Part shown: positions 1 to 64,000 of the stretch, in pieces
How positions within the stretch are numbered: position 1 is the stretch's first letter
Layout of the letters: every line of letters begins with the position of its first letter
Source: Candidatus Palauibacter poriticola
GTDB lineage: Bacteria; Gemmatimonadota; Gemmatimonadetes; Palauibacterales; Palauibacteraceae
Reading direction: 5' to 3'
DNA length: 64,000 nt
Assembly (NCBI GenBank): GCA_012270965.1
Contig: JAAXHJ010000044.1
Location: forward strand, 18,311 to 82,310
Position numbers and translations under genes: made by a program
The notes under the pieces: generated by a model
Databases searched by the model: none
Told to the model about the DNA's origin: nothing
Seen by the model: the letters and a program-made list of their open reading frames with translations, nothing else

Positions 1-1180
1 CCCTGTACTGGACCAGGTACGGCACGTCGAACTCATCGTATTCGACGAACCACGGCGTCTCCCAATCCGGCCAGATCAGATAGTTCTCTTCTGGCGGTTC
101 CAACCGTCCGATGAGCTGGCCGGACGTATCCAGCACCACCCACTCGGCCGAGTTCATCCCCGTACGCAGCAGTAACCAAGTGGTGCCGTCTTCTCCGGCC
201 CGGGCGCTGCGGACTGGCGGAAAAAACCGCGGCTCGCTGAAGGCCTCCTCCACGGCCCGACGATAACGGGCAAGGTCGACACCGGTACTGGCCCTTTGAA
301 CCCAGTCCTCCACTCGCCGGGATAGCCACTCATCGGTGACCCGTATGGGATCGTACGAATAATCACGAACCCAAGCGGTGTCCCCCTCAGCGTCGAACCG
401 GACGACTCGGTAGGTATGGGGGTCAGCCTCGTTCGCCACTTCCCGGTGAACAACCACGAGCCCCAACCCGTATCGCGAAGCCGTCGCCACTGAACGGTCG
501 TATACCGGCCGCACACCGAAATCCCGCCAGCCGGGTCGCCCTTGAATCTCGACTACGAAGGGTAAACCAACGACCGCCGACACGGTGTCGAGACGCGGGT
601 TTTGGTGATCGAGTCGGATCACGTGGTCGGGCCGGCGCGGGTCGGCGACGACCTCGTGGGCGTAACGCTCGGCACGGACGAGCAGGGACCCGTCGCCAAA
701 CATTCCGATCACATCCCAACGTCCGGGCGGCAGAGAGGGATGGCTCCAGATCGGTACCGATCTTGCGTAGCGATACTCCGCATCGAAGAACTGGACGCGC
801 CCGAGGTCCCCATCGGCGACCCAGAGCAACCCATCGTGAAGACCCATGGCGTCCAGCGACTCGAACTCCCCCGGCCCTCCTCCACGACCCCCTATGGAAC
901 CCAGAGGGGCACCGTCCACCGAAAGCACGCGAATGCGGTGTTCAAGCGGTTCCTCTACGAGGATTCTATCGCCATCGACGATCACGTCTCCAACGCTGGA
1001 GAAACCCCTCTCTGCGTCCAAAGCATCGCCAATCGTCGCGCCGCGCTCTAGAATCCACGTTGGCACTTGGCTCCAGACGGCGGCAGGCTCCGCCGCGCCG
1101 AAGGCGTAGAATCCCAGAATCCACCGTATGACGCCTGCCGGTGTCGTGCCTCTCCGCACCCACCTCTTCCTCTTCGTCAT
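1..1180 (-). CDS. Beta-propeller (NHL-like / six-bladed) family protein, paralog of 11217..12401. Start ATG at 1180; the 3' end runs off the window edge.
   Basis: Hand translation of the minus strand from 1180 gives MTKRKRWVRRGTTPAGVIRWILGFYAFGAAEPAAVWSQVPTWILERGATIGDALDAERGFSSVGDVIVDGDRILVEEPLEHRIRVLSVDGAPLGSIGGRGGGPGEFESLDAMGLHDGLLWVADGDLGRVQFFD... with no stop down to at least 600. It is not in the ORF track because it runs off the edge. It shares the GRRGGGPGEF / LWV.D...V.FFD motifs with the 11217..12401 protein. Confidence 0.6.
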   Translation of the reverse strand, partial: MTKRKRWVRRGTTPAGVIRWILGFYAFGAAEPAAVWSQVPTWILERGATIGDALDAERGFSSVGDVIVDGDRILVEEPLEHRIRVLSVDGAPLGSIGGRGGGPGEFESLDAMGLHDGLLWVADGDLGRVQFFDAEYRYARSVPIWSHPSLPPGRWDVIGMFGDGSLLVRAERYAHEVVADPRRPDHVIRLDHQNPRLDTVSAVVGLPFVVEIQGRPGWRDFGVRPVYDRSVATASRYGLGLVVVHREVANEADPHTYRVVRFDAEGDTAWVRDYSYDPIRVTDEWLSRRVEDWVQRASTGVDLARYRRAVEEAFSEPRFFPPVRSARAGEDGTTWLLLRTGMNSAEWVVLDTSGQLIGRLEPPEENYLIWPDWETPWFVEYDEFDVPYLVQYR

Positions 1181-1196
1181 CGGACCCCCGTCGGCC

Positions 1197-1709
1197 TCAA
1201 ATGGTGATTCGCCGAAGGTTCGAACGGATCTCCGCAGCCCGAGAAGGCACGTAGTCTCTTTCAATGATAGCGCCGGTACAGGAGTGACGTCTGACCGCCG
1301 GAGGACTCGCGGCCGGTCGCTCTTCGCGATGCCGCCCGTCAAGAAACCCACTACTCGTCCGGGGGGCGAAACGCGTCTCCGGCGGAGTGACAACCGCATA
1401 GTGTCGCGAGACTCGGCCGTGTGGACCGATGGCCAGGGCGCAATCCCCCACGCCGTTCTCGTCCGTGCTGATGGTGCACTGGTCGTAGGTCGGCCGGTCG
1501 CACGACAGGCCGCCGTTGGTTTTTGCGATGCCGCAGTTCATCCAGGCGTCACGCTTGCGCCCTTCGGCGTTGGGATCGCCCTTCTCAACCTTACACACCG
1601 CGCATGGGGCGGAGGTCGCCTGAGCCGCCGCTGGCTCGGGAGCCGCAGCGTACAAGAGCGGGATCAGTACCACGAGGAACGGGAGCGGGGACAACAATCG
1701 GCGCAGCAT
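1197..1709 (-). CDS. Small secreted cysteine-rich protein (170 aa), paralog of 12398..12895.
   Basis: Signal peptide MLRRLLSPLPFLVVLIPLLYAAAPEPAAAQA, then 8 Cys. The C-terminal block RRHSCTGAIIERDYVPSRAAEIRSNLRRITI aligns with RRRCDGGIIARRYSASEAQAIFASTIRIRI of the 12398..12895 protein. The overlapping plus-strand ORF 1128..1739 is featureless. Confidence 0.5.
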   Translation of the reverse strand: MLRRLLSPLPFLVVLIPLLYAAAPEPAAAQATSAPCAVCKVEKGDPNAEGRKRDAWMNCGIAKTNGGLSCDRPTYDQCTISTDENGVGDCALAIGPHGRVSRHYAVVTPPETRFAPRTSSGFLDGRHREERPAASPPAVRRHSCTGAIIERDYVPSRAAEIRSNLRRITI

Positions 1710-1740
1710 CGTGACGCGTCCTTTCGTCAAGGGTTCTGAC

Positions 1741-2073
1741 CTAACAACCTGATGTGACCGGAATCCGCCAGCGCCACGAGTAGACGACGAGTTCGCTTTC
1801 CTCGAACGTCCGGAGGGCCACCATGATGGGGGCTTGCGACGCGGTGCCGACGAAACCGAACGGGGCGGCAACCAGGCGCTGCGACAGCACGCCACCACCG
1901 GCATCGTAGGTGACGAGGAGCCTCCCGTCGCTCGTGACATCCGCGATCACTTGGAGGAAGCCGGGATCGAGATGGAGGGCGCTCAGGGCGAGCCAGTTCG
2001 GAGGCAGTTCGCCCTCCCCCTCCCCGGTCGGTGGTGGGTCCGGCTGCATGGACGCGACCACCTCTCCGTTCAT
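1741..2073 (-). CDS. C-terminal third of a split propeller paralog. Its ATG overlaps the TGA of the upstream piece (ATGA).
   Basis: MNGEVVASMQPD...LHLDPGFLQV...ESELVVYSWRWR aligns with the contiguous C-terminus of the 12892..13983 protein (..LHLDPGIWN...TELVKYSWERV). Confidence 0.45.
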   Translation of the reverse strand: MNGEVVASMQPDPPPTGEGEGELPPNWLALSALHLDPGFLQVIADVTSDGRLLVTYDAGGGVLSQRLVAAPFGFVGTASQAPIMVALRTFEESELVVYSWRWRIPVTSGC

Positions 2074-2810
2074 CTCATCGCGATCCTCCAGACGGTGTGG
2101 GGCGGATCCCGGAACGCGACGAGCGCATCGGCCTCCGCGACCGCCAGGAAGATGCGGTCCGTCGATGGCCAGAGTGGCGCCACGAACGTCGAACGGGACA
2201 TCCCGCCGTTGCCGTCGGGCACGAAGTGAAGTTCCGTCCCGTCGGACGAGGAGGAGGGCGCGAGGAACCACCAGCCGCCCGGTCCCCGTACGGCCGAGTG
2301 AACCTCCGCCGACGCGGGAGATTCAACCCGCTTGGTGGGCGGAGCGGCCCACGCCATGTGTGACATCGTCCCGTCGGAGTGAACCATCTCGCCCGTGCTT
2401 CGGCCAAGGAAACGGCCACCGACGACCGGTCGGAAAGCGGGCAGCGTTCGGGGCTCCGCGTCCGACCCGTCGTAGAGAAGCACGGTCGGCGCGCGCGCCG
2501 ACCAAGCCAGCAGGCGATCCCCCTCCCTCGAGAGAACGGCACCGCCAACGGTCACGCCGGGCGGCACCCGGTGGGTGCGCATTTGCTCGAGTTCCAAGAC
2601 GGGCTTCTGGCGAGAAGCAGTCGAAGCGCCGGCGAGCCCGGAAGCCGGTGCCGAGAGGAGTGTCCAGAAGCCGGTGATGACCGTCCATGCGTGGACGTCT
2701 CGTCGAAAGCGGTACCAAGCCAACATGGTTTTCGTCTTCCCAAATCCTCGAACTCGGGGGGAACCGGCCAGCGTGTGAAGAAACCTCGATGGGTCGGTTT
2801 GCGGAGACAA
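2070..2810 (-). CDS. N-terminal two-thirds of a split propeller paralog (signal-peptide-like MLAWYRF...ITGFWTLLSAPASGLAGA; alternative start about 2726).
   Basis: VLELEQMRTHRVPPGVTVGGAVLSREGDRLLAWS aligns with SIELTEQSSVTIPDGRLLRGAVLSPSGELIVAWF of the 12892..13983 protein. It ends ...TVWRIAMR*, where the intact paralog continues in frame (RVWRIGGVTDQ...). Confidence 0.5.
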   Translation of the reverse strand: MSPQTDPSRFLHTLAGSPRVRGFGKTKTMLAWYRFRRDVHAWTVITGFWTLLSAPASGLAGASTASRQKPVLELEQMRTHRVPPGVTVGGAVLSREGDRLLAWSARAPTVLLYDGSDAEPRTLPAFRPVVGGRFLGRSTGEMVHSDGTMSHMAWAAPPTKRVESPASAEVHSAVRGPGGWWFLAPSSSSDGTELHFVPDGNGGMSRSTFVAPLWPSTDRIFLAVAEADALVAFRDPPHTVWRIAMR

Positions 2811-3672
2811 GGCGACGAAACGTATGAAGATGGCGCAAATCGACTACTTGTCGGTCGAATCGAATGATCGGACCAAGTCGGGCGGTGGCCCCCCCCCCCG
2901 AAGATTTTCCGAAAGCGAGGCCCAAGACGGGCTGGACATGCCGTACCGTAAACGCCGCGAGCAGCTGATCGGGAGGAATCCCCGGAAGCGCGCCGGGGGT
3001 GCAGCCAGGCCAAGTCCGCACCCTCCGGTTCACCGTTGCGCGACGGATTCCCGTGCGGGCGGTCACGCGCTTCCAGCCCAACCCGGAGCGGCGAAGCTCG
3101 TGCGCCCGGAGAATCGCGAGACCACCCAGCAGTCCGCCAAGGGTCGTCTCGCCTCGGGCGCAAGCCCGGAACTGCTGGAACAGCGTGACGGGAGCACAGC
3201 CGACGGCTTCCGCCAACTCTCTCACGTTGCGCACGGGTCGCGAGGCGGCCTGACGCACGGCATATACGAGAGCGCGGCGAAGAGCTCGGGGAATCTCGGC
3301 TCGTTCGAAAGCCGCCGCCAGGCACAACAGCCCCGACGTGACGCGCACCGCATCAAGCCGGGATGGCAGCCGGGTCCGCAGTGCCGGAAACCAGACAAGC
3401 GCCGATACGCGCACGGCAACCAACAGCTCGGCGACTTTGGGATGGCGGTCGGTCACGAGCACGACCGGCACCCACGGGCGCTCGCGTTCAAGTTTCCCCA
3501 GTAGATCGAGTCTCTCGCGGAGCCGATGTCTCCTGCAGGCAATGATCACGGCTTGGGCATCCCGGGTCCGCGCAACAAGCTCGCCCTCGGAGTCCGCCAC
3601 GTGCACAGCCCGGCCGGCTGCCCTGCCGATCTCCCGAATCTCCCAGGGCGTATCCGCAAGAACCAAAATCAT
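2323..3672 (-). CDS. Transcriptional regulator with a receiver-like N-terminal domain (no phospho-acceptor Asp) and an AraC-type HTH. As given, the ORF reads through a G11 tract and into the propeller gene. The true 3' end is probably near 2844.
   Basis: MILVLADTPWEIREIGRAAGRAVHVADSEGELVARTRDAQAVIIACRR...VPVVLVTD has a receiver fold. ...VRELAEAVGCAPVTLFQQFRACARGETTLGGLLGGLAILRAHELRRSGLGWKRVTARTGIRRATVNRRVRTW is AraC-type. Downstream of about residue 225 the product is low-complexity and overlaps 2070..2810 in another frame. Confidence 0.5.
   Translation of the reverse strand: MILVLADTPWEIREIGRAAGRAVHVADSEGELVARTRDAQAVIIACRRHRLRERLDLLGKLERERPWVPVVLVTDRHPKVAELLVAVRVSALVWFPALRTRLPSRLDAVRVTSGLLCLAAAFERAEIPRALRRALVYAVRQAASRPVRNVRELAEAVGCAPVTLFQQFRACARGETTLGGLLGGLAILRAHELRRSGLGWKRVTARTGIRRATVNRRVRTWPGCTPGALPGIPPDQLLAAFTVRHVQPVLGLAFGKSSGGGATARLGPIIRFDRQVVDLRHLHTFRRLVSANRPIEVSSHAGRFPPSSRIWEDENHVGLVPLSTRRPRMDGHHRLLDTPLGTGFRARRRFDCFSPEARLGTRANAHPPGAARRDRWRCRSLEGGGSPAGLVGARADRASLRRVGRGAPNAARFPTGRRWPFPWPKHGRDGSLRRDDVTHGVGRSAHQAG
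2889..2899. repeat. Homopolymeric tract C11 (G11 on the minus strand).
   Basis: Read directly from the sequence: ggcggtggccccccccccccgaag. Confidence 0.85.
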
Positions 3673-3833
3673 ATCGGCCCAATCTTCCGATGAGGTCGTG
3701 CGTGACCGCGGCGGAGTCTACGGCGTCTGCGGTAGGCCGGGCAACGCGGCGCATCTTGACTCGGCGCGTGTTGACTCGGCGCCGTGTCGGCCCCCCGGTG
3801 TGTAGTGGCGCGGCGGAAGCCGGGATTCCGGCG

Positions 3834-6305
3834 CTACTCGCCGTAGGGGACCCAGATGTTCTTGATCTGGGAGGCGCGGCGCAGGAACTCGCGCCCCTCG
3901 CCTCCGGGGCCGAACCAATTCCGGCCTCGATCCGCGTGCGCCCAGGTGCGCTTGAGGTTCGAGGCGGAACGCCGTTCCACATCGGCGGCACCCCCCTCCG
4001 ACCCGAAGTACCACATCCCGTCGACCGCGTCGTGCTCGGCGAGGATCGGCCGAAGTTCGTCCTCCAGGCCGGTCAGGATGTTGATGACGCCGGGAGGAAC
4101 ATCCGACGTCTCAAGCACGGGATAGGAATCCGTGGCCAACAGCGGCCACCGCTCCGAGGCCACGGCGACGACGGAGTTCCCGAGCGCGACGGGCGGGATC
4201 ACGCTGGAGATGAACCCCAGCAGTGCGGGCTCGACCGGACACACGACCGCCATCGTACCGAGCGGTTCGGGCATGGCGAGCGTCACGTTGCGGAAGGGCG
4301 TACGGTGGACGGCCCCGTCCCATTTGTCCGCCCAGGCCGCATAGGTGAACAGCCGGCGCACGGACGCCTCCACCTCGCACGCCGCGGCCTCGACGCCACA
4401 GCCCGTCAGAGTGCGCAGCCGCTCCTCGAACGACGTCCGCCGCGCCGAGAGGTTCTCCGCCACGTAGTAGAGGATCTGCGCCCGCAGGTGCGCCGTCGTA
4501 CCGTCCCACCCGCTGGCGAGCGCCGCCTCCACCGCGTTGCGGACATCCTTGCGGTTTCCGCGCGCCACTTCTCCCGCCGGGCACCCCGCATGGTCGCGGA
4601 CCGCAAGACTGTACCCGCCGTCCGGCCGCGCCTGCCGCCCCCCGATGTAGAGCTTCGCCGTGCGGTCGACCGGGGGCGGCGACCCGCGAGCCGGCGCTTC
4701 GCCGCCCGGCGCCGCAGTGCCCGCCTCCGCAGGATCCGCCTCCGCAATGTCCGCCTCCGCAATGTCCGCCTCCGCAGCGAGCGCCGAACCCGCCGCACGG
4801 CCCGCCGCGCGCCCCTCCGCGTCGACCGCCCGGCGCGGGCGGACGTACTCCCACAGGCCCTCCCGGCCGCCCTCGCGGCCGAATCCGCTCTCGCGGTAGC
4901 CGCCGAACCCGGACGCGGCGTCGAACACGTTCGTGCAGTTGATCCAGACCGTCCCGGCCTTGATCTGAGAGGCGATGTCGAGGGCGAGGTTCACGTTCTC
5001 CGTCCAGACGCTCGCCGCGAGGCCGTAGCGCGTGTTGTTCGCGAGCGCGACAGCCTCCGCCGGCGTGCGGAAGGTCATCTGAACCACGACCGGACCGAAG
5101 ATCTCGACCTGGGCGATCCGCGCGGCCGGCGACACGTCCGTGCAAAGGGTCGGCGGGTAGAACCACCCGTCCCGGGGCACGCTCCAGGACGGTTGCCAGA
5201 CCGCGGCGCCCTCCTCGCGTCCCTCTGCGACGAGCGACTCGATCTTCTTCAACTGGACCGGCGCGATGATCGCGCCGATGTCGACGCCCTTGTCGAGCGG
5301 GGCCCCCATGCGGAGCGTCTCCATGCGGGCGCGCAGGCGGTCGGCGAGCGCGTCGGCGATCCCCTCGTGGGCGAGGATCCGCGATCCGGCGCAGCACACC
5401 TGTCCCTGGTTGAACCAGATCGCGTCGACCACGCCCTCGACCACGCTGTCGAGGTCCGCGTCGTCGAACACCACGAAGGGCGACTTCCCGCCGAGTTCCA
5501 GCGAGATCTTCTTGCCCGTCCCCACCGTCGCCTCGCGAATGAGGCGTCCGACCTCCGTCGAGCCCGTGAAGGCGATCTTGTCGACATCCGGATGATCGAC
5601 GATCGCGGCACCCGTGCGGCTATCGCCGGTCACGATGTTCACGACGCCCGGCGGGAGATCGATGTCGCGGCAGAGTTCCGCGAACCGGAGCGCCGTCAGC
5701 GAGGTGAACTCGGCGGGCTTGAGGACGACGGTGTTCCCGGTCGCGAGGGCGGGCGCGATCTTCCAAGCGAGCATGAGCAGCGGGAAGTTCCAGGGGATGA
5801 TCTGGCCCGCGACGCCGAGCGGCTCGCAGTCCGCGAGTTCGCCGTCCATGAGCTGAGCCCAGCCCGCGTGGTGATAGAAGTGCCTCGCGGCGAGCGGAAT
5901 GTCGATATCGCGCGATTCGCGGATGGGCTTGCCGTTGTCGAGCGTCTCGAGCGTCGCGAAGAGCCGGGAGTGCTTCTGCAGGTGACGGGCGATCGCGTAC
6001 AGGTGGCGCGCCCGCCCGTGTCCCCCGAGATCCCGCCAGGTCGCCTGGGCCGCCCGCGCCGCCGCCACCGCGCGGTCCACATCGCCGCCCCCCCCCTGCG
6101 CAATCTCGCCCAGTTGCTCTTCGGTGCTCGGGTCGAAAGTCGCGAAGAACCCGCCGTCCGCCGGTTCGCACCAAGCGCCGCCGATGTAGTGCCCGAAGCG
6201 GGGACCCCGTTCCCCGATCCACGCGCGCGCCTCATCGGCGGCCTCCGGGGCGGGACCGTACTCCATCGTCTCGAACAGTTCCGCGATCTTCGGCATCTGT
6301 TTCAA
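3834..6305 (-). CDS. Aldehyde dehydrogenase family protein with two tandem ALDH-like domains joined by an AEADI-repeat linker.
   Basis: The N-terminal domain has ELGGKSP, IWFNQGQVCCAGSRIL and PWNFPL motifs. The second half (KLYIGG...VAENL...MAMPEPLGTMAVVCP...) is a second ALDH-like fold. The DNA repeat gcctccgcaatgtccgcctccgcaatgtccgcctccgcagc lies at about 4730-4790. Confidence 0.8.
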   Translation of the reverse strand: MKQMPKIAELFETMEYGPAPEAADEARAWIGERGPRFGHYIGGAWCEPADGGFFATFDPSTEEQLGEIAQGGGGDVDRAVAAARAAQATWRDLGGHGRARHLYAIARHLQKHSRLFATLETLDNGKPIRESRDIDIPLAARHFYHHAGWAQLMDGELADCEPLGVAGQIIPWNFPLLMLAWKIAPALATGNTVVLKPAEFTSLTALRFAELCRDIDLPPGVVNIVTGDSRTGAAIVDHPDVDKIAFTGSTEVGRLIREATVGTGKKISLELGGKSPFVVFDDADLDSVVEGVVDAIWFNQGQVCCAGSRILAHEGIADALADRLRARMETLRMGAPLDKGVDIGAIIAPVQLKKIESLVAEGREEGAAVWQPSWSVPRDGWFYPPTLCTDVSPAARIAQVEIFGPVVVQMTFRTPAEAVALANNTRYGLAASVWTENVNLALDIASQIKAGTVWINCTNVFDAASGFGGYRESGFGREGGREGLWEYVRPRRAVDAEGRAAGRAAGSALAAEADIAEADIAEADPAEAGTAAPGGEAPARGSPPPVDRTAKLYIGGRQARPDGGYSLAVRDHAGCPAGEVARGNRKDVRNAVEAALASGWDGTTAHLRAQILYYVAENLSARRTSFEERLRTLTGCGVEAAACEVEASVRRLFTYAAWADKWDGAVHRTPFRNVTLAMPEPLGTMAVVCPVEPALLGFISSVIPPVALGNSVVAVASERWPLLATDSYPVLETSDVPPGVINILTGLEDELRPILAEHDAVDGMWYFGSEGGAADVERRSASNLKRTWAHADRGRNWFGPGGEGREFLRRASQIKNIWVPYGE

Positions 6306-6324
6306 CCCCCTCTCAACCCGACCC

Positions 6325-7368
6325 TCACCCCAGCGGGTGCCGGTGGTAGGCGGAATACCGCCCCGTCGCCCGGTGCTCCAATTGGCGTTCGATGTCCGCG
6401 AGCAGTGAACTCGCGCCGAATCGGAACAGCGACCGGTCGAGCCATTCCCCGCCCAGCTCCTCCTTCACCAAGATCAGCCATTCGAGCGCCTGCTTCGCCC
6501 TCCCCACTCCGCCGGCCGGCTTCAGGCCCACGTGGAAGCCGGAAAGCCGCCGGTAGGCGCGGACCGCGCGCGCCATCACGAGTCCGGCCGGGAGCGTGGC
6601 GTTGACCTTCTCCTTGCCCGTCGAGGTCTTGATGAAGTCGGCGCCGGCCATCATGCACGTCCAGCTCGCGCGGGCGACGTTGCGCAGGCTCCCGAGTTCG
6701 CCCGTGGCCATGATCGTCTTCAGATGGGCCCCGCCGCACGCCTCGCGGAAGGCGCGGACCTCGTCGTACAGCGCCTCCCAGCCGCCCGTGAGCACGTGGC
6801 GGCGGGTGATGACGATGTCGATTTCGCGCGCCCCGGCCTCGACCGCCTCGCCGATCTCCTCGACCCGCTGCGCGAAGGGCGTGAGCCCGGCGGGGAAACC
6901 GGCGGCGACCGCGCACACCGGGATGTCGTCGCCGGCGAGCGCCTCGACGACGGCCGGCACCAGCGTCGGATACACGCAGACGGAGGCCACGCGCAGGCCG
7001 AGATCCTCGGCCCCCAGCGCGCGGAGGAGATCGGGACGCACGGGCTGGCGGGCCTTGGCGGCGAGGCGGGCCACCCGTCCCGGGGTGTCGTCTCCGGCGA
7101 GCGTCGTGAGGTCGATCATCGTCACGGCGCGGAGGAGCCAGGCGGTCTGCCACTCCTTCTTGATGCTGCGGCGCTTCCCCAGCGTGGCGGCCCTGCGCTC
7201 GATCGCGCTGCGGTTCGCGGCCTGATCCCGGATCAGATCCAGATCGAGCGGCGTCCCGGCGTTTCGCCCTCGCATGGGGACGACGGCGGCCTTCGCGCCG
7301 GCGCGAACCCGGCGGGGAGATGAAGTGCCGTCCCGGGGTGGGTTCCCGCGTTCCGTCGCTCTGTTCAT
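6325..7368 (-). CDS. deoC: Deoxyribose-phosphate aldolase, long (DERA-like) form. Probable start is the M at 7275.
   Basis: WLLRAVTMIDLTTLAGDDT, ASVCVYP, EIDIVI, LKTIMATGEL and ADFIKTSTG motifs. It lies 20 bp upstream of the ALDH gene on the same strand. Confidence 0.8.
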   Translation of the reverse strand: MNRATERGNPPRDGTSSPRRVRAGAKAAVVPMRGRNAGTPLDLDLIRDQAANRSAIERRAATLGKRRSIKKEWQTAWLLRAVTMIDLTTLAGDDTPGRVARLAAKARQPVRPDLLRALGAEDLGLRVASVCVYPTLVPAVVEALAGDDIPVCAVAAGFPAGLTPFAQRVEEIGEAVEAGAREIDIVITRRHVLTGGWEALYDEVRAFREACGGAHLKTIMATGELGSLRNVARASWTCMMAGADFIKTSTGKEKVNATLPAGLVMARAVRAYRRLSGFHVGLKPAGGVGRAKQALEWLILVKEELGGEWLDRSLFRFGASSLLADIERQLEHRATGRYSAYHRHPLG

Positions 7369-7582
7369 GATGCGTCGTTCATGAGGCGTCCATGGGTGTC
7401 GATGATCGCTGGGAGAAGGCCATCGGTAGAATATCGCTCGGATGCCGAACTCGGGCGAATGAATCTCCCGCTTGGAGGACGGCGATGTCTACGGCGAGGC
7501 GCCGGCGGTTGCTTGACGCCCGGCCGCCCGCGGGCCGAAGCTGTTGCCCGGACGCCCGTGAGAGAGTTCGCTGGAGCCGTGA

Positions 7583-9811
<2,229 letters not shown>

Positions 9812-9848
9812 CCGCGGCCTGCCGTCCGGCACCAGGTGAGGACTTCCG

Positions 9849-10940
9849 TCACCGAACCGGCAAGCCGCGCAGGGTCGGCGTGGGCTTTCGTCGCGGAAGC
9901 TCAGCTTCGCGATGCGCCAAGCGGGAAACTGCTGTTCCGGAGAAGGTAGAGATGCCTGCCACCACCCAGAACCCGCGAGTCCTCCGGCAATGGCACCTCC
10001 TCGTCGAGCTTCCGGCCGGTTCGCCGGTCGAGTCGCCCGCCACGACGGCCGGAAAGCGCGCCAACGAACCCAATACGGGTTGTTCTATGGGTACGTACGG
10101 GAGCCGATACGCGCTCCAAGCGGCCTCGTTGGCCGTCCACCGATGGAATAGCAGAGGACGCCGGACGAACCGCGAAACCCCCTCATCCGACGCGCCCAGG
10201 CTTACGGACAGCAGCAGATCGTCGTCCACGGACGCGACGCGTATCGGGGTCCCGGGCCACCGCAGGATCGTGTCGGGCAGCAGGGCGCTCGTGAGGTAGG
10301 TGAGCCGACCCTATCCCGAGTCGAGCACCACGAAGCGACCGGAGGACGTCTCGGCCAGGCCGGCGATGCCCGGAACGCGAACGGGGCCCTCGCCGAAGCG
10401 TCCGAACGCCGCCTCGAGCCGCCCCCGCGCATCATAGGCGCGGACCTTGCGCCAAGGCCGCCAGACCGTTGATCCGCTGGAATTCGACCGGCCCCTCGCC
10501 GAATCGTCCAAGGGCCGCGTCGCGCCGTCCGTCCTCAACACCTTGCCAAGAACGATCCGCATCGCTCCACTTCCCGTATCGGGCGCACCCCCGGCATGCC
10601 GCGACCGCCAGCACCGTCGGCGAACGGAGCGAGGCGCAGCAAACCGTGGATCCTCCCGCAGAACAGCCACCATCGACCTCTCACCCCCGATCCCGCGCTC
10701 GTCGCGGCTCGGTTTGTCCGGAAGCGCGGTCCCGGCCGGACCGGGGAGCTCGGGACGATAGTGCGAACACAGTTCCGGATTCCCAAAAAGCACCCGCCCG
10801 CGGGACCTGCCGACAATCCACCGCTGAACGGCAGACACCCCGACGGTACGCCGGAACCGCCATAACAAACGCCGATTGCGCGTACAAGGCTCGCCGACCG
10901 CACCGAGGGTGCGGGGCGGGCGCAATCGGATCACCGACGC
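9849..10940 (-). pseudogene. Decayed fragments of a propeller-family paralog.
   Basis: Frame-broken pieces encode AYDARGRLEAAFGRFGEGPVRVPGIAGLAETSSGRFVVLDSG and AALGRFGEGPVEFQRINGLAALAQG, which match the FDHRGRFAQTLGRRGGGPGEFIAPLLMGWYSSELWVSD blade motif. There is no long intact ORF. Confidence 0.35.
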
Positions 10941-11216
10941 GGGCGGCCTGGTCGTGGTTCGAAGGCTGTGGGAGGCGGTGGGGCCGAGCGGCAGGATCGA
11001 CGGACGGCGCGGGAGCGTTGCCGGCCGCTACCGACCGTCGCTGATGGTGGAGCCGTGGGGTGGGTGCTGCTGCCGTAAGGCGGCGGCGTGACAGACCACC
11101 TGCCGCTTCCGGAGCGATGTCGGTTAGACAGATCGCAACCGGCGACCCGGCCGGAAACCGTGGCGCGCCCCAGCGTCGCGTCGGCCCGGCAAGGCAGCCG
11201 TCGGTTCCGCGACCCA

Positions 11217-12401
11217 TCACTTCAGAATCTCATACTTGACGACATACGAAATGTCCATCTCATCGGTCTCTACGATCCAGCACTCCGTCTCCGTAGCGGA
11301 TACAACGCGCGACGCTGCCGGAAGCCTGACTCTTCCAATCGTTGCCCCACTCCGATCAAGGACGAGCCACTCGGCTTCTCCGCTTCCATCGTCGGCCTGG
11401 CCCAACCACGTCGTCCCATCGCCTCCCGCCAACAGTCGTGTCACTGGCGGAAAGTACCGGCGTGTCTCAAAGAATTCTCTCACAGCGCCCGCGTGGGCCG
11501 CGCGATCGACGACCGAGTTCGACGTGAGCATGTTCTGTATTCGGTCGTCGAAAAAATCCTCGGGCACGCTCCGCGGCCGATATGCTACACTTCGATCGAA
11601 AACTGTGTCTCCAGCTGCTGAAAGGCGTGTAACCTGAAACTCCGGCGTCCCGGCGCCATTCCAACTACGTCGATTCACCACAACCGCCGCGGCTCCATCC
11701 GGTGCCAAGTCGATCAAATCCCCCTGAGGAAGGGGCGTCGACAAAAACATGATCGAGTTCGACTGCAATCCCGCCGTTATCTCGGCAATTTCTCCTTCCC
11801 GCGACAGCACCGCCAACGTGTCACGCACCGCACCGCTTGCATCCGAAACCGGAAGCACGACGAACGGTGTGAGCCCGCGAGCAATCGCGTGACTCCCGGT
11901 CTCGGGATACCCCACGATTCCTCCATCCGCCAAAACCGCCCACGGACCCCAGCTGAACACATCGTACGCCGCTTCAAACGGTTGCGCATACGGTACCGTC
12001 TTCACACCGCCGTTGTCGACATCGAAGAAAGTGACACGCCTTGCATTCCAGTCACTCACCCACAGTTCGGAACTGTACCATCCCATGAGCAGAGGCGCAA
12101 TGAATTCTCCCGGTCCGCCCCCGCGACGCCCAAGAGTCTGGGCGAATCGGCCACGGTGATCGAAAACCACAACGGTCCCGTCCTGTGGTTGCAATATATA
12201 TACGTGATTCTGATCCACCAGAACCGTGCCCACTCTCGTGAGCGCCGACGATGGGTCGTCTACGCTTCCGATCGTCACGCCGCGACGGAGCGACCATTCG
12301 GACACCATGGCTGGCGGGGCGGTGTCCGTCCCACACCCACTCCAGGTCAACCACGCAGCCAGCACGCCCGTCGGCCACCTCATGACCCGGCCGATACTCA
12401 T
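11217..12401 (-). CDS. Propeller-family lipoprotein (NHL-like / six-bladed).
   Basis: Lipoprotein signal ...AAWLTWSGCGTD. GRRGGGPGEF and SSELWVSDWNARRVTFFD motifs. The C-terminus is ...ISYVVKYEILK. The start ATG overlaps the upstream stop (ATGA at 12398-12401). Confidence 0.65.
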   Translation of the reverse strand: MSIGRVMRWPTGVLAAWLTWSGCGTDTAPPAMVSEWSLRRGVTIGSVDDPSSALTRVGTVLVDQNHVYILQPQDGTVVVFDHRGRFAQTLGRRGGGPGEFIAPLLMGWYSSELWVSDWNARRVTFFDVDNGGVKTVPYAQPFEAAYDVFSWGPWAVLADGGIVGYPETGSHAIARGLTPFVVLPVSDASGAVRDTLAVLSREGEIAEITAGLQSNSIMFLSTPLPQGDLIDLAPDGAAAVVVNRRSWNGAGTPEFQVTRLSAAGDTVFDRSVAYRPRSVPEDFFDDRIQNMLTSNSVVDRAAHAGAVREFFETRRYFPPVTRLLAGGDGTTWLGQADDGSGEAEWLVLDRSGATIGRVRLPAASRVVSATETECWIVETDEMDISYVVKYEILK

Positions 12402-12895
12402 ATTCGAATGCGTATCGTGCTGGCAAAAATCGCTTGCGCCTCGCTCGCCGAGTACCGGCGAGCGATGATTCCTCCGTCGCAGCGCCGCCGCATGATCGAG
12501 GCAGGAACCAGATCATTACGGATCATCTCCGCGTACCGCGCGTCCAGGTCCGATCCGTAGACCGCAGGCACGGTACCTACGGAACTCGCGTGTGAATAGC
12601 CGAGGGGCACTGATCCGTCCGTCCCGTCGGGACGAAGTCGCCCATCTAACATTACGACGCTGCCGAGACAGAATTGACCGCCGACCTCGCAACGTTCGCA
12701 CTCCGGCGTCGTACAGTAGTCATCCAGACCCCAGAGTGCGTTGTGGACGCAGTAATTACACTCTACCGCGCTTCCATCGGCCGGTCCGGGGCCGGACGTA
12801 CACCAAAAGCACTGCGCCACTGCGGGTGCTGCGACCCCCGCCCCGGCCAGAATAGCAAGGCCAAGACTCAGCATGACGAATCGTGAGCGTGTCAT
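12398..12895 (-). CDS. Small secreted cysteine-rich protein (165 aa, 9 Cys).
   Basis: Signal peptide MTRSRFVMLSLGLAILAGAGVAAPAVAQ, then CFWCTSGPGPADGSAVECNYCVHN...C.. It is a paralog of 1197..1709. It has ATGA overlaps with both flanking propeller genes. Confidence 0.55.
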   Translation of the reverse strand: MTRSRFVMLSLGLAILAGAGVAAPAVAQCFWCTSGPGPADGSAVECNYCVHNALWGLDDYCTTPECERCEVGGQFCLGSVVMLDGRLRPDGTDGSVPLGYSHASSVGTVPAVYGSDLDARYAEMIRNDLVPASIMRRRCDGGIIARRYSASEAQAIFASTIRIRI

Positions 12896-13983
12896 CGTTC
12901 TTCTCCTGCGCTTCCGGTTGAGTCTGGGACGCGTTCCCAGGAATACTTTACAAGCTCCGTATTATTCAACGTCCGGATGGCCAGTACGACGGGACCGATG
13001 GTAGCACTATCGACGAGCCCAAAGGCGGCGTCGACCGTCGTATATCGTGCGAATCGGCCGTTTGAGTTGAACCAAAGCAACAGCCGCTGGTCCGTCCCCC
13101 GGTGCGCCATGGTTTGAGCATAGCCCGGCCCGATGGCGACGACGGAGGTCGTATTCCAAATCCCTGGATCGAGATGCAAGGACCTGGCGATGTTGTTGTC
13201 GAACCAGTCGCCCGTGACCTGTTGGAACTTCACGGGCGGCTGATCCGTGACGCCGCCAATGCGCCATACGCGAAAGGGATTGAAACTCTGCCACACGAGC
13301 GCGTCGTGTCCGTTAGCGGAGAGTGCGATGCTCCCTGCGTAGGTCGAGTCGGGAATCCAGGCGTCTTGGCCGTCGGGCATTTGGACGCGTGGCGGCGAAA
13401 GGTCCGAGGACGCAAGAAACCAGCCGGACGTGGTCCGCGCTGCAATATCGGCTTTCGCTGCGCCGGGCAGACTCTGTCGGGCAACTACGTTTCCCGCCGT
13501 GTCCGCCACAACCAGGTCAGCTCCGCCGCCATCGATGATTTCGAGCGTGGTCGCATCCAAGAACGCGACGCCGATCGCTTGCCCGACATGCTGGGTAAGT
13601 ACGTCCTTGCCAATGGATCCACGGTAAACGCGGATCCCCGGAGTACTATTGAACCAAGCAACGATCAACTCTCCCGAAGGTGACAAGACCGCGCCCCGTA
13701 GCAGTCTCCCGTCTGGTATCGTGACGCTCGACTGCTCGGTCAACTCGATTGAAGGGCGTGACCACCGAGCATCACTTGACTGCCCGAGTTCCGTCGCAGG
13801 TGACACGGTTCCGTGTGGGGTCGGTTCGGCGGATGAGCGGCCGGGATGGGCGAGGAGTAGCAGGGCAACTGAAAGGATCTTAACGATCTGGCAGCATCGC
13901 CGCCGTCCGCGGACGGGTGGAGCTGTCCCGCCTTCACGGACGATTGATTTCCGCGGTTGAACCCGGCCCGTGTTGTTCCCCAC
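12892..13983 (-). CDS. Secreted propeller-family protein (intact paralog). Proposed GTG start at 13983; the start is uncertain.
   Basis: Signal-peptide-like RGRRRCCQIVKILSVALLLLAHPGRSSAEP. The body is homologous to 2070..2810 plus 1741..2073. The 5' 590 nt of the track ORF (to 14574) is Arg/Ser-rich junk that overlaps the IS remnant. Confidence 0.55.
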   Translation of the reverse strand: MGNNTGRVQPRKSIVREGGTAPPVRGRRRCCQIVKILSVALLLLAHPGRSSAEPTPHGTVSPATELGQSSDARWSRPSIELTEQSSVTIPDGRLLRGAVLSPSGELIVAWFNSTPGIRVYRGSIGKDVLTQHVGQAIGVAFLDATTLEIIDGGGADLVVADTAGNVVARQSLPGAAKADIAARTTSGWFLASSDLSPPRVQMPDGQDAWIPDSTYAGSIALSANGHDALVWQSFNPFRVWRIGGVTDQPPVKFQQVTGDWFDNNIARSLHLDPGIWNTTSVVAIGPGYAQTMAHRGTDQRLLLWFNSNGRFARYTTVDAAFGLVDSATIGPVVLAIRTLNNTELVKYSWERVPDSTGSAGEER

Positions 13984-14032
13984 AACCCCTCTCGCGTGGC
14001 CGGGAGAGGTGGGTGCGCACCGCCGGCCCGCC

Positions 14033-14611
14033 TCAGGCCGCATGGAGGCTCTCGTAGTCGGCCGGCGACTCGTAGCCGAGGGCGGAGTGAAGCCGACGCG
14101 TGTTGTGGAAGCCCTCGATGAAGCCGAAGGCCTCGTGCCGGGCCTCCGACGCCGTGCGTAACGAGCGCCTCCGGACGAGTTCGCACTCGGGCGTCGTGAA
14201 GAAGCTCTCGCACAGCGCGTTGCGGTGCGCGTCGCCGACCGAGCCCATCGACCGGGCGATGCCCGCGCCGCGGCAGCGCTCCCCGTCAAGGCGCCGCAGC
14301 TCCGTCGTCGGGCCGTCGCTTCGGAACCCCTCGTCCACGTCCGCCTGCCCGAGCCAGTTCCGGATCGTCGGCTCCGAGAGCTCGAACTCCCGGATCGGTG
14401 AGCCCGGCCCACAACCGGACCGCGCAAGCTCGACCAGCCGTTCCCGGTACTCCGGCAGGTACCGCCCCGCCCTCGCTGCCACGACGCGCCTCCGTGGTTG
14501 GCCCCATGGGAAGGTGCCGGTGAAACCGGGGCAACTCCAGGGCGGAGCATGGCGGGTTTGAACGACACCCTCACTCTCGTGTGCGATTGGCCTCATGGGA
14601 TGCGCACTCAA
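14033..14611 (-). mobile_element. IS3-family transposase remnant: OrfA HTH fused to the extreme C-terminus of OrfB, with the DDE core deleted.
   Basis: RYLPEYRERLVELARSGCGPGSPIREFELSEPTIRNWLGQADVDEG matches the IS3 OrfA HTH. DAHRNALCESFFTTPECELVRRR...EARHEAFGFIEGFHNTRRLHSALGYESPADYE matches the OrfB C-terminal tail. There is an AT-richer patch at about 14605-14650. Confidence 0.7.
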
Positions 14612-14666
14612 GCCAAAAAATCATCAAGAAATAAGGCGTGCAGACGATACCGACCGCATCAGTGTA

Positions 14667-14677
14667 CCCCCCCCCCC
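14667..14677. repeat. Homopolymeric tract C11 (G11 on the minus strand).
   Basis: Read directly from the sequence: agtgtacccccccccccaatcc. Confidence 0.85.
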
Positions 14678-14750
14678 AATCCGGAGTCAACCCTCTTGGT
14701 CCTCGAACCTACGGCGCGGTCAGCGTGCTTCCCTCAAACGCCGCCAAGGG

Positions 14751-15620
14751 CTACGAGAACCGGCGGATCGACTCGGCGACGAGGCGCTGGAAGCCGGGCT
14801 GGGCGAGCTTCGTCGTCTCCAGCACTTCCTCGTGATTCAGCGGTTCGTCAAGCACGCCCGCCGCGTAGTTGGTGAGGCATGAGACGGCGACGCAGCGGAT
14901 GCCGAGGGCGCGCGCCGCGATGACCTCCGGCACCGTCGACATGCCGACGGCATCGGCACCGAGCCGCCGCAGCATGCGGATCTCGGCCGGGGTCTCGAAG
15001 GCGGGGCCGTGCATCGCCGCGTAGACGCCCTCGTGCAGCGTCTGGCCGAGTTCGGTCGCCACACCGAGCACGATCGCCCGCAACTCCCGGTCGTAGGCGA
15101 ACGTCAGGTCGGGGAAGCGATGCTCCGCCCCCACCACGGGACCGATGAGCGGGCTCGTTCCGGTCAGGTTCAGGTGGTCCGAGATCAGCATCAACTCCCC
15201 AGGACGCCAGCCCTCGCGGATCGCCCCGGCCGCGTTCGAGAGGAAGAGGGCCCGGACCCCCAGCACCGCCGCGACCCGCACGTAGAAGGCGACGCGGTCC
15301 GGCGGGCCGCCCTCGTAGAGGTGGACGCGTCCGCTCAGCCCCAGCACCGGCCGGCCACCGAGCATGCCGATGAGGGCGTGGCCAGCGTGCCCGACGACGG
15401 TGGGGCGCGGCCAACCGGGCAGCTCCTCGTACGGCACGCGCAGCGCATCCTCGATCTCCGCACCGAGGCCGCCCAAGCCCGAACCCATGGTGATCGCCGC
15501 GATCGGCGTGTCATCGCCGAGCCGGGTCTCGATGCGCTCCCGCAGCACGCACGCCGCACCCTCGACCTCCGCTCCGATGGCCCTTGGAGCGGGGCGGCCG
15601 GCAACGCTCGGAACCCTCAC
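14751..15620 (-). CDS. Purine nucleoside phosphorylase (PNP/MTAP family). GTG start at 15620 overlaps the nupC stop (GTGA).
   Basis: GSGLGGL, HEGVYAAMHGPAFETPAEIRMLRRLGADAVGMSTVPEVIAA. The long N-terminal extension in the track ORF (to 16805) is spurious and overlaps nupC. Confidence 0.8.
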   Translation of the reverse strand: MRVPSVAGRPAPRAIGAEVEGAACVLRERIETRLGDDTPIAAITMGSGLGGLGAEIEDALRVPYEELPGWPRPTVVGHAGHALIGMLGGRPVLGLSGRVHLYEGGPPDRVAFYVRVAAVLGVRALFLSNAAGAIREGWRPGELMLISDHLNLTGTSPLIGPVVGAEHRFPDLTFAYDRELRAIVLGVATELGQTLHEGVYAAMHGPAFETPAEIRMLRRLGADAVGMSTVPEVIAARALGIRCVAVSCLTNYAAGVLDEPLNHEEVLETTKLAQPGFQRLVAESIRRFS

Positions 15621-17035
15621 GCGAGAACCCCCGCCAGCGTCGCCGTCATCCACGTCGCCACCGTCCCCCCGAGCATCGCGCGCAGGCCGAGCCTCGACAG
15701 GTCCGGGCGGCGGGCGGGGGCGATCCCGCCGATGCCCCCGATCTGGATCGCGATCGAGCTGAAGTTCGCGAAGCCGGTCAGCGCGTACGTACACATGATG
15801 AGCGACTTGTTCGAGAGCTGCAGATCGCCGGCGAGGCCGGCCCCGAGGTTCGTGAAGGCGAGGAACTCGTTCGCGACCATCTTCACCCCGAACAGCGTTC
15901 CGACCTCGACCGCGTCCGCCCAAGGCACCCCGATGAGCCAGGCCACGGGCGCGAAGACCCAGCCGAAGATGCGCTCGAGCGTGATGCCGTCCACGCCGAA
16001 CAGCCCCGTCACCCAGCCGATGATGCCGTTCCCCAAGGCGATGATGGCGAGGAAGGCGAGGAGCATGGCCCCAACGTTCAGGGCGAGCTTCAGCCCGTCC
16101 CCGGCCCCTCCGGCCGCCGCGTCGATCACGTTCGCGTGCGCCCGCGGCGGGTCGACCTCCAGCGTGCCGCGCGTCTCGGGTTCCTCCGTCTCGGGCATGA
16201 GCATCTTGCTCACCACGATCCCCGCCGGCGCCGCCATGATGCTCGCCGCCAGGAGGTGTCCCGCGATCCCCGGAAACACCCCCACGAGGATCGCGACGTA
16301 CGCGGCCAGCGCCCCGCCCGCCACGGTCGCGAAGCCCCCGGTCATCACGGTGTTGAGTTCCGACATCGTCATCCGGTCCACGAAGGGGCGGATGAGGAGA
16401 GGCGCCTCCGTCTGACCGACGAAGATGTTGCCGGCCGCCGAGGTCGTCTCGGCACCGCTCGTCCCGAGGGTCCGCTGCATCGCCCACGCGACGCCGCGCA
16501 CGACGCGCTGCATGAACCCCAGGTGATAGGCGAGGGCCATGAGAGAGGAGAAGAAGATGATCGTCGGCAGGACGCTGAAGGCAAAGTTCGCGCCGATGTT
16601 CACGAACCCGCCCCCGCCCCCGTCCACGGGCGTGGAGCCGTCCACCAGCGACCCGAACACGAACCGCGATCCCTCGTTCGTGTAGCCGATGAGCGCCACG
16701 AACACGTCGTTCACGGTCTCGAAAAAGCCGCGCCCGACGCCGGTCCGGAGGACGAGGAGGGCGAACGCCACCTGAAGCCCGAGCCCCTTGAAGACGAGCG
16801 GCCACGAGATCGACTTACGGTGCGCGGAGCAGAGCCACACCGTCGTGAGCAGAAACACGATCCCGAGCAGGCCCCGCCCCAGGCGGGAGAAGAACGATTC
16901 GTCGATCGCGCCGCCCACCCCCTCGAGTCCCTGCGCCGCCAGCGGAGCCGCGCCGGCGACCAGCACGACGCAGAGGGACGCCGTTGCCGCCGCCGCGGCC
17001 ACGGCGGAGCGGGAGGGATCGCCACGCTGGTACAT
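15617..17035 (-). CDS. nupC: NupC-family concentrative nucleoside transporter.
   Basis: Multi-TM protein with the GIVVSKMLMPETE and SIAIQIGGIGGIAP regions. Start MYQRGD at 17035. The track ORF extension to 19438 is antisense to dnaK. Confidence 0.8.
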   Translation of the reverse strand: MYQRGDPSRSAVAAAAATASLCVVLVAGAAPLAAQGLEGVGGAIDESFFSRLGRGLLGIVFLLTTVWLCSAHRKSISWPLVFKGLGLQVAFALLVLRTGVGRGFFETVNDVFVALIGYTNEGSRFVFGSLVDGSTPVDGGGGGFVNIGANFAFSVLPTIIFFSSLMALAYHLGFMQRVVRGVAWAMQRTLGTSGAETTSAAGNIFVGQTEAPLLIRPFVDRMTMSELNTVMTGGFATVAGGALAAYVAILVGVFPGIAGHLLAASIMAAPAGIVVSKMLMPETEEPETRGTLEVDPPRAHANVIDAAAGGAGDGLKLALNVGAMLLAFLAIIALGNGIIGWVTGLFGVDGITLERIFGWVFAPVAWLIGVPWADAVEVGTLFGVKMVANEFLAFTNLGAGLAGDLQLSNKSLIMCTYALTGFANFSSIAIQIGGIGGIAPARRPDLSRLGLRAMLGGTVATWMTATLAGVLA

Positions 17036-17120
17036 CGGCGCACTCCGGTTGGGGTTCGGGACGACGGGAGCCAAGAACATACCCCGTCGCGGCTTCCGCG
17101 CCACGCTGCGCCTCGCTCCA

Positions 17121-17167
17121 TGCCAATTTGGCACCCCACGTCGGCTTGCGGCTCCGGCGAGTGCCAT
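17121..17167. promoter_or_regulatory. Palindrome TGCCAA-T-TTGGCA followed by GTGCCAT, in the divergent nupC/dnaK intergenic region.
   Basis: Read directly. It does not match CIRCE, and it does not match sigma-54 -24/-12 spacing. Confidence 0.25.
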
Positions 17168-17344
17168 TTTGTCGGGAAAAGGCGGCGGGCGGACAGCCTG
17201 CGGCGCGGCACGGCGATTGCAAGGTGTTTCTTCGTTCGCGGGCGCGCGTTGACGCGTTGAGTTGAAGGAAGGCGCCAACCCGCGGTTCGGACTTGGAGCG
17301 TAACGAGCGGAAACGGCAGACAAGCACAGGCCAAGGACAATCGA

Positions 17345-19291
17345 ATGGGCAAGATCATCGGAATCGATCTCGGGACGACGAACTCGGTCGTCGCGGTAAT
17401 GGAAGGTGGAGACCCCGTCGTCATCCCGAGCGCGGAGGGCGCCCGCACGACGCCCTCGGTGGTCGCCTTCACGAAGGAGGGAGAGCGGCTCGTCGGGCAG
17501 GTCGCCAAGCGGCAGGCCGTCACCAATCCCCTCAACACGGTCGCCTCGATCAAACGCTTCATGGGCCGCAAACGGTCCGAGGTGGGCGAGGAGATGAAGC
17601 TCGTCACCTACGACATCCAGGGCGACAACCAGGACCGCGTCCAAGTCAGGATCCCGCACGCGAACAAGACCTTCACGCCGCCCGAACTTTCGGCCATGGT
17701 GCTGCAGAAGATGAAGCAGACGGCCGAGGACTACCTGGGCCAGGAGGTGACGGAGGCGGTGATCACGGTCCCGGCCTACTTCAACGACGCGCAGCGACAG
17801 GCCACGAAGGACGCTGGCCGCGTGGCCGGCCTCACCGTCCGCCGCATCATCAACGAGCCGACGGCCGCGGCGCTCGCCTATGGCCTCGACAAGAAGTCGG
17901 ACGAGAAGATCGCGGTGTTCGACCTCGGCGGCGGCACCTACGACATCTCCGTGCTCGAACTCGGCGACGGCGTGTTCGAGGTGAAGGCCACCAACGGCGA
18001 CACGCACCTCGGCGGAGACGACTTCGACCAGCGCCTCATCAACTGGCTCGTGGACGAGTTCAAGCGGGACCAGGGGATCGACCTCTCGGCCGACCCGATG
18101 GCCCTGCAGCGCCTCAAGGAGGCGGCGGAGAAGGCGAAGATCGAACTCAGCTCGACGATGCAGACCGACATCAACCTCCCCTTCATCACGGCCGACGCAT
18201 CGGGGCCCAAGCACCTCAACCTCGCCCTCACGCGGGCGAAGTTCGAGCAGCTGGTGGACGACCTGATCCAGCGCACGATTCCGCCCATGGAGAAGGCGCT
18301 GGCGGACGCCGGTCTCTCGGTCGACGAGATCGACGAGGTCATTCTCGTCGGCGGCTCGACCCGAATCCCCAAGATCCAGGCGGTCGTGAAAGACTTCTTC
18401 AACCAGGATCCGCACAAGGGCGTGAACCCGGACGAGGTCGTGGGCATCGGAGCCGCGATCCAGGGCGGCGTGCTCGGCGGCGACGTGAAGGACGTCCTCC
18501 TCCTCGACGTCACGCCGCTCTCGCTCGGAATCGAGACGCTGGGCGGCGTCATGACGTCGCTCATCGAGCGCAACACGACGATCCCCACCAAGAAGTCGGA
18601 GATCTTCTCGACCGCGGAGGACAACCAGAACACGGTCGACATCCACGTGCTCCAGGGCGAGCGGAAGATGGCGAGCGGCAACAAGACGATCGGCCGCTTC
18701 CAGCTCACGGGCATCCCCCCCGCCCCGCGCGGCGTGCCCCAGGTCGAGGTCACCTTCGACATCGACGCGAACGGCATTCTGCACGTGAGCGCGCGGGACA
18801 ATGCGACGGGCAAGGAGCAGAAGATTCGCATCGAGGCGTCTTCGGGGCTCTCCGACGCCGAGATCGAGAGCATGGTGAGGGACGCGGAATCGCACGCGGC
18901 GGAGGACCAGGAGCGGCGCGAGACCGTCGAGGCCCGCAACCGGCTCGACTCTCTCGTCTACCAGACCGAGAAGAACCTCGAGGACTGGAAGGAGTCGCTC
19001 GACGATGCGGACCGGTCCGCGATCGAGGAGACGCTGGAGCGGGGGCGGGCCGCGCTCAAGCAGGACGACACCGGGGAGGTGGCCGCGGCTACCACCGCCC
19101 TCCAGGAAGCGGTCGGCGCGGCGGCGCAGAAGATGTACGCCGCGGCCGGGATGGGGGCCGGCGCCTCGCCGGGCGACATGCCGGGCGCGGGAGAGGGAGA
19201 GGCCGACGTCGAGAGGGAGGCGAACGGCGGCGGGGAGGAGGAAGTCGTGGAGGCGGACTACGAGATCGTCGAGGAGTCCGACGACAAGTAG
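17345..19291 (+). CDS. dnaK: Molecular chaperone DnaK (Hsp70).
   Basis: [22 protein letters not shown] and other canonical Hsp70 motifs throughout. 648 aa. Confidence 0.97.
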
Positions 19292-19429
19292 CCCCTCCGG
19301 CGGCGACGTCTCACCACGCGACCCGGGAGCCCGGATGCATGGGCAACCCCGGGTCGCGCGTCGTTCATCCCAAGGTTCGGCGTTCGGAGGGTCACGGACC
19401 CGGTCTGGCGACCGCCGGTGGAGCGGGAG

Positions 19430-19460
19430 TTGGAGCAACGCCGGCTCGGTTCGCTATATT
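19430..19460 (+). promoter_or_regulatory. Candidate sigma-70-like promoter for htrA (TTGGAG, 18-19 nt spacer, CTATATT).
   Basis: Read from the sequence about 50 bp upstream of the htrA start. Weak. Confidence 0.25.
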
Positions 19461-19507
19461 CGTGCGTCGGGCGTGGAGTCGCGGCCTGAGGAGAGAGAGA
19501 TGGAGAG

Positions 19508-21145
19508 ATGAGCGAAGCGTTGCGTACTCGACTGAACCTGCTGATCGCGACGACGATCGCGTTCGCGTTCGGGGTGGGACTGGCCTCGGTGCTGGATCTG
19601 ACGCCGGTTTCGATCGCGGCGGACACGGACCGCGACCCGGGGTGGGTGGTCGGCGCCCCCTCGCGCGCCGCGGTGACCATGGAAGAAGGCTTCTCCGACG
19701 TGACGCGGCGGGTGGCGCCCGCCGTCGTCACCATCTACCTAACGGCCGAACGAGAGGTGACCGAGGGCCGGTTCCCGCTCGGATTCGAGCCACCGCCGGG
19801 CTTTCAGCTCCCTCCCGGCTTCGAGTTGCCTCCCGGCTATGGACCGCCCTCCGGCGACGAGCCCCCGGCCGAGGATGAGTCGCCCGAGGCCGACCCTCCG
19901 ACGCTAAGGGACTCGTGGAGCGGATCCGGGTTCATCGTCTCGGCGGACGGTTACGTGGTGACGAACAACCACGTCGTTGCGGGCGCCGAGCGCATCGATA
20001 TCGAACTCCACGACGGGCGGGTGTTCGAAGACGTGGAACTCGTCGGACGCGATCCGCAGACCGACGTGGCGCTCCTCAGGCTCGAGGCGGACGACATCGC
20101 CGTCCTGCCGATCGGCTCCAGCGACGCGACGGCCGTCGGAGAGTGGGTACTCGCGATCGGGAGTCCGGGCTTCCGGGCGGTGTCGGGGCCGCTGCTGTCG
20201 TCCGTCACGGCGGGGATCGTCTCCGCCAAGGGACGCAACATCCGCATCCTTCGGAACCGCTCGCCCCTGGCGATCGAGGATTTCATCCAGACGGACGCGG
20301 TCATCAACCGGGGCAACTCGGGGGGTCCGCTCGTGAATGCCGCCGGGGAGGTGATCGGGATCAACACGGCGATCCTCTCGACGGACGGGAATTACCAGGG
20401 GTACGGCTTCGCGGTCCCGATCGAACTCGCGCGCGAGGTCGTCGACGACTTGATCGAGTTCGGAGAGGTCCGGCGGGCGCTGATCGGCGTGTCGATCACC
20501 GATGTCGATGCGGCGGACGCCGCGTTCTACGGACTTGACCGGGTCGGAGGGGCGAAGATCCAGACCTTCTCCTTCGACGACAGCCCGGCGCGGCTGGCCG
20601 GACTGGAAGGCGGAGACGTGATCGTCGGCGTGGCGGGGCAACCGGTCTCCGGCGTCTCGGAACTGCAGCGGCGGATCCGCGCCTTCGAGCCGGGCGAGAC
20701 GGTGGAACTGGACGTTGTGCGCCGCGCCACGCTGGAGCGCGACCGGGCGCGTGTCCGCCTTGTCGGGGCGGAGGACGACTCCCCTCCCCGAGTCGCGTCA
20801 CGTCCCGAGGCGCCCGAACCGACGGGTGACGTCCTCGGTCTCGAGGTCCGGGACGTTGCGGATCTGGCGGCGCGCGAACGTGACCGCTCCGGGATCGACC
20901 CCGGATTCACGGGCGTCCTCGTCGTCGAGGCCGATGCGCGGGGCGCGGTGGGCCGGGCGGGGATCACTCCCCAGGGCGCGCTCATCGTCGACATTAACGG
21001 CGAGGAGGTCCGCACGGCGGGCGACTACGAGCGCATCATCTCCGTGTTCGAGCCGGGCGACGCCGTGAGCCTGCAGTTCAGCTTCCGCACGCGCGACGGG
21101 GGCTGGCAGAACGCGTTCCGGAGCGTCGTGATTCCGGAACGTTGA
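19508..21145 (+). CDS. htrA: HtrA/DegP-family serine protease (trypsin domain plus two PDZ domains).
   Basis: N-terminal TM helix, GSGFIVSADGYVVTNNHVV, GNSGGPLVN and two PDZ-like regions. Confidence 0.85.
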   Translation: MSEALRTRLNLLIATTIAFAFGVGLASVLDLTPVSIAADTDRDPGWVVGAPSRAAVTMEEGFSDVTRRVAPAVVTIYLTAEREVTEGRFPLGFEPPPGFQLPPGFELPPGYGPPSGDEPPAEDESPEADPPTLRDSWSGSGFIVSADGYVVTNNHVVAGAERIDIELHDGRVFEDVELVGRDPQTDVALLRLEADDIAVLPIGSSDATAVGEWVLAIGSPGFRAVSGPLLSSVTAGIVSAKGRNIRILRNRSPLAIEDFIQTDAVINRGNSGGPLVNAAGEVIGINTAILSTDGNYQGYGFAVPIELAREVVDDLIEFGEVRRALIGVSITDVDAADAAFYGLDRVGGAKIQTFSFDDSPARLAGLEGGDVIVGVAGQPVSGVSELQRRIRAFEPGETVELDVVRRATLERDRARVRLVGAEDDSPPRVASRPEAPEPTGDVLGLEVRDVADLAARERDRSGIDPGFTGVLVVEADARGAVGRAGITPQGALIVDINGEEVRTAGDYERIISVFEPGDAVSLQFSFRTRDGGWQNAFRSVVIPER

Positions 21146-21249
21146 TTCGCGAGGCGCCGGGCGGGGCGGGGATTCCTGCTTGCCCCCGTTCCACCCGGTG
21201 CCGAGATTCCCGGCCGATCCCGGCGCTGCGTTCAACCTGGCGGGTTCGC

Positions 21250-21332
21250 GCGAAAGTGGCGGAATTGGCAGACGCGCCAGCCTTAGGAGCTGGTGGCCCT
21301 TGGCCGTGGGGGTTCGAGTCCCCCCTTTCGCA
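21250..21332 (+). tRNA. tRNA-Leu, anticodon UAG.
   Basis: Acceptor stem GCGAAAG/CTTTCGC. D arm GCG-GAATTGGCAGA-CGC. Anticodon stem CCAGC/GCTGG with loop CTTAGGA. Long variable arm GGCC..GGCC. T arm GGGGG-TTCGAGT-CCCCC. Discriminator A. Confidence 0.85.
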
Positions 21333-21493
21333 CTTCGTGCCGTAGCGGTGTGCAAACACCGAGCCGCTGGCAGCCCGTGGCAAACCCCGCGTCAGCGCCG
21401 AGAGCGGTGAAGCGCTCGCCTGACAAGAGGGCCGAGCGAGCAGAGCCAGCGCGCTGGCCCGTGCGGAGATTCGAAGCGAGAGCCATACCGACC

Positions 21494-22765
21494 TTGAGCC
21501 CAGCCGATTCACAAGCCGCCGCGACGGATCCGTTCGACGTCGCGATCAAGCGCGAAAACGACTACCTGCGCCGCCTCGACGTGTCCGTGGACCCCGCGCA
21601 GGTGGCGGCGACGCGTCGCCGGGAGGCCGCCAAACTCCGCAAGACGACCCGCATCAAGGGGTTCCGGAAGGGGAAGGTTCCGGTGCGGATCGTAGAGGAA
21701 CGCTACGGTCCCCTCATCGACGAACGAACCGTCGATGCGCTTGTCAACCGGGCGTATCGCGACGCCGTGCGGCGCCACGGCCTCTCCGCGATTGGGGAGC
21801 CCGTGGTGAGCGACTTGGATTACCAGCCCGGGGAGCGGCTCTCCTTCCGCATCGACGTCGAGGTGATGCCGACCATCAAGCTTGCGCGGACCGGAGGGTT
21901 CCGGGTCAAGCGGCGCGAGGTGGCCGTCGAAGATGCGGACATCGACGAGGTCGTCGAGAACCTCCGCAAGGAAAAAGCCGTGCTCCAGCCCGTGGACCGG
22001 CCGCCGCGGAGCGGGGATGTCGTCGCCGTGGCGATCAGAGAACTCGGGGGAGGCGAGGGCGCCGCGGAGAAACCGTATCGATTCGAGTTGGGCGCGGGCT
22101 ACGCGATTCCGGACGTCGAAAACGCGATCCTCACGCTGGCACCCGGCGAGGAAGGCACGTTCAGGGTCTCCTATCCGGATGATTTCGGGACCGACGAACT
22201 TGCGGGAACCACCCGGTCGCTGCAGATCCGCCTCGACGATGTCCGCGCCAGCGAGCTTCCGGACCTCACCGACGCGTTCGCGGGCGAGGTCGGAGATTTC
22301 GGGACGCTGGCGGAGCTTCGCGAGGCGGTCGGGAAGGAACTCCTGGCGCGGGGTGAACGCCAGGCGGAGGAGGAAGTCGGCCAACGACTCGTCGACGCGG
22401 TGATCGAAGCCAACGCCTTCGAGGTGCCGCCCAGTCTCACGTCGCGTTATCTTGACCGGGTGATCGACGCCCCCGAGGGAGCGGATCCCGAGCGGGTCGA
22501 GGAGGCCCGCAGGTCCGTGACCCCCCACGTGGAGCGTCAGATCAAGCGGGATCTGGTGCTTGATCGACTCATTGAGGATCAGGGACTCGATCTGTCGAGC
22601 GAGGAATTCGACGAGCGCCTGTCGGAACTGGGGAAGGCGAGGGGCAAGAGCCTGGTGGAGATGCGCCGGGAACTCGCGAGGGAGAAGCAGCTCGACTCGC
22701 TCCGCCGCGGTTTTGCCATCGACAATGCGTTCCGGTTTCTGATCGACGGCTCGGACGTGAGCTGA
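21494..22765 (+). CDS. tig: Trigger factor (probable TTG start at 21494).
   Basis: GFRKGKVP motif and the three-domain trigger-factor layout. The track ORF begins at 21293 inside the tRNA. Confidence 0.85.
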   Translation: MSPADSQAAATDPFDVAIKRENDYLRRLDVSVDPAQVAATRRREAAKLRKTTRIKGFRKGKVPVRIVEERYGPLIDERTVDALVNRAYRDAVRRHGLSAIGEPVVSDLDYQPGERLSFRIDVEVMPTIKLARTGGFRVKRREVAVEDADIDEVVENLRKEKAVLQPVDRPPRSGDVVAVAIRELGGGEGAAEKPYRFELGAGYAIPDVENAILTLAPGEEGTFRVSYPDDFGTDELAGTTRSLQIRLDDVRASELPDLTDAFAGEVGDFGTLAELREAVGKELLARGERQAEEEVGQRLVDAVIEANAFEVPPSLTSRYLDRVIDAPEGADPERVEEARRSVTPHVERQIKRDLVLDRLIEDQGLDLSSEEFDERLSELGKARGKSLVEMRRELAREKQLDSLRRGFAIDNAFRFLIDGSDVS

Positions 22766-22810
22766 TGGGCTTCCGTGAGCCGATGAGCTTCTGTGAGCTG
22801 ATGGGCTTCG
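22757..22810 (+). repeat. Three tandem copies of an 18-nt unit (GTGAGCTGATGGGCTTCC and variants) that contain the tig stop codon.
   Basis: Read directly. The units also encode an in-frame mini-[24 protein letters not shown] (22765..22830), that ends 1 nt before the clpP start. Confidence 0.8.
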
Positions 22811-22831
22811 CAAACCACGTGAGGGACTGAC

Positions 22832-23467
22832 TTGAGCACGATATTCGCGCCGTACGTCATCGAACGGTCGAGCCGCGGGGAACGCACGTACGACATCTTC
22901 TCGCGGCTCCTCATGGACCGGATCGTCTTCCTCGGGGCCCCTATCAACGACGATGTGGCGAACGTGGTGATCGCCCAACTGCTCTTCCTGGAGGCGGACA
23001 ACCCGGAGCGCGAAATCCACATCTACATCAACTCGCCGGGGGGGAACGTCCAAGCGGGACTCGCGATCTACGACACGATGCAGTTCCTGAACGCCCCGGT
23101 GGCGACGATGTGCATGGGGATGGCGGCGTCGATGGGAGCGTTCCTGCTCGCCGCCGGCACGCCCGGCAGGCGGCGCTCGCTGCCGAACGCGCGGATCATG
23201 ATCCACCAGCCTTCCGGCGGCTCCTACGGGACGGCGGCAGACATCGAGATTCAGGCGAAGGAAATCCTCAACGCCCGCGAGCGGCTGAACCGGATTCTCG
23301 CCGAACACACCGGGCAGGACGTCGACCGCATCGCGGACGACGTCGACCGCGACCGCTTCATGTCCCCCGAGGAAGCGCGGGATTACGGGCTCATCGACGT
23401 GGTCGTCGCGCGCGAGGCGCAGGTTGACGGCGGGAACGGCCGACCCGGCCCCACCGTGGCGAAGTAG
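22832..23467 (+). CDS. clpP: ATP-dependent Clp protease proteolytic subunit.
   Basis: [20 protein letters not shown] and the Ser-His-Asp region. TTG start. Confidence 0.93.
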
Positions 23468-23503
23468 CGCCCGGGCAACCCGAGGGACCGAGGGGAGGCG
23501 ACG

Positions 23504-24751
<1,248 letters not shown>

Positions 24752-24758
24752 CGGGCCC

Positions 24759-25370
24759 GTGCCGCCGGCGGACAGGGGCGTCACGCACGTCAGGACGGTC
24801 GAGTTCGTCGGCGCGGTCGGCGTGGCCGGCCAGAAGCCTCCGCGCGATCTCCCCCAGGTCGCGATCGCCGGACGCTCGAACGTCGGGAAGTCCTCGCTGC
24901 TCAACCGGCTCGTGGGGCGCAAGAGCCTCGCGCGAACCTCGAAGCAGCCCGGGCGCACGCGCGAGATCAACTTCTTCCTCGTCGACGACCGCTATATGCT
25001 CGTCGATCTGCCGGGCTACGGGTTCGCGAAGGCGCCGAAGACCGTGCGGAAGAAGTGGGGACGGCTGATCGACGGGTATCTGCGCCGGACGCCGAGGCTG
25101 CTCGGACTCGTGCTGCTCGTGGACGCGCGCCGCGGACTCACGGACGACGACGAGCGGATGATCGAGTTCCTGGGGGCGACCGGGACGCCGACGCTCTTCG
25201 CGCTCACGAAGACGGACAAGCTGAACCGATCCGGGCGCCGGCGGGCGACGGAGAAGCTGCGCGAGGCGCTCGGGCTCGACTCGGACCAGTTGGTCGAGAC
25301 ATCCGCGCGCACCGGCACCGGCGTCGACACGCTGCGGGAGAGCATCGCCGCCCTCATCAGCGACGCGTAG
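24759..25370 (+). CDS. engB: Ribosome-biogenesis GTPase EngB/YihA.
   Basis: IAGRSNVGKSSLLN and GRT.EINFF motifs. Confidence 0.85.
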   Translation: MPPADRGVTHVRTVEFVGAVGVAGQKPPRDLPQVAIAGRSNVGKSSLLNRLVGRKSLARTSKQPGRTREINFFLVDDRYMLVDLPGYGFAKAPKTVRKKWGRLIDGYLRRTPRLLGLVLLVDARRGLTDDDERMIEFLGATGTPTLFALTKTDKLNRSGRRRATEKLREALGLDSDQLVETSARTGTGVDTLRESIAALISDA

Positions 25371-25382
25371 CCGTACCCGCCC

Positions 25383-25424
25383 GTGGCGAACCCCCGCTGC
25401 GTTCGAGCGGCCCCGCATCGCGCC
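25383..25424. repeat. REP-like extragenic element, copy 1 (core CCCCGCTGCGTTCGAGCGGCGCCGCATC).
   Basis: Near-identical copies lie at about 49871..49910 and 55959..55999. A rearranged copy lies at about 45075..45116. All are in 3' intergenic spacers. Confidence 0.7.
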
Positions 25425-25460
25425 TACACGCTGCGCTCCGAGTCGCTCCTCGGGCCGCTA

Positions 25461-27149
25461 TTAGTTGATGTCGTACTTGCGGATCTTTCGGTAGATCGTG
25501 CGCTCGCCGATGCCGAGAGCCTCCGCGGCTCGGCGCCGGTTGCCGCCGGCGTGGCGGAGCACCGCGATGATCGCCGCGCGCTCGATCTCCTCCATCGTCA
25601 TTCCGGGCCGGATCGCGATCACAGCCGCGTCCGCAGGCTCGGGGCCGTCCGCCTGACCCGGGTCGTGCTCAGGCTCGGGGCCGTCCGCAGGCTCGGGACC
25701 GTGCTCAGGCTCCGGGCCGTCCCCCGCCACTGAGACGACTTCGGTCCCGGTGGCGTCGGTCGTCTCGACCGCGTCGGTGATGTCGATCTCGATCGCGTCC
25801 TCGATGTCCTCCCCCGCTCCGCTCCGGGGGGGAGCCGGGGGGAGTTGGCGAGCGCCCGACCTGTAGGCCTCGAACTCCCGCTTGAGGTCATCGATGTCCA
25901 CCTTGAGGTCGACGAGGGTGCGGAAGACGAAGGCGAGTTGCGGTGAACTCGGGATGGACCCTGCGCCCACGCCGGCCGCAGGCGCGATGCGCGCCGGAGA
26001 CGGCACGAGGCTCATCCTCCCCGACCCGATCTCGGGCGGGATGTCCTCGGGGCGGATGACGGAGCCGGGCGCGAGCACAACCATGGACTCGATCAGGTTC
26101 CGGAGTTCCCGGATGTTCCCCGGCCAGTCGTAGTCGAGGAGAATCTGGAGCGCTTCCGGAGCGAGTCCGCGAAACTCCCGATCGTGCTGGCGGCTGAACT
26201 CCGAGATGAAGCGGCGGATGAGGACGGGAATATCGCGGCGGCGCTCGCGGAGCGGGGGGACGTGGACGTTGAGGACGTTGAGACGGTAGTACAGGTCGCG
26301 GCGGAACTCCCCGGTCTCGACCGCCTGCCTGAGGTCGCGGTTCGTGGCGGCGACGACGCGCACGCTGACGCGGATCTCGTGGTCTCCGCCCACCCTCATG
26401 AAGCGGCGGCTCTCGAGAATCCTCAACAGCCGCGTCTGGGTGGGGAGCGGCATCTCCGCGATCTCGTCGAGGAGGAGCGTGCCGCCGTCGGCGAGTTCGA
26501 ACATCCCCCGCCGCAGCGACGTCGCTCCGGTGAAGGCGCCCTTCTCGTGCCCGAACAGTTCGGATTCGAGCAGCGACTCGGGGAGGGCGGCGCAGTTCAC
26601 CGCAATGAAGGCCCTGGCGCGCCTCGGGGACAGCCTGTGGAAGGCGCGCGCCACGAGTTCCTTTCCGGTTCCGCTCTCGCCGGTGAGGAGGACGGTGCTC
26701 ATCACGGGGGCGATCATGTGCACCCGCTCGAGGATCTCGCGCACGGCCTCGGTGCGCCCGATGATCCCCGTCTGTCGCTGCAGGTCGTAGCGGTCGAGGT
26801 GCGCCTGCAGGACGACCCGCACTTCGTCGGGATCGACGGGAAGGGGGAGCGCCTCATCGAGATCGAAGGACCGCGCCAACTGCCGGCGCGCGTCCGGGTG
26901 GGTTTCCTCCGTGAGCCCGAGCACGGGCGGGCGCGGAATCTCCGCCTCGAACAGTCCCCGCATCGCGTTGGCGCGCGCTTCGCCGGGAGGGCCCGTGAGG
27001 ACGAGGGCGACCTCGGCCGCCCCGCCCAGCCGTCCCTCGAGTTCGCGCACGGACTCCACGAACTCGACTTCATGGCCGTCGGCCTGCACGGCTTGGCGGA
27101 CGGCGATCGCGGCCTCGACCGCGCGCCCGTCGACGAAGACGCGTGCCAT
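25461..27149 (-). CDS. Sigma-54-dependent transcriptional activator (NtrC family) with an atypical receiver domain and a Pro/Glu-rich repeat linker.
   Basis: GESGTGKE and GAFTGA motifs. C-terminal Fis-type HTH. The receiver lacks the phospho-acceptor Asp. Linker GPEPEHGPEPADGPEPEHDPGQADGPEPAD is encoded by tandem DNA repeats at about 25619-25740. Confidence 0.8.
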   Translation of the reverse strand: MARVFVDGRAVEAAIAVRQAVQADGHEVEFVESVRELEGRLGGAAEVALVLTGPPGEARANAMRGLFEAEIPRPPVLGLTEETHPDARRQLARSFDLDEALPLPVDPDEVRVVLQAHLDRYDLQRQTGIIGRTEAVREILERVHMIAPVMSTVLLTGESGTGKELVARAFHRLSPRRARAFIAVNCAALPESLLESELFGHEKGAFTGATSLRRGMFELADGGTLLLDEIAEMPLPTQTRLLRILESRRFMRVGGDHEIRVSVRVVAATNRDLRQAVETGEFRRDLYYRLNVLNVHVPPLRERRRDIPVLIRRFISEFSRQHDREFRGLAPEALQILLDYDWPGNIRELRNLIESMVVLAPGSVIRPEDIPPEIGSGRMSLVPSPARIAPAAGVGAGSIPSSPQLAFVFRTLVDLKVDIDDLKREFEAYRSGARQLPPAPPRSGAGEDIEDAIEIDITDAVETTDATGTEVVSVAGDGPEPEHGPEPADGPEPEHDPGQADGPEPADAAVIAIRPGMTMEEIERAAIIAVLRHAGGNRRRAAEALGIGERTIYRKIRKYDIN

Positions 27150-27186
27150 CAGACGCAGCCGCCCGGCATCAGACGCAGCCGCCCGC
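27147..27186. repeat. Perfect 20-bp tandem duplication (catcagacgcagccgcccgg, twice) spanning the mogA stop and the regulator start.
   Basis: Read directly. On the minus strand it gives TGATG twice, with a 6-codon mini-ORF (MPGGCV) between the two genes. Confidence 0.85.
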
Positions 27187-28760
27187 AGACGCGTGGCCGG
27201 TATCGCCGCGCAGCAGATCGACGGCATGGTCGACCACGGACTCGAGAGCGGCGAGCCCGTCGGAGACGCCGCCCGGACTCCCGGGCAGGTTGATGACGAG
27301 CGTCTCGCCGCGGACTCCCGCCAGCCCGCGGCTGAGCGCCGCGTACGGCGTGGACTCGGCGCCGGTGCGGCGCAGCATCTCGGCGATCCCCGGCGCGCGG
27401 CGCTCGAGGATGGTGCGCGTCGCCTCGGGCGTCACGTCGCGCGCCGCAAGCCCGGTTCCGCCCGTCGTGAGAACGACGTCCACCCCCTGCACGTCGCACC
27501 AGTGCAGGAGGCGGGCGGCGATCTCGGCGCTCTCGTCAGGGATGACATCGGCGCCGGCCAGCGAGTAGGCGCGCCCCCGAATCCACTTCTTGATGAGATC
27601 CCCGGAACCGTCTTCCCGCTCTCCGGCGGACACGCGGTCGGAGATGGTCACGACGGCGATCCGCGGGGCGATGCGGTGCAGCGAGCCGCGCGGATAGAAG
27701 GGCGGACGCACGACCTCGGCCGCGATCGCCTTCCCCCGGATCATGATCTCGACCGCGGCGCCGAACCCGGCGGCGACGGGCAGGTACGCGGTCGCGATCC
27801 CGTGCCCCATGGAGGGGCTCACGGTGCCGCTGCGCACCTCGCCAACGGCCTCCCCCTCGAAGCGGACCTCGTAACCCGGCCGCGGGAAGCCCCGATCGAG
27901 CAGTCTCAGGAAGCGCAGCCTGCGGGTGAGGCCGGCGGCGCGCTGCGCGGCGAGGGCCTCCGAGCCCACAAAGTCGCCCTTGCCGTGCTTCACGAGCCAC
28001 CCGAGTCCGGCCTCGAGCGCAGTCGTCTCATCGTCCACGTCGTTTCCGTAGAGCGCGTAGCCCATCTCGAGCCTAAGCGAGTCGCGGGCCCCCAGACCCG
28101 CGGGGACGGCGCCGGCCTCGACGAGCACCCGCCACGCCGGCGCCGCATACGCCTTCGGCATGTAGAGTTCGAACCCGATCTCCCCCGTGTAACCGGTCCG
28201 GCTGATCACGCACGGCGCGCCCGCGACCTCCCCGCGCACGAAGTGGTAGTAGTCGATCTCCGCCAGCGGCTGGTCGGTCAGCGGCGCGAGCGTCCTCTCC
28301 GCCAACGGACCCTGGAGGGCGAGGAGGGCGATCTCGTCGCTCTCGTCCGTCATTTCCACGTCGAAGCCCCGCGCGAGCCTGCCGAGGTGCGCCCAGTCCT
28401 TGGCCATGTTGGCCGCGTTCACGACGAGCCGGTAATCCGCCTCGCCCATGCAGTAGACGATGAGGTCGTCGATGACGCCGCCGGTCTCGTGGCACATCGC
28501 GCTGTACTGGGCGTCCCCATCCCGCAGGCGAGAGGGGTCGTTCGTCGTCGCGTAGGCCACGAACGCCTGCGCGTCCTCACCGCGGACGCGGAACTCTCCC
28601 ATGTGGGAGACGTCGAACAGGCCCGCCTTCTCGCGCACGGCACGGTGTTCGGCCCTGATGCCGGTCGGATACTGAACGGGCATCGCGTAGCCGGCGAAGG
28701 GAACGATCTTGCCGCCCAACCGGACGTGTTCCTCGAATAGCGGGGTCGCTTTCAGGTCTT

Positions 28761-28764
<4 letters not shown>
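27169..28764 (-). CDS. gcvT: Glycine-cleavage T protein (aminomethyltransferase) joined in-frame, with no stop, to a MogA/MoaB molybdopterin adenylyltransferase domain.
   Basis: GTG start gives [32 protein letters not shown]. GcvT runs to ...[11 protein letters not shown], then [22 protein letters not shown]...TTGGTG...INLPGSPGG, which is MogA-like. There is no stop between them in this sequence. Confidence 0.7.
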
Positions 28765-31185
<2,421 letters not shown>

Positions 31186-31192
<7 letters not shown>

Positions 31193-31305
31193 GGATCGTC
31201 TCGGGCCGTCATGGCTCGCCTCCGGCCGGTCACGGCTCGTCTCGGGTCGGTCTCGACTTGTCTCCGGTCGGTCATGGGCTCGTCTCGGGTCGTCATGGCC
31301 CGCTC
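31186..31305. repeat. About 5.5 tandem copies of a 20-21-nt unit (CGTCATGGCTCGTCTCGGGC-like) filling the hslV-hslU spacer.
   Basis: Read directly. Several units contain ATGAC. The array overlaps the hslU start and the hslV stop. Confidence 0.75.
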
Positions 31306-31853
31306 CCGTTGCCGTCGGCGCCGTCGGCGAGTTCGAGCACCGTGATCTCCCGGTTCGTGTACACGCAGATCTCCGCCGCGATCTCGAGCGCCTGCCGGGC
31401 CACTTCGGCGGCCGGCAGATCCGTTCGGCGGGCGAGGGCCCGCGCGGCGGCGAGCGCGTGCGGCCCGCCGGAACCGAGCGCGAGAATGCCATCGTCCGGT
31501 TCGATGACCTCTCCAGTACCGGCGATGAGCAGGCTCGTCTCCCGGTCGGCGACGGCGAGCAGCGCCTCGAGCCGCCGCAGATAGCGGTCGCTCCGCCACT
31601 CCTTCGCGAGTTCGACCGCGGCGCGGGTGAGGTGGCGAGGGTAGCGTTCGAGTTGCGCCTCGAACTTCTCGAACAGGGTGAGGGCGTCGGCGACGCCGCC
31701 GGCGAAGCCCGCCAGAATCCGGCCATCGCGCATCGTGCGCAGCTTGCTCGCCTTCGCCTTGACGACGGTCTCTCCCATCGTCACCTGGCCGTCGCCCGCC
31801 ATCGCGACTTCCCCTCCGACGCGAACGCAAAGGATCGTCGTGGCTCGAATCAT
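31293..31853 (-). CDS. hslV: ATP-dependent protease subunit HslV.
   Basis: [25 protein letters not shown], with N-terminal Thr-protease motifs. The track ORF extension to 32621 is spurious. Confidence 0.9.
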
Positions 31854-31858
31854 GCTCT

Positions 31859-32803
31859 TCACTCTCCGCCGCGTGGGTGCGCCCGGGAGTGTACGCGCTT
31901 GAGCCGGTCCACGGATGTGTGCGTATAGATCCGGGTCGTGCTCAGACTCGCGTGTCCCAGCATCTCCTTCACCGAGACGAGGTCCGCCCCCCGGTCGAGA
32001 AGGTGGGTCGCGAAGGAGTGGCGTAGCGAATGCGTGGTCAGGGGGTCGCCCTCCGCAACCCCTTCGAGTTGGGCCGTCACGTCGCGCTGGATCTGCCGTC
32101 GCGAGAGGCGGGTGCCGCGAATGGAGAGGAAGGCGGCGCGGGAGGCGCTCTCCCCCCGTTTCCCAAAATAGGCGCCGAGCGCTTCCGAGGCGGGCCGGCC
32201 GAGAGGGACGACACGCTCCTTCCCACCCTTGCCGAGCGCGCGAACCTGCCCCGTGTGGCGGTCCACGGCGGTCACGTCGAGGCCCTGCACCTCCGCCAGC
32301 CGCAATCCGCACGAGTACAGCAATTCGAGAAGGGCCCAGCGCCGGAGCGCCACCGCGGATCCCTCGTGCCGCGCCGCCTCGCCGGCGGAGTCGAGCAGTT
32401 TGCGGGCGTCCTCTTCGCTCAGAAACGAGGGCAGCGTCCGGTCGCCGCGGGGGGTGCGGACGAGCCGGGCCGGGCTCGCCTCCACCCGGTCCGTGCGCTG
32501 AAGAAAGGCGAAGAACGCGCGTACGGCGGCGAGCTTGCGGGCGATCGAGGAACGCTTCAGCCCGCGCAACTCCAGGTCTCCCATGAAAGAACGGATCGAG
32601 ACGCGATGGACGTCCGCCCAAGTCCAGTCGCGCGTTCCCTCATACGCGCTCACGAAGGCCTCGAACTGATCGAGGTCGCGGCGGTACGCGGACACGGTGT
32701 TGGGGGACAGCCGGCGCTCGGCGCGGGCGTAGCGAAGAAAGTCGTCGACCCATTCGCGCCGGGCTCGCCCTCGCGCACCGGCGGGCGCGGACGTCCGGGT
32801 CAT
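31859..32803 (-). CDS. xerC: Tyrosine recombinase XerC/XerD family (xerC-hslVU synteny).
   Basis: [38 protein letters not shown]. The ATG overlaps the topA stop (ATGA). Confidence 0.8.
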
Positions 32804-35388
32804 TTCCTTGACGACGTCTTGCGGGGCCCGCCGCGCCGCCCCCCCGACTTCTTGCGGGAGGCGCCGGGCCGCCTCCCCGACTTCTTGGCCGCGTCGCGCT
32901 CCTTCCGCTTTCTCAGCAGCTCCAGCGCCACGTCCAGCGTGACTTCATCTGGCTCCGTCCCCTTGGGCAGCGAAGCGTTCGTCCCGCCGTGTTTCACATA
33001 GGGACCGTAGCGACCATCGAAGATCGCGATCGACGCGCCGTCATCCGGGTGCGCACCGACCTCGCGCAACGGTGTGGCGCTCGCCCGGCGACCCCTGGGC
33101 TTGGGCTCGGCGAGCAGCTCCATGGCGCGCTCGAAGGTGATGTCGAGCGGGTCATCGGTCTTCGTCAGCGAGCGGTAGTCCGACTGGTGGACGACGTACG
33201 GTCCGTAGCGTCCGATTCCCACCTTCACCGGGTCGCCGCTCTCCGGGTGGGCGCCGAGCGGGGCGGGCATGGCGAGCAGCTTGAGCGCCGTCGCAAGCGA
33301 CACCTCCTCCGGCCGCAGGCCCTTCGGGATCGAGGCGCGCTTCGGCTTCCTCCCGTCCGCCCTCTCGCCTCGCTGTACGTAGGGGCCGTAACGCCCCTCC
33401 ATGAGGTAGATGGTCTCTCCGGAATCGGGATCCTTCCCTAGACGATCCGGACCGTCCGCCCACTTCCGGAGGTGATCGATCGCCTGCTCCTCGCTAAGGT
33501 CGGCCGGGGCCACGTTCTCGGGGACGGGCGCCCGGAGCCGGTCGCCGTCGCTCTCTAGTTCGAGGAAGGGCCCGTACTTGCCGATCCGCACGCGGGGGGT
33601 GAGATCCTCGAGCCGCACGGTCGAGGCCTCGCGCGGGTCGATGGCCGCTTCGCGCTCGACGAGTCGCGCTTCGAGGCCGTCTCTCCCACCGTAGAACTCC
33701 CCGAGGTAGGCGCGCCAGTCCACATTGCCGCGGGCGATTTCGTCCAGCGCCTCCTCCATCTGGGAGGTGAAGCCGGTGTCGACGAGGCTGGGGAAGTGCT
33801 CCTCCAAGAGACGGGTCACCGCGAAGCCGATGAAGGTGGGGACGAGTTGCTTGTTCTGCCGTACGGCGTACCCTCGATCGACGACGGTCGAGATGATGGC
33901 GGCGTACGTGGAGGGACGCCCGATTCCGTCCGCCTCAAGTTCCTTCACGAGCGTCGCATCGGTGAAGCGGGAGGGCGGCTTCGTCTCGTGCCTCCGGCTC
34001 TCCAGCTTGCGGTTCTCGAGCGTTTGGCCCTCCCGCATGTCGGGAAGGACCGTTTCCTGGTTTTCCAGCGCGACGTCCGGGTCGTCGGAGCCTTCAACGT
34101 AGGCGCGGAAGAAGCCGGGGAACTCGATCACCTTCCCGGCGGCGCGGAAGCGCGCCTCCTCCGCATCCACCTGCACGTTCAGGTGCCGCAGCCGGGCATC
34201 CGCCATCTGCGTCGCGACCGCGCGTCTCCAGATCAGTTCGTAGAGCGCCTTCTGCCGGCCGGTGAGTCCGAGTTCGCCGGCCGTCCGCATGTCGGTGCCG
34301 GCCGGGCGAATCGCCTCGTGGGCCTCCTGCGCGGAGCCGGACTTCGTCTTGTAACGCCGCGGGGCCGGGCTCAGGTATTCCTTCCCATACCGGGCGGCCA
34401 CGCGGCTTCGAATCGCGGTGATCGCGGCTTCGGACATTGTGACGGAATCGGTCCTCATGTAGGTGATGCGGCCGGCCTCGTAGAGCGCCTGAGCGATCCG
34501 CATCGTCTCACGGGCCCCGAGATTCAGCTTGCGGTTGGCCTCCTGCTGCAGGGTCGCCGTCGTGAACGGCGGGTACGGGCTCCGCTTCGACCGCTTCTCC
34601 CGCAGGCTGACGACCGTGAAGGTCGCGTCGGCCAGGCGCGCGCGGAGGGCCTCGGCGCGTCCTTGGTCGAGCAGTACCACCTTGCGCCCGGACTTGAGGG
34701 CACCGGTGCGCTCATCGAAGTCCCGGCCCGTCGCGATCGCCACCCCGTCGAGTGCGGCCAGATCGGCCGTAAAGGGGGCCCCGTCGGCGAGGAGGTGCGC
34801 GCGCAGACGCCACCAGGTGCCGCTCCGGAAGGCGCGCCGCTCCCGTTCGCGCTCCACGAGCAGGCGGACGGCGACCGACTGCACGCGGCCGGCGGAGAGT
34901 CCGCGCTTGATCTTCTTCCACAGGAGCGGCGAGACCCCGTACCCGACAAGACGGTCCAGAATCCTGCGCGCCTGCTGGGCCTCGACGCGGGGGAGGTCGA
35001 TTTCTCCCGGCCGCTCGAGCGCGGCGAGCACGGCACTCTTCGTGATCTCGTTGAACGTGATGCGGCGGCACCGCTCCCGAAGCGACCGTTTACGCGCGGT
35101 CAGGGCCTCCACGATGTGGTAGGCGATGGCCTCGCCCTCCCGGTCGGGGTCCGTGGCGAGAAGAATGGAATCCGCCTTCGCCGCCGCCGCGCGCAGCTTC
35201 CGGAGGACGGGTTCCTTCCCCTCGATCGTGACGTACTCCGGCTCGAAACCCCCCTCGACGTCGACGCCGAAGCCCTTCTTGGGGAGGTCCCGGACGTGCC
35301 CGACGGATGCCTGCACGCTGAAGCCGACCCCCAGATACGACTCGAGGGTGCGGGCCTTCGCGGGCGATTCCACGATGACGAGATTCAC
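32800..35388 (-). CDS. topA: DNA topoisomerase I. It has no Zn-ribbons, a C-terminal domain with GRYGPY repeats, and a basic tail.
   Basis: Internal GTG gives MNLVIVESPAKARTLESYLG, a TOPRIM domain, the active-site Tyr region and four RYGPYV repeats. The ORF is continuous with aroK upstream. Confidence 0.85.
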   Translation of the reverse strand: MNLVIVESPAKARTLESYLGVGFSVQASVGHVRDLPKKGFGVDVEGGFEPEYVTIEGKEPVLRKLRAAAAKADSILLATDPDREGEAIAYHIVEALTARKRSLRERCRRITFNEITKSAVLAALERPGEIDLPRVEAQQARRILDRLVGYGVSPLLWKKIKRGLSAGRVQSVAVRLLVERERERRAFRSGTWWRLRAHLLADGAPFTADLAALDGVAIATGRDFDERTGALKSGRKVVLLDQGRAEALRARLADATFTVVSLREKRSKRSPYPPFTTATLQQEANRKLNLGARETMRIAQALYEAGRITYMRTDSVTMSEAAITAIRSRVAARYGKEYLSPAPRRYKTKSGSAQEAHEAIRPAGTDMRTAGELGLTGRQKALYELIWRRAVATQMADARLRHLNVQVDAEEARFRAAGKVIEFPGFFRAYVEGSDDPDVALENQETVLPDMREGQTLENRKLESRRHETKPPSRFTDATLVKELEADGIGRPSTYAAIISTVVDRGYAVRQNKQLVPTFIGFAVTRLLEEHFPSLVDTGFTSQMEEALDEIARGNVDWRAYLGEFYGGRDGLEARLVEREAAIDPREASTVRLEDLTPRVRIGKYGPFLELESDGDRLRAPVPENVAPADLSEEQAIDHLRKWADGPDRLGKDPDSGETIYLMEGRYGPYVQRGERADGRKPKRASIPKGLRPEEVSLATALKLLAMPAPLGAHPESGDPVKVGIGRYGPYVVHQSDYRSLTKTDDPLDITFERAMELLAEPKPRGRRASATPLREVGAHPDDGASIAIFDGRYGPYVKHGGTNASLPKGTEPDEVTLDVALELLRKRKERDAAKKSGRRPGASRKKSGGRRGGPRKTSSRK

Positions 35389-35982
35389 GGGCGGTCTCTC
35401 AACTCTCCTGTTGTCCTTCCGTTCGTCCTGCCGCTGGTCCTTCTGCGCCGGCGGGCGGGCGGCGAAACGCCGCAGACCTCTCAGCGCTACCTCCACGACA
35501 TCTTCCGGTTCCCGTCCGTCCGTTTCCAGCACCACTTCGGCCTCCCCGTAGGCGGCCTCCCGCGCCTTGAGCAGCGAGGCGAGCGCGGCCGCAGGGTCGG
35601 GTCCGGCCAGCAGGGGCCGGGCCTCGGCATCCTCCCGGGAAAGGCGATGGATCGCGGTCTCGGGGCGCACGCGCAACCAGACGCGCACTCGGCCGCCGGA
35701 TGCGCGGTCGATGTCCCGGCGCGCCATCCACCCGCCCCCGGTTGCGACGACGACATCCGTGGCCCGTGCCGCCCGGGACGCGGCCGTGGCCTCGAGCCGC
35801 CGGAACTCGGCTTCCCCGCCGACGCCGAAGAGGCGCGGGATCGTCTCCCCCGCCAGCTCCTCTACCTCGCGGTCGAGGTCCACATAGCGATACCCCAGCC
35901 GCCGCGCGAGGAGGGGACCGATCGTACTCTTTCCCGCCCCGGAGAGGCCGACGAGCCAGATCTTCCGCGGCAGGCTCGACAC
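35389..35982 (-). CDS. aroK: Shikimate kinase. No stop codon separates it from topA in this sequence.
   Basis: IWLVGLSGAGKSTIG...YVDLDREVEELAGETIPRLF. The linker ...RRFAARPPAQKDQRQDERKDNRRVERP runs straight into topA. Confidence 0.65.
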
Positions 35983-35983
35983 G

Positions 35984-37171
35984 TCACGTCCCGATACGGG
36001 CGAGATAGCCCTCCACGTTGGACCGCATCTCCGCGAGGCTGTCGCCGCCGAACTTCTCGATCCACGCGTCCGCCAGCACGAGCGCCATCATCGCCTCTCC
36101 GACAACGCCTGCCGCGGGAACCGCGCACACATCGCTGCGCTCCCGGATCGCCTTGGCCGCTTCGCCCGTCCGGGTGTCGACGCTGTCCAACGGGCGGCGG
36201 AGCGAGCTGAGCGGCTTCATTGCCACGCGCGCCACGATGTCGCCCCCCGTCGTCATCCCCCCTTCCAAGCCTCCCGCGTTGTTCCGCCGCCGTCTGTAGC
36301 CCCCGCTCTCGCGGCGCGCCGGATCCCGTTCGATCTCGTCGTGGACGTCGGACCCCCGCCGGCGCGCGGCCTCGAATCCCATCCCGATTTCCACACCCTT
36401 CATCGCATGGATCGACATCATCGCGCCGCCGATGCGGCCGCTCAAGCGGGTCTCCCACGTGACGTGGCTCCCGAGACCCGCGGGAACGCCACGCACGACG
36501 ACCTCGAACACGCCTCCCAGCGAATCGCCGGCGCGGCGAGCCGCATCGATCGCCACGACCATGGCGGCTCCGGCCTCCGCATCGATGCAGCGCACGGGCG
36601 AGGCGTCGGCCACGGCGAGAAGATCCTCCGGCAGCGGCACATCCGGCGGCACCTTCACCGGACCGATCAACACCACGTGACTCGCGATGCGCACGCCGAA
36701 CTCGCCCAGCAACCGCTTGGCGACGGCCCCGGCCGCGACGCGCGCGGCGGTCTCTCGCGCGCTCGCACGTTCGAGGATGTCGCGGGCGTCCTTGCGCCCG
36801 TACTTGAGCATCCCCGCGAGGTCGGCGTGTCCCGGCCGCGGCAGGTACACGCGGCGCAGGAGTTCGTCGTCATCCACCTCCGGCGCCTCGACCGCCATCG
36901 CCGCCCCCCAGTTTCTGAAGTCGCGGTTGGGGATGCGGATCGCGACCGGAGACCCCAGCGTCTCCCCCAGGCGCACACCGCCGAAGATCTCGCCCACATC
37001 CCTCTCGATCCTCATGCGGCCCCCGCGGCCGTGCCCGCCCTGCCGGCGCGCCAGTTCCCGCGCCACGTCGTCAGTTTCGAGCGCCAATCCGGCGGGGATC
37101 CCCTCCAGCACGGCGACCACGGCGGGGCCGTGTGTCTCGCCCGCCGTGGTCAACCTCAGACACCTCAACAT
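35984..37171 (-). CDS. aroC: Chorismate synthase.
   Basis: LTTAGETHGPAV, GGRMRIERD and RSDVCAVPAAGVVGE regions. Confidence 0.9.
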   Translation of the reverse strand: MLRCLRLTTAGETHGPAVVAVLEGIPAGLALETDDVARELARRQGGHGRGGRMRIERDVGEIFGGVRLGETLGSPVAIRIPNRDFRNWGAAMAVEAPEVDDDELLRRVYLPRPGHADLAGMLKYGRKDARDILERASARETAARVAAGAVAKRLLGEFGVRIASHVVLIGPVKVPPDVPLPEDLLAVADASPVRCIDAEAGAAMVVAIDAARRAGDSLGGVFEVVVRGVPAGLGSHVTWETRLSGRIGGAMMSIHAMKGVEIGMGFEAARRRGSDVHDEIERDPARRESGGYRRRRNNAGGLEGGMTTGGDIVARVAMKPLSSLRRPLDSVDTRTGEAAKAIRERSDVCAVPAAGVVGEAMMALVLADAWIEKFGGDSLAEMRSNVEGYLARIGT

Positions 37172-37772
37172 TCCGTCGGCATCGCGTACATTCCCTCCTC
37201 ATCAACCGGCCGTCCCAACGGCGGGAAAAGGATGCGCCGAGGGCGGGAGCCGCAACCGGCGGCTGAAACGACCAACTCGGTGGAGCCTCGCCGACGCCGT
37301 CTTCCATCATCCGCCACGAAGAAGCGGCTCATGCCGTACGGGCTGTGAGACGCCACCGTCTACCAGGGTGTGAGGTCACATGGGACCAACAGATGTGGGC
37401 ACCGCCGCAACGAGAATGGCGGGCTCCGGGAAAACCCTGTAGAGAAAGATCTCTTTCCCGTAGCTAGAGTCGTGGGCCCAGCTGCTTTCGTCCACCCGGG
37501 CCCGACCGCCTCATGCGTCAAGCGGCCCTCCGTTGTGAAGAAACGTACGCGCTCTTCCGTGAAGCCCACTTGTGCAAACCCGCGTCCGTCGGCGGCAGGG
37601 AACAGTTGCGCCGGCTATCCGATGCCGTCTCTGATCATAGGCTCAAGCCTCCCCGGTGCCGCCGACGGAGTGGACCCAGAGTAACCCTCGGGCCTCAAGT
37701 GGCCCATCCCCTTGTTCGAACGGCGGAAGAAGGATGTGCCGAAGGCGGGGGCCGCAACCTGCCGTCCCTCCA

Positions 37773-39584
37773 TCATCCGCCGGGCCGGGGTTGGATGATG
37801 TGCGGCGTGACGAGGATGATGAGGTCCTGCTTCACCTCGTATTCCTTCGTGCTCCGGAACAGGGCCCCGAGCAGCGGGAGGTTCATCAGGCCGGGGATGC
37901 CGCTGCGGCTCCGGCTCACCTCGCTCAGCGTCAGCCCGCCGATCACGGCGGTCTCGCCGTCATCGAGCAGCAGTGTCGTCTCGCCGATCTGCTTTTCGAA
38001 CACGAATCCCACATCCGAGAGTCCGACCTTCAGGCCGGACCGTTCGGCCATCAGTTCCAGCCGGATCTGGTTGTTGTTCGTGACGTGCGGAACGACGTCC
38101 AGAATGATCCCCGTGTCTTCGTAGTCGACGTTGACGCGCGCGGACTCGGTCTGGGCTCCCGGCTCCAGGACGCGGATCGGGGTGCGTTCGCCCACCTGGA
38201 TCCTTGCGTGCGCGTGGTCCACGACTCGGATCGAGGGTGCCGCCTGCACGTCCGACAACTGGTGGGACTCCAGCGCTTCGAGGAACGCGAAGAGGGAGAA
38301 CTCGCCGAACGCCACGGCCGTCAGGATCTGGAGGGCGGGCCCGATCGGACGATCGTTCGCGTTCGCCAGCGCCGCGACCGCCGAACCGCCCAAGCTTACG
38401 AGCGTTTCGTTCGTCCGCCTGATGAACCCCTGATCGACGGTGCCATCGCCGTCCACATCGACGAGCTGGGGTGGCGAGTTGGGATCGGGCACCGCGATGA
38501 GGTCGTTGAGGCCCTGCTCCACGAAGCCGCCGTTGCGCTCCTTGAGGTCGTACACGATCCCCAGTTGTTGTACGTCGGTCCGATCCACGAACACGATCTT
38601 CGCCTCGATCGCGACCTGTGGGAGGCGCCGGTCCAAGGCCGCGATGATCGTGTCCATCCGCGCGACGACGGACGGTGCGTCGGTCACGATGACGCTGTTG
38701 CTGCCGGAGAACGACACGACTTGGCCGCGGTTGGGCGTGGCCAGGTGTCGGAGCGTCTCGGCCACCGAATCCGCCCGCGCGTAGTTGACCCGGATCACGC
38801 GCGTTTCGCTGAGCAGTTGATCCCGCGCCTGGAGGTTCTCCAGCCAGTCCACGACGATGATTCCGCTCTCGGTCCGGTGCCAGCCGAGGTTCTGGGCCGA
38901 CAGGATCGCGTTCAGCGCCACGTCCCACGGCTGGTCGCGGATGTCGATGCCTCGAACGACGACGGACGCGACCTCGCCGTTCGGGACGACCGAGATGTCC
39001 GCGAACTCCGAGAAGCCGGCGAGGACGTCGAGCATGCTGGCGCTGTCGTACACCACCGAAATGCGCGGCTCGGTCTCCTGCGTTACGGACGGCGGCCCGG
39101 TCTGCGGCCCGGTCTCCGTGACGGGCGGCGGCCCCGTCCGCAGCTCGGTCTCCGGCGTGACGGGCGGCGGCCCGCGATCACGGCGAGCGCCCGTCGTCGA
39201 CCACGGAGCAAAGGGCGGCCCCGGGTTCTGGAAGGTCACGCGGGTCGTTCCGGAGTCCGCGGCGACGCGGTAGGCGGTTTCCCGATCAAGGTCGAATACG
39301 AGGCGCAACGTCCCGGGCTGGAGCTGAGTGGAACGCATGGCGAGGACTCCGCCGCGGCCGATCCGGTCGTAGTGGCGGCGCGCCAGACCTCGGCTCACCC
39401 CGTCAAGGTCCAAGACTAGTCGCGGAGGATTGGCGAGCATCATGTGGCGGGGCGTGGCCGGTCCGCCGACGACCAACGTGATCTCGGTGTCCGTCCCCTC
39501 GGAGGTGATCCTCACTTCCCGCAGTTCGGCTGGGGAGGCCGCCGCAAGCGCCAAGGCGAAGGCGAGAATGGCCCGGGAGATCAT
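37773..39584 (-). CDS. pilQ: Type IV pilus secretin PilQ.
   Basis: AMIN-like N-terminus. Secretin C-terminus ...GIPGLMNLPLLGALFRSTKEYEVKQDLIILVTPHII. Confidence 0.85.
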   Translation of the reverse strand: MISRAILAFALALAAASPAELREVRITSEGTDTEITLVVGGPATPRHMMLANPPRLVLDLDGVSRGLARRHYDRIGRGGVLAMRSTQLQPGTLRLVFDLDRETAYRVAADSGTTRVTFQNPGPPFAPWSTTGARRDRGPPPVTPETELRTGPPPVTETGPQTGPPSVTQETEPRISVVYDSASMLDVLAGFSEFADISVVPNGEVASVVVRGIDIRDQPWDVALNAILSAQNLGWHRTESGIIVVDWLENLQARDQLLSETRVIRVNYARADSVAETLRHLATPNRGQVVSFSGSNSVIVTDAPSVVARMDTIIAALDRRLPQVAIEAKIVFVDRTDVQQLGIVYDLKERNGGFVEQGLNDLIAVPDPNSPPQLVDVDGDGTVDQGFIRRTNETLVSLGGSAVAALANANDRPIGPALQILTAVAFGEFSLFAFLEALESHQLSDVQAAPSIRVVDHAHARIQVGERTPIRVLEPGAQTESARVNVDYEDTGIILDVVPHVTNNNQIRLELMAERSGLKVGLSDVGFVFEKQIGETTLLLDDGETAVIGGLTLSEVSRSRSGIPGLMNLPLLGALFRSTKEYEVKQDLIILVTPHIIQPRPGG

Positions 39585-40018
39585 CGGTCCGTCCCTCCTT
39601 CGCGCCGTACGCGCAGCGTCTCCCGGCGGCTGACGCCGAAGCTCGTGATGACGAAATCCACCGCGTCCATGCCAATCCGCGCGACGCGGGCCGTGCCGAT
39701 GGTGTCACGTTCGCGGGCCCGGTATCGCCGGCCGGTCGTCCGATCGGTCAAGACCGCCACGCTTCCGAGCTGCGGGTTGTAAACCACGCCGGCCAGCGTA
39801 AGATCGCCGAAACGGGGTCCCTCCCGCGTGTCGAGGTGAAGCGGCCGAAACGGGTCGCGGCGGTCGAAGCCAGGGTAGGTGAAGACCTCCCGCTCGTAGA
39901 CCGGCGGCGGCCGTGTCTGGGCCGCGACCTCAGCGCCGAGCGCCTCACGTGGCCCCGTGTCCCACGGATCGGGCCGGAACGCCGCGGCGAGCAGCACGGC
40001 AAGAATCGCGCGGATCAT
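39581..40018 (-). CDS. pilP: Pilus assembly protein PilP (start MIRAILAVLL).
   Basis: Signal anchor. YEREVFTYPGFDRRDPFRP motif. Position between pilO and pilQ. Confidence 0.6.
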   Translation of the reverse strand: MIRAILAVLLAAAFRPDPWDTGPREALGAEVAAQTRPPPVYEREVFTYPGFDRRDPFRPLHLDTREGPRFGDLTLAGVVYNPQLGSVAVLTDRTTGRRYRARERDTIGTARVARIGMDAVDFVITSFGVSRRETLRVRREGGTDR

Positions 40019-40599
40019 CTTTCCTCCGGCAAAGCGCTGTCCTCGGGGGGGAGCACGAAGGTCTCGAGGATGAGGCGCGCGTGAACGAGTTGCCGTCCCG
40101 AGTTGGTGATCCGGGAGGGTACGATCTCGTCGACCTCGGGCCGTACGATTCGGGCGAAGCCGGCGACTCGCGTCAGAAGCCGCCCAATATCGTGGTATGC
40201 CCCTTCGACCTGAAGCGTCCACAGTTGCCGCACGAAGGCGTTGGTGGAGTCGACCACGGGATCGGCCGGCAGGGCGTGGATGAGATCGAGACCGAGCGCC
40301 TGAGTCTCGGCCGCGATGGCTTCGTAGATCGCCTCGACCTCACGCTCTCGCGGCACGAGCCGCTTCAGCACCGAGAGTTGCCGCTCGCCGAGTACGAGAC
40401 CCTCGCGCATCTCATCCAGGTTTCCGGCGCTCAACTCGGCGACGGCGTTGGCCCGCTCGGCCCGCTCGATCCGTTCCGCCAAATCGGCCAGTTCCACCCT
40501 GCGCGGGCTCCAGAAGTACAGGTGGAAGGCCGTACCGCAGCCCACCAGGAGTACGAGCCCGAGCACTCGGACCTGCGCGCGCGGATCCTTGGGCAGCAC
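40015..40599 (-). CDS. pilO: Pilus assembly protein PilO.
   Basis: Single TM helix plus coiled coil. Position in the pilMNOPQ order. Confidence 0.65.
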   Translation of the reverse strand: MLPKDPRAQVRVLGLVLLVGCGTAFHLYFWSPRRVELADLAERIERAERANAVAELSAGNLDEMREGLVLGERQLSVLKRLVPREREVEAIYEAIAAETQALGLDLIHALPADPVVDSTNAFVRQLWTLQVEGAYHDIGRLLTRVAGFARIVRPEVDEIVPSRITNSGRQLVHARLILETFVLPPEDSALPEER

Positions 40600-40601
40600 G
40601 G

Positions 40602-41222
40602 TCAGGTGGGCTCGACCCGCCGCGACGCGGACGCGTGGGCGAAGCGAACCACGAGGGTGAAGGCCTGCCGGGAGACCTGATCGGGATCGGATCCCCGCTG
40701 CTGGCTGCCGACGATCCTCACATCGGCGATGGAGTCGGAGGTCCCGAGGCTACGAACGAACTCCGTGATCGCGAGCGGATTGCCCGCAACCCCTTGGAGT
40801 TCGACCGTAAGGTCGGGCGGCGGCGAGAGTTGACGCAGAGAGATCAGCCAAGCCGGCGGCGGGAGCGCGCGGCTGATTTCGTCCATCAGGCGCGGCCACG
40901 CGAACCGGTCGCGGTCCAGCTCTTCGACCAGGGCGACGCGCTCGCGAATCTCGCGAGACTTCTCCGTCAAACTGTCGCTTGCGGCCCGGAACTCGGCGAG
41001 CCGCGCCGAGTCCGCCACGGCCGCCTCAAGACGCGCCCCGAGTTCGAGGGCTTCGGTTCGTTGCAACCACCACAGCGCGACCGTGCCCGGCGGGATCGTC
41101 AATGCCGAAACCAGCAGCGCGATGCCCCAAACGTCGATCCGGAGATCGCCCGCCGCGTTCCCATCGGTCGCGCTCCCTCGCCGCGCACGCAGAGACTCGG
41201 GCAGAAGATTGATCTCGATCAT
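40602..41222 (-). CDS. pilN: Pilus assembly protein PilN (start MIEINLLPESL).
   Basis: INLLP motif, then a TM helix and a coiled coil. Confidence 0.65.
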   Translation of the reverse strand: MIEINLLPESLRARRGSATDGNAAGDLRIDVWGIALLVSALTIPPGTVALWWLQRTEALELGARLEAAVADSARLAEFRAASDSLTEKSREIRERVALVEELDRDRFAWPRLMDEISRALPPPAWLISLRQLSPPPDLTVELQGVAGNPLAITEFVRSLGTSDSIADVRIVGSQQRGSDPDQVSRQAFTLVVRFAHASASRRVEPT

Positions 41223-41244
41223 GGCCGCACCCCCGCGCCCACCT

Positions 41245-42201
41245 TCAGCCGCGGAGCGGGGCGCGCAGCGCCAGCCCGACCGAGAGCATGAGCAGCGGTG
41301 CCACCGCACGCAGATCCATCCGGTCCGCGACGCCGGGCGCGACCTCGATCCGTTCGAACGCGCTCGCGAGGCGGGTCTCGACGCCGGTCGTTTCGGCGAG
41401 GATCTCGACCAGCCCGGACGCCGCGGCTCCTCCCCCGCACAGGTATACGCGTGCGATCCCCGGTCCCGTCTCCACGAACGCCCCCGTCCGGTCGATGCCG
41501 CGCGCGATGCGGCGGGCCCACTCGTCGAGCCCGTCCGCGGTCGGGGCGCCGCTGGCCAGTTCGCGAGTCAGCAGGGGAAGTCCGTTCCGGAGCAGGTGTA
41601 TGGCGGTCGACCCGACCCCGATGTCGACCAGCACGATCACATCCCTCATGGCCGCCGGATAGTTCGCCTCGAACGCGTTGCGAAGCGCCAGAGCTTCCAC
41701 ATCGACGGTCGTGGCGTTCAGGCCCGCTTGCCGTAGGAGCGCCACCCGCGTCTCGACGACGCCGCGCTTCGCCGCCGCCAGCAACACGGTCATCGTCGAG
41801 CTTTCGCCGTCCGGATCGATGATCGAGAAGTCCAGCTCCACGTTCCTCATGTCGAAGGGGATGTGCTGCTCGGCCTCCCACGGCATCACGGCGCGGGCCT
41901 CCGCCTCATCCATCCGGTCGATCTCGATCACCTTGCTCAGGACGTCGCGCCCGCCGATGCCGATGACGACATCGCGGGGCTTGATTCCCTCCCGCTTGAA
42001 CATCGAGGAGAGTGTGTCGGCGACACGCTCCGGATCCCGGATCGTCCCACCGCGCACGGCGTCCACCTCGTTCGCGGCGGTTGCGAGCCCCGTCACGCGT
42101 GGCCCGCCCGCGCCATGGTCGATCACCGCGGCCTTGCTGAAACCGCTGCCGATGTCGACTCCGACGGTCGTCTTCCGGCGCCGCAATCCGAATCTCCTCA
42201 C
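41245..42201 (-). CDS. pilM: Pilus assembly protein PilM (actin-like ATPase fold).
   Basis: VGVDIGSGFSKAAV..., two actin-like subdomains. Position at the head of pilMNOPQ. Confidence 0.8.
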   Translation of the reverse strand: MRRFGLRRRKTTVGVDIGSGFSKAAVIDHGAGGPRVTGLATAANEVDAVRGGTIRDPERVADTLSSMFKREGIKPRDVVIGIGGRDVLSKVIEIDRMDEAEARAVMPWEAEQHIPFDMRNVELDFSIIDPDGESSTMTVLLAAAKRGVVETRVALLRQAGLNATTVDVEALALRNAFEANYPAAMRDVIVLVDIGVGSTAIHLLRNGLPLLTRELASGAPTADGLDEWARRIARGIDRTGAFVETGPGIARVYLCGGGAAASGLVEILAETTGVETRLASAFERIEVAPGVADRMDLRAVAPLLMLSVGLALRAPLRG

Positions 42202-42204
42202 GTA

Positions 42205-43044
42205 TCAGTTGCGGAACGACATCGCGTAAACGACCCGCCGGCCCGTCGTGCGCCCGTTGCGGCCGATGGTCGTACCGGTCAGCCGGACCCCGCGCACACG
42301 AGAGAGATCCGCGGGCGCTACGCCCGCCTGGATCGCGCCGCTCGACAACCGATACTCGAACGCCGCGCCGGCCTCGAGCGGGGTCACGAACTCCTGGCCG
42401 TTGCGCCGGATGGACACGGTCTCCGACTGGGAACTGGACCGATGGATGGCGTAGGTGAGCCGCCCATAGACGCGAGCGAGCGCGCCGGGCTCGGGCCTCG
42501 CGGGGAGGCCTCCGCTCCAGCCGCTCGCGCGGCGGAACCATCGGGGCGACATCCGATTCGCACGATCCGCTCCGGCCGCGCGGCAAGCGGTCTCCGCCGC
42601 GGCCGAGATGCTGGAGCTGGGCGTGAATCCGTCCGCGTAGACCCAGGTCGGCGAGTACGGCCCGGAGAACGCCGTGCCGCGCCACCCGGGCTGAGGGTTC
42701 GCGGCGATGGAATCGTAGATGAAGAGATCGACCAGGCCGGCGCTCGGTGCGCCGCATACGACGGCCCTCAAGATGTCAACGCGGATGGACACCGTGTCGG
42801 GCGTCGCGAGGAGCAGGTCGCCCGGCCCGGCGCCGCGGATCTCCGCTCCCATTCCCTCGGACAGAGCGCGCGTGTTCTGCGACGCTTGGATCGCGTCCTC
42901 GTTGCGCAGATGGAAGGCGCTCTGACTCCCCAGGATGGCGATGAGCAGACCGATGAGCAGACCGGCGCCCGTCAGCGCGACGAGCACCTCGGCGAGCGTG
43001 AACCCTCCCGGGCTGGGGAACACGAGGCGACTCGGAGCGCTCAT
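42205..43044 (-). CDS. Type IV minor pilin (prepilin-type N-terminal methylation domain).
   Basis: GFTLAEVLVALTGAGLLIGLL. Confidence 0.55.
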   Translation of the reverse strand: MSAPSRLVFPSPGGFTLAEVLVALTGAGLLIGLLIAILGSQSAFHLRNEDAIQASQNTRALSEGMGAEIRGAGPGDLLLATPDTVSIRVDILRAVVCGAPSAGLVDLFIYDSIAANPQPGWRGTAFSGPYSPTWVYADGFTPSSSISAAAETACRAAGADRANRMSPRWFRRASGWSGGLPARPEPGALARVYGRLTYAIHRSSSQSETVSIRRNGQEFVTPLEAGAAFEYRLSSGAIQAGVAPADLSRVRGVRLTGTTIGRNGRTTGRRVVYAMSFRN

Positions 43045-43409
43045 GGCGCGGCGGGCAGCGGGCGGGGCCGCGAGAGGATGATCTCGAGTTTCGCCGCCGG
43101 GGCCGCCGGCAGGGACACGGTCACGAGGGCGTGCTTGAGCCGCGGCAAGGGTTCGCTCACGTCGTGCGAGACGTCGAATCGGCGTCCACCGATGTCGACG
43201 GTGCTCGTGTGGGAGGTCGCGGCCGCGTGTCCGGCCCGCACGAGCGACTCCACCGCGTTTCGACCCGCGAGCGTGTGCTCCGTGTCCCGCCCCGCCCTCA
43301 CCGCTTGGGAACCGATCCCAAGCACCACGCCCGCCGCACCGAGGATCCCGACGGACGTCACGACGATGGCCAGCAGGACCTCGACCAGACTGAAGCCCGC
43401 GGTCCTCAA
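43041..43409 (-). CDS. Type IV minor pilin (PilV/GspI-like).
   Basis: GFSLVEVLLAIVVTSVGILG. Confidence 0.55.
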   Translation of the reverse strand: MRTAGFSLVEVLLAIVVTSVGILGAAGVVLGIGSQAVRAGRDTEHTLAGRNAVESLVRAGHAAATSHTSTVDIGGRRFDVSHDVSEPLPRLKHALVTVSLPAAPAAKLEIILSRPRPLPAAP

Positions 43410-43882
43410 TGTTGAAACGCTTCCGCGCGAACCCGGCCCACGAAGTTCGACACCAGCCGAATGCCGCGCTTGCCGCGATACAGGTAGACGCTACCGGGGG
43501 ATCCGTGACCCCGCGCGTTGTAACGGAGAGTGGCGGGGCGCAGCCGCACCGAGTCGAGGCGGCCGAAGGCGTGCCCCCCGAGGTCGACGCGCGACAGCAG
43601 CGGTCCTCCGCGCCGCGACACTTCGAGCCGGGTTCCCGCCAGCGTCACCGCGGTCGGAGCATGGTTTGCCACGGCGTGGAGGCGGGCCAGTGCGAGTTGC
43701 GACTCCACCACTCTGGCGGCTCGCGTCAGGCTGAAGCGGTCGAGGGGCTGGCGAGAGATGATGAAGGTCGCGGCCAACCCCGTGACGGCCAGCGCGACCG
43801 CGACCTCCATCAGACTGAACCCACTCCGCCTCGTATGCGATCCCTGCGATCCGGGTAATCCGGGCGGTCCGCCATGCTGCAC
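43406..43882 (-). CDS. Type IV minor pilin (FimT/GspH-like).
   Basis: GFSLMEVAVALAVTGLAATFII. Confidence 0.55.
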   Translation of the reverse strand: MQHGGPPGLPGSQGSHTRRSGFSLMEVAVALAVTGLAATFIISRQPLDRFSLTRAARVVESQLALARLHAVANHAPTAVTLAGTRLEVSRRGGPLLSRVDLGGHAFGRLDSVRLRPATLRYNARGHGSPGSVYLYRGKRGIRLVSNFVGRVRAEAFQH

Positions 43883-43970
43883 GGGGTGCTTCCTTCCTCG
43901 AATGAGCGTTCCGATTCTCCCCGTTAAGGATCGGCCCCCGCGTCAACGGCGCATCAACGCCGGTGTCGAG

Positions 43971-44432
43971 CTAGCAGCTCGTGGCCTCGTTGATCTGTCC
44001 GACGGCACCCGCGGCGTTCGCGGCCGACGAGTTGACGCACCACGTGTTCGGCGAGGATGCGTGTTTCGCCGTGATCTGGTAGCCGTCCGGATAGGCCGTC
44101 ACGGTCAGCGCGATGTTCGTGCTGGCCTGAAAGTCCCGCGTGCCGTCGCCGTCCAGGTCCGCCCCCGCGCCGGCGGCCACGCTGACCGCGGCGTACGCCT
44201 GGTGATTGAAGAAGTACGCTTCCTCCGCCGTCATCATGTTGCGGATGTCGCTCTGCGCGGCGGCGTCGAACGCCTTCTCCTTCGTACTCGTGAACTGCGG
44301 AATCGCGATGGCCGCGAGCACGCCGATGATGACGACCACGATCAGCAGTTCGATCAGCGTGAACCCCTCCGCACCACTCTTCGTCGTTCCGCCACTCCTC
44401 GTCGTTCCGCCATTCCTCGTCGCTGTTCTCAT
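43971..44432 (-). CDS. pilA: Type IVa major pilin PilA with an unusually long, duplicated leader (24 aa).
   Basis: MRTATRNGGTTRSGGTTKSGAEG|FTLIELLIVVVIIGVLAAIAIPQF. C-terminal Cys pair. Confidence 0.75.
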   Translation of the reverse strand: MRTATRNGGTTRSGGTTKSGAEGFTLIELLIVVVIIGVLAAIAIPQFTSTKEKAFDAAAQSDIRNMMTAEEAYFFNHQAYAAVSVAAGAGADLDGDGTRDFQASTNIALTVTAYPDGYQITAKHASSPNTWCVNSSAANAAGAVGQINEATSC

Positions 44433-44541
44433 CCCTCTCCTCACTTCCGCCCGGGTTGGATCTTCGGCAGCACCCCCGGTGGGGCTGCGCGGGCCGCGGT
44501 GCCGGCGACGCGCCGACGACCGCGGACGGTTACCCCACAGA

Positions 44542-45003
44542 TTAGGCATCGTCCAGCAACGGGGTCTCAACACCCCAGTCCGGCGGCTCATCGAAGCCGG
44601 TGACGGCCCGGATTCGGCCATGCCGCACCGACAGCGTCAGCGAATGCACCCGTCCGGCGCCGTCACGCAGCGGCCAACGGGTCTCCGCCGTCCCGGCCGC
44701 CGGCTCCGGGGGCGGCAACCCCAGCGCGCGCCAAGCCTCTCGCACGGTGTCGAACCCCTCCGCGAAGGCGGCCGTCCACGACCGGACGAGGGCCGGACCG
44801 CCGATCCGGCCGGGCCTGGCTCGCAGCCGCAGCGTCCAGTTCGAACCCTCGAAGCGCAGCCACCGGTCCTCCCCAACCCGCCGGTCCGCCGCCGCGCGTC
44901 CGTACCGCTCGAAGGCGGCATCGACCGGCTGTCCGAGGAGGTCCCGCACATGCGGAGCCGTCCCACGGTGGATCGCGTCTTCGTCGCTTGCGTTCGCGGA
45001 CAT
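44542..45003 (-). CDS. Hypothetical protein between pilA and pilC (start MSANASDEDA).
   Basis: ORF only. No recognisable motif. Same strand as, and inside, the pilus cluster. Confidence 0.3.
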   Translation of the reverse strand: MSANASDEDAIHRGTAPHVRDLLGQPVDAAFERYGRAAADRRVGEDRWLRFEGSNWTLRLRARPGRIGGPALVRSWTAAFAEGFDTVREAWRALGLPPPEPAAGTAETRWPLRDGAGRVHSLTLSVRHGRIRAVTGFDEPPDWGVETPLLDDA

Positions 45004-45143
45004 GCGCCAAGAAGAGGAACGCGGGGGGAACCCCGCAAGCCGCGCGGATCCGCGTCCCGAGCAGCTCGCGGCAAGAGTTTCGCTGCGTTCGAGCGGCGCT
45101 GAGGCGGGGTCTTGCCACGGGCCGCCGGAGGTCCGCGGCATCG

Positions 45144-46247
45144 TCACTGGATCGCGTTGATGAGGTCGAAGATGGGGAGGTACATGGCGATGATCATCCC
45201 GCCGACGATACCTCCGAGGATCACGATGAGAAGGGGCTCCAATATCCTCAGCAGACTCTCGGCGCCGACATCGACTTCATCGTCGTAGAAGTCGGCGATC
45301 CGGGCCAGCATCCCATCGAGATCTCCGGTCTCCTCTCCAACGTGGATCATGCGGGCCACCATGGGGGGGAAGGCCTCGGTTTCGCCCAAAGGCCGCGCGA
45401 TGGCGTCACCCCGGCGGATCGCGACCCGACTCGCCCGTATCGCGTCCTCGATCACGCGGTTCCCCGCCGTCCGCGCCGTAATGTCGAGTCCCTCGAGAAT
45501 GGGAACGCCCGACGAGAGTAGCGTTCCCAAGGTCCGCGTGACGCGCGACACCGCGGCCTTCCGGATCAGCGAACCGAGAACCGGCAGTTGCAGCAGGATG
45601 CGGTCGAAGTGCCGCCGGCCCGCGTCCGTGGCGGTCCAGCGCCGCAGCATCAGGGCCGCGCCGGCCGCCGCGGCGAGCAGCGCCCACCACCAGTCTTGGA
45701 CAATCCCGGAGAGGCCGATGACGGCGCGCGTCGGGAGCGGGAGCGTCGCGTCGAAGCTCGCGAACACGGCCTCGAACGTCGGGATCACGAAGAGAAGGAG
45801 CGTCGCGACGACCGCGATGGCCACCGCGAGCACGACGGCCGGATAGAGCATGGCGCCCCTTACCTTGCGACGGATCTGCTCGCTCTTCTCGAGAAAGGTG
45901 GCGAGGCGGTCGAGCATCCCGTCCAGCCTGCTCCCCGATTCACCCGCGTGGATCATGTTCACGTAGAGCGGCGTGAAGATGCGGGGGTGCCTGCCGAGCG
46001 CGCCGGCGAGCGTGTTCCCGGCCTCCACATCGCGCAGCGTGTCGCGGGCCGCCCGCCGCAGCGCGGAGTTGTCCGCCTGGAGCGCGAGCGTCTCCAGCGT
46101 CCGGGTGAGCGGCAACCCGGCGCCGGCCATCACGGAGAACTGCCGCGTGAAGAGCACGAGATCACGCGTCTTCACCCGTGCCGGCCATGCGAGGATCCGG
46201 CTCCGCGCGCGCGCGCGCCGGCCCAGCTTCGCCGCGATCGACGTCAC
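45144..46247 (-). CDS. pilC: Type IV pilus platform protein PilC (GspF family).
   Basis: Two GspF-type repeats and polytopic TM segments. The N-terminus may extend further. Confidence 0.85.
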   Translation of the reverse strand: MTSIAAKLGRRARARSRILAWPARVKTRDLVLFTRQFSVMAGAGLPLTRTLETLALQADNSALRRAARDTLRDVEAGNTLAGALGRHPRIFTPLYVNMIHAGESGSRLDGMLDRLATFLEKSEQIRRKVRGAMLYPAVVLAVAIAVVATLLLFVIPTFEAVFASFDATLPLPTRAVIGLSGIVQDWWWALLAAAAGAALMLRRWTATDAGRRHFDRILLQLPVLGSLIRKAAVSRVTRTLGTLLSSGVPILEGLDITARTAGNRVIEDAIRASRVAIRRGDAIARPLGETEAFPPMVARMIHVGEETGDLDGMLARIADFYDDEVDVGAESLLRILEPLLIVILGGIVGGMIIAMYLPIFDLINAIQ

Positions 46248-46352
46248 GGGCTCTCGGCCGCGGGAGAGGTGGACCGGCCGCCAGCCCCCACATCATCCAC
46301 CCGACACCATCGCCGGCGGCCGGCCCCGTCCGCTCTCCTCACATCGACCCTT

Positions 46353-47441
46353 TCACCTCGCGGATCCATCCGCCGCGGACGTACTCGCCATGCGACGGAA
46401 TTCGGCGGCGTCGGAGGTGATCCGCAGACACTCCTCGAAGTCCACCTGCCGCCGGACGTAGAGCCGGTGGAGCGCATCGTTGAGCGTCCGCATGCCGTAC
46501 CTGCGCGCGGTCTGCATCGCGGACTGGACCTGGTGGACCCTCGCCTCCCGGATCAGAGCCCGGACCGCGGGCGTCGCGATCAGCACCTCGCAGGCGACGA
46601 CGCGTCCGCCGCCTCGCGCGCGGCGAAGGAGCGTCTGGGTGACAACGCCCTCGAAGACCTGGGCGAACTGCGCGCGCACCTGCTCCTGCCGGTGCGACGC
46701 GAAGGCATCGATGATCCGGTGGATGGACTCCGCCGCCGAACGCGTATGCAGCGTACCGAGCGCGAGGTGCCCGGTCTCGGCGACCGTGAGCGCGGCTTGA
46801 ATCGTCTCGGGATCCCGCAACTCGCCGATGAGGATCACGTCGGGGTCCTGGCGCAGGGCGTAGCGGAGGGCACTGGCGAAGTCGGGCGTGTCCCGCCCGA
46901 TCTCGCGTTGGTTCACGATGCATCGCTTGTGCGGATGTACGAATTCGATCGGATCTTCGATCGTCACGATGTGGCCCGCGCGGGCCGTGTTGATGCGGTC
47001 CACCATCGCGGCCAGCGTCGTCGACTTCCCCGAGCCGGTGGGTCCGGTCACCAGCACGAGCCCGCGCGGTCGGTCCGCCAGCCGGCCGACGACGGACGGC
47101 ACGCCGAGTTCGCTTAGGCTCGGGATCTCAACCGGCACGCGGCGGATGGCGCACGCCAGGCTCCCCCGCTGCCGGAACAGGTTCGCGCGAAAGCGCGAGA
47201 GGCCGGGGATCGCGAAGCCGAGATCTAAGTCGGGCTCGCCGGCGAAGCGCGCGCGCTGGTCCTTCGAGAGCATCGAATGGCCGAGCGCCGCAGTATCCTC
47301 CGCACCCAGCGCGCCCTCCGCGCGACTGTCCGTGAGATTGCCGTCGATTCGCAGCTTCGGGCGTTCGCCCGCGGTCAGGTGCAGGTCGGACGCTCCCCGC
47401 TCGACCATCTCGCTCAGCAGTTCGACCAGACGCGCGTCCAT
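46353..47441 (-). CDS. pilT: Twitching-motility ATPase PilT.
   Basis: GLVLVTGPTGSGKSTTLAAMVD, Asp box, His box. Confidence 0.9.
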   Translation of the reverse strand: MDARLVELLSEMVERGASDLHLTAGERPKLRIDGNLTDSRAEGALGAEDTAALGHSMLSKDQRARFAGEPDLDLGFAIPGLSRFRANLFRQRGSLACAIRRVPVEIPSLSELGVPSVVGRLADRPRGLVLVTGPTGSGKSTTLAAMVDRINTARAGHIVTIEDPIEFVHPHKRCIVNQREIGRDTPDFASALRYALRQDPDVILIGELRDPETIQAALTVAETGHLALGTLHTRSAAESIHRIIDAFASHRQEQVRAQFAQVFEGVVTQTLLRRARGGGRVVACEVLIATPAVRALIREARVHQVQSAMQTARRYGMRTLNDALHRLYVRRQVDFEECLRITSDAAEFRRMASTSAADGSAR

Positions 47442-47451
47442 GCGGGCCGGC

Positions 47452-49050
47452 CTACGCCGGTGTCTCCCTGAGCACGTCTTCGAGCGTCGCGATCCCCCTC
47501 TTCGCCTTGGCGAACCCGTCCTGCCGCAGGGTGATCATCCCCTCGCCGACGGCGCGGCGCTCGATCTCCTCCGCGGATGCGCCCGCGAGGACCAGCCGAC
47601 GGATCGCGGGAGACATCGGAAGAACCTCATACAGGCCCTGGCGTCCCGAATACCCCGACCCGCCGCAGAAATCGCAGCCCGCGCCGCGGTAGAAGGCGCC
47701 CCTTCCGCGTCCGCCCGCTTCCAGTCCGACCGAACTCAGGATCTCGGGTGCGTAGCTCGTCTCGACCCGACAGTCGGGACAGATGCGACCGACGAGCCGC
47801 TGCGCGGTGATGACCTTGACGGCACCGGCCACGTTGAACGCCTCGACCCCCATGTCCACCAGTCGCGTCGCGGTCGAGGCGGCGTCGTTGGTGTGGAGGG
47901 TGGAGAGCACGAGGTGGCCGGTGAGCGCGGCCTTCACGGCGATGCCGCCCGTCTCGCGGTCGCGGATCTCGCCCACCATGAGGATGTTGGGGTCCTGCCG
48001 CAGGAAGGCGCGAAGCGTCGTGGCGAAGGTAAGGCCGATCTTGGGACGAACTTGGACCTGGTTGATGCCCTCGATGCTGTACTCGACCGGATCCTCGGCG
48101 GTCATGATGTTCGCCTCGGGCGTGTTGAGTCTCGTGAGGGCGCTGTAGAGCGTCGTGGTCTTCCCGGAGCCCGTGGGACCCGTGACCAGCACCATGCCCG
48201 ACGTTTGCGCGATCCCCGCAAGCAGGGCGCGTTGCGCGCGCGCCTCCATCCCGAAGGATTCGAGGTCGAAGGCCTGTCGCTCCCTGTCGAGGATGCGGAG
48301 GACGACCTTCTCACCGAACAGCGTGGGAAGCGTCGAGACCCGCAAGTCGATAACTCTGTCCGCAACCGTCAGACGGATCCGGCCGTCCTGGGGAATCCGG
48401 CGCTCCGCGATGTTCAGATCCGCCAGGATCTTGAGGCGAGACGTGAGGGCCGCCGCCATCCGGAAGGGCGGACGCATGATCTCGCGCAGTCTCCCATCCA
48501 AGCGATAGCGGACCCGCAGCTCGCTCTCGTACGGCTCAAAGTGAATGTCCGAGGCACCGCGACGGACCGCATCGCCGAAAACGTGGTCGATGAGCCGGAC
48601 GGCCGGTTCCTCACCGGCTTCGGCCGAATCGGCTCCGGCCGGCGGCGCCCCGGCCGCCTCCTCGGCGCGCCCACTCTCGCGTGCCGTGGCGGCTTCGTAG
48701 CTCCGGTCGATGCGCTGGCGCAGCGTGTGTTCCCCGACTCCGACGGCCTCGATCTCGAACTGGGTGAGGAAGTGCAGGTCGTCGATGAGCGCCGCATCGG
48801 ACGGATCCGCCATGGCGACGGAGAGCGTCCGGCCGGCGCGCCGCAGCGGGAGCACGAGATGCCGGCTCGCGAAGGCCGCGGGGATGAGGCGAAGGACGGT
48901 CGGATCCGAGGCGAGCCGCTTGCGCTTCGCCGCCGGAGTGTCCGCCGCCGGGGTGTCCGCAGCCGGGGTGTCCGCAGCCGGGATGACCGGGGCCGGGGTG
49001 TCTGCGCCCGGAGTGCCCGAGGCCGGGGTGTCCGGGGCCGACGAAGGCAT
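47452..49050 (-). CDS. pilB: Type IV pilus assembly ATPase PilB (GspE family), with an N-terminal (PAADT)n low-complexity repeat.
   Basis: GLVLVTGPTGSGKTTTLYS. C-terminal tetracysteine CPDC...CDFCGGSG. DNA 15-nt repeats at about 48905-49040. Confidence 0.85.
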   Translation of the reverse strand: MPSSAPDTPASGTPGADTPAPVIPAADTPAADTPAADTPAAKRKRLASDPTVLRLIPAAFASRHLVLPLRRAGRTLSVAMADPSDAALIDDLHFLTQFEIEAVGVGEHTLRQRIDRSYEAATARESGRAEEAAGAPPAGADSAEAGEEPAVRLIDHVFGDAVRRGASDIHFEPYESELRVRYRLDGRLREIMRPPFRMAAALTSRLKILADLNIAERRIPQDGRIRLTVADRVIDLRVSTLPTLFGEKVVLRILDRERQAFDLESFGMEARAQRALLAGIAQTSGMVLVTGPTGSGKTTTLYSALTRLNTPEANIMTAEDPVEYSIEGINQVQVRPKIGLTFATTLRAFLRQDPNILMVGEIRDRETGGIAVKAALTGHLVLSTLHTNDAASTATRLVDMGVEAFNVAGAVKVITAQRLVGRICPDCRVETSYAPEILSSVGLEAGGRGRGAFYRGAGCDFCGGSGYSGRQGLYEVLPMSPAIRRLVLAGASAEEIERRAVGEGMITLRQDGFAKAKRGIATLEDVLRETPA

Positions 49051-49748
49051 CACCGCGTCCCCGCGCATACTTGCTCCCGGAAGCGGGCGAGGGAGCGCGC
49101 ACCGATGCCCCGCACGCGGGTCAGGACCTCGGGCGTTTCGAACGGCCCGTTCTGGCTTCGGTCCTCGATGATGCGGGCCGCGATGACGGGTCCGATGCCC
49201 GAAAGGCTCTCGAGTTCCGAGCGACTGGCCCGATTGAGATCGATTCGCGCGCCTCCGGGCGGACAGCCCGTCGACATCGGCGCGTGCGGGGCGGGGGCCG
49301 CACGGGGCGCCCCCGGGACGGGGGCCGCGCGGGGCACCGCGGGCTCAAAACGGATGTGCGGCGCGAGGCGGCGCGCGGTGACCTCCCCGACGCCACGAAC
49401 CCGTTCCAAGTCGTCGGCACCGCGGAACGGAGCCCGTTTCCGTTCCTCGATGAGAGCCTCCGCCAGGCTCGAACCGACGCCGGGCAACCGGCGCAGCTCG
49501 TCGACCGGGGCGCGGTTCACATCGATCTGCTCGCCAGCGGCGAGCGGGGTCTGCGCCCGCTGCTCCCGGGCCAGGGCGGCGACGACCTCGCCCTCGATGC
49601 CCTCCAGATCCGTCGCCGGGTCGATCGTTTCGAGCCCCTCGACGCGGCCCGGGTCGGGCACGAGGAGAGTGCGCGTCACGAGACTCACCCCCACCAGCAC
49701 GAGCGCCGCGCCCAGCCCCCTGCGTTCCGCGCGATTCAGATCCCACAC
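49050..49748 (-). CDS. comEA: ComEA-like DNA-binding competence protein with two helix-hairpin-helix modules.
   Basis: VDVNRAPVDELRRLPGVGSSLAEALIEER and IDLNRASRSELESLSGIGPVIAARIIEDR. Confidence 0.75.
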   Translation of the reverse strand: MWDLNRAERRGLGAALVLVGVSLVTRTLLVPDPGRVEGLETIDPATDLEGIEGEVVAALAREQRAQTPLAAGEQIDVNRAPVDELRRLPGVGSSLAEALIEERKRAPFRGADDLERVRGVGEVTARRLAPHIRFEPAVPRAAPVPGAPRAAPAPHAPMSTGCPPGGARIDLNRASRSELESLSGIGPVIAARIIEDRSQNGPFETPEVLTRVRGIGARSLARFREQVCAGTR

Positions 49749-49926
49749 CCCGCACCTCCCACCGTAACAGGACCGATTCCTGTCCGAGGATCGTGAAGCG
49801 GATCAACCGGCCGTCAACACGGTCATCCGTGGGGCGTGTCGGAGGACGCCGAAAAGCGCTGGCGGCCCGCGGTGAAGCCCCGCTGCGTTCGAGCGGCGCC
49901 GCATCCCGCCCGAACGCCGGGAGACG

Positions 49927-50607
49927 CTAGAAGATGAAGGTGATCTCGGCCCAGCCGTCGACCGGGGTTCCGTCGCGCAGCGCGGGCCGGTATTCCCACG
50001 CGCGTACCTGGCGCATGATGTCGCGGTTGAAGTCCTCATCCGGAGTCGGGGGATCCAGTTCGACGAGACCGGGACGCCCGGTGGCGTCGACGAAGACGCG
50101 CACCGTCACTTCCATGCCGCGGACGGATCCGGGGGGATCCCAGTGCGGCACGACGGATCTCGGCACGGGCGACACGTATCCGTCGCCCTCGCCCCCGCCC
50201 ACCCCCTCATCCCCGAGACCGACCCCGGCCCCGCGCCCCGGCGATGGCACCGGCGCGCCGATGGGGAGCAGTTCGGACCCCACCTCGATCCGCGCCTCCC
50301 GGATCTCGATCTCGGGCATGTCGACGGCGAGGATGGGCCGCGGCGGAGGAGGGATCTCGACTGTCCGGGGCACGGAGACCCGCAACGCCCTCAGGCCGCC
50401 CCCGCCGGCGGGGAGATCCGGATCCACGCCGGGCCGGGCCGCCCGCTCGAACTCGGGCACCGGGCGCACCCACGTGAAGAGGAGGAGGGCGTGCAGGAGG
50501 GCGGAGGCGAGCATCCCACCCCACCACGCGGCCCGCTCCCGGCCGCGGGAGCGCGATGACGCGACGCCGTATCGCCACTCCGGCCGTTTCCTTGTCGTCG
50601 TGCGCAC
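49927..50607 (-). CDS. TonB-family energy-transducer-like protein.
   Basis: TM anchor LASALLHALLLFTWV, a Pro-rich spacer, and the TonB C-terminal domain VTVRVFVDATGRPGLVEL...GTPVDGWAEITFIF. Confidence 0.6.
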   Translation of the reverse strand: MRTTTRKRPEWRYGVASSRSRGRERAAWWGGMLASALLHALLLFTWVRPVPEFERAARPGVDPDLPAGGGGLRALRVSVPRTVEIPPPPRPILAVDMPEIEIREARIEVGSELLPIGAPVPSPGRGAGVGLGDEGVGGGEGDGYVSPVPRSVVPHWDPPGSVRGMEVTVRVFVDATGRPGLVELDPPTPDEDFNRDIMRQVRAWEYRPALRDGTPVDGWAEITFIF

Positions 50608-50811
50608 AGATCCGATCCGACTCCAAATGGTCCCCAGGTCGTCGGGACGGCGTCAGGCGGCCGTCAGCGTAATCCCGGTGAGGCATCGTACGGAGGGCCG
50701 CCCCCCCGGGTTCCCCACATCCGGGTTCCCCGAGCTTGCCGCCCGGTCGGACCTTCCGGCACATTGTGCGCCGCCCGACACGTCTCCATTCAGGAGCCAT
50801 CTTCCGTCTCC

Positions 50812-51843
50812 ATGAAAGCGATCCGCAAACCCGGGCCGGCCCCCGGCCTTGTGCTGTGCGACGCGCCGGTGCCCGAGATTCGCTCGCGCGACGTGCTGGT
50901 CAAGGTGCGGCGCGCGGGGATTTGCGGCACGGATCTACACATTCACGAGTGGGACCGCTGGTCGAGGAACCGCGTGAATCCGCCCGTCACCCTCGGCCAC
51001 GAATTCATGGGAGAGGTCGTCGAGACCGGCCGGCTGGTCCGGAACATCGAGGTCGGAGACCGCGTGTCGGCGGAGGGGCACTTGGTCTGCGGACACTGCG
51101 AGTACTGCGGCACCGAGCATGCGCACGTGTGCCGGGACACCCGGATCATCGGCATCGACCGGGACGGCGCGTTCGCGGAGTACGTCTCCATCCCGGCGGC
51201 GAACATCATCCACATCCCCGATTCCATCGACGACGATCTGGCGGCGGTGTTCGATCCGCTCGGCAACGCTTTCCACACGGTTTTGCACACGGACGTGGCG
51301 GGCCGGGTCGTCGCGGTCGTCGGATGCGGCCCCATCGGCCTGTTCGCCATCGGGATCGCGCGCGCGGCGGGAGCTTCGAGGGTCATTGCGGTCGAGCCGC
51401 ACGAGGGGCGGCGGGAACTCGCGGCGCGCATGGGTGCGCACGACTGCCTCGACCCGGCGGGCGGGGACGTGGAGGCGCGGATCGCCGGCCTCACGCACGG
51501 CTACGGGGCCCACGTGGTGTGCGAGATGAGCGGCCACCCCGAGGGCGTGCGCTCCGCCTTCCGCATGTGCCGCAACGGCGGCCACGTCCGGCTGCTGGGG
51601 CTGCCGAAGGACGATGTCGCGCTGAATCTCGGGCGCGACGTCATCTTCAAGGGTCTCCACGTGTACGGCGTGGTGGGGCGGCTCATGTACCGGACGTGGA
51701 TCGCGATGCGGGACTTCCTGGCGTCGGGACGCCTCGACATCGGTCCGGTGATCACCCACCGGATCCCGTTCGACCGCTTCGAGGAGGGGTTCGACTCCAT
51801 GCATTCCGGCGAGGCGGCGAAGGTCGTCCTCATGCTGGATTAG
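50812..51843 (+). CDS. tdh: L-threonine 3-dehydrogenase.
   Basis: MKAIRK..., GICGTDLHIHEWD and GHEFMGEVVETG motifs. Confidence 0.9.
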   Translation: MKAIRKPGPAPGLVLCDAPVPEIRSRDVLVKVRRAGICGTDLHIHEWDRWSRNRVNPPVTLGHEFMGEVVETGRLVRNIEVGDRVSAEGHLVCGHCEYCGTEHAHVCRDTRIIGIDRDGAFAEYVSIPAANIIHIPDSIDDDLAAVFDPLGNAFHTVLHTDVAGRVVAVVGCGPIGLFAIGIARAAGASRVIAVEPHEGRRELAARMGAHDCLDPAGGDVEARIAGLTHGYGAHVVCEMSGHPEGVRSAFRMCRNGGHVRLLGLPKDDVALNLGRDVIFKGLHVYGVVGRLMYRTWIAMRDFLASGRLDIGPVITHRIPFDRFEEGFDSMHSGEAAKVVLMLD

Positions 51844-51856
51844 CGGTTCGGCCCAC

Positions 51857-52564
51857 GTGGCGCGCGCCGTCGCCCCCGTCCTCCCGTCCCCCGTCGCCCC
51901 GGCCTCCGTCGCCCCGGCTTCCGTCGTCCCGGCGCTCCTCGTCACCGTGCTGCTGACCGCCGGATGCTGGCGGCTCGGGGAGGGCACCTCCAGCGAAGCG
52001 CTCGTCGCCTGGGCGGCGTATCCGGAGACGGTCGAGGTGGGGGCGCCGTTCTCCTTCGAGTTCGGCGGGCCCGTGTCGGAGAACCAGTGCGGGCGCTTGG
52101 ACACCGCCACGCTCGCCGTCACGGACTCCTCGATCGAACTCGCGGCGCGCCGGACGACCTTCCAGTCGGTGTGCGCGCCCCAACACGTCAGCTACTACGA
52201 GGCGCGGCCAATCACGCTCGACGCACCCGGCCACTACCGGGTCCGGACCGCGACGGACATCGATCTCGGCACGCTCGTCGCGACGGACGGAGGAGGATTC
52301 TCCGGCATCCGCACGCGGGGCGAAGGTACGATCCGCGAGGCCGGCGGGTGCTGGCTGTTCGGGCCGGGGTGGATCGGCGCCCAGAGGGTATTCGCGCTCG
52401 ACGGCCTGAGCCCCGAGCTTCGCGAGGCGGAGACGGATCGCATCGTCCATGTTCGCGGGCGGCTGCGAGGCTTCATCTCGTGCGGCAACTGGGGTTCGCG
52501 CCCCAGGATCCGCGTGGACACCGCGTGGATCACCGACAAGCGGGTCGGCGATCTTTACCCCTGA
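51857..52564 (+). CDS. Hypothetical lipoprotein inserted between tdh and kbl.
   Basis: Signal with lipobox ...LLVTVLLTAGCW. No recognisable domain. Confidence 0.45.
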   Translation: MARAVAPVLPSPVAPASVAPASVVPALLVTVLLTAGCWRLGEGTSSEALVAWAAYPETVEVGAPFSFEFGGPVSENQCGRLDTATLAVTDSSIELAARRTTFQSVCAPQHVSYYEARPITLDAPGHYRVRTATDIDLGTLVATDGGGFSGIRTRGEGTIREAGGCWLFGPGWIGAQRVFALDGLSPELREAETDRIVHVRGRLRGFISCGNWGSRPRIRVDTAWITDKRVGDLYP

Positions 52565-52660
52565 GCGGCGGCCCCCCGAGCAGCGGCTTCCTGAGCGGCG
52601 GCCCCTTGAGCGGCTCCCCGAGCGGCCCCTTGAGCGGCTCCCCGAGCGGCGCGAGTCCGG
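52561..52660. repeat. About 7 tandem copies of a 12-15-nt unit (YTGAGCGGCNCCCC), beginning at the stop codon of the lipoprotein gene.
   Basis: Read directly: ctgagcggcggcccc ccgagcagcggcttc ctgagcggcggcccc ttgagcggctcc ccgagcggcccc ttgagcggctcc ccgagcggcgcg. Confidence 0.75.
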
Positions 52661-52672
52661 GGACGACGTGAT

Positions 52673-53899
52673 ATGACACTGTATGAGGAGCGGGATGTGA
52701 TGACGTCGAATGTGAACCGGGGCCTCGAGCGCCGCCTCGCCTCCGAACTCGGGGAGATGAGGGAGAACGGGGTTCACAAGGAACTGCTGCACATCATGGG
52801 GCGGCAGGCTCCCGTCGTGGACATCGATGGTCTCGGCGAGACCATCAACATGTGCTCGAACAACTACCTGGGCCTGTGCGACGAACCCTCCGTGACGCGG
52901 GCGGTGAAGGATGGCGTGGACAGGTACGGGGCGGGGACGTCCTCGGTGCGCTTCATCTGCGGGACGTTCGACATTCACCGCGAACTCGAGGCGAAGATCG
53001 CGGACTTCCTCGAGACGCCGGCCTCCCTCACCTACACCTCCGCGTGGAACGCGAACGAGGGCCTCTTCGCGCCGCTCTTGCGCGCGGACGACGCACTGAT
53101 CTCGGACCGGCTCAACCACGCCTGCATCATCGACGGGATCCGCCTCTGCAAGGCGCGCCGCTTCATCTACGACCACATGGACATGAACTCGCTGCGCGAC
53201 GCGCTCGAGGCAAGCCGCGACGCGCGCCACCGGCTCGTCATCACCGACGGCATCTTCTCGATGGAAGGGGAGATCGCGCCGCTACCGGAGATCCGCGAGC
53301 TGTGCGACCGCTACGACGCGATCATGGCCGTGGACGACTCGCATGCGACGGGGGTTCTGGGCGACACGGGACGGGGGACGCCCGAGCACTTCGGGATGCA
53401 CGGCGAGGTCGACATCGTCACGTCGACGCTCGGCAAGGCGCTCGGGGGCATGGCCGGCGGCTTCACGGCGAGTTCCGAAGCCGTCATCGACTATCTCGTT
53501 CAGGCGTCGCGCACCCAACTGTTCACCAACGCCCTGCCCTGCCATTCGGCGGCCGGCGCCATGGCCGCGATCGAACACCTGGAGGCGCACCCGGAACTCG
53601 TGGCCCGGCTGCGCGACAACACGGAGTACTACCGCGAAGGGTTGATCGAACTCGGCTACAAGCCGATTCCCGGCGGTACGCCCATCGTCCCCGTGATCGT
53701 CGGAAGGACGGCGGATGCGATACGACTCAGCCGCGAGCTGCTGCGCGAGGGCGTCTTCGTCATCGGTTTCGGGTATCCCGTGGTTCCCCGCGGCGAGGCC
53801 CGCATCCGCTGTCAGCTTTCCGCCGCGCACGAGCGCGAACACATCGACGCCGCCCTCGCCGCCCTGAAGAAGGTCGGCCGGCGGCTCCACCTGATCTGA
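52673..53899 (+). CDS. kbl: 2-amino-3-ketobutyrate CoA ligase (glycine C-acetyltransferase).
   Basis: CSNNYLGL, DDSHATG and TLGKALGG (PLP lysine) motifs. Confidence 0.9.
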   Translation: MTLYEERDVMTSNVNRGLERRLASELGEMRENGVHKELLHIMGRQAPVVDIDGLGETINMCSNNYLGLCDEPSVTRAVKDGVDRYGAGTSSVRFICGTFDIHRELEAKIADFLETPASLTYTSAWNANEGLFAPLLRADDALISDRLNHACIIDGIRLCKARRFIYDHMDMNSLRDALEASRDARHRLVITDGIFSMEGEIAPLPEIRELCDRYDAIMAVDDSHATGVLGDTGRGTPEHFGMHGEVDIVTSTLGKALGGMAGGFTASSEAVIDYLVQASRTQLFTNALPCHSAAGAMAAIEHLEAHPELVARLRDNTEYYREGLIELGYKPIPGGTPIVPVIVGRTADAIRLSRELLREGVFVIGFGYPVVPRGEARIRCQLSAAHEREHIDAALAALKKVGRRLHLI

Positions 53900-53947
53900 A
53901 GCCCTGACCGCCCTGCTGGACGCCACCGAGACTGAGAGCCTGGGATC

Positions 53948-54652
53948 GTGACTGAGCGCGGACTGAATCGGGAGATGCCCGGGGGGATGGTCATCGCGCC
54001 GTCCATCCTCGCCGCCGACTACGCGCGGCTGGGGGCGGAGGTGGCCGAGGCGGAGGCCGCGGGGGCGGAGTGGTTCCAGCTCGACGTCATGGACGGGCAC
54101 TTCGTCCCCAACCTCACGATCGGGCTGCCTGTGCTCGCATCGTTGCGCGCCGTCTCCGACTCCTTCCTCGACGTGCATCTGATGATCGACAACCCCGGCG
54201 AGTTCCTCGAGCCCTTCGCGGAGGCGGGGGCCGACATGCTCACGCTTCACCAGGAGGTGTCGGTTCACCTGCACGGGAACCTTCACCGGATCCGGGAGCT
54301 GGGCTGCTACGCCGGCGTCGCGCTCAACCCGGCCACGCCCGTGGAGACGCTGGCGGAAGTCCTGGGTGTCGTGGACCTCGTCCTCGTGATGACGGTGAAC
54401 CCGGGGTTCGGGGGACAGAAGTTCATCGCCGAGGCGGTGCCGAAGATCTCCGCCGTGCTGCGGATGGCGGCGGATCGCGGGCTGGCGCCGCCGGTCATTC
54501 AGGTGGACGGAGGGATCGATCCGACCTCCGCCCCCGTGTGCGCCCAAGCGGGGGCGTCGGTGTTCGTGGCCGGTTCCTCGGTCTTTCGGTGGGCGCCCGG
54601 CATCGCCGCGAACATGGCGGCGCTGCGCGACGCGCTCGCGCCCTGCGGCTGA
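53948..54652 (+). CDS. rpe: Ribulose-phosphate 3-epimerase.
   Basis: APSILAADYARLG, LDVMDGHFVPN, VMTVNPGFGGQ. Confidence 0.9.
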   Translation: MTERGLNREMPGGMVIAPSILAADYARLGAEVAEAEAAGAEWFQLDVMDGHFVPNLTIGLPVLASLRAVSDSFLDVHLMIDNPGEFLEPFAEAGADMLTLHQEVSVHLHGNLHRIRELGCYAGVALNPATPVETLAEVLGVVDLVLVMTVNPGFGGQKFIAEAVPKISAVLRMAADRGLAPPVIQVDGGIDPTSAPVCAQAGASVFVAGSSVFRWAPGIAANMAALRDALAPCG

Positions 54653-54666
54653 GGACGGATGACGGG

Positions 54667-55941
54667 ATGAACCGCGACCTTTCCCGCGACGAACTCGTCC
54701 GCTACGCGCGTCACGTAAGCATCCCCGAGGTAGGGCTGGCGGGGCAGCGGCTCCTGCGGGCCTCGAGCGTGCTCATCGTGGGCGCGGGCGGGCTGGGATC
54801 CCCGGCCGCCCTCTACTTGGCCGCCGCGGGCGTGGGACGGCTCGGACTCGTGGACCACGACCGCGTGGAACTCTCCAACCTGCAGCGGCAGGTGCTCTAC
54901 GATACGGACTCGGTCGGGACGCCGAAGCTCGCCTCCGCCCGGGCCCGGCTCAGGGGCCTCAACCCGGACGTCGCCGTCGAGACCTTCGAGACGCGCCTGG
55001 ATTCCGGGAATGCGCTCGACATTCTCGACGGATGGGACTTCGTCATCGACGGGAGCGACAATTTCCCGACCCGATATCTCGTGAACGACGCCTGCGTGAT
55101 GCTGGGAACGCCCTTCGCCTATGGCGCCATCCTCCGCTTCGAGGGACAGGCATCCGTGTTCTCCGCGCCGGATGGCCCCTGCTATCGCTGCCTCTTTCGG
55201 GATCCACCGCCCCGGGATCTCGTGCCCAACTGCGCGGAAGCGGGGGTTCTTGGCGTCCTGCCCGGCATCGTGGGATCGATTCAGGCGAACGAGGCGATCA
55301 AGTGGCTGGCGGGGATCGGCGCGACCCTCGCGGGACGCCTCGTGCTCATCGACGCGCTGCGCATGGAGTTTCGCTCGCTGGACATCGCCCCGGATCCCGA
55401 GTGCGTGGTCTGCGGCCCCGAGCCGAGCGTGACGGGACTCATCGACTACGAGCGCTTCTGCGGGGAGACCGGCGGCGGGGCGAGGAGCGCCGGGGCGGCG
55501 GTCGGCGGCGGCGCGGCGAGCGGCGGCGGCGTGGCGAGCGGCCCCGCGGACGCGGACGGCGCGGTGGACGGGGACGGGATGGCGGACGGTCCCGCGGCAA
55601 CGGAGGATCCTGTGCACGGCCTCGACATCGACGTACACGAACTGAAGCGCCGGATCGACGCCGGCGAGAGCTTCCAGCTCATCGACGTACGCGAAGACTA
55701 CGAGTGGGCGATCTGCAACCTCGAAGAGGCGGGGGCACGGCTCGTGCCGCTCGCCACGCTACCCCAGGCCGTGGAGGGCCTGGACACATCGGAACCCCTC
55801 ATCGTCCACTGTCGTTCGGGCCCCCGCGGCGACCGCGCCGTGGAGTACCTGCGCGCGGCCGGGTTCGACAACGCCGTGAACCTTGCGGGAGGGATCCTCG
55901 CGTGGGCGGAGCAGATCGATCCGGCGATGCCGCGCTACTGA
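54667..55941 (+). CDS. MoeB/ThiF-type adenylyltransferase with a C-terminal rhodanese domain (MoeZ-like). It has a Gly/Ala-rich internal linker.
   Basis: VLIVGAGGLGSPAALYLAAAGVG, CxxC pair. C-terminal rhodanese with catalytic CRSG. Confidence 0.8.
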   Translation: MNRDLSRDELVRYARHVSIPEVGLAGQRLLRASSVLIVGAGGLGSPAALYLAAAGVGRLGLVDHDRVELSNLQRQVLYDTDSVGTPKLASARARLRGLNPDVAVETFETRLDSGNALDILDGWDFVIDGSDNFPTRYLVNDACVMLGTPFAYGAILRFEGQASVFSAPDGPCYRCLFRDPPPRDLVPNCAEAGVLGVLPGIVGSIQANEAIKWLAGIGATLAGRLVLIDALRMEFRSLDIAPDPECVVCGPEPSVTGLIDYERFCGETGGGARSAGAAVGGGAASGGGVASGPADADGAVDGDGMADGPAATEDPVHGLDIDVHELKRRIDAGESFQLIDVREDYEWAICNLEEAGARLVPLATLPQAVEGLDTSEPLIVHCRSGPRGDRAVEYLRAAGFDNAVNLAGGILAWAEQIDPAMPRY

Positions 55942-56032
55942 TGGCGACCCAACGGCCCGTGGCGAAGCCCCGCCGCGTTCGGGCGGCGCACGCCCATGCA
56001 ACGACTCGTCGAGCTAAGGGCCACCAACGTTC

Positions 56033-56986
56033 TTGGCATCTACGGCCAGACCCGTGACGCCGGCCGCTCCCCGCATCGTCTCGCTCCTTGCGTCGGGCAC
56101 GGAGATCGTCGACGCGCTCGGCCTTGGCGAGTGTCTCGTTGGCATCTCGCACGAGTGCGATCATCCGCCGCACCTGCTCGAGCGTCCCCGCGCCAGCCGC
56201 CCCCGCTTCGACCCGGCGGGCCTCTCGAGCGGGGAGATCGACGCCGCCGTGCGGCAGGCCATGATCGACCATGGCAGCGTGTACGAGATTGACGAGTCCG
56301 TCCTCGAGGGGCTCGATCCGGACATCATCATCACGCAGGCCGTGTGCGAGGTGTGCGCCGTGCCGACCGGCGGAGTGCGTGAGGTGCTCGGCGGGCGCGG
56401 GATCGATGCCGAGGTCGTGTCGCTCGACGCTCACACGATTAAGGACATCCTCGCCTCGATCACGCAGGTGGCGCGGGCCGTCGGCCAGCCGGACATCGCG
56501 CGAGACGCCGAGGCAGCGCTCCGCAGCCGACTCGACGCGGTGCGGGCGGCCGTACGCGACGCCACCCCTCGGCGAGTGCTCGGCATCGAGTGGTTCGATC
56601 CGCCATTCACACCGGGCCACTGGGTGCCCGAGATGATCGAACTCGCCGGCGGCCGGAACCTGGCGGGCGAAGCGGGGCGGCCTTCGCGCCAGGTGTCGTG
56701 GGAGGAGATGGGAGATCTCGATCCGGACGCGCTCCTCCTCATGCCCTGCGGCTACGGTCTGGAGGCGGCGCGGACGGACGCCGACGCCCATGCGCGGCAA
56801 CTGGAACGCGTCGCACCGCGGGCGGTCGCGTCGGGGCGGGCCTGGGCCGTCGACGCCTCCTCCTACTTCAACCGCTCGGGTCCCCGCTTCGTCACCGGCG
56901 TCGAGATCCTGGGCGGGCTGCTCCATCCGGACCGCCTCCCAGCCCCCGGCCCCTCCGTCGCCGCCGAATGGACACCCCCGACCTGA
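56033..56986 (+). CDS. Periplasmic-binding-protein-fold protein (BtuF / Fe3+-siderophore class) with no signal peptide.
   Basis: RIVSLLASGTEIVDALGLGECLVGISHECDHP shows the class III PBP architecture. No hydrophobic N-terminus. Confidence 0.55.
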   Translation: MASTARPVTPAAPRIVSLLASGTEIVDALGLGECLVGISHECDHPPHLLERPRASRPRFDPAGLSSGEIDAAVRQAMIDHGSVYEIDESVLEGLDPDIIITQAVCEVCAVPTGGVREVLGGRGIDAEVVSLDAHTIKDILASITQVARAVGQPDIARDAEAALRSRLDAVRAAVRDATPRRVLGIEWFDPPFTPGHWVPEMIELAGGRNLAGEAGRPSRQVSWEEMGDLDPDALLLMPCGYGLEAARTDADAHARQLERVAPRAVASGRAWAVDASSYFNRSGPRFVTGVEILGGLLHPDRLPAPGPSVAAEWTPPT

Positions 56987-57212
56987 CGGAGCCCGCTCAG
57001 CTCCAGCGGGGATCATGACGAATCCCGCCGTCCCGAAGCACCGATCCAGCCTCAGCGCTTCACGGAGATGACAACCACGAGTTGATCTCGGCGTCGGCGA
57101 GGAATTCATCGTGGGTGCGCGCGACATCCGGGTTCGGTTCGCCTTCGCGCGGCGGCGCCCCACAGTTCGGGGATGCGAACGACCCTGAACGCCGGCCTCT
57201 GCGGGGGGGGGC

Positions 57213-58823
57213 TTAGTCGAAGTGGATCTGGCGGACTTCGTCGATCCCGTCGAGTTCGTTGAGGCCGCGCAGCACTTCGGCGGGAACCTCGCCATCGATC
57301 CGCACCACGCCGAGGGAACGGCCCCCTCCACGGCGGCGCGCCAAGTGGTATTCGGCGATGTTCGCGTTCGCCTCGCCGAGCACGGTGCCCACGGCGCCGA
57401 TCACGCCCGGCCGGTCGCGATTGTGGATGAAGAGGCAGGTGCCGAGCGGCTGCGTGTCGACGCGAAACCTCCCCACGCGCACGATTCGCGGCTCCATCCG
57501 CGCACCCATCAGCGCGCCGCCCACCACCTCCGTCTCCCGCCGGCCGTACCGCACGCCCAGTTCGACGTAGTTCGTGTAGTCCCCGACGGCTTGCGTGCGG
57601 ACGCGCACGATCTCCAGACCGCGCTCGGCCGCGATCGACAGCGCGTTCACCACGTTGAGCGGCGGGTCGACCCGGCGCTCGAGAAACCCCACCGCCACGC
57701 TCGCGGCGAGGGGTCCGAGGACGCCATCCCGCGGCCCCCCGTAGCGGACCTCGATCCGGCGCGGAGCCGCGTCGTCCAGTCCGGCCAGCAGCCGGCCCAA
57801 ACAGCGGCCGAGGTACATGATGGGCCCAGCCCCGTCGCGATCTTCGGCCTCGAACGGGGCGTTGAGCGCAGCGCTGAAATCGTCCTCGATCAGCGCGTTG
57901 CGCACGGAGATGGCAATCTGCTGGGACACCTGCCGCTGGGCCTCGAAGGTCGAGGCCCCGAGGTGGGGGCTGAATACGAGCTGCGGCGCCTCACGCAGCG
58001 GACTGTCGGCGGGGAGCGGCTCCGTCGCGAACACATCGAGCCCGGCCGCGCCCAGATGGCCGCTCCGCAGCGCGTCGGCCAGCGCGACCTCGTCGATGAG
58101 CCCGCCGCGCGCCGCGTTGATCAGGATCGCACCCGGCTGCATGGCCGCGATCTCCCGGCGGCCGATGAACCCGCGGTTGTCGGCGGAGAGCGGGACGTGG
58201 AGCGTAAGCGCGTGGCAGGCAGGCAGAAGTTCGTCGAGATCCGTGAGCTCGACCCCCAGGTCGCTCGCCCGCTCGGCGCTCACGAACGGATCGTGGGCGA
58301 TCACGCGCATCCCGAAGGCCCGCGCGCGCCAGACCACCTCCGCCCCGATCCGGCCGAGCCCGACCACCCCCAGCGTCTTGCCGCTGAGCTGGATGCCCCG
58401 CAGCTCCTTGCGCCGCCACTCTCCCGCGCGGATGCTCGCATCCGCCTCCGGCAGCCGACGGGCCGCCGCGAGGAGCAGCGCGAACGCCAACTCGGCGGTC
58501 GACTGCGTATTCGCGGCCGGGGCGTTCAGAACCGCGATCCCGCGGCGGGTTGCGGCGGGGATGTCGATGTTGTCCACGCCGACGCCCGCGCGGCCGATGA
58601 CCCGCAGCGAGTCACCCGCTTCGATGATTTCCGCATCCACCTTCGTGCGGCTGCGCACGATCAGCGCCGCCGCGCCCGGCAGCGCGCGCAGGAGCCCCTC
58701 GCGGTCCCCTTCGCTGTGGTCTTCGACGGCGATCCCCGGCGCGGCGCGCAACGTCTCGATCCCCTCCGGGAGAAGAGGGTCGGCAATCAGAAGACGCTGG
58801 ACGTCCCCGGCCGAATCGCTCAA
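57213..58823 (-). CDS. serA: D-3-phosphoglycerate dehydrogenase (with C-terminal ASB/ACT domains).
   Basis: VVGLGRIGAEV and the NAD-binding Rossmann fold. Catalytic His region. C-terminal regulatory domain. Confidence 0.9.
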   Translation of the reverse strand: MSDSAGDVQRLLIADPLLPEGIETLRAAPGIAVEDHSEGDREGLLRALPGAAALIVRSRTKVDAEIIEAGDSLRVIGRAGVGVDNIDIPAATRRGIAVLNAPAANTQSTAELAFALLLAAARRLPEADASIRAGEWRRKELRGIQLSGKTLGVVGLGRIGAEVVWRARAFGMRVIAHDPFVSAERASDLGVELTDLDELLPACHALTLHVPLSADNRGFIGRREIAAMQPGAILINAARGGLIDEVALADALRSGHLGAAGLDVFATEPLPADSPLREAPQLVFSPHLGASTFEAQRQVSQQIAISVRNALIEDDFSAALNAPFEAEDRDGAGPIMYLGRCLGRLLAGLDDAAPRRIEVRYGGPRDGVLGPLAASVAVGFLERRVDPPLNVVNALSIAAERGLEIVRVRTQAVGDYTNYVELGVRYGRRETEVVGGALMGARMEPRIVRVGRFRVDTQPLGTCLFIHNRDRPGVIGAVGTVLGEANANIAEYHLARRRGGGRSLGVVRIDGEVPAEVLRGLNELDGIDEVRQIHFD

Positions 58824-58858
58824 GGCGTCTCGCTCACGGTAAGTGGCTCCCCTTCAGA

Positions 58859-59971
58859 TCACAGAACCTCGTCGAGGACGACCAGGAGCGCCTCCAACTC
58901 GCCGAGCGTGTGCTCGCCCATGTGTCCGATCCGGAACGACGGCTTGTTCAGGGGCCCGTAACCCGCCGCCACCGTGTATCCGCGCGCCAGCGCGCGGGAG
59001 ACGACCTCCGGCCCCGTCAGATCGTCCGGAACCATGATGGCCGTTACGCAGGGCGAACGGTAGCCTTCCGGCGCGAGCACGCGCCACGGCCTACCCGTTC
59101 GCGCGGCCGTATGGTCCACCCATTCGTACGTTCGGCGGGCCATGGCATCGTGACGCCCCCAGCGCGCCTCCAGCCCCTCCTCCATCATCCGGTCCAGCTG
59201 CCGCTCGAGAGCGAAGAGGAGTGAGACCGCCGGAGTATTCGGCGTCTGCCAGCGTTCCAGGTTCTTCTCGAACTTGAGGATGTCGAAGTAGAAGCCGCGA
59301 TGCTCGACCTCCGCCGCGCGGGCGAGCGCCCTCTCGGACGCGACGGCCAGCGCGAGGCCCGGCGGAAGCGCCACCGCCTTCTGCGATCCCGTGAGAACGA
59401 AGTCCAGTCCCCACTCGTCGGTCTTCACCGGCGCCCCGGCCAGGGACGAGACTGTATCGACGGCGATCAGCACGTCGTCGAACTCGTGGACGACGGCGGC
59501 GAGTTCCTCCAGCGGATTGAGGACCCCGGTCGAACTCTCCGAGTGGACGACGGTGACGAGGTCGTACCGGCCGGGCGCCGCCGCGAGCGCGTCGCGCAGC
59601 CGCTCCGGCAGGTTCGGCTCGCCCCACTCCGCCTCGAGCGCGTCCGCGGGGCGCCCCGTCGCCTTGGCGATCGCGTGGAACCGTTTGCTGAACGACCCGT
59701 TCGTGAGACAGAGGACGCGGCGGCGCGTGAGGTTCGTGATCGCGGCTTCCATCATGCCGGTGGCGGACGACGTCGACAGATACACGGGCCGCGACGTCCG
59801 GAAGAGGCGCGACGCGGACGGCTGCATCGCCTCGATCAGGCCCGAGACCTCGGCGCTCCGGTGCCCGACGACGGGTCGGCGCATCGCGTCGAACAGATCC
59901 GGAGGGACTTCGGTCGGGCCGGGCAGAAAGAAGCGGCCGAACGAGATTGGAGGCGAGATTGGCGGGTTCAT
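58859..59971 (-). CDS. Class-V aminotransferase (phosphoserine or serine-glyoxylate aminotransferase type).
   Basis: AGT-like fold. TGSQKAVALPPGLALA (PLP Lys region). Adjacent to serA. Confidence 0.75.
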   Translation of the reverse strand: MNPPISPPISFGRFFLPGPTEVPPDLFDAMRRPVVGHRSAEVSGLIEAMQPSASRLFRTSRPVYLSTSSATGMMEAAITNLTRRRVLCLTNGSFSKRFHAIAKATGRPADALEAEWGEPNLPERLRDALAAAPGRYDLVTVVHSESSTGVLNPLEELAAVVHEFDDVLIAVDTVSSLAGAPVKTDEWGLDFVLTGSQKAVALPPGLALAVASERALARAAEVEHRGFYFDILKFEKNLERWQTPNTPAVSLLFALERQLDRMMEEGLEARWGRHDAMARRTYEWVDHTAARTGRPWRVLAPEGYRSPCVTAIMVPDDLTGPEVVSRALARGYTVAAGYGPLNKPSFRIGHMGEHTLGELEALLVVLDEVL

Positions 59972-60093
59972 GGCGGGAGATGGTATCGCCCCCGGACGCC
60001 TGTGGCCAATCGTTCGCTGGAGGGACTCGCACCGTCCGGTTGACGCGCCGCCGGGGCGGCGGGATCTTGCGGCCCGACCAAGGGGTTCGCCAC

Positions 60094-60357
60094 ATGCGAT
60101 ACGTCACGATCACCGACCTGTCTCCGGAAGATGTCCTCGGCCGCGCGAAGGCGTTCTTCGGCCGGCATTCGAGACTCGCCGTGCGCGAGGAGACGGAGAC
60201 GTCGGTCACCTTCGCCGGAGAGATCGGCCTCGCCCGCTTCGCCGTCGACCGGGCGGGCGGCCACACGAACGTCCGCGTGGAGACGGATCGCGTCGTGGGC
60301 CTCGACGTGACCGACCTCGCGAAGCGCTTCCTCTACACCCTTCGCAACGTCCACTGA
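60094..60357 (+). CDS. Hypothetical small protein (87 aa).
   Basis: ORF only (MRYVTITDLSPEDVLGRAKAFF...). Confidence 0.3.
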   Translation: MRYVTITDLSPEDVLGRAKAFFGRHSRLAVREETETSVTFAGEIGLARFAVDRAGGHTNVRVETDRVVGLDVTDLAKRFLYTLRNVH

Positions 60358-60413
60358 GAGTGACCGCCCAATCCGGCGCTGAAGCCGGCGCCGAAGCCCT
60401 CACCGGGAGCCGC

Positions 60414-60689
60414 ATGAACGCCATCACGGTTCGCCTCATCATGCCCGACCGCTGGCTCGAGCACGTCGCCGAACTGCCGGCCGGCACGACCGTCGCCGAC
60501 GCGAAGGCCTTCGGCATCCGCGCGATGCTCCAGCGTTCCTCCGACGACCCCGGCGACTTCTACACGGAGTTCGCCGAGCGCCGCATCCGCGATGAGACGC
60601 GCACCCTTGCCGACGTGGGGATCGAGTCGCGCGGCGTCCTCTCGATTCGGGCCTACGACCTCGGCCACTACCCACCCTTCCGAGGGTGA
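60414..60689 (+). CDS. Hypothetical small protein (91 aa).
   Basis: ORF only (MNAITVRLIMPDRWLEHVAELPAG...). Confidence 0.3.
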   Translation: MNAITVRLIMPDRWLEHVAELPAGTTVADAKAFGIRAMLQRSSDDPGDFYTEFAERRIRDETRTLADVGIESRGVLSIRAYDLGHYPPFRG

Positions 60690-60711
60690 CCGGGAGTGTC
60701 GGGACACGAGG

Positions 60712-62016
60712 CTAGCGGTTGAAGTAGCTCCGCGTCTCCCGCCACACGACGCCCGACAGCAGGAGGAGTCCCACCAGGTTCGGTGCCGCCATGAGGCCGT
60801 TGAGGATGTCGGAGATCAGCCACACGACATCGAGTTCCACGACCGCGGCGAGCCCGATCACGAACACGAACCCGAGCCGGTACGGACGGATCACGCGTTC
60901 GCCGAAGAGGTAGGCGAAGCTGCGTTCTCCGTAGTAGGACCACCCGAGCATTGTGCTGAAGGCGAAGGTTGCGAGGCCGAGCGCGACGACGATGTCCCCC
61001 GCGCCCGCGACGAGGCTCGTGTCGAAAGCCAGTTGCGTCATGTTCGCGCCCTCGGCGCCCGACTGCCACGCGCCCGTCGTGAGGATCGCGAGTCCCGTGA
61101 AGGTGCAGACGACGATGGTGTCGATGAACGTCTGCGTCATCGAGACGAGGGCCTGCCGCACCGGCTCGCGCGTCTGCGCCGCCGCGGCGGCGATCGCCCC
61201 CGTGCCCAGTCCCGATTCGTTTGAGAAGATCCCGCGCGCGACGCCGAAGCGCATCGCTTGGAGGACGGTGTAGCCGAGGGCCCCGCCAGCCGCCGCACGC
61301 CCTCCGAACGCGTGCTCGAACACGAGCCGGAGAGCCGCGGGGATCTCCGCTGCGTTGGAAATGAGGACGACGCCGGCGACCCCCATGTAGAGGACGATCA
61401 TCGCGGGCACGATGACGCTCGCCACGCGCGCGATGGAGCGGATGCCTCCGATGATGACAAGCCCGACGGCACCCGCCGCGGCGAGTCCGGTGATCCAGTG
61501 CGGCACGTGAAACGATTCGTGCATCGCGTCCGCCACCGCCTGCGACTGGACGCCGTTGCCGATGCCGAACGCGGCGAGCGTCGCGAAGAGCGCGAAGGCG
61601 ATCGCCAGACCGCGGCCGAACGCGCCCCGGCCGAGGCCGTGCTCGAGGTAGTACATGGGACCGCCCGCCTTTTCCCCCCGGGCGTCGGTCTCCCGGTAGC
61701 GGACGCCGAGCACCGCCTCCGCATACTTCGTCGCCATCCCGAGGAGTCCCGTCACCCACATCCAGAAGAGCGCCCCCGGCCCACCGGCGCCGATCGCCGT
61801 CGCAACGCCCACGATGTTCCCGGTGCCGACCGTTGCGGCCAGCGCCGTCATGAGCGCCTGGAAGTGCGAGATGTCGCCCTCGCCCTCCGGTTCGCGGCGC
61901 TTGACGAACGCGAGCCGGAGCGCGTGCCACAGGCGGCGGAACTGGAGGCCCCGCAGCAGCAGCGTGTAGACGAGGCCCGTGGTGAGGAGGAGGATGATGA
62001 GAGGGACGCCCCACAC
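60712..62016 (-). CDS. agcS: Alanine/glycine:cation symporter (AGCS family).
   Basis: [12 protein letters not shown] plus multi-TM. Typical AGCS N-terminal region. Confidence 0.85.
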
Positions 62017-62392
62017 CCAGGTCTGAATCGCCTCCAGCAGTCCGTGGAAAGACCCCGCGTCAGCGCCGTGAGCCGTGAAGTGCTCGCCCGGGGTCTTGCC
62101 GCGGGCTGCCAGGGTTCCGACTGCGGAGATGGCTGTTCACCTCGTACTGGACGTCAGCGGGGGAGAGCGACGCCGGACCGCCGCGGCGAGCGGGCCGTGA
62201 TGGTGGGCGCGCCGTCGAGCCGGTCGTGACGTTAGGCGCGCCGTCGAGCCGCCGTCAACGAGACGGGACCGGCAACGAGACGGGACCGGCGTGGGGACCT
62301 CCGCGGGCGGGCACACTTTGGCGCGAGGGACGGCCCGCGTACCTTCCCCACGATGCGGGCGACGGCCCGCGCACGACCCCCTGTCCACTTCG

Positions 62393-64000
62393 TTGTTTGG
62401 GATCCCGCTCTTGAACCAGGACCAGCCGGAACCCGCGGCGCGCACGGCCCCACCGGCGGCGGAAGCGTTCGAGACCCTCTCGGGGGCGATCGAGCGGGGG
62501 CGCCACCTCGCGCTCATTGCCGCCGAGGGAGCGGGTCTCGCTTCGCTCTACGCGGCGGCGGCCGTGCGGGACCTCGCCGCCGGCGAGGCGGGGGGACGCG
62601 CCTTCGTGCTTACCGCGACCGTGGACCGCGCGCGGCGCTGCGCGGCGCGCATGCATGCCGAGGCCCGCGCCGCCGGGCACGGGGTCGTCGTCGTGCCGGG
62701 CGCCGCCGCCGGGGCGGTCGCGCGGGCTCCGATCCTCGTTGGTCCGCCGGCCTCGCTGCTGGAGGGGGTGCGAAGGGGCGACATCCCGGCGGGGGCGCTT
62801 TGCACCCTGGTCCTCGATGACGTGCGTGCGCTGGAGCCGGCGCGGGCCGCCGTCGAGGCCGTGGTGCAGGCTTCGGGCGAGGGGGCCCGCCGGATCGCGA
62901 CCACCCACGCCCGGGATGCGGCGTTCGACGAGCTGATCGGGCGCTGGCTGCCGCGCGCGCGCCGGTGGCCGAACGAACTGTTCGCCGAGCTGCGGGCCGG
63001 GGAGCCGGAGGCGGGCCGGGCGGCGGCTACTCCGATCGCGGTCGCGAGCCGGGCGACGCGCGAGGGCCGGCTCGCTCGCCTGGCCGAGTTGCTTCACGAC
63101 ATCGCGGGGCGAACCTCGGACGAACGGCACGCGCCGGGGGCCGGAGGGGCTGCCGCCGTCAGCGTCGAGACCGCCCCCCGCGCGGTCGCCGCCGTGCGCG
63201 CCGCGCTCTCGCTGGCCGGGCTGCACGTCGTCGCGGCCGAGGCAGCCGGCCCGGCCGAGACCGACACCCGTGCGGCCGAGACCGACGGGGGTGCGGCGGT
63301 GCGGGTCGGGGCGTGGGGCGAGGTCGACGCCGCCGCCCACGCCATCGCGTTCGAGCTGCCGCCCGTGCCGGGACCGCTCGCCCGCACGGCGGCCGCCGCG
63401 GAGCGCTGCTACGCCATCGTCGACTCCCTGCATGAGCGGCAGCTCGAGCTGACCGCGAGGCGAGCCGGACTGCGGGTCGTACGCCTGGCCGAGCCCGCCG
63501 AGCCCGCGCTCATGGACGACGTGGCCGCCTTCCGGGCCCGCGTCGCCCACGCGCTCGAGCAGCAGGATCTCGCGAGCGGCACGCTCCTCCTCGCCCCTCT
63601 CATCCGGGAACACGGCGCCGCGCGCGTGGCGGCCGCCCTCGCCGGACTCCTCCGGATGGCGGACCGACCCTCCCCGACCGCCGGCGAGACGGCCCCGGCC
63701 GACGCCAGGCGCGTGCCCCCCGACACCGGCGCGCGGCGCGCCACCCGGCCGACTTGGACCAAGATCTTCGTCGATGTCGGGAAGCGCGACGGCGCGGGCC
63801 CCGGCGATCTCGTCGGCGCGATCACCGGCGAAACACGCGTCGCCGCCGGACAGATCGGGCGCATCGACATCCGGCACAACTTCACCCTCGTCGATGTCGA
63901 TTCGCTGGTCGCCGACGCGATCGTCCGCGGCCTCAACGGAAGCCGGATCAAGGGCCGCCAGGTCGTCGCCCGACCAGCAGGCCTTGGCAAGACCCCGCGT
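62393..64000 (+). CDS. DEAD-box-helicase-like protein with degenerate catalytic motifs and a conserved DbpA-type C-terminal RNA-binding domain. The 3' end runs off the window; the start is uncertain (TTG 62393).
   Basis: Hand translation: ...GRHLALIAAEGAGLASLYAAAAV (motif I lost), ATVDRA (Ia), PPASL (Ib), LVLDDVRAL (II), TTH (III). Helicase-C-like ...VETAPRAVAAVRAALSLAGLHV... Then WTKIFVDVGKRDGAGPGDLVGAITGETRVAAGQIGRIDIRHNFTLVDVDSLVADAIVRGLNGSRIKGRQV. Confidence 0.55.
   Translation, partial: MFGIPLLNQDQPEPAARTAPPAAEAFETLSGAIERGRHLALIAAEGAGLASLYAAAAVRDLAAGEAGGRAFVLTATVDRARRCAARMHAEARAAGHGVVVVPGAAAGAVARAPILVGPPASLLEGVRRGDIPAGALCTLVLDDVRALEPARAAVEAVVQASGEGARRIATTHARDAAFDELIGRWLPRARRWPNELFAELRAGEPEAGRAAATPIAVASRATREGRLARLAELLHDIAGRTSDERHAPGAGGAAAVSVETAPRAVAAVRAALSLAGLHVVAAEAAGPAETDTRAAETDGGAAVRVGAWGEVDAAAHAIAFELPPVPGPLARTAAAAERCYAIVDSLHERQLELTARRAGLRVVRLAEPAEPALMDDVAAFRARVAHALEQQDLASGTLLLAPLIREHGAARVAAALAGLLRMADRPSPTAGETAPADARRVPPDTGARRATRPTWTKIFVDVGKRDGAGPGDLVGAITGETRVAAGQIGRIDIRHNFTLVDVDSLVADAIVRGLNGSRIKGRQVVARPAGLGKTPR

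Follow-up and report, generated by a model that had tools for sequence, protein, structure and literature searches.

A tandem duplication that mimics a gene junction splits a propeller gene, leaving what is most probably a young pseudogene, within a repeated module of Candidatus Palauibacter poriticola

The window analyzed here, a stretch of 64,000 nucleotides from Candidatus Palauibacter poriticola (Gemmatimonadota), holds two copies of a three-gene module comprising a propeller-like protein (A), a small Cys-rich secreted protein (B), and a DUF5128/NHL-like propeller (C). Copy 1 occupies positions 1–2726 and copy 2 lies at 11.2–14 kb, both on the minus strand, with 28%–36% amino-acid identity between their products. 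A preliminary description of this DNA had proposed that the A-B-C order is repeated at 11.2–14 kb, which was confirmed by matches between C1 and C2 (31% identity over about 390 amino acids, E about 1e-43), between B1 and B2 (BLASTP E 1e-4, 27% over 108 amino acids), and between the A genes (tblastn E 9e-27). The DNA-level alignment of the paralogs suggested there as a check gave nothing: neither blastn between the modules nor self-comparison of the whole window detected DNA similarity between the two modules, and paralogy is visible only in the proteins.

B1 (1197..1709, minus strand), identified as an ORF and by family alignment, is intact and encodes a 170-aa secreted protein with a signal peptide, a CxxC motif and four further conserved cysteines, a variable linker, and, at the C-terminus, a conserved motif whose last residue is Ile, and it has orthologs that are 76% (P0017) and 73% (P0018) identical over their full length. 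Its paralog B2 (12398..12895, minus strand; 165 aa, Cys-rich and secreted) overlaps A2 on one side and C2 on the other, each time at an ATGA. The two Cys-rich proteins do align at their C-termini, as first described, and the motif RRxC..A.I.R.Y...A..R.....I-COOH is common to the B family in a 20-sequence alignment; the AF2 model of B (pLDDT 54) was too poor for a fold search. C1 (1..1180, minus strand) is an intact gene for a six-bladed propeller of the DUF5128/NHL-like type (397 aa); it had rightly been noted to run off the window, but only its last four codons and stop are missing, and the complete gene is present at locus L001. C2 (11217..12401, minus strand; 394 aa) is its DUF5128/NHL-like paralog. 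A2 (12892..14043, minus strand), the intact paralog of A1, reads through ...RVWRIGGVTDQ... in one frame; its start is uncertain, being either ATG 14043 (the public call, 383 aa) or GTG 13983, and a start at VKIL (13884) was rejected, the codon there being GTT.

Protein A is predicted to form ~24 beta-strands in six four-stranded blades and resembles solved propellers in structure, and neither A nor B matched any Pfam or NCBIfam model at E ≤ 1. C2 matched PF17170 at 27.0 bits (cut-off 22.9), over only about 49 residues, whereas C1 scored 10.6 bits, below the cut-off; the C family is similar to the DUF5128-positive D family (hhalign E 2e-11 over 349 columns). Both genes flanking B had been described as propellers, and both are propeller-like, but homology between A and C was not detectable (hhalign probability about 1%), so that the idea of one propeller repeated on either side of B was dropped in favor of two different families. 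Profile-profile comparison likewise detected no similarity between A and the D family.

Upstream of A1 lies a regulator-like ORF with a receiver-like domain and a weak HTH in domain searches (2323..3672, minus strand). Relatives have an ortholog of its first roughly 250 amino acids, a protein of 263 aa, and here the frame is open for 449 codons, running into A1-N. An 11-base G run (a C run on the plus strand; 2889..2899, minus-strand reading) sits exactly at the expected end of the regulator, and one G fewer would place the regulator stop at about 2846. Two such 11-base G/C runs were considered as a feature of the module and set aside, about one per window being expected from base composition. 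At the other module, the remnant of an IS3-type transposase, representing the C-terminal end of the integrase core (14033..14611, minus strand; rve_3 E 1.3e-7, rve_2 E 3.6e-5), abuts the 5' end of A2.

Gene A1 is in two pieces on the minus strand. The upstream piece, A1-N (2070..2726; ORF list, sequence, and family HMM), is propeller-like and has 218 codons; it carries a signal or anchor at its N-terminus, comprises about four of the six predicted blades, and ends ...VWRIAMR-TGA. The longer ORF at 2070..2810, terminating ...PPHTVWRIAMR-TGA, had been given as this piece; the end was correct, but the start is more likely ATG 2726, which yields the same 218 aa as the public gene call (P0001), than TTG 2810. 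The downstream piece, A1-C (1741..2073; ORF list, tblastn, and family HMM), has 110 codons, reads MNGEVVASMQPD...WRWRIPVTSGC, includes for example the peptide MNGEVVASMQPDPPPTGEGEGELPPNWLALSALHLDPGFLQVIADVTSDGR, and corresponds to roughly the final two predicted blades. It begins MNGEVV (codons ATG-AAC-GGA), with no hydrophobic leader and, on inspection, no signal peptide. Both pieces match the A-family HMM far beyond chance (A1-N E 5.5e-77, A1-C E 3.2e-56), and tblastn with the A2 protein aligned residues 28–209 in one frame and 240–325 in the other, the combined E being the value given above.

The ATG of A1-C (2073–2071) overlaps the TGA of A1-N (2072–2070) as ATGA on the minus strand, so the split at an ATGA junction noticed in the preliminary description is real in the sequence, and the frameshift proposed there can be assigned to an exact lesion. 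This is a tandem duplication, GATGA|GATGA, adding 5 nt at 2070..2079 (minus strand), which stands opposite a 5-nt gap in all four orthologous loci in the DNA alignment. The two-copy allele reads GATGAGATGA, and removing one GATGA unit gives a 978-nt ORF of 326 codons that aligns end to end with the orthologs. The break looks like a gene junction because the duplication itself makes the in-frame TGA stop and re-creates the original Met codon in the downstream frame; the two pieces jointly account for the full protein, adding no more than one Arg and a second Met. The break site lies in a turn that connects strands at the surface, close to a blade boundary.

Continuity is the rule elsewhere in the family. 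All 11 full-length A relatives aligned are single proteins of 300–345 aa that read through ...VWRI(A/G)x(D/N)G(E/R)(V/I)V... in one frame. A profile search of the A family returned 1224 cluster representatives, and nearly all of the matches listed are 300–345 aa long and span profile positions about 42–328 in one stretch. No split at the A1 break site was found in any relative, either among the 11 aligned or among the matches listed from the 1224 clusters, and the orthologous loci aligned (n = 4) have neither a frameshift nor a repeat tract at this site. A search of contigs with a profile from a narrow A alignment recovered five loci.

The lesion is also recent. Relative to the closest ortholog, dN/dS is 0.22 for A1-C and 0.39 for A1-N, and A1-C and the intact ortholog have equal dN to two outgroups (0.326 and 0.325 for A1-C, 0.327 and 0.355 for the ortholog). 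GC3 of A1-C is 0.80, the same as for A1-N, and inspection of its ORF showed no further stops. Relaxed constraint downstream of the break was thus not found, either as raised dN/dS or as excess dN relative to the outgroups, and the lesion is therefore evolutionarily recent; the absence of relaxation fits a very recent event and is not proof of lost function. A low dN/dS of A1-C is equally expected under continued function. Divergence of A1 from its nearest ortholog is about 0.5–0.7 in dS.

We consider it probable, with good confidence, that A1 is an exported propeller gene broken by a recent 5-bp tandem duplication and that loss of function is the most likely outcome, making it a young pseudogene. 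A1 heads a conserved A-B-C module, its product being an exported, predicted six-bladed beta-propeller. Duplication converted ...GCG ATG AAC GGA... into ...GC GATGA GATGA ACGGA..., the five extra nucleotides shifting the frame so that the TGA hidden in ATGAAC becomes an immediate stop, while the duplicated ATG falls in the old downstream frame and the break comes to mimic a neat ATGA gene junction. A1-N (218 aa), exported alone, would be an incomplete propeller of about four blades, and A1-C (110 aa), if made at all, would remain in the cytoplasm for want of an export signal, an argument about compartments that we base on inspection of the sequences. The strain retains a second, divergent module, A2-B2-C2. 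The preliminary description had left the choice between a pseudogenizing frameshift and a split gene translated by re-initiation; the missing export signal of A1-C, the unsplit relatives, and the decay of other module copies favor pseudogenization.

That second possibility, in which ribosomes stop at the TGA and re-initiate at the overlapping ATG, and the fragments reassemble into a working six-bladed A1 propeller, appears unlikely to us. Re-initiation is mechanistically possible, given the ATGA overlap, a real ATG, and, 10 nt upstream of it, an SD-like GGAGGA (2084..2089, minus strand) whose duplex with a generic anti-SD has an energy of −9.3 kcal/mol. ATGA overlaps also occur at the genuine A2/B2 and B2/C2 junctions, and further points in favor are that the two pieces are equivalent to the whole protein, that the break falls in a surface turn near a blade boundary, and that the downstream ORF is perfect (with the low dN/dS given above). 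However, any duplication of GATGA within ATGAAC would automatically yield the ATGA and the ATG, and an equally good duplex is found at 7.5% of random window positions. GGAGGA itself belongs to the conserved codons for W-R-I and occurs in the intact orthologs (L004–L006) as well, and is therefore no adaptation to the split. What the low dN/dS records is the time before the lesion, the divergence from the nearest ortholog being far older, and no relative examined carries the split. The A family is exported and A1-C has no signal peptide, which makes a functional split unlikely. No conserved twin-arginine motif was found in the ortholog N-termini of A, and export is therefore expected to be by Sec, in the unfolded state; hitch-hiking of a folded split complex through Tat was considered and rejected, A1 having FRRD and the orthologs no twin arginine. 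A bolder version, which we regard as somewhat less likely still, would make the module an undescribed extracytoplasmic complex in which the small B, disulfide-rich or cross-linked, is held by dedicated propellers, in a layout analogous to the propeller and Cys-rich subunit of quinoprotein amine dehydrogenases, with split A1 still working through re-initiation and complementation.

It is very improbable that the extra GATGA is a sequencing or assembly error and that the true A1 is continuous. Contigs from two biosamples (SAMN11878273 and SAMN11878272) match the window at 100% identity, with A1 called in them as the same 218- and 110-aa proteins, and the exact A1 pieces are present on four to five contigs from NCBI and ENA. 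Since the lesion was recovered independently in assemblies of two biosamples, it is unlikely to be a random assembly error, and short-read or consensus errors do not typically take the form of a tandem duplication of 5 nt outside a homopolymer. On the other side, every lesion-bearing contig is 100% identical and derives from one strain and one study, and metagenome assemblies contain other frameshifted members of the family (P0024, P0020), which shows that such calls are not rare. An apparent indel between two of the loci (L001 and L002) was discarded; they are merely offset and 100% identical. Least probable of all is programmed recoding (a −1 or +2 shift giving full-length A1) or phase variation of the 5-nt repeat by slipped-strand mispairing: the shift required lies right at a short direct repeat, a two-copy pentanucleotide can in principle revert by slippage, and there is an 11-G tract 165 nt upstream of A1, but ...GTC TGG AGG ATC GCG ATG AGA TGA contains no X XXY YYZ heptamer (none was read in the 30 nt leading up to the stop), a search for Rfam elements gave none, and the orthologs have no frameshift or repeat tract at the site, so that a programmed −1 frameshift was rejected. 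Two repeat units are, to our knowledge, far below the copy numbers of phase-variable tracts, which counts against phase variation.

The module is conserved in Gemmatimonadota, often adjoins MauE and MauD-like genes, and decays repeatedly. Synteny of the form A-(B-C)n-DUF5128-MauE-MauD-like was found in six lineages. Among the loci compared, one (L016) has A deleted and frameshifted and B and C fused, another (L008) has its first C copy in two frames, and one A relative (P0024) is frameshifted at a position other than that in A1. The MauE neighbor, outside the window, scored 58.8 bits against PF07291 (cut-off 27) and has GCACFG, a C-A-C (CXC) motif; MauE has been reported to stand in for DsbB by means of a CXC site (bioRxiv 10.64898/2026.03.05.709764). 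The MauD-like neighbor, also outside the window, found its best, nearly full-length match among NCBIfam models in TIGR02661 at 21.9–26.9 bits (cut-off 188.6); it is a CxxC protein with a thioredoxin fold rather than an equivalog of MauD. The MauE pair is absent beside module 2 and beside the module of Longimicrobium terrae. Our literature search found no paper on DUF5128, nor one joining MauE with a six-bladed beta-propeller. With low confidence, we suggest that the module may form an extracytoplasmic assembly of disulfide-rich B with the propellers A and C, in which the DsbB-like MauE and the MauD-like protein would provide oxidative folding.

For annotation, the A1-N/A1-C pair should be marked as a single gene with a frameshift, not as two proteins. 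The break itself is an ordinary kind of event and of little weight, adding one data point that copies of the module are dispensable and offering a textbook case of a tandem duplication that mimics a natural gene junction. Its context is more useful: the A family (>1200 cluster representatives) and the B family lie outside Pfam and NCBIfam and, with DUF5128-type propellers, form a duplicating and decaying Gemmatimonadota module, whose link to a MauE/thioredoxin pair in several lineages makes it a reasonable target for functional work.

Set against known systems, A1 resembles frameshift pseudogenes that arise when replication slippage duplicates a short stretch in tandem, in that the length of the duplication is not divisible by 3, the premature stop is immediate, orthologs are intact, and the ORF returns after removal of one unit. 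It differs from them in that the lesion leaves an overlapping start in the downstream frame, the pieces cover the entire protein, and secondary lesions are still absent. With ATGA-coupled genes translated by termination-reinitiation, it shares the overlap and an upstream purine-rich SD-like motif, but its junction lies inside one protein domain, is unconserved in relatives, and was made by duplication. Compared with DUF5128 (PF17170)/NHL six-bladed propellers, A stands apart in matching no Pfam or NCBIfam model and C1 in falling below the cut-off. As for methylamine dehydrogenase, A and B match neither the MauB nor the MauA families (Pfam/NCBIfam, E ≤ 1), no MauG was found, the MauD-like protein is far below its cut-off, and the MauE/MauD pair lies outside the window, is not beside every module, and may be a general disulfide pathway. 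The likeness lies in composition and neighborhood: methylamine dehydrogenase combines a propeller heavy chain with a disulfide-rich light chain, the module pairs propellers with a small Cys-rich exported protein, and a MauE homolog with CXC and a membrane-anchored CxxC thioredoxin adjoin the propeller genes.

A recent 5-bp tandem duplication has split one of two paralogs of an uncharacterized propeller gene (A). All genes concerned lie on the minus strand of a window with a G+C content of ~0.69. After a regulator-like ORF running from 3672 downward, the first module comprises A1-N (2726 to 2070; 218 codons, ending ...PPHTVWRIAMR-TGA), A1-C (2073 to 1741; 110 codons, beginning MNGEVVASMQPD), the small Cys-rich secreted gene B1 (1709 to 1197; 170 aa), and the DUF5128/NHL-like propeller gene C1 (1180 to 1; 393 of 397 codons inside the window). 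The ATG of A1-C (2073–2071) overlaps the TGA of A1-N (2072–2070) as ATGA, while spacers of 31 nt and 16 nt precede B1 and C1. Searching with the repaired A1 sequence recovered P0001, identical to the 218-aa fragment, together with 14 relatives; the closest, P0002 (Tara sample, 69% identity), is, like all other full-length relatives, uninterrupted across the break site (e.g., ...PPHTVWRIAMDGEVVASMQPD...). In the DNA alignment, all four orthologous loci examined (L003–L006) have 84 nt against 89 nt in the window, with a 5-nt gap aligned at GCGATGAGATGAACGG. The window reads GC-GATGA-GATGA-ACGG, with exactly two tandem copies of GATGA (2079–2075 and 2074–2070), and removing one gives GCG ATG AAC GGA (A-M-N-G) and a 978-nt, 326-codon ORF collinear with the orthologs. 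The frameshift proposed in the preliminary description is thus supported and sharpened to a specific duplication absent from four orthologous loci. This duplication accounts for all the striking features: its +2 shift exposes the TGA hidden in ATGAAC, and the original Met codon is repeated in what was formerly the downstream frame. The ATGA junction is therefore a by-product and not evidence of design.

The split gene lies within a duplicated module, as first described, and both observations are confirmed. When A2, the intact paralog, was compared with positions 1700–2850 by tblastn, residues 28–209 matched one frame (28% identity) and residues 240–325 a frame shifted by one (36% identity; combined E 9e-27), and the A-family profile HMM recognized the two A1 pieces at E 5.5e-77 and 3.2e-56. 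C1 and C2 share 31% identity across ~390 aa, and B1 and B2 a weak but significant likeness (BLASTP E 1e-4, 27% over 108 aa). The second-copy relationship therefore holds at the protein level, although DNA-level alignment, proposed as a check on the propeller paralogs, found no similarity between the modules. Exactly two modules were recovered when every ORF in the window was scanned by HMM/phmmer. The second consists of A2 (12892–14043 or 13983), B2 (12398–12895), and C2 (11217–12401), and its genuine gene junctions, A2/B2 (12892–12895) and B2/C2 (12398–12401), are both ATGA overlaps. The start of A2 is uncertain, being either an ATG at 14043 (public annotation) that overlaps an adjoining IS3-type transposase remnant (14033–14611, minus strand; an HTH-like N-terminus joined to the C-terminal end of rve_3/rve_2) or a GTG at 13983. 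GC3 is markedly lower in the modules (0.71–0.80 in module 1, 0.65–0.67 in module 2) than in neighboring housekeeping genes, including aldehyde dehydrogenase and KatG (0.89–0.93), a pattern suggestive of a foreign origin, of low expression, or of relaxed selection.

The A family has no match in Pfam or NCBIfam. An AlphaFold2 model of an ortholog (P0005), built from a 14-sequence alignment, is all-beta with ~25 strands (pLDDT 76.7, pTM 0.74) and is matched by propellers in general in Foldseek, supporting a propeller as the predicted fold of A. The break falls in a turn between strands 225–228 (VWRI) and 234–238 (RIVAS), so that A1-N keeps about four predicted blades and A1-C about two. A shows no detectable relation by hhalign to C or to the neighboring DUF5128-positive propeller protein D (probability ~1%), while C and D are homologous across their full length (E 2e-11). 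Across 1.84 billion cluster representatives, the A-family profile had 1224 matches with E ≤ 1e-3, of which 774 reached E ≤ 1e-10; among the matches listed, nearly all are 300–345 aa and cover the profile in one stretch, some short or odd ones being fragments or independently frameshifted genes (e.g., P0024 and P0020). Neither these nor the aligned relatives include a split at the A1 break site.

A1 is most probably a young pseudogene. Between repaired A1 and its closest ortholog, Nei-Gojobori dN/dS is lower in the C part (0.22) than in the N part (0.39). The C part and the intact ortholog have equal dN to two outgroups (0.326 and 0.325 against 0.327 and 0.355), and both pieces have a GC3 of 0.80. 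The sequence downstream of the break thus shows no detectable decay, and the lesion is far younger than the divergence from the nearest sequenced relative (dS ~0.5–0.7). The same constraint data fit a functional split equally well and do not discriminate between the two. A functional split through re-initiation is nonetheless improbable. The two pieces jointly hold the whole protein, their stop and start overlap, and a GGAGGA precedes the restart by 10 nt (its duplex energy of −9.3 kcal/mol is matched at 7.5% of random positions), but this motif is simply formed by the conserved W-R-I codons and is found in intact orthologs as well. Moreover, A1-C lacks a signal peptide, whereas family members start with a charged/hydrophobic leader; a twin-arginine motif is not conserved among orthologs, so export of a pre-assembled A1-N/A1-C complex is not expected; and the split is not conserved in any form. 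An artefact of sequencing or assembly is very unlikely: although the whole evidence comes from one strain and one study, 4–5 contigs in NCBI and ENA carry the same pair of gene calls (218+110 aa), contigs from two biosamples match the window at 100% identity (SAMN11878273 across 8.7 kb, SAMN11878272 across 7.9 kb) and one another, likewise at 100%, across 10.7 kb, and a 5-nt duplication in non-repetitive sequence is an unusual kind of consensus error. Recoding or phase variation is hardly credible. No slippery heptamer was found ahead of the A1-N stop and no Rfam element was found, leaving programmed frameshifting unsupported.

The regulator-like ORF (2323–3672) has 449 codons and extends into A1-N, its ortholog in L005 having 263 aa. 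At its expected end the coding strand carries a run of 11 G (2889–2899), and with a single G removed the frame would stop at ~2846. The run may be prone to slippage or mark a second frameshift in the A1 locus. Another 11-base C/G homopolymer (14667–14677), in the intergenic space that separates the IS remnant upstream of module 2 from a gene for purine nucleoside phosphorylase, may be due to chance, since ~1 such run is expected per window from base composition.

The split event is ordinary, and the surrounding module is mildly interesting. Among 20 aligned B sequences, the best-conserved part is a C-terminal motif, (V/L)RRxC(D/T)xA(V/I)(I/V)xRxYxxxxAxx(I/M/L)Rxxxxx(I/L)x-I-COOH, in agreement with the C-terminal likeness initially noted between the two Cys-rich proteins; R141, C144, Y153, and the C-terminal Ile are invariant, and the N-terminal domain has six conserved Cys, a CxxC among them. 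A soil Gemmatimonadota-like contig (L009, 9111–10913) carries four tandem B genes between A and C (123–126 aa, 8 Cys each), which suggests that B is the part of the module that varies and can be amplified. Module genes have decayed repeatedly, with independent cases in other genomes: in L016 (5788–7200), A lacks ~100 codons and changes frame, and a fusion joins the N-terminus of a B to the C-terminus of a C, and in L008 (9419–10680) the first C copy is spread over two reading frames.

Close A relatives occur in GTDB genomes that are Gemmatimonadetes and Longimicrobiales MAGs, and the conserved order near relatives is A-(B-C)n-...-DUF5128 propeller-MauE-membrane CxxC thioredoxin. The isolate Longimicrobium terrae encodes an A-like protein (312 aa), B (142 aa), and C (381 aa), adjoining a DegP-like protease and a two-component system. 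Off-window, on a same-strain contig (L001, 9999–12363), module 1 continues with a DUF5128 propeller, a MauE homolog (PF07291, 58.8 bits, C-A-C motif), and a membrane-anchored thioredoxin-fold protein (CQPC) whose top NCBIfam match, MauD, is far below cut-off. This trio also follows the module in L004–L006 and L008, and in L013–L015 the DUF5128 gene is present within the fetched 6-kb flank. MauE can substitute for DsbB via its CXC site (2026 preprint, bioRxiv 10.64898/2026.03.05.709764). With B putatively exported and bearing seven conserved Cys, A and C putatively exported or anchored propellers, and a DsbB-like protein often found nearby with a thioredoxin partner, a simplest and tentative model would place B in an assembly of the envelope, where it undergoes oxidative folding and is bound by the propellers via its conserved C-terminal motif. 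A and B gave no match to the MauB or MauA models of Pfam and NCBIfam, and MauG was not found. The module's likeness to methylamine dehydrogenase, with its propeller heavy chain, disulfide-rich light chain, and MauE/MauD, is architectural only.

Follow-up and report, generated by a model that had tools for sequence, protein, structure and literature searches.

A regulator gene in the 64-kb window (the whole stretch of DNA analysed here, at its full length) carries at its 3′ end a run of 11 G, one base above the length that keeps the gene in frame. On present evidence this G11 is a homopolymer slippage frameshift and an ordinary fixed mutation. We favour, with moderate confidence, the explanation that it is a real, majority +1 slippage allele within a fast-decaying accessory module.

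The G11 tract separates alternative products of a regulator gene

The features around the tract are as follows.
2889-2899, minus strand: G11 homopolymer (C11 on the plus strand), one base longer than the in-frame length; its codons specify the Gly run in the disordered tail at the C-terminus of the regulator
2844..3672, minus strand: regulator gene in its ancestral extent, starting with the ATG at 3670-3672 and closing with the conserved TAG at 2844-2846; a 275-aa product requires a tract of G10, G7 or G13
2847..2888, minus strand: ancestral 14-codon tail PPPDLVRSFDSTDK, read in the G10 frame and lost from the frame at G11; the homologous tail in relatives is SDGVSTLDQ[EK]
2323..2888, minus strand: read-through extension of ~190 codons in the G11 frame, crossing the intergenic region and overlapping the next gene out of frame
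2821..2846, minus strand: conserved DNA block TAGTCGATTTGCGCCATCTTCATACG, which covers the ancestral stop and the first part of the intergenic region; kept in the window, L001, L033 and L002-L010

The tract is present exactly as an earlier, sequence-only reading of this DNA had described it, and the open reading frame as given (2323..3672, minus strand) encodes 449 aa. When the tract was rebuilt in silico as G10, the product was 275 aa long and ended in GLAFGKSSGGGPPPDLVRSFDSTDK followed by the TAG at 2844-2846, and the hand translation of the -1 frame offered in that reading is therefore correct. The other lengths gave 372 aa (G9), 373 aa (G12) and 276 aa (G13). In these rebuilds, a change in repeat number switches the regulator between distinct products, and only one frame in three (G10, G7 or G13) restores the ancestral stop, which lies 42 nt downstream of the tract. 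An exact look-up of the 449-aa product returned no record; the public assemblies have antisense ORFs called across the regulator instead.

The tract is more than a chance feature. Under a first-order Markov model of the 64-kb window (69% GC), 0.047 G runs and 0.089 C runs of at least 11 are expected, about 0.14 in total, and two were observed (2889-2899 and 14667-14677). For runs of at least 9, the same model expects ~1.6 and the window has four. No G/C run of at least 10 was found across ~270 kb of related loci. At 11 bases, the tract also falls within the range of hypermutable repeats (G/C runs of ~8 or more). The accessory regions of the window with low GC3 lie at 1-3800 and 9800-14900.

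The ancestral frame ends shortly after the tract

The C-terminus read in the G10 frame (GGGPPPDLVRSFDSTDK-TAG) aligns with GGGPTVSDGVSTLDQK of P0003/L001 and with the SDGVSTLDQ[EK] tail of ~10 other homologues (alignment A1). At the DNA level, the stop context AAGTAGTCGAYTT is common to the window, L001 and L033. The extension that follows the tract at G11 does not look like coding sequence: over ~2323-2888 the codon score is -0.29 in the G11 frame versus -0.10 in the G10/orfA frame, and where the extension overlaps the next gene (2070-2726), its GC3 is 0.60 versus 0.79 for the orfA frame. None of the 49 homologues carries the extension, and none is longer than 297 aa. Because of the homologous tail, the conserved stop, the extension unlike coding sequence and the short orthologues, the ORF as given is read as a +1 frameshift relative to ancestry, and G10 (or G7, or G13) is, judging from the homologues, the ancestral frame.

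Among L001-L010, the differences in the tail, read directly, are mostly third-position synonymous, which indicates that across the wider clade the tail is constrained at the protein level. Between the window and L033 the differences, also read directly and at few sites, are non-synonymous only, and because of this the tail seems no longer constrained in the sub-clade of these two; the pattern suggests that the constraint may be gone there. The conserved block at the ancestral stop reads TAGTCGATTTG...CATAC (2821-2846) and is a candidate promoter or operator for the downstream genes; a scan for the sigma-70 consensus around this first tract, including the block, found no promoter.

The tract has the same length in all same-strain assemblies

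Three ENA contigs of the same strain were recovered by exact-protein look-up with the adjacent aldehyde dehydrogenase (ALDH, 3834-6296), and all three cover the tract.
L034: ERZ23495058, ROBB19-1_SAMN11878273 scaffold_104, 102 kb; 100% identical to the window over 14.3 kb
L035: ERZ27298222, MEGAHIT k141_372078; 99.99% identical over 8.5 kb, with its own SNP at window position 6604
L036: ERZ23495086, SAMN11878272, another BioSample; 100% identical over 7.9 kb

All three have G11. The assemblies may have a habitat, a study or even reads in common; L034 is probably the contig of the window itself, and the ERZ272982xx assemblies may be re-assemblies. Independence is firm only for the two BioSamples and for the one SNP-bearing consensus. 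An assembly indel, one of the two options that the sequence-only reading had offered, is unlikely because three further contigs, from at least two BioSamples and one of them with its own SNP, all have G11. Homopolymers are not generally miscalled, because a G9 within the coding sequence of ALDH keeps the frame, and the ALDH protein is 86% identical, end to end, to the full-length orthologue in L033. We conclude that the G11 tract is genuine DNA sequence.

A sequencing or assembly artefact, with a true genome of G10 and the extra G a homopolymer miscall, is thus highly improbable. On every platform, errors are most frequent at homopolymers of at least 10, and G10 restores exactly a protein of orthologue length with a homologous tail. 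Yet four contigs agree on G11; they come from at least two BioSamples and from three or four assemblies, made with two assemblers (scaffold-type and MEGAHIT k141). The second G11 in the window is reproduced as well, the ALDH G9 is in frame, and the other frame break nearby, which is not at a homopolymer, is reproduced too.

At the consensus level, no variation in tract length was seen among the same-strain assemblies (L034-L036 at the first tract; L037 and L038 at the second). Minority subpopulations with G10 or G12 are possible because assemblies report the majority allele only. Two scans of JGI metagenome contigs, an exact-pattern scan with the 24-nt upstream flank and one with a degenerate 28-mer that covers the stop region as it reads in the window and in L033, gave no match.

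The other option raised, a slipped-strand switch, finds no support at the consensus level: every assembly has a single length, in the out-of-frame state. Two observations had together been named as capable of overturning that proposal, namely reads with uniform G11 and orthologues with the long C-terminal extension. For the first, every assembly has G11, at the consensus level only; the second was not found, the orthologues being short (186-297 aa) and none of the 49 having the extension. That reading left out a third option, namely a slippage mutation that has become fixed within a decaying module.

The orthologous site has been remodelled repeatedly

Among the three closest relatives, L001 has TTCG9CCG at the aligned site, which is in frame and reads through the conserved tail, and L032 has TTCG7TGA, where the protein ends at once. 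In L033 the site (TTCGGAGAGG...) is interrupted (GGAGAGG) and followed by an early TGA, and the old tail and stop can still be recognised there, shifted by one base. This locus, the closest syntenic relative, has ALDH and DeoC upstream and is without the ~350-aa gene. The insertion is missing from the other ~27 paralogous loci. The orthologous tract therefore varies among related lineages (G7, G9, G11 or interrupted), and by comparison of these loci the site is a lineage-specific, expanding long-term slippage hot spot at which the C-terminus has been remodelled repeatedly.

The shift leaves the predicted folded regulator unchanged

With the G10-form protein as query, 49 homologues were found, with lengths of 186-297 aa and the best of them 64-65% identical; none above 70% identity was present in the databases searched. 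Every one belongs either to Candidatus Palauibacter or to other Gemmatimonadota of marine and sponge-associated origin, and the family is multi-copy, with two to three paralogues per genome. The window regulator itself had no Pfam or NCBIfam match. PF12833 (HTH_18, AraC-type) was matched by 17 of 33 aligned homologues (best 3.8e-08) and PF00165 by four of the 33, and the AraC-type HTH is thus visible at the family level only.

The AlphaFold2 model of residues 1-261 had a pLDDT of 87.6. Its N-domain is beta/alpha, with strands at 2-5, 23-25, 41-46, 70-74 and 91-94 and intervening helices, and matched CheY-like receivers in Foldseek with a TMt of 0.6-0.78 (TadZ, HupR, RcsB, CpaE) at weak E-values (2e-3 to 6e-2). 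The fold of the modelled N-domain is thus receiver-like, on Foldseek matches whose E-values are weak. The homologue alignment has no conserved Asp column for a phospho-acceptor after strand 3, where the residues are rich in C and R (VIIACRRHR in the window, ECLVVxxRxR in the family consensus). Because this acceptor Asp is missing, the N-domain is read as a pseudo-receiver. The C-domain is all-helical in the model, with its last helix at 234-250, and no AraC structure was among the top Foldseek matches of the regulator model. In sum, the regulator is predicted to be a CheY-like pseudo-receiver N-domain joined to a helical double-HTH C-domain.

Beyond the last helix, residues 254-261 are disordered in the model (pLDDT <50). 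The tract encodes residues 258-261, and all conserved alignment columns are upstream of it. Because the codons of the tract fall in a disordered tail that follows the last helix, the folded regulator would be unchanged by the shift, and no functional domain is removed, as it would be at a contingency locus. The description of the site as classic phase-variation geometry is therefore overstated, since every conserved domain is intact after the shift.

The adjoining module carries a second lesion

In relatives, the regulator is followed by an exported protein of ~340-355 aa (with a lipobox-like LVPGC), a Cys-rich secreted protein of ~150-165 aa and at least one DUF5128/NHL-like six-bladed propeller. 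The corresponding features in the window are the following.
2070..2726 (or from a start at 2810), minus strand: orfA, 218 aa, the N-terminal two thirds of the ~340-355 aa exported family; its TGA overlaps the next ATG (ATGA)
1741..2073, minus strand: orfB, 110 aa, the C-terminal third of the exported family, in another frame
1197..1709, minus strand: small Cys-rich secreted protein, 170 aa, the third module gene; gene call in L034, paralogue at 12398-12895, homologues in L001 and L004
1..1180, minus strand: DUF5128/NHL-like six-bladed propeller, 397 aa, running off the window start; tblastn with the propeller of module 2 gives 388 aa in one frame, and there is a weak ScyF/NHL match

The recognisable propeller lies at 1..1180, two genes beyond the gene adjoining the regulator (2070..2726 or 2810), to which the sequence-only reading had given that label. 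Neither orfA nor the ~350-aa family had a Pfam or NCBIfam match, those of propellers included. At the orfA/orfB junction the two frames overlap in the ATGA, ~14 residues are missing and there is no homopolymer. The split was called identically in three assemblies, and the homologues of the split gene, as well as its own paralogue in the window, are single ORFs. The rest of the module (the small Cys-rich gene and the propeller) is apparently intact. The contig continues beyond the window start with another DUF5128 gene, then MauE, then a MauD/DsbE-like thioredoxin. A second, intact copy of the module is located at 11217-14043. The stop out of frame, the split of the adjacent gene and the losses in L033 together form the frame disruption with linked lesion that marks a pseudogene or a decaying module.

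The sequence of events that we propose for the majority +1 allele begins, in this lineage, with the growth of a slippage-prone poly-G run at the 3′ end of the gene for the receiver-like/AraC-type regulator. This strain carries one G above the in-frame length; the +1 allele is the majority or fixed in every population sampled, and it removes the ancestral 14-residue tail together with its TAG. Ribosomes would then run for ~190 codons through the intergenic region and the conserved block and on, in the wrong frame, past the start of the next gene. The product may be a junk-extended protein, probably destabilised or partly active, or the gene may be a silent pseudogene. The event would be part of an ongoing decay or rapid turnover of the accessory module, in which the next gene is also split. 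Because DNA slippage could revert the tract from G11 to G10, the locus would mechanistically be a potential switch; no switching of tract length was seen at the consensus level among the assemblies.

As side observations, the core of the regulator has no stop or further shift, which speaks against decay, and the lesions to which the term refers are two. The second G11 and the excess of long G/C runs would, against a neutral decay, fit selection for hypermutable tracts.

A second G11 tract lies within a promoter-like spacer

The other run of 11 G is also on the minus strand.
14667-14677 (site 14661..14690), minus strand: second G11, in the 18-nt spacer of a sigma-70-like TTGACT-N18-TACACT

In shuffled sequences, 0.0 such TTGACT/TACACT sites around the tract were expected; the promoter is a match to a consensus, in a phylum whose promoters are uncharacterised. 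The tract is upstream of an IS3-type remnant and then of the paralogous module at 11217-14043, and it is G11 in both of the further contigs (L037 and L038), an independent assembly among them. The candidate that the two tracts are paralogous, with a relic of the regulator 3′ end near the second G11, was rejected, as searches of all regulator loci with blastn-short and tblastn yielded matches at chance level only.

Homopolymers between promoter elements act as switches at Neisseria porA and opc, Haemophilus hif and Bordetella fim. The likeness to these systems concerns the second tract only, where poly-G lies between -35-like and -10-like hexamers and the loss of one base would change the spacer from 18 to 17 nt; here, however, the promoter is a consensus match that faces an IS3 remnant, and the assemblies show no length variation.

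Because the second G11 is in a promoter-like spacer before a paralogous module, the reading of the tracts as contingency loci is kept alive. It would have the poly-G of the regulator switch adaptively between G10, with a normal 275-aa regulator, and G11 or G12, with an extended or inactive one and translation running over the downstream start. The exported Cys-rich/propeller module would then be expressed heterogeneously, and the second G11 would act likewise on the paralogous module. We consider this unlikely. The G11 is above the hypermutable G/C length of known phase-variable species (PMC8355987), only one of the three frames yields the ancestral stop, and the orthologous tract differs in length between lineages (G7, G9, G11). 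Two G11 tracts occur in 64 kb where about 0.14 are expected, each 5′ of a paralogous module and the second exactly in the TTGACT-18-TACACT spacer, which G10 would bring to the optimal 17 nt. Against these points, G11 is the length in all assemblies of the strain (3/3 besides the window at the first tract, 2/2 at the second), and the first tract is preceded by everything in the protein that is conserved and folded, whereas known switches have their tracts 5′ or in the middle of the ORF. Moreover, the module to be controlled already has one gene split, and fixed in that state; no tract occurs in ~25 paralogous regulators of related genomes, and an IS remnant lies between the second tract and its module.

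Comparison with known homopolymer systems

Phase variation by a poly-C frameshift in bvgS of Bordetella pertussis was reportedly described by Stibitz et al. in 1989, with reversion demonstrated experimentally. Shared with the locus studied here is a frameshift at a C/G run in a regulator gene, which in bvgS alters the set of secreted and surface proteins. In bvgS the run is short (C6/C7) and falls within the body of the coding sequence, where a shift truncates and inactivates the sensor, whereas here the tract is in the C-terminal tail and its reversibility is presumed.

The poly-G/C contingency loci of Campylobacter jejuni and its relatives (PMC8355987) likewise have a G/C run of at least 8 nt within an ORF, as in the first tract, or between genes, as in the second. 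In both cases the length sets the frame, a regulator can be the target, and exported or surface proteins are downstream. In Campylobacter, however, switching was measured in clonal populations and the shift abolishes the protein, whereas here there is one length and the part affected is a disordered C-terminal tail; the host here is also an uncultured member of the Gemmatimonadota with 69% GC. In the regulators flgR/flgS the mutable tracts consist of short runs of A/T, whose mutations are described as irreversible (PMC8355987).

In Citrobacter rodentium tssM1, a run of 11 A located 28 nt before the stop gives ~20% frameshifting, and both products are needed (PMC4256274; review PMC5009743). The locus here shares with it a genome-fixed 11-nt homopolymer tens of nt before a stop that separates short and long C-terminal variants. 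The tssM1 run is poly-A and its slippage was shown by experiment, whereas the run here is poly-G and the template-encoded product is the long, junk-like form. On this precedent, a fixed G11 may be a site of transcriptional slippage that yields two regulator isoforms, as a variant of the switch reading.

More broadly, the fixed G11 might be decoded by slippage, through RNA polymerase reiteration or a tRNA-Gly shift on GGG, to give the 275-aa protein and longer variants, which we regard as quite improbable. The tract is longer than the RNA-DNA hybrid, is stable at 11 in all assemblies and lies 42 nt before the ancestral stop; read as G10, the gene also retains its old tail and stop undamaged. 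Documented transcriptional slippage in bacteria, however, concerns A/T runs (PMC6260861, PMC4256274), and nothing found here shows it on G runs. The relatives have no conserved out-of-frame arrangement, L001 being in frame and L032 stopping at once. The tail changes between the window and L033, a small sample, are all non-synonymous, with no sign of current selection. A programmed ribosomal frameshift at G GGG GGG was considered under this reading too; neither a stimulatory feature nor a conserved out-of-frame arrangement in the relatives was found.

Implications

For annotation, the 449-aa ORF is neither a real long regulator nor an assembly error to be 'corrected', but a reproducible frameshift allele of a 275-aa pseudo-receiver/HTH regulator, which gene callers did not handle correctly. 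The orthologous loci (interrupted, G7, G9 and G11) document the growth of poly-G at one site across related uncultured marine Gemmatimonadota. It is doubtful, but would be of consequence, that the poly-G tracts of this lineage are true contingency switches, one at a regulator 3′ end and one in a promoter spacer, each before a paralogous exported module; this would be the first simple sequence repeat (SSR) phase variation described in the phylum, and in a symbiont-type genome of 69% GC. If reads were heterogeneous at both G11 tracts, homopolymer phase variation would be extended to a high-GC, uncultured phylum, and the Cys-rich/DUF5128/MauE-MauD module would be marked as a variable, probably host- or environment-facing function.

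Conserved DNA and repeats flanking the regulator

Around the frameshifted pseudo-receiver/AraC-type regulator gene and the adjoining aldehyde dehydrogenase (ALDH) gene, three sequence elements were located, the first also in the two related loci L001 and L033.
2821-2846, minus strand (L001, 4823-4850; L033, about 5790-5815): conserved block TAGTCGAYTTG-N-(T/C)CATAC, ancestral stop and first intergenic bases
3747-3782, ALDH-regulator intergenic region: 15-nt direct repeat, 2.4 copies, minus-strand reading GCGCCGAGTCAA...
4700-4780, minus strand: 15-nt tandem repeat AEADIAEADIAEADPAE, linker of the double ALDH (3834-6296)

The conserved block, which covers the ancestral stop codon of the regulator plus the start of the intergenic DNA, is kept across loci whose proteins are just 55-65% identical. 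It could serve the downstream genes as promoter or operator; a sigma-70 consensus scan of the block gave no match. The direct repeat lies 75-110 nt 5' of the regulator ATG and is a possible operator. Within the 820-aa double ALDH, the two halves are joined by a linker made of the tandem repeat, which is missing or different in the L033 orthologue.

Gene calling in the public assemblies passed over the frameshifted regulator and placed antisense ORFs across it instead.
L034 10793-11197 and L036 4407-5087 (same-strain contigs), corresponding to window about 2824-3504, plus strand: antisense ORFs of 134 aa and 226 aa
Both of these database proteins are probably spurious.

A second G11 tract within a promoter-like site

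Two 9-nt runs add to the two G11 tracts, giving the window an excess of long G/C runs.
6088-6096: 9-nt G/C run, in frame within the ALDH gene
57203-57211: 9-nt G/C run, 2 nt 3' of a serA-type phosphoglycerate dehydrogenase stop
14667-14677, minus strand: second G11 tract, inside a sigma-70-like site (14661-14690)
14033-14611, minus strand: degenerate IS3-family transposase remnant, rve_3/rve_2 C-terminal integrase core and OrfA-like HTH fragment

The ALDH run codes for QGGGGD, and an 86%-identical orthologue reads QGSPGD. The second G11 tract was reproduced at the same length in L038, an independent MEGAHIT assembly, and is flanked by the end of a purine-nucleoside-phosphorylase gene (stop at 14751) on one side and the IS3 remnant on the other. 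It is contained in the 18-nt spacer of TTGACT-N18-TACACT, which has 9/12 consensus matches (0.0 expected from shuffles); at G10, the spacer of this predicted site would be the optimal 17 nt. A paralogous exported-protein/propeller module lies downstream, and its expected regulator position is taken up by the remnant, whose HTH fragment is in the same ORF as the integrase core, upstream of it.

Paralogous modules and a split gene

11217-14043 and 1-2726, both minus strand: two paralogous modules with a shared gene set
1741-2726, minus strand: split gene 3' of the regulator, two ORFs (218 aa and 110 aa), each in its own frame, ATGA overlap at junction 2070-2073

In L001, L004 and L032, as in the paralogous copy within the window itself, the homologue of the split gene is one uninterrupted ORF, 339-383 aa long. 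No homopolymer occurs at the junction, and the same split is found in three assemblies. Each module has genes for an exported protein of ~350 aa, a secreted Cys-rich protein of 165-170 aa and a 6-bladed propeller of the DUF5128/NHL-like type. Past the window start, the same contig (L034 15569-17933) carries a further DUF5128 gene, MauE (PF07291) and a MauD/DsbE-like thioredoxin. The presence of the paralogous modules and the DUF5128, MauE and MauD/DsbE-like genes on one contig suggests a system of secreted peptides or proteins, disulfide-dependent and of unassigned function.

Follow-up and report, generated by a model that had tools for sequence, protein, structure and literature searches.

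A three-gene cluster of Palauibacterales encoding an orphan cysteine-rich protein between two predicted beta-propellers

In the genome of Candidatus Palauibacter poriticola, three minus-strand genes, here termed A, B and C, form a real cluster in which a small cysteine-rich protein (B) is encoded between two related propeller proteins, and conservation of this three-gene cluster is restricted to the Palauibacterales, an uncultured marine bacterial group. In sequence searches, B founds an orphan, very narrow and previously undescribed family, and the cluster as a whole matches no known enzyme. The locus is tentatively interpreted, at somewhat less than even confidence, as a lineage-specific, non-enzymatic extracytoplasmic assembly built around an oxidatively folded B. 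Its features lie within a window of 64,000 nucleotides (the whole stretch of DNA that was analyzed):

12892..13983, minus strand: gene A, start uncertain (363 aa if initiated at GTG 13983); predicted exported, degenerate six-bladed propeller paralogous to C
12398..12895, minus strand: gene B, 165 aa, 9 Cys, ending IRIRI; predicted Sec-signal, disulfide-rich small protein
11217..12401, minus strand: gene C, 394 aa; predicted lipoprotein (LTWSGC lipobox) with a six-bladed NHL/DUF5128-type beta-propeller
12892..12895, minus strand: ATGA stop/start overlap of A and B, read from the sequence
12398..12401, minus strand: ATGA stop/start overlap of B and C, read from the sequence
12903..12907, minus strand: AGGAG Shine-Dalgarno for B, within the 3' end of A

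Coupling, synteny and co-divergence

The preliminary description of this DNA had reported three minus-strand open reading frames chained by ATGA overlaps at 12892-12895 and 12398-12401; all of these elements are present in the sequence, which thus carries signals for translational coupling. At the A/B junction, the -4 ATGA overlap and the upstream AGGAG Shine-Dalgarno are kept in 7/7 ABC-type loci of other genomes, so the overlap is not a product of chance. The corresponding overlap is -8 in L014 and -7 in L015 (related loci carry L numbers), and in every related locus a GGAG or AGGAG precedes the start codon of B by 7-9 nt. The B/C ATGA overlap is shared with L005 only, the B/C junction of the other loci ranging from +3 to +164 nt. 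A promoter and terminator scan returned sites no more numerous than in shuffled sequence.

Every B locus examined adjoins these propellers, including the two copies in the window, L004-L012, L014, L015 and L021-L023, and in nearly all of them B has an A-like propeller on one side and a C-like one on the other; the exceptions are a B''-C'' pair of L014 that lacks A, and L009b, which has an A fragment only. All named genomes with B relatives belong to Palauibacter (Gemmatimonadota). B keeps its position, its ATGA overlap with A and its Shine-Dalgarno in modules that share only 25-35% protein identity. Conservation and synteny of the cysteine-rich reading frame extend to all relatives examined, and its dN/dS of 0.33-0.41 indicates purifying selection; B is a genuine gene, evolving faster than A and C (dN/dS 0.17-0.26). 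The earlier proposal, which saw here a dedicated module outside the cytoplasm in which a Cys-rich partner recurs and catalytic motifs are lacking, thus stands in part, in view of synteny, purifying selection and negative searches for enzyme families.

A mirror-tree comparison of the two ends of B with A and C (identity correlations of 0.75 for B_N-C, 0.80 for B_C-C and 0.41 for B_N-A) indicates only that B travels with C, and does not discriminate between co-adaptation and linkage. Plain linkage would likewise be expected to make B and C diverge in step, which weighs against a co-adaptation reading. Relative to A, the B-C pairs have been reshuffled, and they survive at loci with a decayed A. 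More distant C-like propellers occur without B, in tandem in Gemmatimonadales and Longimicrobiales, and p369/p396 propeller pairs accompany the modules without a small partner.

The two predicted propellers and the cysteine-rich protein

The third gene had been described as a propeller lipoprotein with an LTWSGCG lipobox, and both elements were recovered. L-T-W-S-G-C occupies C residues 18-23, with a Cys in that column in 45/59 relatives, lipobox rules for Gemmatimonadota not being established. The AlphaFold2 model of C (pLDDT 92.8) is a six-bladed beta-propeller with a helical insert at about residues 285-311, and the known structures closest to it are six-bladed propellers of the NHL type and of Bacteroides; on this model, C is confidently predicted to be a six-bladed NHL/DUF5128-type propeller. 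The sole above-threshold Pfam match of C is DUF5128 (PF17170), at 27 bits for a gathering cutoff of 22.9, and it covers a single blade (C residues 54-102, model positions 43-91 of 321); the paralogue C' scores 10.6 bits, below the cutoff, and neither A nor its paralogue A' is matched. A profile of the C family matches Thin, TRIM71, TRIM2/3 and Brat at E=1e-41 to 1e-19.

The NHL motif is kept by the first two C blades only. In an alignment of 59 C-family sequences, the invariant columns are those of the structural NHL motif G..GPGEF together with R, W, G, P and D, and no His or Tyr is invariant or nearly so, in agreement with the initial impression that the cluster contains no catalytic motifs. 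Profile searches placed neither propeller in a characterized enzyme family, C scoring on DUF5128/NHL-type blades only and A on nothing. Peptidyl-alpha-hydroxyglycine alpha-amidating lyase (PAL) is an NHL-type propeller enzyme that acts on peptides and has a Zn/Tyr/Arg site with a His triad. The identification of C as PAL was rejected, as the match is limited to the generic blade motif and the C family has no such invariant His or Tyr.

The first gene had been presented as a Sec-signal propeller marked by GRRGGGPGEF-type blades and a C-terminal ELVKYSW; TELVKYSW is indeed found near the C-terminus of A, whereas the GRRGGGPGEF NHL-type blade motif sits in C. Initiation at GTG 13983 gives A a 33-residue n-region, and gene callers chose ATG 14043. 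No Pfam or NCBIfam model matches A, and its homologues (n=18) are all Palauibacter-like. When the A-family and C-family profiles were compared with hhalign, the only method by which the A/C relationship is visible, they aligned with a probability of 87.8% and E=3.3e-6 over 278 colinear columns. In addition, A shows weak matches to designed Pizza6 propellers (E about 0.005), the NHL blade motif being not otherwise detected by profiles. The profile comparison shows A to be a degenerate paralogue of C from which the NHL motif has wholly gone. The A of the window carries no lipobox; many A orthologues carry an APGC lipobox.

The second gene is the open reading frame that had been described, with 165 aa, nine Cys, a secretion signal and an IRIRI terminus. 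Its family comprises only 24 clusters among 1.84 billion (1.84e9) representative proteins and, taken together with B, has no match in Pfam, NCBIfam, PADLOC or PDB sequences; no search identified B as a thioredoxin fold. Structure prediction from a 26-sequence alignment gave a pLDDT of 54.6 and was unusable. B has a conserved signal peptide ending in AxAQ and an invariant CxxC at the N-terminus of the mature protein, and the N-domain always contains 6 or 8 Cys (26 aligned sequences). C46 and C66 occur together in 15 of these sequences and are jointly missing from 10; one sequence is an exception. Because the N-domain count is even and C46 and C66 co-vary, B is probably a disulfide-bonded rather than a metal-cluster protein. 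A zinc-ribbon or metal-site reading of its four CxxC motifs was rejected on the grounds that two of the Cys are gained or lost together and the N-domain number is always even.

This domain is followed by a Cys-free, hypervariable linker of 16-52 residues (identity 14%, versus 42% for the C-terminus) and by a C-terminus of invariant length, 30 residues, with exactly one Cys; the two ends are the best-conserved parts of B. Neither A nor C has a conserved Cys able to pair with this lone Cys. No Trp is invariant in B, the best column having W in 11/26 sequences.

Paralogous module, decay and redox neighborhood

The window has these further features:

1..1177, minus strand: C', 397 aa in full with its last codons off the window, 31.7% identical to C
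1197..1709, minus strand: B', 170 aa, 7 Cys (6 + 1), paralogue of B
1741..2810, minus strand: A', an A paralogue disabled by tandem duplication of 5 bp (GATGA, 2070..2079)
2830..3672, minus strand: putative regulator, of uncertain 3' end, lying upstream of A'
9849..10940, minus strand: frameshifted, internally deleted pseudogene from another family of NHL-like lipoprotein propellers (p369)
14033..14611, minus strand: truncated IS3-family transposase (rve_3; PF13683, E=1.3e-7)

The recurrence of the same gene order with paralogous proteins at 1..2810 had been noted previously, and a paralogous set is found there: both halves of A' match A, and B' matches B (BLASTP E=1e-4) and has the C-terminal motif in common with it. 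The two modules differ in that A' is broken and the genes of the paralogous module are separated by gaps of 31 and 19 nt instead of being coupled by ATGA. The stretch 9849..10940, formerly taken for a decayed third copy, gave no tblastn match to A, B or C; instead, the p369 protein of L005 (a 369-aa gene) matches it at 62% over residues 82-221 and 73% over 325-368, in different frames and with an internal deletion.

The N-terminal half of the putative regulator is CheY-like by eye, and weak HTH_23 and HTH_IclR matches (E about 0.09) were obtained. Homologues 50-58% identical to it lie directly upstream of A in L005, L008, L009, L010 and L012, the place taken by the IS3 fragment in the reviewed copy. 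An upstream regulator is normally part of the unit, and the reviewed copy has lost it to the IS3 fragment. IS insertions, frameshifts or deletions have frequently disrupted the modules, and this implies that their function is dispensable and leaves its nature unconstrained by these data.

In three divergent genomes, modules of the A'B'C' type are followed by genes for a Tat-signal Cys-rich protein, a propeller, MauE with a CXC motif (PF07291, 58.8 bits) and a MauD-like redoxin (best match TIGR02661, E=1e-4). The loci with such a MauE/MauD-like pair are L014, L021/L022 and L019, the last of which belongs to the present genome and lies just beyond the window. The pair is absent within 7 kb of the reviewed copy and of all ten ABC-type loci, and none occurs in the window. 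MauE has been found able to replace DsbB (bioRxiv 10.64898/2026.03.05.709764). The MauE/MauD pair may be merely the general disulfide system of the organism. A Bryobacterales protein, P0100, has a DsbC/G-like domain fused to a C-like propeller.

Proposed assembly, alternatives and significance

In the proposed assembly, signal peptide and lipobox sequences would direct the export of all three products, A and B through Sec signals and C as a membrane-anchored lipoprotein. Oxidative folding in the periplasm would give B a small knot of three or four disulfides, from which a flexible, fast-evolving linker would lead to the fixed 30-residue C-terminal module with its one unpaired Cys. B may serve as a small subunit or partner of the propellers, with C as its co-adapted, specific partner and A as a more interchangeable second propeller whose ratio to B would be fixed by the conserved ATGA coupling. 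Physical binding of B to the propellers, a tethering role for B and its dependence on MauE/MauD would follow from this arrangement. The most likely biological role would be recognition or binding at the cell envelope, presumably a variable and frequently lost function rather than a part of core metabolism.

Known systems that come close include the exported six-bladed propellers of Bacteroides (DUF5128, PF17170; DUF4221 BVU_1028, PDB 3s9j; BF0058, PDB 4raa), with whose solved structures C shares 10-12% sequence identity; no B-like partner has been described for them, and these families, being without known function, explain nothing about A-B-C. Compared with the NHL-repeat domains of Brat, TRIM71/TRIM2, Thin and the PknD sensor domain, the motif is present in two C blades only and in none of A, and C differs further in its helical insert and in being a predicted bacterial lipoprotein. 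Fusions of thioredoxin with NHL propellers are known (the NHLRC2/plant SOQ1 type, represented here by P0100 of Bryobacterales), whereas A, B and C of this locus have no thioredoxin domain. Literature searches on DUF5128, NVEALA and six-bladed propellers with MauE/MauD found nothing relevant, and the Palauibacterales genome paper makes no mention of propellers or cysteine-rich proteins.

Two alternatives see B differently. B could act as an effector, a secreted peptide rich in disulfides that resembles bacteriocins or defensins or serves in signaling, with the propellers acting as immunity protein, receptor or export chaperone and diversification driven by competition among strains or with hosts. 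The faster evolution of B and its hypervariable linker are compatible with this, as are the reassortment of B-C cassettes relative to A, the GC content of 0.61 across the locus against a background of about 0.70, and the multi-copy, tandem and often decayed state of modules that lie among IS elements, a restriction-modification system and HEPN/NTase pairs. We nevertheless regard such an effector as unlikely: no toxin, bacteriocin or defense family is matched (A, B, C, the regulator, B' and C' found no PADLOC defense model at E<=0.1), the neighboring genes include no dedicated exporter or protease, the conservation of B at both ends differs from that of a variable C-terminal warhead, and immunity proteins are not usually paired paralogous propellers of 350-400 aa. 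A slightly less probable account denies any specific partnership and holds that exported propeller lipoproteins are expanding, with an unrelated small protein caught between paralogues and inherited by linkage. It would accommodate the tandem C-like propellers without B, the p369/p396 pairs without a small partner and the frequent decay, which suggests weak constraint, but linkage alone is hard pressed to explain why B was never found away from these propellers in the loci examined and why its position and coupling signals persist at such low identity.

More improbable still is a redox or quinoprotein-like enzyme akin to methylamine dehydrogenase (MADH), in which a propeller would form the large subunit and B a cross-linked, cofactor-bearing subunit with a reactive lone Cys or N-terminal CxxC. 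The parts list of the mau cluster (MauB, MauA, MauE, MauD) is matched by a propeller, a small exported disulfide-rich protein and, beside sister modules, MauE with a MauD-like redoxin; the invariant CxxC and the conserved unpaired Cys also suit such chemistry. Against this, B has no match to the MADH light chain or to PDB or Pfam families, C has none to MauB, and C is of the six-bladed NHL type instead of having the seven blades of the heavy chain. B and all 26 family members lack both a Me-amine-dh_L Pfam match and a Trp pair for TTQ, and the absence of any invariant Trp makes a TTQ- or CTQ-type cofactor unlikely. The gene tables of the examined loci contain no MauG-like heme protein or radical-SAM maturase, and the propellers lack a conserved set of polar catalytic residues.

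A bolder reading, to which we likewise give little credence, is that Palauibacterales carry a hitherto unrecognized class of periplasmic hetero-oligomers made of NHL-type propellers and dedicated small Cys-rich subunits (the Sec-exported B, and a Tat-exported 13-Cys family with a hitch-hiking signal-less propeller), matured by MauE/MauD. The lone Cys of B might then be a reactive center or covalent link, and the class a six-bladed, tryptophan-independent counterpart of quinoprotein amine dehydrogenases.

The module alone reveals no new biochemical mechanism. It presents a protein family with an unusually clean cysteine-parity signature, and modules whose turnover, in an uncultured lineage associated with sponges and sediment, proceeds by cassette swapping, frameshifts and IS hits. 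Exported propellers of the DUF5128/NHL type are common in several bacterial phyla, and to our knowledge none has a known function. The module supplies such propellers with a candidate dedicated partner and with a repeated genetic link to a newly recognized disulfide-forming pathway (MauE), and the binding partner of the propellers thereby becomes a concrete experimental question.

Gene layout and paralogous copies

The window belongs to metagenome scaffold ROBB19-1 scaffold_104, and its reviewed locus comprises a predicted exported propeller-like protein (A), a small Cys-rich protein (B) and a putative propeller lipoprotein (C).

12892..13983, minus: gene A, ORF of 363 aa if the start is GTG 13983
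12398..12895, minus: gene B, ORF of 165 aa
11217..12401, minus: gene C, ORF of 394 aa
14033..14611, minus: truncated IS3-family transposase (rve_3), directly upstream of A and ending at 14033

The three minus-strand ORFs are joined by two ATGA stop/start overlaps, both located where the preliminary description had placed them, with an AGGAG 7 nt before the start of B. Where A begins is less certain: GTG 13983 competes with ATG 14043, the choice of gene callers on the source contig. As described earlier, B has nine cysteines, ends in IRIRI and is predicted to be secreted. It carries a typical Sec signal (…AAPAVAQ/C), and C bears a lipobox-like LTWSGC; the GRRGGGPGEF motif that had been attributed to A resides in C and is absent from A. 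GC content is 0.61 across 12001..14000 (genes A and B) versus about 0.69-0.71 in the surrounding window sequence. A nucleoside phosphorylase and a nucleoside transporter adjoining A are syntenic with the related locus L005.

The start of the window holds a paralogous set, preceded by a putative regulator.

1..1177, minus: C'
1197..1709, minus: B'
1741..2810, minus: A'
2830..3672, minus: putative regulator of ~280 aa with a weak HTH match, upstream of A'

The reported recurrence of the module at 1..2810 is real, although these genes lack ATGA coupling and A' is frameshifted. A 5-bp tandem duplication (GATGA-GATGA, 2070..2079) disrupts A', and because deletion of one copy gives back a 354-aa ORF, either A' was inactivated recently or the frameshift is a variant within the population. 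The supposed decayed third copy at 9849..10940 is instead a pseudogene, with frameshifts and about 100 codons deleted internally, from a separate NHL-like lipoprotein propeller family (p369, 369 aa), which is intact in other genomes and paired there with a 396-aa propeller lipoprotein (p396) beside many modules. Between the two modules (3834..9811) lie housekeeping genes for an aldehyde dehydrogenase (two Aldedh domains), a DeoC aldolase and a KatG-type catalase-peroxidase.

Synteny, damage and mosaic structure

The A-B-C order was found again in loci L005-L012, among them named Palauibacter genomes and a chromosome bearing three modules in tandem along with remnants, and also in the more divergent metagenome loci L014, L015, L021/L022 and L023. 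B is missing beside more distant C-like propellers of Gemmatimonadales and Longimicrobiales. All seven ABC-type loci keep the ATGA overlap between A and B together with its Shine-Dalgarno sequence; in L014 and L015 the overlaps are -8 and -7. The B/C junction ranges from -4 to +164 nt across loci. In five other loci a homologue of the regulator, whose N-terminal half resembles by eye a CheY-type receiver, immediately precedes A; it is replaced by the IS3 fragment in the reviewed copy, and the regulator ORF in the window overruns its expected stop into the A' region.

Modules are frequently damaged. A full IS3 element interrupts B in L009 (8183..9403), in L004 (2939..6437) B and C stand apart, with an IS1595 transposase and a type IIG restriction-modification gene (N6_Mtase/Eco57I) inserted between them, and L009b and L013 retain mere fragments of A. 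The B protein of L004 has an altered, extended C-terminus. Pairwise identities are mosaic: L005 and L008 share 88% in A, about 45% in B and 52% in C, and the window and L005 share 86% in the B N-domain, 83% in C and only 57% in A. Because of this pattern, B and C are taken to move together as a cassette; A is exchangeable. Nucleotidyltransferase/HEPN pairs occur in L014 on both sides of a propeller/Cys-rich gene array (1760..2355 and 11539..12295), which suggests a variable genomic island.

Protein families of B and the propellers

An indexed search returned only two B homologues (66-68% identical), and when all 1.84 billion representatives were scanned by HMMER with the B profile, 24 proteins were obtained at E<=1e-3, all of 112-187 aa except P0118, a chimeric A-B fusion protein of 377 aa. 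B had no match in Pfam, NCBIfam, PADLOC or PDB sequences. Against two orthologues, dN/dS was 0.33-0.41 for B, 0.26 for A and 0.17-0.18 for C. B is a real gene of an orphan family.

The family alignment divides B into a conserved signal peptide ending in AxAQ, a Cys-rich N-domain closing with LDGR, a linker of 16-52 residues (mean identity 14%) and a C-terminus fixed at 30 residues, R[RH]xC[DT]G[GA]I[IV]x[RK]xY…R[LIV]x[ILV]-COOH (mean identity 42%). In the N-domain, C29, C32, C61, C69 and C76 are invariant and C49 nearly so; C46 and C66 occur together in 15 sequences and are jointly missing from 10, with one alignment-ambiguous exception. All 26 sequences have six or eight N-domain cysteines and none in the linker, and the last 30 residues contain exactly one, two truncated entries apart. 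Such parity argues for three or four intradomain disulfides plus one unpaired cysteine, and against a metal cluster. In their mature forms A and C contain essentially no cysteine, which leaves the lone cysteine of B without a conserved partner in either. The AlphaFold2 model of B was poor (pLDDT 54.6).

The corresponding model of C, built from 59 homologues, was confident (pLDDT 92.8). C matches Pfam DUF5128 at 27 bits (cutoff 22.9) across one blade only, and its family profile picks up NHL proteins (E=1e-41) by way of the blade motif G-x-G-PGEF. Invariant columns of the C family comprise this structural motif and a handful of R, W, G, P and D residues; no His or Tyr set is among them, and therefore no catalytic site is seen, in agreement with the earlier remark that no catalytic motifs were visible. 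A has no match in Pfam or NCBIfam. A profile of its close homologues alone aligned weakly to C (32%), and with A'-type sequences added it aligned to the C profile colinearly over 278 columns (profile-profile probability 87.8%, E=3.3e-6), because of which A is a degenerate C paralogue in which the NHL motif has been lost. Named A homologues come from Candidatus Palauibacter or unclassified Gemmatimonadetes MAGs, and those of C extend to Gemmatimonadales and Longimicrobiales (Gemmatimonadota) and one Bryobacterales protein.

Disulfide chemistry and interpretation of the module

Five genes lie downstream of C' on the same contig, just beyond window position 1 (L019, 11957..15346).

L019 gene 1, after C': DsbD_2-like membrane protein
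L019 gene 2, after C': 141-aa protein, 13 cysteines, Tat signal SRRTFTRA
L019 gene 3, after C': DUF5128/NHL propeller without signal peptide
L019 gene 4, after C': MauE (PF07291, 58.8 bits, CAC motif)
L019 gene 5, after C': membrane-anchored MauD-like redoxin, CQPC

This set also follows A-B-C in L014 and L021/L022. As the signal-less propeller adjoins the small Tat-signal protein, hitch-hiker export of a preformed pair is suggested. MauE can substitute for DsbB and works with a CXC active site (2026 preprint, 10.64898/2026.03.05.709764). In addition, P0100 (Bryobacterales, 597 aa) fuses a membrane-anchored DsbC/G-like thioredoxin domain (CPFC) to a C-like propeller (26% identity over 83% of C length), a hint of a Rosetta-stone link to thiol-disulfide exchange. 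Because of these three observations, propellers of this kind are tied to disulfide chemistry. However, the 7 kb around the reviewed copy and around each ABC-type locus contained no MauE/MauD, and the pair may constitute a general pathway.

The best-supported reading, possible though short of probable, is a non-enzymatic envelope complex of B with the propellers, in which we infer binding. B would be folded oxidatively and act as a small subunit or partner of the propellers, with C as its specific partner and A as a second, stoichiometrically coupled propeller. That B is a secreted effector, with the propellers as its immunity or receptor proteins, seems unlikely, and mere linkage with no partnership is about equally unlikely. 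Improbable, too, is a quinoprotein-like redox enzyme built on the pattern of methylamine dehydrogenase; such an enzyme shares its parts list with the module, but every sequence-level membership test was negative.

The observations of the preliminary description were largely right, and its cautious interpretation stands. The module is new in that A and B have no described family and no literature that could be found. It is nevertheless a lineage-restricted variation on uncharacterised exported NHL/DUF5128 propellers, and it is clearly dispensable.

Follow-up and report, generated by a model that had tools for sequence, protein, structure and literature searches.

A candidate length-variable poly-G promoter spacer upstream of a lipoprotein gene module in Candidatus Palauibacter

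Results

The A-B-C module and its neighbours

The window, by which we mean the whole 64-kb stretch of Candidatus Palauibacter poriticola DNA that was analysed (G+C content 69%), carries two copies of a three-gene module, A-B-C. Copy 2 lies behind a purine nucleoside phosphorylase gene, copy 1 lies close to the start of the window, and between copy 2 and the phosphorylase gene there is an insertion sequence (IS) remnant and a run of eleven G. The features are as follows.

11217..12401, minus strand: C2, a DUF5128-type 6-bladed beta-propeller lipoprotein of 394 aa (PF17170, E = 3e-6)
12398..12895, minus strand: B2, a small Cys-rich secreted protein of 165 aa
12892..13983, minus strand: A2, which opens module copy 2
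14010..14610, minus strand: internally deleted IS3-family element, 601 bp
14033..14596, minus strand: open reading frame within the IS remnant, in which an N-terminal piece is joined to a transposase C-terminal end
14661..14666, minus strand: -10-like hexamer TACACT
14667..14677, minus strand: G11 tract
14685..14690, minus strand: -35-like hexamer TTGACT
14751..15548, minus strand: PNP, purine nucleoside phosphorylase (PF01048, E = 8e-55), with its TAG stop at 14753-14751
15617..17035, minus strand: nupC, which forms a pair with PNP, PNP being the last gene
1..1180, minus strand: C1, the beta-propeller protein of copy 1, incomplete at the edge of the window
1197..1709, minus strand: B1, the Cys-rich secreted protein of copy 1
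1741..2726, minus strand: A1, which opens module copy 1

The start of B2 overlaps the stop of A2 (ATGA) and the start of C2 overlaps the stop of B2, and these ATGA overlaps suggest that the genes of the module form one operon. Module 2 has a G+C content of about 60%, compared with 69% for the window. A2 starts with a GTG codon at 13983, with GAGAGGGG located 5' of it, and its N-terminus resembles a signal peptide. The consensus of the A family includes a lipobox, L..GC, where A2 has GR; as A2 carries Arg in place of the lipobox Cys of the family, copy 2 is perhaps decaying or under relaxed selection. An AlphaFold model of A2 (pLDDT 74.8) gave as best Foldseek matches 6-bladed propellers of the NHL/Drp35 type (TM ~0.5), and A is predicted to be a beta-propeller (lipo)protein. 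B2 has a signal peptide and C2 a lipobox-like SGC, and the proteins of the module are likely to be exported. No Pfam or NCBIfam family was found for A or B, and PADLOC assigned none of A, B, C and the regulator-like gene described below to a defence family. Relatives of the module are few: only 27 were found in a search of 5.8 billion proteins, and a search of the JGI metagenomes by protein returned no further ones. A1 is a divergent paralogue, with about 30-40% identity to other family members, and a frameshift near 2070-2080 breaks it in two; the split calls (218 + 110 aa) recur in independent assemblies.

The element between the tract and A2 is by its sequence a non-autonomous, internally deleted IS3 remnant. 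Its tips, TGAGTGCGCA and TGGGTGCGCA (reverse complement), are identical at 9/10 positions and have the TG...CA form of terminal inverted repeats, and gene calls of its reading frame (149-187 aa) carry PF13683. The transposase is of the IS3 DDE (rve) type, with PF13683 (rve_3) and PF13333 (rve_2), and NCBIfam transpos_IS3 matches it (E = 1e-18) at profile positions 294-369 of 369 only, a match made by the last ~75 residues of the reading frame. A full-length IS3 element would have ~1.2-1.5 kb, two overlapping reading frames and a 3-4 bp target duplication, which this one does not; its flanks, GCT and CCT, show no clean target duplication.

A poly-G tract between promoter-like hexamers

The original prediction reported that a C11 run on the plus strand, G11 on the minus strand, lies at 14667-14677 between the PNP stop and the IS3 remnant, and that the remnant separates it from module copy 2. 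Re-reading the sequence confirms both points: the tract begins 74 nt past the PNP stop and ends 56 nt short of the 601-bp remnant, whose left tip is at 14610. Read on the minus strand, the segment is GGGTTGACT CCGGATT G11 TACACT, in which a TTGACT, preceded directly by GGG as in every related locus, and a TACACT that directly abuts the tract are separated by a spacer of 18 nt, and the G11 tract fills 11 of these 18 bases. Taking the promoter rules of Gemmatimonadota to be sigma-70-like, a promoter scan found TTGACT-18-TACACT to be the sole such site in 13700-14900, where shuffled sequences are expected to give 0.0, and the pattern TTGACN-N16-19-TANNNT has only two matches on both strands of the whole window. 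Given the base composition, a tract would be flanked by TTGACN and TANNNT at suitable distances with p ~6e-6. A mononucleotide run of at least about 8 nt between the -35 and -10 hexamers is what marks homopolymeric-tract promoters, and the layout is found in five loci. We infer that the TTGACT and TACACT hexamers constitute a working promoter.

Other roles for the tract were considered as well. Scanning the minus strand showed no terminator-like site near the tract or from the promoter to A2, which speaks against a terminator role, and Rfam returned for the window only a tRNA at 21250-21332, which speaks against an RNA family or riboswitch at the tract. As no terminator is found between the promoter and A2 on the minus strand, read-through into A2 is possible, and transcription may still cross the remnant. 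The remnant starts 50 nt past the -10 box, and 26 nt remain between its other end and the start codon of A2. Alternatively, the insertion may have cut the module of this genome off from its promoter. Similarly, as no terminator lies between nupC-PNP and the module, read-through from nupC-PNP could transcribe the module too.

Runs of G and C in the window and in related loci

A second C11 run (plus strand) is located at 2889-2899. Beyond these two, runs of at least 8 occur in the window just twice, as C9 at 6088-6096 and as G9 at 57203-57211. Two runs of 11 nt, each upstream of a module copy, had been judged hardly attributable to chance. Within the window this is difficult to sustain, as composition alone is expected to yield about 0.8 runs of at least 11 in 64 kb, which makes the pair unremarkable by composition, and the excess over dinucleotide shuffles is marginal: the shuffles contain 0.22 11-mers on average and 7 of 100 reached two. 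For 9-mers the observed number is 8 and the shuffle mean 2.25, and 2 of 100 shuffles get that far.

With related sequence added, the link of the runs to the gene family is not one of chance. In a non-redundant sample of 208 kb, composed of the window and 15 loci, G/C runs of 5, 6, 7 and 8 nt number 356, 82, 25 and 7, a drop of about 3.5-fold per base, and those of 9, 10 and 11 nt number 3, 2 and 3, so that the distribution flattens past 8. Six of the eight runs of at least 9 nt, among them all five of 10-11 nt, lie upstream of A-family genes as coding-strand G, a count in which the 14667-14677 tract of the window is taken as A-upstream only when the length of the IS is subtracted. A-upstream DNA makes up about 2% of the 208 kb, which gives a binomial P of the order of 1e-9. 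The original prediction was to fall if such tracts were common and without positional bias, and in the 208-kb sample they are neither. It is thus the comparative evidence that carries the case, the statistics within the window being weak.

These counts bear on the view that the run arose neutrally, by slippage in non-coding, high-GC DNA, that the hexamers are chance matches and that neither has a function. The composition and shuffle figures for the window are in line with such an origin, and so is the presence of G8-G9 runs in coding regions of these genomes. As opposed to this, every run of 10-11 nt is upstream of the A family, the hexamers would be expected by chance at ~6e-6, and position, strand and both hexamers are kept in five loci whose A proteins are 53-67% identical. 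We regard a neutral origin as very unlikely and as largely refuted by the comparison of related loci.

Related loci

Alignment of A-family proteins led to nine loci in the genome collection, and look-ups of exact proteins added more. An architecture of GGGTTGAC, 7-9 nt, G8-G11 and TAnnnT is found directly 5' of the first A-B-C gene in four other Palauibacter loci, which are free of the IS, span three genomic contexts and have spacers of 16-19 nt:

L008, after PNP: TTGCCA ... TACGAT, G11, spacer 18 nt
L011, after PNP: TTGACA ... TACGGT, G8, spacer 16 nt
L005, after a KatG fragment: TTGACG ... TAGGAT, G10, spacer 19 nt
L022, after ArgR: TTGACG ... TATCCT, G10, spacer 18 nt

Further homologous tracts are G10 in L020 and L021 and G9 in L019. 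In an alignment of six loci GGGTTG.C, a spacer T just 5' of the run, the G run itself and TA...T are invariant and a TCG about 8 nt beyond TA...T is also kept, and otherwise the flanks can barely be aligned. The order nupC, PNP, A-B-C, katG (on the opposite strand), deoC and aldehyde dehydrogenase is conserved. As the upstream neighbours differ, being PNP, a KatG fragment or ArgR, the promoter-tract element travels with the module. It thus belongs to the module rather than to PNP, and its hexamers are under constraint.

The same loci argue against a role of the tract in RNA, that is, against a G-rich structure in the 3' UTR of nupC-PNP that affects termination or stability. The tract is on the strand of PNP, past its stop and with no intrinsic terminator predicted between, and the order of PNP and tract recurs in L008 and L011, as a UTR element would require. 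In L005 and L022, however, the element follows something other than PNP, and in L007, L010, L015, L016 and L030 PNP is followed by tract-free sequence, and Rfam gives no match. We consider a role in RNA to be extremely improbable.

Likewise, the tract might stem from the IS3 element or from some rearrangement, as target site, insertion scar or artefact of a repeat boundary. It lies only 56 nt from the tip of the remnant, and IS3-like copies are present beside A genes in L006 and L028 and inside the module of L009. Yet tract and promoter are found without the IS in L005, L008, L011 and L022, so that an origin as an insertion product is ruled out by these IS-free loci, and once the IS is excised in silico, the part of the window from the promoter through the start-codon region is collinear with that of L005 and L022. 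The tract is internal to its contig in four assemblies, for which different assemblers were used, and chromosome-level assemblies show it too; recovery by several assemblers from several samples likewise rules out an assembly artefact. A connection with the IS or a rearrangement can be practically dismissed.

Length of the tract

Between species the tract measures 8, 10, 10, 11 and 11 nt. A difference between closely related sequences with identical flanks was also found, in a near-clonal lineage that encodes one and the same A protein (P0001): the tract is G9 in the ERR3887496 assembly (L019) and G10 in the ERR3887492 and ERR3887494 assemblies and in chromosome OY762926.1 (L020, L021 and L005), a difference that rests on short-read assemblies, in which a homopolymer may be miscalled. 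Compared with the chromosome, the G9 contig has 99.9% identity over 2.9 kb, and the tract is the sole indel, beside two substitutions. The strain of the window itself is uniform, the consensus being G11 at 14667-14677 in four ENA metagenome assemblies from four samples that are 100% identical over 6-21 kb. Length heterogeneity in the population, for which the original prediction called, is therefore seen in the related lineage (G9/G10) and is not seen at consensus level in the window strain, where the tract at 14667-14677 is G11 in four assemblies and that at 2889-2899 in two.

As several of these spacers have the same length, it is conceivable that the G run is a fixed structural spacer, needed for DNA rigidity or as the site of a factor, kept close to a single length and not acting as a switch; differences between genomes would then be slow drift, offset by the adjoining 7-9 nt. 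In the window, L008, L022 and L019, non-tract and tract parts that differ (7+11, 7+11, 8+10 and 9+9, respectively) all add up to a spacer of 18 nt, which resembles compensation. Of the five distinct promoters, four reach 18 nt in at least one assembly, and every assembly of the window strain has G11. In contrast, the near-clonal contigs differ by one G that is not compensated (19 versus 18 nt), and L011 and L005 have spacers of 16 and 19 nt. Runs of 9-11 G are intrinsically prone to slippage, and keeping such a run without using its variability would be costly. We therefore hold a fixed spacer to be unlikely.

The second tract and a regulator-like gene

The tract at 2889-2899 lies in a different setting:

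2844..3672, minus strand: regulator-like gene with weak similarity to an AraC-type HTH and to receivers, all below Pfam cut-offs
2889..2899, minus strand: the other G11 tract, within the 3'-terminal part of this reading frame

The two tracts had been taken to occupy corresponding positions, and each indeed lies 5' of a module copy. They are not homologous and their contexts differ: the flanks are unrelated and no promoter hexamers accompany the run at 2889-2899, so that homology of the two contexts can be ruled out. That run is part of an insert of about 33 nt that is shared with L012, where it is G9. With G9 the frame of L012 is kept to the conserved end of the family, SDGVSTLDQK, and the protein has 274 aa. 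Only with G10 or G13 would the regulator of the window reach an end like that of its family, ...DLVRSFDSTDK (stop 2846-2844), at 275 or 276 aa, and with the observed G11 it has 449 aa and reads on across the A1 start. A change of one base thus alters the frame, as in an intragenic frameshift switch.

Homologues of the regulator are located directly 5' of A in L007, L009, L010, L012, L015, L024 and L030, and a truncated copy is found in L016-18. A 200-aa reading frame upstream of A in L029 and a 47-aa fragment at the start of locus L023 look like regulators by appearance. The modules that have the spacer tract are without the regulator gene, which suggests that the module may be under two alternative control regimes.

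Occurrence in metagenomes

A scan of metagenomes with the pattern GGGTTGAC-N6-14-G8-TA, which is biased in that it demands a good -35 box and a TA, matched at least 120 contigs from unrelated organisms. Among the matches listed, 88 of 120 have TANNNT after the run, often TATAAT. These listed matches fall into 86 distinct flank families, 14 of which have at least two members, and in 8 of the 14 the number of G differs between members. None of the listed contigs encodes relatives of the window proteins, and most of the downstream reading frames sampled from the listed matches have signal-peptide-like starts. That the design recurs before exported proteins in these matches fits the reading of the tract as a switch.

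Discussion

Based on these comparisons we propose that the G11 tract at 14667-14677 is probably a slipped-strand, length-variable spacer in the promoter of a lipoprotein and secreted-protein module. The promoter TTGACT-18 nt-TACACT would serve the Palauibacter-specific three-gene A-B-C module, with the hexamers fixed and the G run filling most of the spacer between -35 and -10. Slipped-strand mispairing at replication would add or remove G and thereby change the distance between the -35 and -10 boxes, which is 16-19 nt in relatives, and with the spacing altered the module would be transcribed more strongly, more weakly or not at all, a state both heritable and reversible. Tract length would thus control expression and switching may be frequent. 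In the genome of the window this promoter would reach A2-B2-C2 only via read-through of the IS remnant.

The tract at 14667-14677 would act on transcription initiation, whereas that at 2889-2899 would act on the reading frame of the regulator. It is tempting, if still tentative, to view the module as a contingency locus with two poly-G switches, the spacer tract in copies that lack the regulator and a frame-setting tract at the 3' end of the regulator in copies that bear it. If true, this would be, as far as our searches reach, the first slippage-based phase variation for the phylum and for a sponge symbiont, and it would mark the module as a determinant of host or phage interaction. The proteins of the window group with Candidatus Palauibacter, which is known from sponges, corals and marine sediments (PMC10469786). 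If the spacer switch works, the A-B-C module would be a variable interface of abundant uncultured sponge and sediment bacteria and a concrete locus at which population heterogeneity can be read straight from metagenomic reads. As a side result, the metagenome scan suggests that uncultured bacteria use switches of this type far more widely than one would gather from the literature on pathogens.

Host-adapted pathogens are the textbook users of slippage-prone homopolymers in promoter spacers. The mechanism proposed here is of a classical kind. A full-text literature search returned no relevant paper tying Palauibacter or Gemmatimonadota to phase variation, and for this phylum we found no report of a promoter-spacer switch. 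In Neisseria meningitidis a poly-G or poly-C tract lies between or beside the -35 and -10 boxes of porA, opc and fetA. Both there and here a G/C run of about 8-14 nt occupies a promoter spacer and differs in length between strains; in Neisseria the genes are those of outer-surface proteins, and the length sets the spacing of the hexamers and thereby expression. The present case differs in that the organism is a member of the Gemmatimonadota with 69% GC that is associated with sponges and sediments, in that the unit under putative control is a three-gene operon of propeller lipoproteins and a Cys-rich protein, and in that an IS stands between promoter and genes in the window.

The fim2 and fim3 genes of Bordetella pertussis have poly-C promoter tracts, which resemble ours as a C/G run 5' of the -10 box; in Bordetella the spacing modulates transcription of a surface structure. 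Unlike in Bordetella, where the tract spaces the site of the BvgA activator from the -10 box, here a good -35 box is spaced from the -10 box, and the tract-bearing modules are without the adjacent regulator gene found by other copies. The vlp lipoprotein genes of Mycoplasma hyorhinis, with a poly-A tract in the promoter spacer, are likewise a paralogous lipoprotein family with a spacer homopolymer in each copy, which in vlp gives independent on/off control. Theirs is an A/T tract before single genes of an AT-rich genome, whereas ours is a G tract before an operon in a GC-rich one.

For the tract at 2889-2899 the closest parallels are the intragenic poly-G contingency tracts of Campylobacter jejuni and Haemophilus influenzae, in that the run is inside a reading frame and its length decides the C-terminal frame. 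In contrast to these, it sits towards the 3' end, in a gene of regulator type, and not in the 5' part of a surface gene, and it affects only the last ~15 residues and read-through over the start of the next gene. Coding homopolymeric tracts in general are dealt with in PMC2831843.

A further parallel is a symbiont promoter. In the ibpA promoter of Buchnera aphidicola a single base is reported to be deleted in a homopolymeric spacer tract (PMC1847839). As is proposed for our case, the activity of this promoter depends on the length of a spacer homopolymer, and length mutations recur in natural populations. The Buchnera tract differs in being a poly-A run in a heat-shock promoter whose shortened form is a deleterious or conditional allele, whereas the G tract of Palauibacter would be a contingency switch of surface proteins.

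Tract length and reading frame

The number of G residues at 2889-2899 sets the reading frame at the 3' end of the regulator-like ORF 5' of the first module copy. A1 and A2 are the beta-propeller (lipo)protein genes of copies 1 and 2, B is the gene of a Cys-rich secreted protein and C that of a DUF5128-type beta-propeller lipoprotein.

2844-3672, minus strand: regulator-like ORF, with the G11 tract 2889-2899 within its 3' end
2070-2080, minus strand: site at which A1 is split into two frames, directly 3' of the conserved VWRI motif
13900-13940, minus strand: A2 N-terminus, with ...AHPGR... in place of the family consensus lipobox ...AL..GC

With G10 or G13 the tract gives a family-like regulator-like protein of 275/276 aa, and with G11, as observed, a 449-aa frame that reads through over the A1 start. 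The homologous tract in L012, a related locus, is G9 and in frame.

The split of A1 is seen again in independent assemblies, where the gene calls are of 218 and 110 aa. As the A genes of two further related loci, L024 and L025, carry a coding G8 run (WRIGGGSEW) at the matching position, the split may mark an old slippage site. A second coding G8 run, encoding ARGGIL, is conserved within the C genes of several modules; C2 of the window lacks it. In A2 the lipid-attachment Cys is absent.

ARGGIL-encoding G8 runs in C genes of related loci:
L010, 7935-7942
L011, 7487-7494
L013, 7524-7531
L016, 4817-4824

Two 9-nt runs of the window would be useful internal controls for homopolymer read error.

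6088-6096: inside the aldehyde dehydrogenase gene, contributing to the Gly run in QGGGGD
57203-57211: between convergent genes, one base past the stop of a D-3-phosphoglycerate-dehydrogenase-like gene

Signs of rearrangement at module loci, and other repeats

IS3-like sequences adjoin or lie inside the module at four related loci.

L006, 1-80
L028, 1-160
L009, 7259-8379
L005, 525-1645

In other genomes they are placed immediately upstream of A in opposite orientation and also between B and C, and contigs L006 and L028 terminate at theirs; the module region resembles a hot spot for IS elements. The chromosome-level assembly OY762926.1, which carries L005 and L009 about 12 kb apart, has two or three tandem module copies bordered by duplicated katG and PNP fragments, indicating that this locus was rearranged by duplication. 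The G+C content of the module copies (11200-14000 and 1-1800) is about 59-64%, compared to 69% in the remaining window, which suggests a horizontal origin or different constraints.

Two other repeats were found in the window.

25379-25431, 49865-49917 and 55955-56007: a GC-rich repeat of ~53 nt in three copies, with the palindrome CCCCGCTGCGTTCGAGCGG inside it
25628-25753: five overlapping copies of an 18-nt tandem repeat, within the minus-strand open frame 25461-27431

Copies of the former share 70-85% identity with the reference copy, and this palindromic repeat may be a REP-like element; the latter probably encodes a 6-residue protein repeat.

The putative promoter design in other metagenomes

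The G11 tract at 14667-14677 lies in the spacer of a predicted promoter 5' of copy 2. Unrelated metagenomes, those of the human gut included, commonly contain the design GGGTTGAC-N-G8+-TANNNT (at least 120 contigs, L031-L150). Among the matches listed, recurrent promoters differ solely in the number of G residues (8, 9 or 10; 9 versus 15), and most of the downstream ORFs sampled have signal-peptide-like starts.

Follow-up and report, generated by a model that had tools for sequence, protein, structure and literature searches.

A lineage-specific in-frame fusion of GcvT and a MogA/MoaB-type domain in Candidatus Palauibacter

Introduction

Does the reading frame that joins a glycine cleavage T-protein (GcvT) to a MogA/MoaB-type domain in Candidatus Palauibacter poriticola encode a genuine fusion and, if so, how did it arise and what does it say about the two pathways? 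The T-protein is a tetrahydrofolate-dependent enzyme that converts the aminomethyl group delivered by lipoyl-H-protein into NH3 and 5,10-methylene-THF, and the MogA/MoaB-type domain adenylates molybdopterin ahead of molybdenum insertion by MoeA. Each enzyme is textbook knowledge; the novelty lies in the combination of their domains and in an origin that can be traced almost to the nucleotide. The host lineage, Candidatus Palauibacter, consists of marine and sponge-associated Gemmatimonadota and represents an abundant group of sponge and sediment symbionts. The window referred to below is the whole stretch of DNA analysed, 64,000 nucleotides of contig JAAXHJ010000044.1.

A complete T-protein followed in frame by a MogA/MoaB-type domain

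The fused gene and its parts are laid out as follows:

27169..28764, minus strand: fused gcvT::mogA open reading frame, 531 codons plus TGA stop, GTG start (ORF call and sequence)
27673..28764, minus strand: GcvT module (aminomethyltransferase, glycine cleavage T-protein), residues 1-364 (Pfam, NCBIfam, 1WOO alignment)
about 27997-28737, minus strand: Pfam GCV_T (PF01571), E 6.6e-93
about 27694-27924, minus strand: Pfam GCV_T_C (PF08669), E 1.2e-17
27658..27687, minus strand: fusion junction, G360-S-L-H-R364 / I365-A-P367 / R368-I369 (aligned with the unfused relatives L001 and L003 as DNA and as protein)
27169..27663, minus strand: MogA/MoaB-type molybdopterin adenylyltransferase module, residues 368-531 plus stop (Pfam, TIGR00177, 2IS8 alignment)
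about 27244-27657, minus strand: Pfam MoCF_biosynth (PF00994), E 1.2e-27, 96.8 bits against a cut-off of 26.6

The frame opens at GTG 28764-28762, with a GGGAG Shine-Dalgarno sequence 7 nt upstream, and closes at TGA 27171-27169. An in-frame fusion had been proposed here in a first-pass annotation of the DNA, the coordinates and peptide strings of which proved exact throughout; the Pfam domain order (GCV_T, GCV_T_C, MoCF_biosynth) and the NCBIfam scores confirm its reading of a complete aminomethyltransferase followed by a full MogA/MoaB domain.

The GcvT half passes the NCBIfam cut-offs (NF001567, 439.9 bits vs 300; TIGR00528, 365.4 vs 235.85) and spans positions 1-361 of the 362-position NCBIfam GcvT model. 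It matches the T-protein of Thermotoga maritima (1WOO) with an E-value of 3.8e-94, query residues 4-364 corresponding to chain residues 1-362 of 364, and the structures 1WOO, 1YX2, 1VLO and 3A8I are collinear with it across about 355-361 residues. Residues D99/D100 (the Asp of the G-G-x-x-D-D motif) and R227, which we take to be the catalytic and THF-binding residues known from the T. maritima and human structures, are invariant in every aligned relative, fused or unfused. Stand-alone GcvT proteins (T. maritima 1WOO, Escherichia coli 1VLO/3A8I) have the same GCV_T and GCV_T_C domains and are collinear over their full length; unlike them, the T-protein of the window has no stop of its own and carries the MogA/MoaB domain directly after its normal C-terminus.

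The C-terminal half exceeds the cut-off of the molyb_syn domain model TIGR00177 (110.1 bits vs 85.35). Its scores lie below the cut-offs of the equivalog models NF006932 (MogA; 127.3 vs 158), TIGR02667 (proteobacterial MoaB; 94.4 vs 222.4) and NF002947 (MoaC/MoaB; 165.5 vs 285, with the match confined to the MoaB half), and the domain is therefore filed only at the level of the MogA/MoaB family, the same level at which NCBI names its free-standing orthologues. The alignment with Thermus thermophilus MoaB (2IS8; E 6e-43) runs from the first strand onwards, and Cnx1G, gephyrin G and Mog structures align as well. The domain carries IPDE (D410), the D443 motif, TTGGTG, RDVTPEAT and NLPGSP, which line up with their counterparts in 2IS8 and Cnx1G; D410, T434-G438 and R442-T449 are invariant in 12 of 12 fused sequences. 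D410 and D443 presumably correspond to the catalytic Asp pair D49/D82 of E. coli MogA, given the same 33-residue spacing. The free MogA proteins of sister Gemmatimonadota (P0275 from L001, P0277 from L003) are 68-71% identical to the window domain, occupy the same place right after gcvT and share its catalytic motifs. In the window domain, -IAPRI- stands in place of the ancestral N-terminus MTPPPRM-, continuous with GcvT and lacking a start codon of its own.

Across the junction, the DNA at 27658-27687 reads GGC TCG CTG CAC CGC ATC GCC CCG CGG ATC, bearing out exactly the earlier observation that neither a stop nor a frame change separates the halves. R364 is the final GcvT residue in unfused relatives, and the linker amounts to about three residues (Ile-Ala-Pro). 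The ATC codons of I365 (27670-27672) and I369 (27658-27660) stand at places occupied by ATG codons in unfused L001.

None of the glycine cleavage partners H, P and L, and none of the remaining Moco pathway proteins (MoaA, MoaC, MoaD/E, MoeA, MobA), is encoded within the 64-kb window, in which an ORF of ThiF/MoeB type with a rhodanese domain lies within 54070-55941. According to the KO table of the Palauibacterales study (PMC10469786, Table S3), most MAGs of the order list gcvH (K02437) and gcvP (K00281, K00282, K00283) as well as K03639, K03637, K03635, K03750 and K03752; Palauibacterales MAGs encode MoaA, MoaC, MoaE, MoeA and MobA. In the same table, MogA (K03831) is present in at most one copy per MAG, a MAG-based count with columns unmapped to genomes.

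Conservation of the fusion within Candidatus Palauibacter

The fusion is found in ten protein clusters defined at 90% identity (P0001-P0010), namely P0001, which is 100% identical to the window protein, and nine further clusters. Their members are 529-539 aa long, 65-100% identical, and all contain GCV_T, GCV_T_C and MoCF_biosynth; the junction GSLHR / IAPR / IAVVT recurs across the ten. Named Ca. Palauibacter species from several studies have the fusion, including on contigs of 3.07, 3.42, 3.80, 3.98 and 4.03 Mb, and the synteny around the fusion is the same in L006, L087, L088 and L089. Comparisons between fused orthologues give a dN/dS of 0.13-0.17 over GcvT and 0.16-0.24 over MogA, and an unfused pair gives 0.14 (GcvT) and 0.19 (MogA); both halves are under purifying selection.

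In the tree, P0001-P0009 branch as one clade with a bootstrap of 96.5; P0010 is its sister (bootstrap 58) and has the same R / IAPR junction. The sequences thus point to a single origin of the fusion, although the weak support for the placement of P0010 leaves a little room for two events or a fission.

The first-pass annotation called such a fusion unusual, and fairly so: a profile search of 1.84 billion representative proteins yielded no second GcvT–MoCF_biosynth lineage among the best 150 matches. Several candidates were set aside. The 822-aa protein P0146, which matched in two stretches, is GcvT–GcvP. In P0012 (L005), a 1-nt deletion signature is evident, the frame being shifted past a TTT/TTTT homopolymer relative to the true GcvT end (PPFYTGGSVRKS and a stop). 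P0011 (L004) is a singleton whose 77-87% identical relatives are all unfused, and on its contig topA and hslU are split as well. Both of these distant singletons look like indel artefacts. In L007 and L014, gcvT and mogA share a frame but are separated by a stop. Other GcvT fusions in the representative library (GcvT-GcvP, FolD-GcvT, HemD-GcvT, peptidase C26-GcvT and DinB-GcvT) do not involve a MoCF_biosynth partner, and their partner is N-terminal except in GcvT-GcvP; some partners are functionally related to GcvT (GcvP, FolD) and others are not (HemD, DinB). Conversely, gephyrin (G-E), Cnx1 (E-G) and MoaC/MoaB (NF002947) demonstrate that a partner can be covalently attached to the MogA/G domain, in Cnx1 and MoaC/MoaB on its N-terminal side, and the best NCBIfam match of the window domain is the MoaB half of MoaC/MoaB NF002947 (E 1.7e-48). 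In these three proteins, however, the partner is a Moco-pathway enzyme, so that an intermediate is channelled, whereas the partner in the window belongs to an unrelated pathway.

Origin from a pair of overlapping genes

The fused gene is flanked by two further features:

28761..28764, minus strand: GTGA overlap of the argF stop (TGA 28763-28761) and the gcvT start (GTG 28764-28762) (sequence)
25461..27149, minus strand: σ54-dependent transcriptional activator (Sigma54_activat, AAA_lid_14, HTH_8), the conserved 3' neighbour of mogA

The 4-nt argF/gcvT overlap, which recurs among the genes called for L087, L088, L089 and L006, indicates translational coupling with the upstream argF. The activator likewise adjoins mogA in relatives (in L087 as gene 11616-13304). 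More broadly, mogA follows gcvT in 13 of 19 Gemmatimonadota loci vs 0 of 61 loci in other phyla, with gaps ranging from -4 to +120 nt; hslU–argF–gcvT–mogA is a conserved Gemmatimonadota block within the larger aroC-aroK-topA-xerC-hslVU-argF-gcvT-mogA. Four Gemmatimonadota loci (L010, L015, L022, L023) keep hslU-argF-gcvT without mogA.

In the unfused L001 and L003 (73-75% identity), the order argF–gcvT–mogA–σ54 activator is the same and gcvT and mogA are separate, the TGA of gcvT overlapping the ATG of mogA by 4 nt (ATGA) with mogA in a different frame (CGATGACC). Separate-gene orthologues with a stop at this position, which the first-pass annotation had listed as grounds for rejecting the fusion, therefore exist outside the fused clade (L001, L003) but not within it; their arrangement shows how the fusion arose and does not refute it.

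Comparison with these relatives reveals how the two genes were joined. In Gemmatimonadota, gcvT and mogA are immediate neighbours, and the nearest unfused genomes retain the 4-nt ATGA overlap between them. Before the Candidatus Palauibacter group diversified, a net gain of 1 nt at this overlap (CG ATG ACC to CGC ATC GCC) removed the gcvT stop and placed mogA in frame, after which the former ATG starts of mogA decayed to ATC (Ile) codons. GcvT with its flexible C-terminal tail is now connected to MogA through about three residues, which looks more like a chance outcome of two gene ends that overlapped than like the making of a new pathway.

One polypeptide or two

Two readings would deny that the joined frame corresponds to one protein in the cell. 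A missed stop or a 1-nt assembly indel might have joined two separate overlapping genes; the ancestral 4-nt overlap is a place where a one-base error would fuse the ORFs, and this seems to have happened in the singletons P0012 and P0011. However, the identical junction in ten clusters drawn from many independent assemblies and technologies, the 3-4 Mb contigs among them, the adaptive-looking changes at the junction (two ATG to ATC replacements and, compared with L001, the loss of 6 nt) and the low dN/dS on both sides leave the chance of an artefact negligible, and for the Palauibacter fusion locus it is effectively refuted. Alternatively, the frame may be continuous and yet yield two proteins, with MogA produced by proteolysis or from an internal start (GTG at V352 or V372, or a non-canonical codon), as raised in the first-pass annotation for a CTG or GTG near the junction. 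Indeed, GenBank calls a 178-aa MogA from the V352 GTG in some Palauibacter MAGs (MDE2944523.1, MDE2879167.1), GAGG stands just upstream of that codon, the fused orthologue L006 has a GTG at V363 with GAGG 7 nt upstream, and an aroK-topA ORF in the same window retains the GTG start of topA, showing that a start can survive downstream even where the frame runs on. Yet a mere 2 nt separate the GAGG from the V352 GTG, too short a spacing; L006 lacks V352 (codons CTG ACT); V372 falls within the first β-strand and is devoid of a Shine-Dalgarno sequence; and the RefSeq re-annotation of what is apparently the same 65,274-bp contig gives a single 529-aa protein (WP_310758059.1). Moreover, both ancestral ATG codons are gone from every fused orthologue, being replaced by ATC, no conserved start codon with a Shine-Dalgarno sequence is present near the junction among the fused orthologues compared, and ribosomes translating gcvT meet no stop and must still make the fusion. 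The sequences accordingly do not support internal initiation, and a two-protein outcome is unlikely, if with some small chance of being correct.

Discussion

We consider it probable that the GcvT-MogA/MoaB fusion is a genuine, lineage-specific and bifunctional polypeptide, the two enzymes of which act independently. The protein would be translated only as a fusion, its MogA part would still trimerise as usual, thereby displaying three T-protein modules, and the arrangement may persist because it does no harm and ensures that two genes already translationally coupled are expressed 1:1, rather than on account of a link between the pathways. The AF2 monomer model, built on a 12-sequence alignment, is of moderate quality (pLDDT 73.5, pTM 0.53), with pLDDT below 50 at junction residues 355-365 and without confident inter-domain packing. 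The three-residue linker is very short and might limit MogA trimerisation and docking of the H-protein. The fusion offers a natural test case of a normally monomeric T-protein tethered by three residues to a trimeric domain.

Does the union of the two enzymes signify more than co-expression? In a functional, Rosetta-stone reading, glycine cleavage and folate one-carbon metabolism would be mechanistically tied to Moco synthesis in Gemmatimonadota, and the tie could consist of co-regulation, a shared pterin-handling step or the supply of a Mo-enzyme for the glycine cleavage system. GcvT and MogA both bind pterin-type ligands, the overlapping or very short-spaced gcvT–mogA order extends across Gemmatimonadota while being absent from the 61 loci of other phyla, the fusion is kept between sequences as far apart as 65% identity, and some GcvT partners elsewhere (GcvP, FolD) are functionally related to it. 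Nevertheless, gcvT and mogA sit side by side as part of a longer, frozen run of housekeeping genes without relation to each other, and mogA is missing from it in the four loci noted above; there is one robust origin, and no convergent fusion among the best 150 matches; GcvT is also fused to the clearly unrelated HemD and DinB; and the AF2 model shows no confident inter-domain interface. A literature search for gcvT together with mogA, or for an aminomethyltransferase–MogA fusion, returned nothing relevant, and neither molybdenum nor gcvT is mentioned in the main text of the Palauibacterales paper (PMC10469786). Such a tie is accordingly improbable, and the same low probability applies to the idea that coupling and fusion reflect a real partnership, such as a MogA trimer scaffolding three T-proteins or folate–Moco cross-talk; a metabolic link between glycine cleavage and Moco synthesis is not supported. 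A different possibility is that the MogA-like domain no longer acts in Moco synthesis and serves only as a trimerisation or regulatory appendage of GcvT, with another protein adenylylating MPT. Its scores below the equivalog-level MogA (NF006932) and MoaB (TIGR02667) cut-offs would be compatible with this, and proteins of the MoCF_biosynth fold with non-Moco roles exist (CinA, the MPTb domain of FAD synthase, MoaB2). Against it, D410/D443, TTGGTG to RDVTPEAT and NLPGSP are all invariant, the dN/dS of the fused domain equals that of free-standing orthologues, sister genomes carry the direct orthologue of this domain as a free-standing MogA, and the Palauibacterales MAGs encode the rest of the pathway listed above with at most one K03831, all of which renders a loss of function very improbable.

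The fusion has practical consequences, chiefly for annotation. Databases label the fused protein one-sidedly, as 'GcvT' only in RefSeq and as a 178-aa 'MogA' only in some GenBank records, and as a result pathway reconstructions for Palauibacter can score either function as absent in error. The case also calls for caution in Rosetta-stone inference, being a stable, selected-looking fusion of enzymes that have no known functional link.

The 3' end of the gene has itself been remodelled:

27147..27186, no strand assigned: 20-bp tandem duplication, two copies 19/20 identical, spanning the fusion stop and the activator ATG (sequence)

TRF reports a period of 20 with 2.8 copies over 27132-27186. L089 and L088 have one copy of the unit and a TGATG stop/start overlap; in the window, the duplication alters the C-terminus of the fused protein from SPGG to SAGGCV, and the fusion and the activator are now 17 nt apart.

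A single reading frame for GcvT and a MogA-type domain

The minus strand of the window holds a single frame from 29013 to 27169, within which the GTG at 28764 is the biologically sensible start. This codon forms a GTGA overlap with the stop codon (TGA) of the ornithine carbamoyltransferase gene upstream (context GGGAGCGGCTTCGTGAAAGAC), a GGGAG Shine-Dalgarno sequence lies 7 nt 5′ of it, and the resulting N-terminus, MKDLKETPLFEEH, is the same beginning as in all aligned orthologues. From there, 531 stop-free codons lead to the TGA at 27171-27169, encoding the Pfam domains GCV_T, GCV_T_C, and MoCF_biosynth in this order. The product gives full-length NCBIfam GcvT matches (439.9 bits, cut-off 300; 365.4 bits, cut-off 235.85) and exceeds the molyb_syn domain model (110.1 bits, cut-off 85.35). 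The first-pass annotation had read this ORF as an in-frame GcvT-MogA/MoaB fusion; its coordinates and peptide strings are exact against the window sequence, and its reading is supported by the same architecture in orthologous clusters from many independent assemblies, including contigs of 3-4 Mb.

Sequence conservation shows the GcvT-MogA fusion to be genuine. Among 5.8 billion proteins searched, there were twelve clusters (90% identity) with all three domains in one protein of 529-539 aa; P0001 is identical to the window protein, and P0002-P0010 are 65-89% identical. Their members, drawn from NCBI, ENA, JGI, and Logan assemblies, include Ca. P. soopunensis and other records named Ca. Palauibacter, some clusters being labeled "GcvT [Candidatus Palauibacter sp.]" by NCBI, and are found on contigs of 3.07, 3.42, 3.80, 3.98, and 4.03 Mb. 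The fusion junction is essentially invariant across P0001-P0009 and reads GSLVR-IAPR-FAVLT in P0010. When fused orthologues are compared pairwise by the Nei-Gojobori method, dN/dS is 0.13-0.17 in the GcvT half and 0.16-0.24 in the MogA half; one unfused pair has 0.14 and 0.19, respectively. The window has a GC content of 69.1%, and sponge-associated Palauibacter MAGs are at ~69% (PMC10469786). Besides its 529-aa fusion, the P0003 cluster lists many 305-aa ornithine carbamoyltransferases, the product of the upstream gene, which looks like a clustering artefact, so that its member counts are not readable as counts of fusion proteins.

Public records split the locus differently. GenBank MDE2879167.1 is a "MogA/MoaB family" protein of 178 aa called from an internal GTG, and RefSeq WP_310758059.1 is a 529-aa protein named just "GcvT", each on a 65,274-bp contig, apparently the same. 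More generally, some Ca. Palauibacter GenBank MAG records (MDE2944523.1, MDE2879167.1, MDE2663166.1) give MogA/MoaB proteins of 167-178 aa from an internal GTG or TTG in the fused ORF, and RefSeq entries for this locus are 529-538 aa and simply called GcvT. Under either naming, a pathway reconstruction that relies on protein names misses one of the two functions.

Probable integrity of the two halves

GcvT D99/D100 and R227 are invariant in the aligned sequences, and the MogA half holds IPD410, D443-VTPEAT, and NLPGSP motifs, which align with their equivalents in MoaB (2IS8) and Cnx1G; D410, T434-G438, and R442-T449 are invariant in all 12 fused sequences. D410 and D443 lie 33 residues apart, as do D49 and D82 of E. 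coli MogA. At 68-71% identity to the free-standing MogA of neighbouring lineages, the MogA half is the direct orthologue of these proteins. In the KO table for Palauibacterales (PMC10469786), MoaA, MoaC, MoaE, MoeA, MobA, gcvH, and gcvP are present in most MAGs and K03831 (MogA) in at most one copy per MAG, the table having been made with KofamScan, which can assign several KOs to one protein; these counts are consistent with the fusion supplying the sole MogA.

In-frame start candidates around the junction are poor. The GTG of V352 has GAGG just 2 nt upstream and is missing in the fused locus L006, that of V372 lies inside β1 and lacks a Shine-Dalgarno sequence, and a plausible GTG near the junction (V363) is found in L006 only. 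In an AlphaFold2 model of moderate quality (mean pLDDT 73.5, pTM 0.53; residues 355-365 below 50), a confident inter-domain interface was not found, and the folds resemble two independent bodies joined by a flexible tether.

Origin of the fusion

The mechanism by which the fusion arose is resolved by comparison with its closest unfused relatives, P0013 (locus L001) and P0020 (locus L003), which are 73-75% identical in GcvT. Both loci share the synteny of the window, aroC-aroK-topA-xerC-hslV-hslU-argF-gcvT-mogA-σ54 activator, with gcvT (364 aa) and mogA (173 or 217 aa) separate and overlapping by 4 nt. In L001, gcvT ends GGG TCG CTG AAG CGA TGA (GSLKR*) and mogA starts in the -1 frame, ATG ACC CCT CCA CCG CGC ATG GCC GTT CTC ACC (MTPPPRMAVLTVSD). 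The window junction reads GGC TCG CTG CAC CGC ATC GCC CCG CGG ATC GCC GTC GTG ACC: ATC (Ile) now stands at each of the two positions that were once ATG, and two Pro codons of L001 are missing. This comparison shows that a net change of +1 nt at the overlap deleted the gcvT stop and brought mogA in frame. Solved structures, when aligned, leave a linker of three residues, I365-A366-P367, since the T. maritima T-protein is aligned as far as R364 (its residue 362 of 364) and T. thermophilus MoaB from R368 (its residue 3).

When the GcvT part is placed in a neighbour-joining tree (200 bootstraps), P0001-P0009 form a clade (bootstrap 96.5), with P0010 as a long-branched sister (bootstrap 58) and the unfused P0013-P0033 group adjoining. 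Together with the IAPR junction common to P0001-P0010, this topology indicates that the fusion arose once. P0011 and P0012 are placed in another, Longimicrobiales-like clade, and as independent fusions both are probable 1-nt indel artefacts. In P0012 (L005, 1636-3249), the true GcvT terminus, PPFYTGGSVRKS*, lies in another frame past a TTT homopolymer, and a split σ54 gene on the same contig also counts toward an artefact. P0011 (L004, 8001-9617), a singleton, comes from a contig in which topA and hslU are split, and its relatives (77-87% identical) are all unfused 369-aa GcvTs. L005 also carries a molybdopterin-oxidoreductase/4Fe-4S/NrfD gene set (5900-10909), 2.6 kb downstream of gcvT-mogA.

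A profile built from all twelve fused sequences, run against 1.84 billion 50%-identity representatives, gave no GcvT-MoCF_biosynth proteins among its best 150 matches. The long matches scanned were GcvT-GcvP, HemD-GcvT (three), FolD-GcvT, peptidase C26-GcvT, and DinB-GcvT; Pfam found no extra domain in the 492-aa match P0182. These other GcvT fusions (P0128, P0142, P0160, P0146, P0221, P0215, P0151; peptidase C26/GATase and DinB/MDMPI types among them) include HemD-GcvT in three separate 50% clusters, and HemD, an apparently unrelated partner, may merit its own look.

Genomic neighbourhood and interpretation

One genome per GTDB species was scanned, and at least 80 gcvT loci were re-analysed by tblastn and frame tracing. 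Among the matches listed, mogA directly follows gcvT in 13 of 19 Gemmatimonadota loci, at spacings from a 4-nt overlap to ~120 nt and always with a gcvT stop, and lies 1.5 kb away in one more; downstream mogA was found in 0 of 61 listed loci outside the phylum. Given this distribution and the conservation of hslU-argF upstream of gcvT even in Gemmatimonadota lacking mogA here (L010, L015, L022, L023), the adjacency is a phylum-specific segment of a housekeeping block frozen in its order, rather than a pair standing by itself.

A bifunctional polypeptide born from the accidental merging of two translationally coupled neighbours is the best-supported reading. MogA-type G domains tolerate N-terminal fusion, as in Cnx1 and MoaC/MoaB, and the MoaB half of the latter is the best NCBIfam match of the window's MogA-type domain. 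That glycine cleavage and Moco synthesis are truly linked in metabolism is improbable: the genomic context gives it no support, no convergent GcvT-MogA fusion backs it among the best 150 profile matches, and literature searches returned nothing relevant to it. Functional coupling of the two halves is unsupported; the domain combination is new, and both enzymes are ordinary. The accidental fusion may have been retained since it is harmless and would maintain 1:1 expression; if the MogA domain still trimerises, the protein would display three T-protein modules.

Other features of the window

32800-35982, minus strand: aroK-topA in-frame ORF (1060 aa), shikimate kinase (AroK) plus DNA topoisomerase I (TopA), the second pair of neighbouring genes in this block to be merged
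27147-27186: 20-bp tandem duplication (19/20 identical), exactly at the fused-gene stop and σ54-activator ATG
54070-55941, plus strand: ThiF-family adenylyltransferase with C-terminal rhodanese domain (MoeB/MoeZ/ThiF-like sulfur-carrier activating enzyme; domains at ORF residues 212-614)
37773-49068, minus strand: ordinary type IV pilus cluster (secretin PilQ, PilO, PilN, PilM, prepilin with N-methylation motif, PilC-like T2SSF protein, two T2SSE ATPases)

The window aroK lacks a stop, and a Lys/Arg/Gln-rich spacer leads into topA's own GTG start (RVERPP-VNLVIVESPAKA), from which topA probably still initiates independently despite aroK readthrough. The two genes are separate in relatives (stop and 57-nt gap in L088, gap in L006, 4-nt overlap in L001), and the merger is thus specific to the genome or assembly of the window.

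The 20-bp repeat (TRF: period 20, 2.8 copies, 27132-27186) is a single copy in the fused loci L089 and L088, which have a TGATG stop/start overlap. Through the duplication the C-terminus goes from SPGG* to SAGGCV*, the fused gene and the σ54 activator come to lie 17 nt apart, and a 6-codon ORF, MPGGCV*, is left.

The ThiF/rhodanese gene adjoins ribulose-phosphate 3-epimerase and, besides the fused gene, is the only one in the window possibly tied to Moco (or thiamine) synthesis. Downstream of the pilus cluster comes the aroC-…-mogA block.
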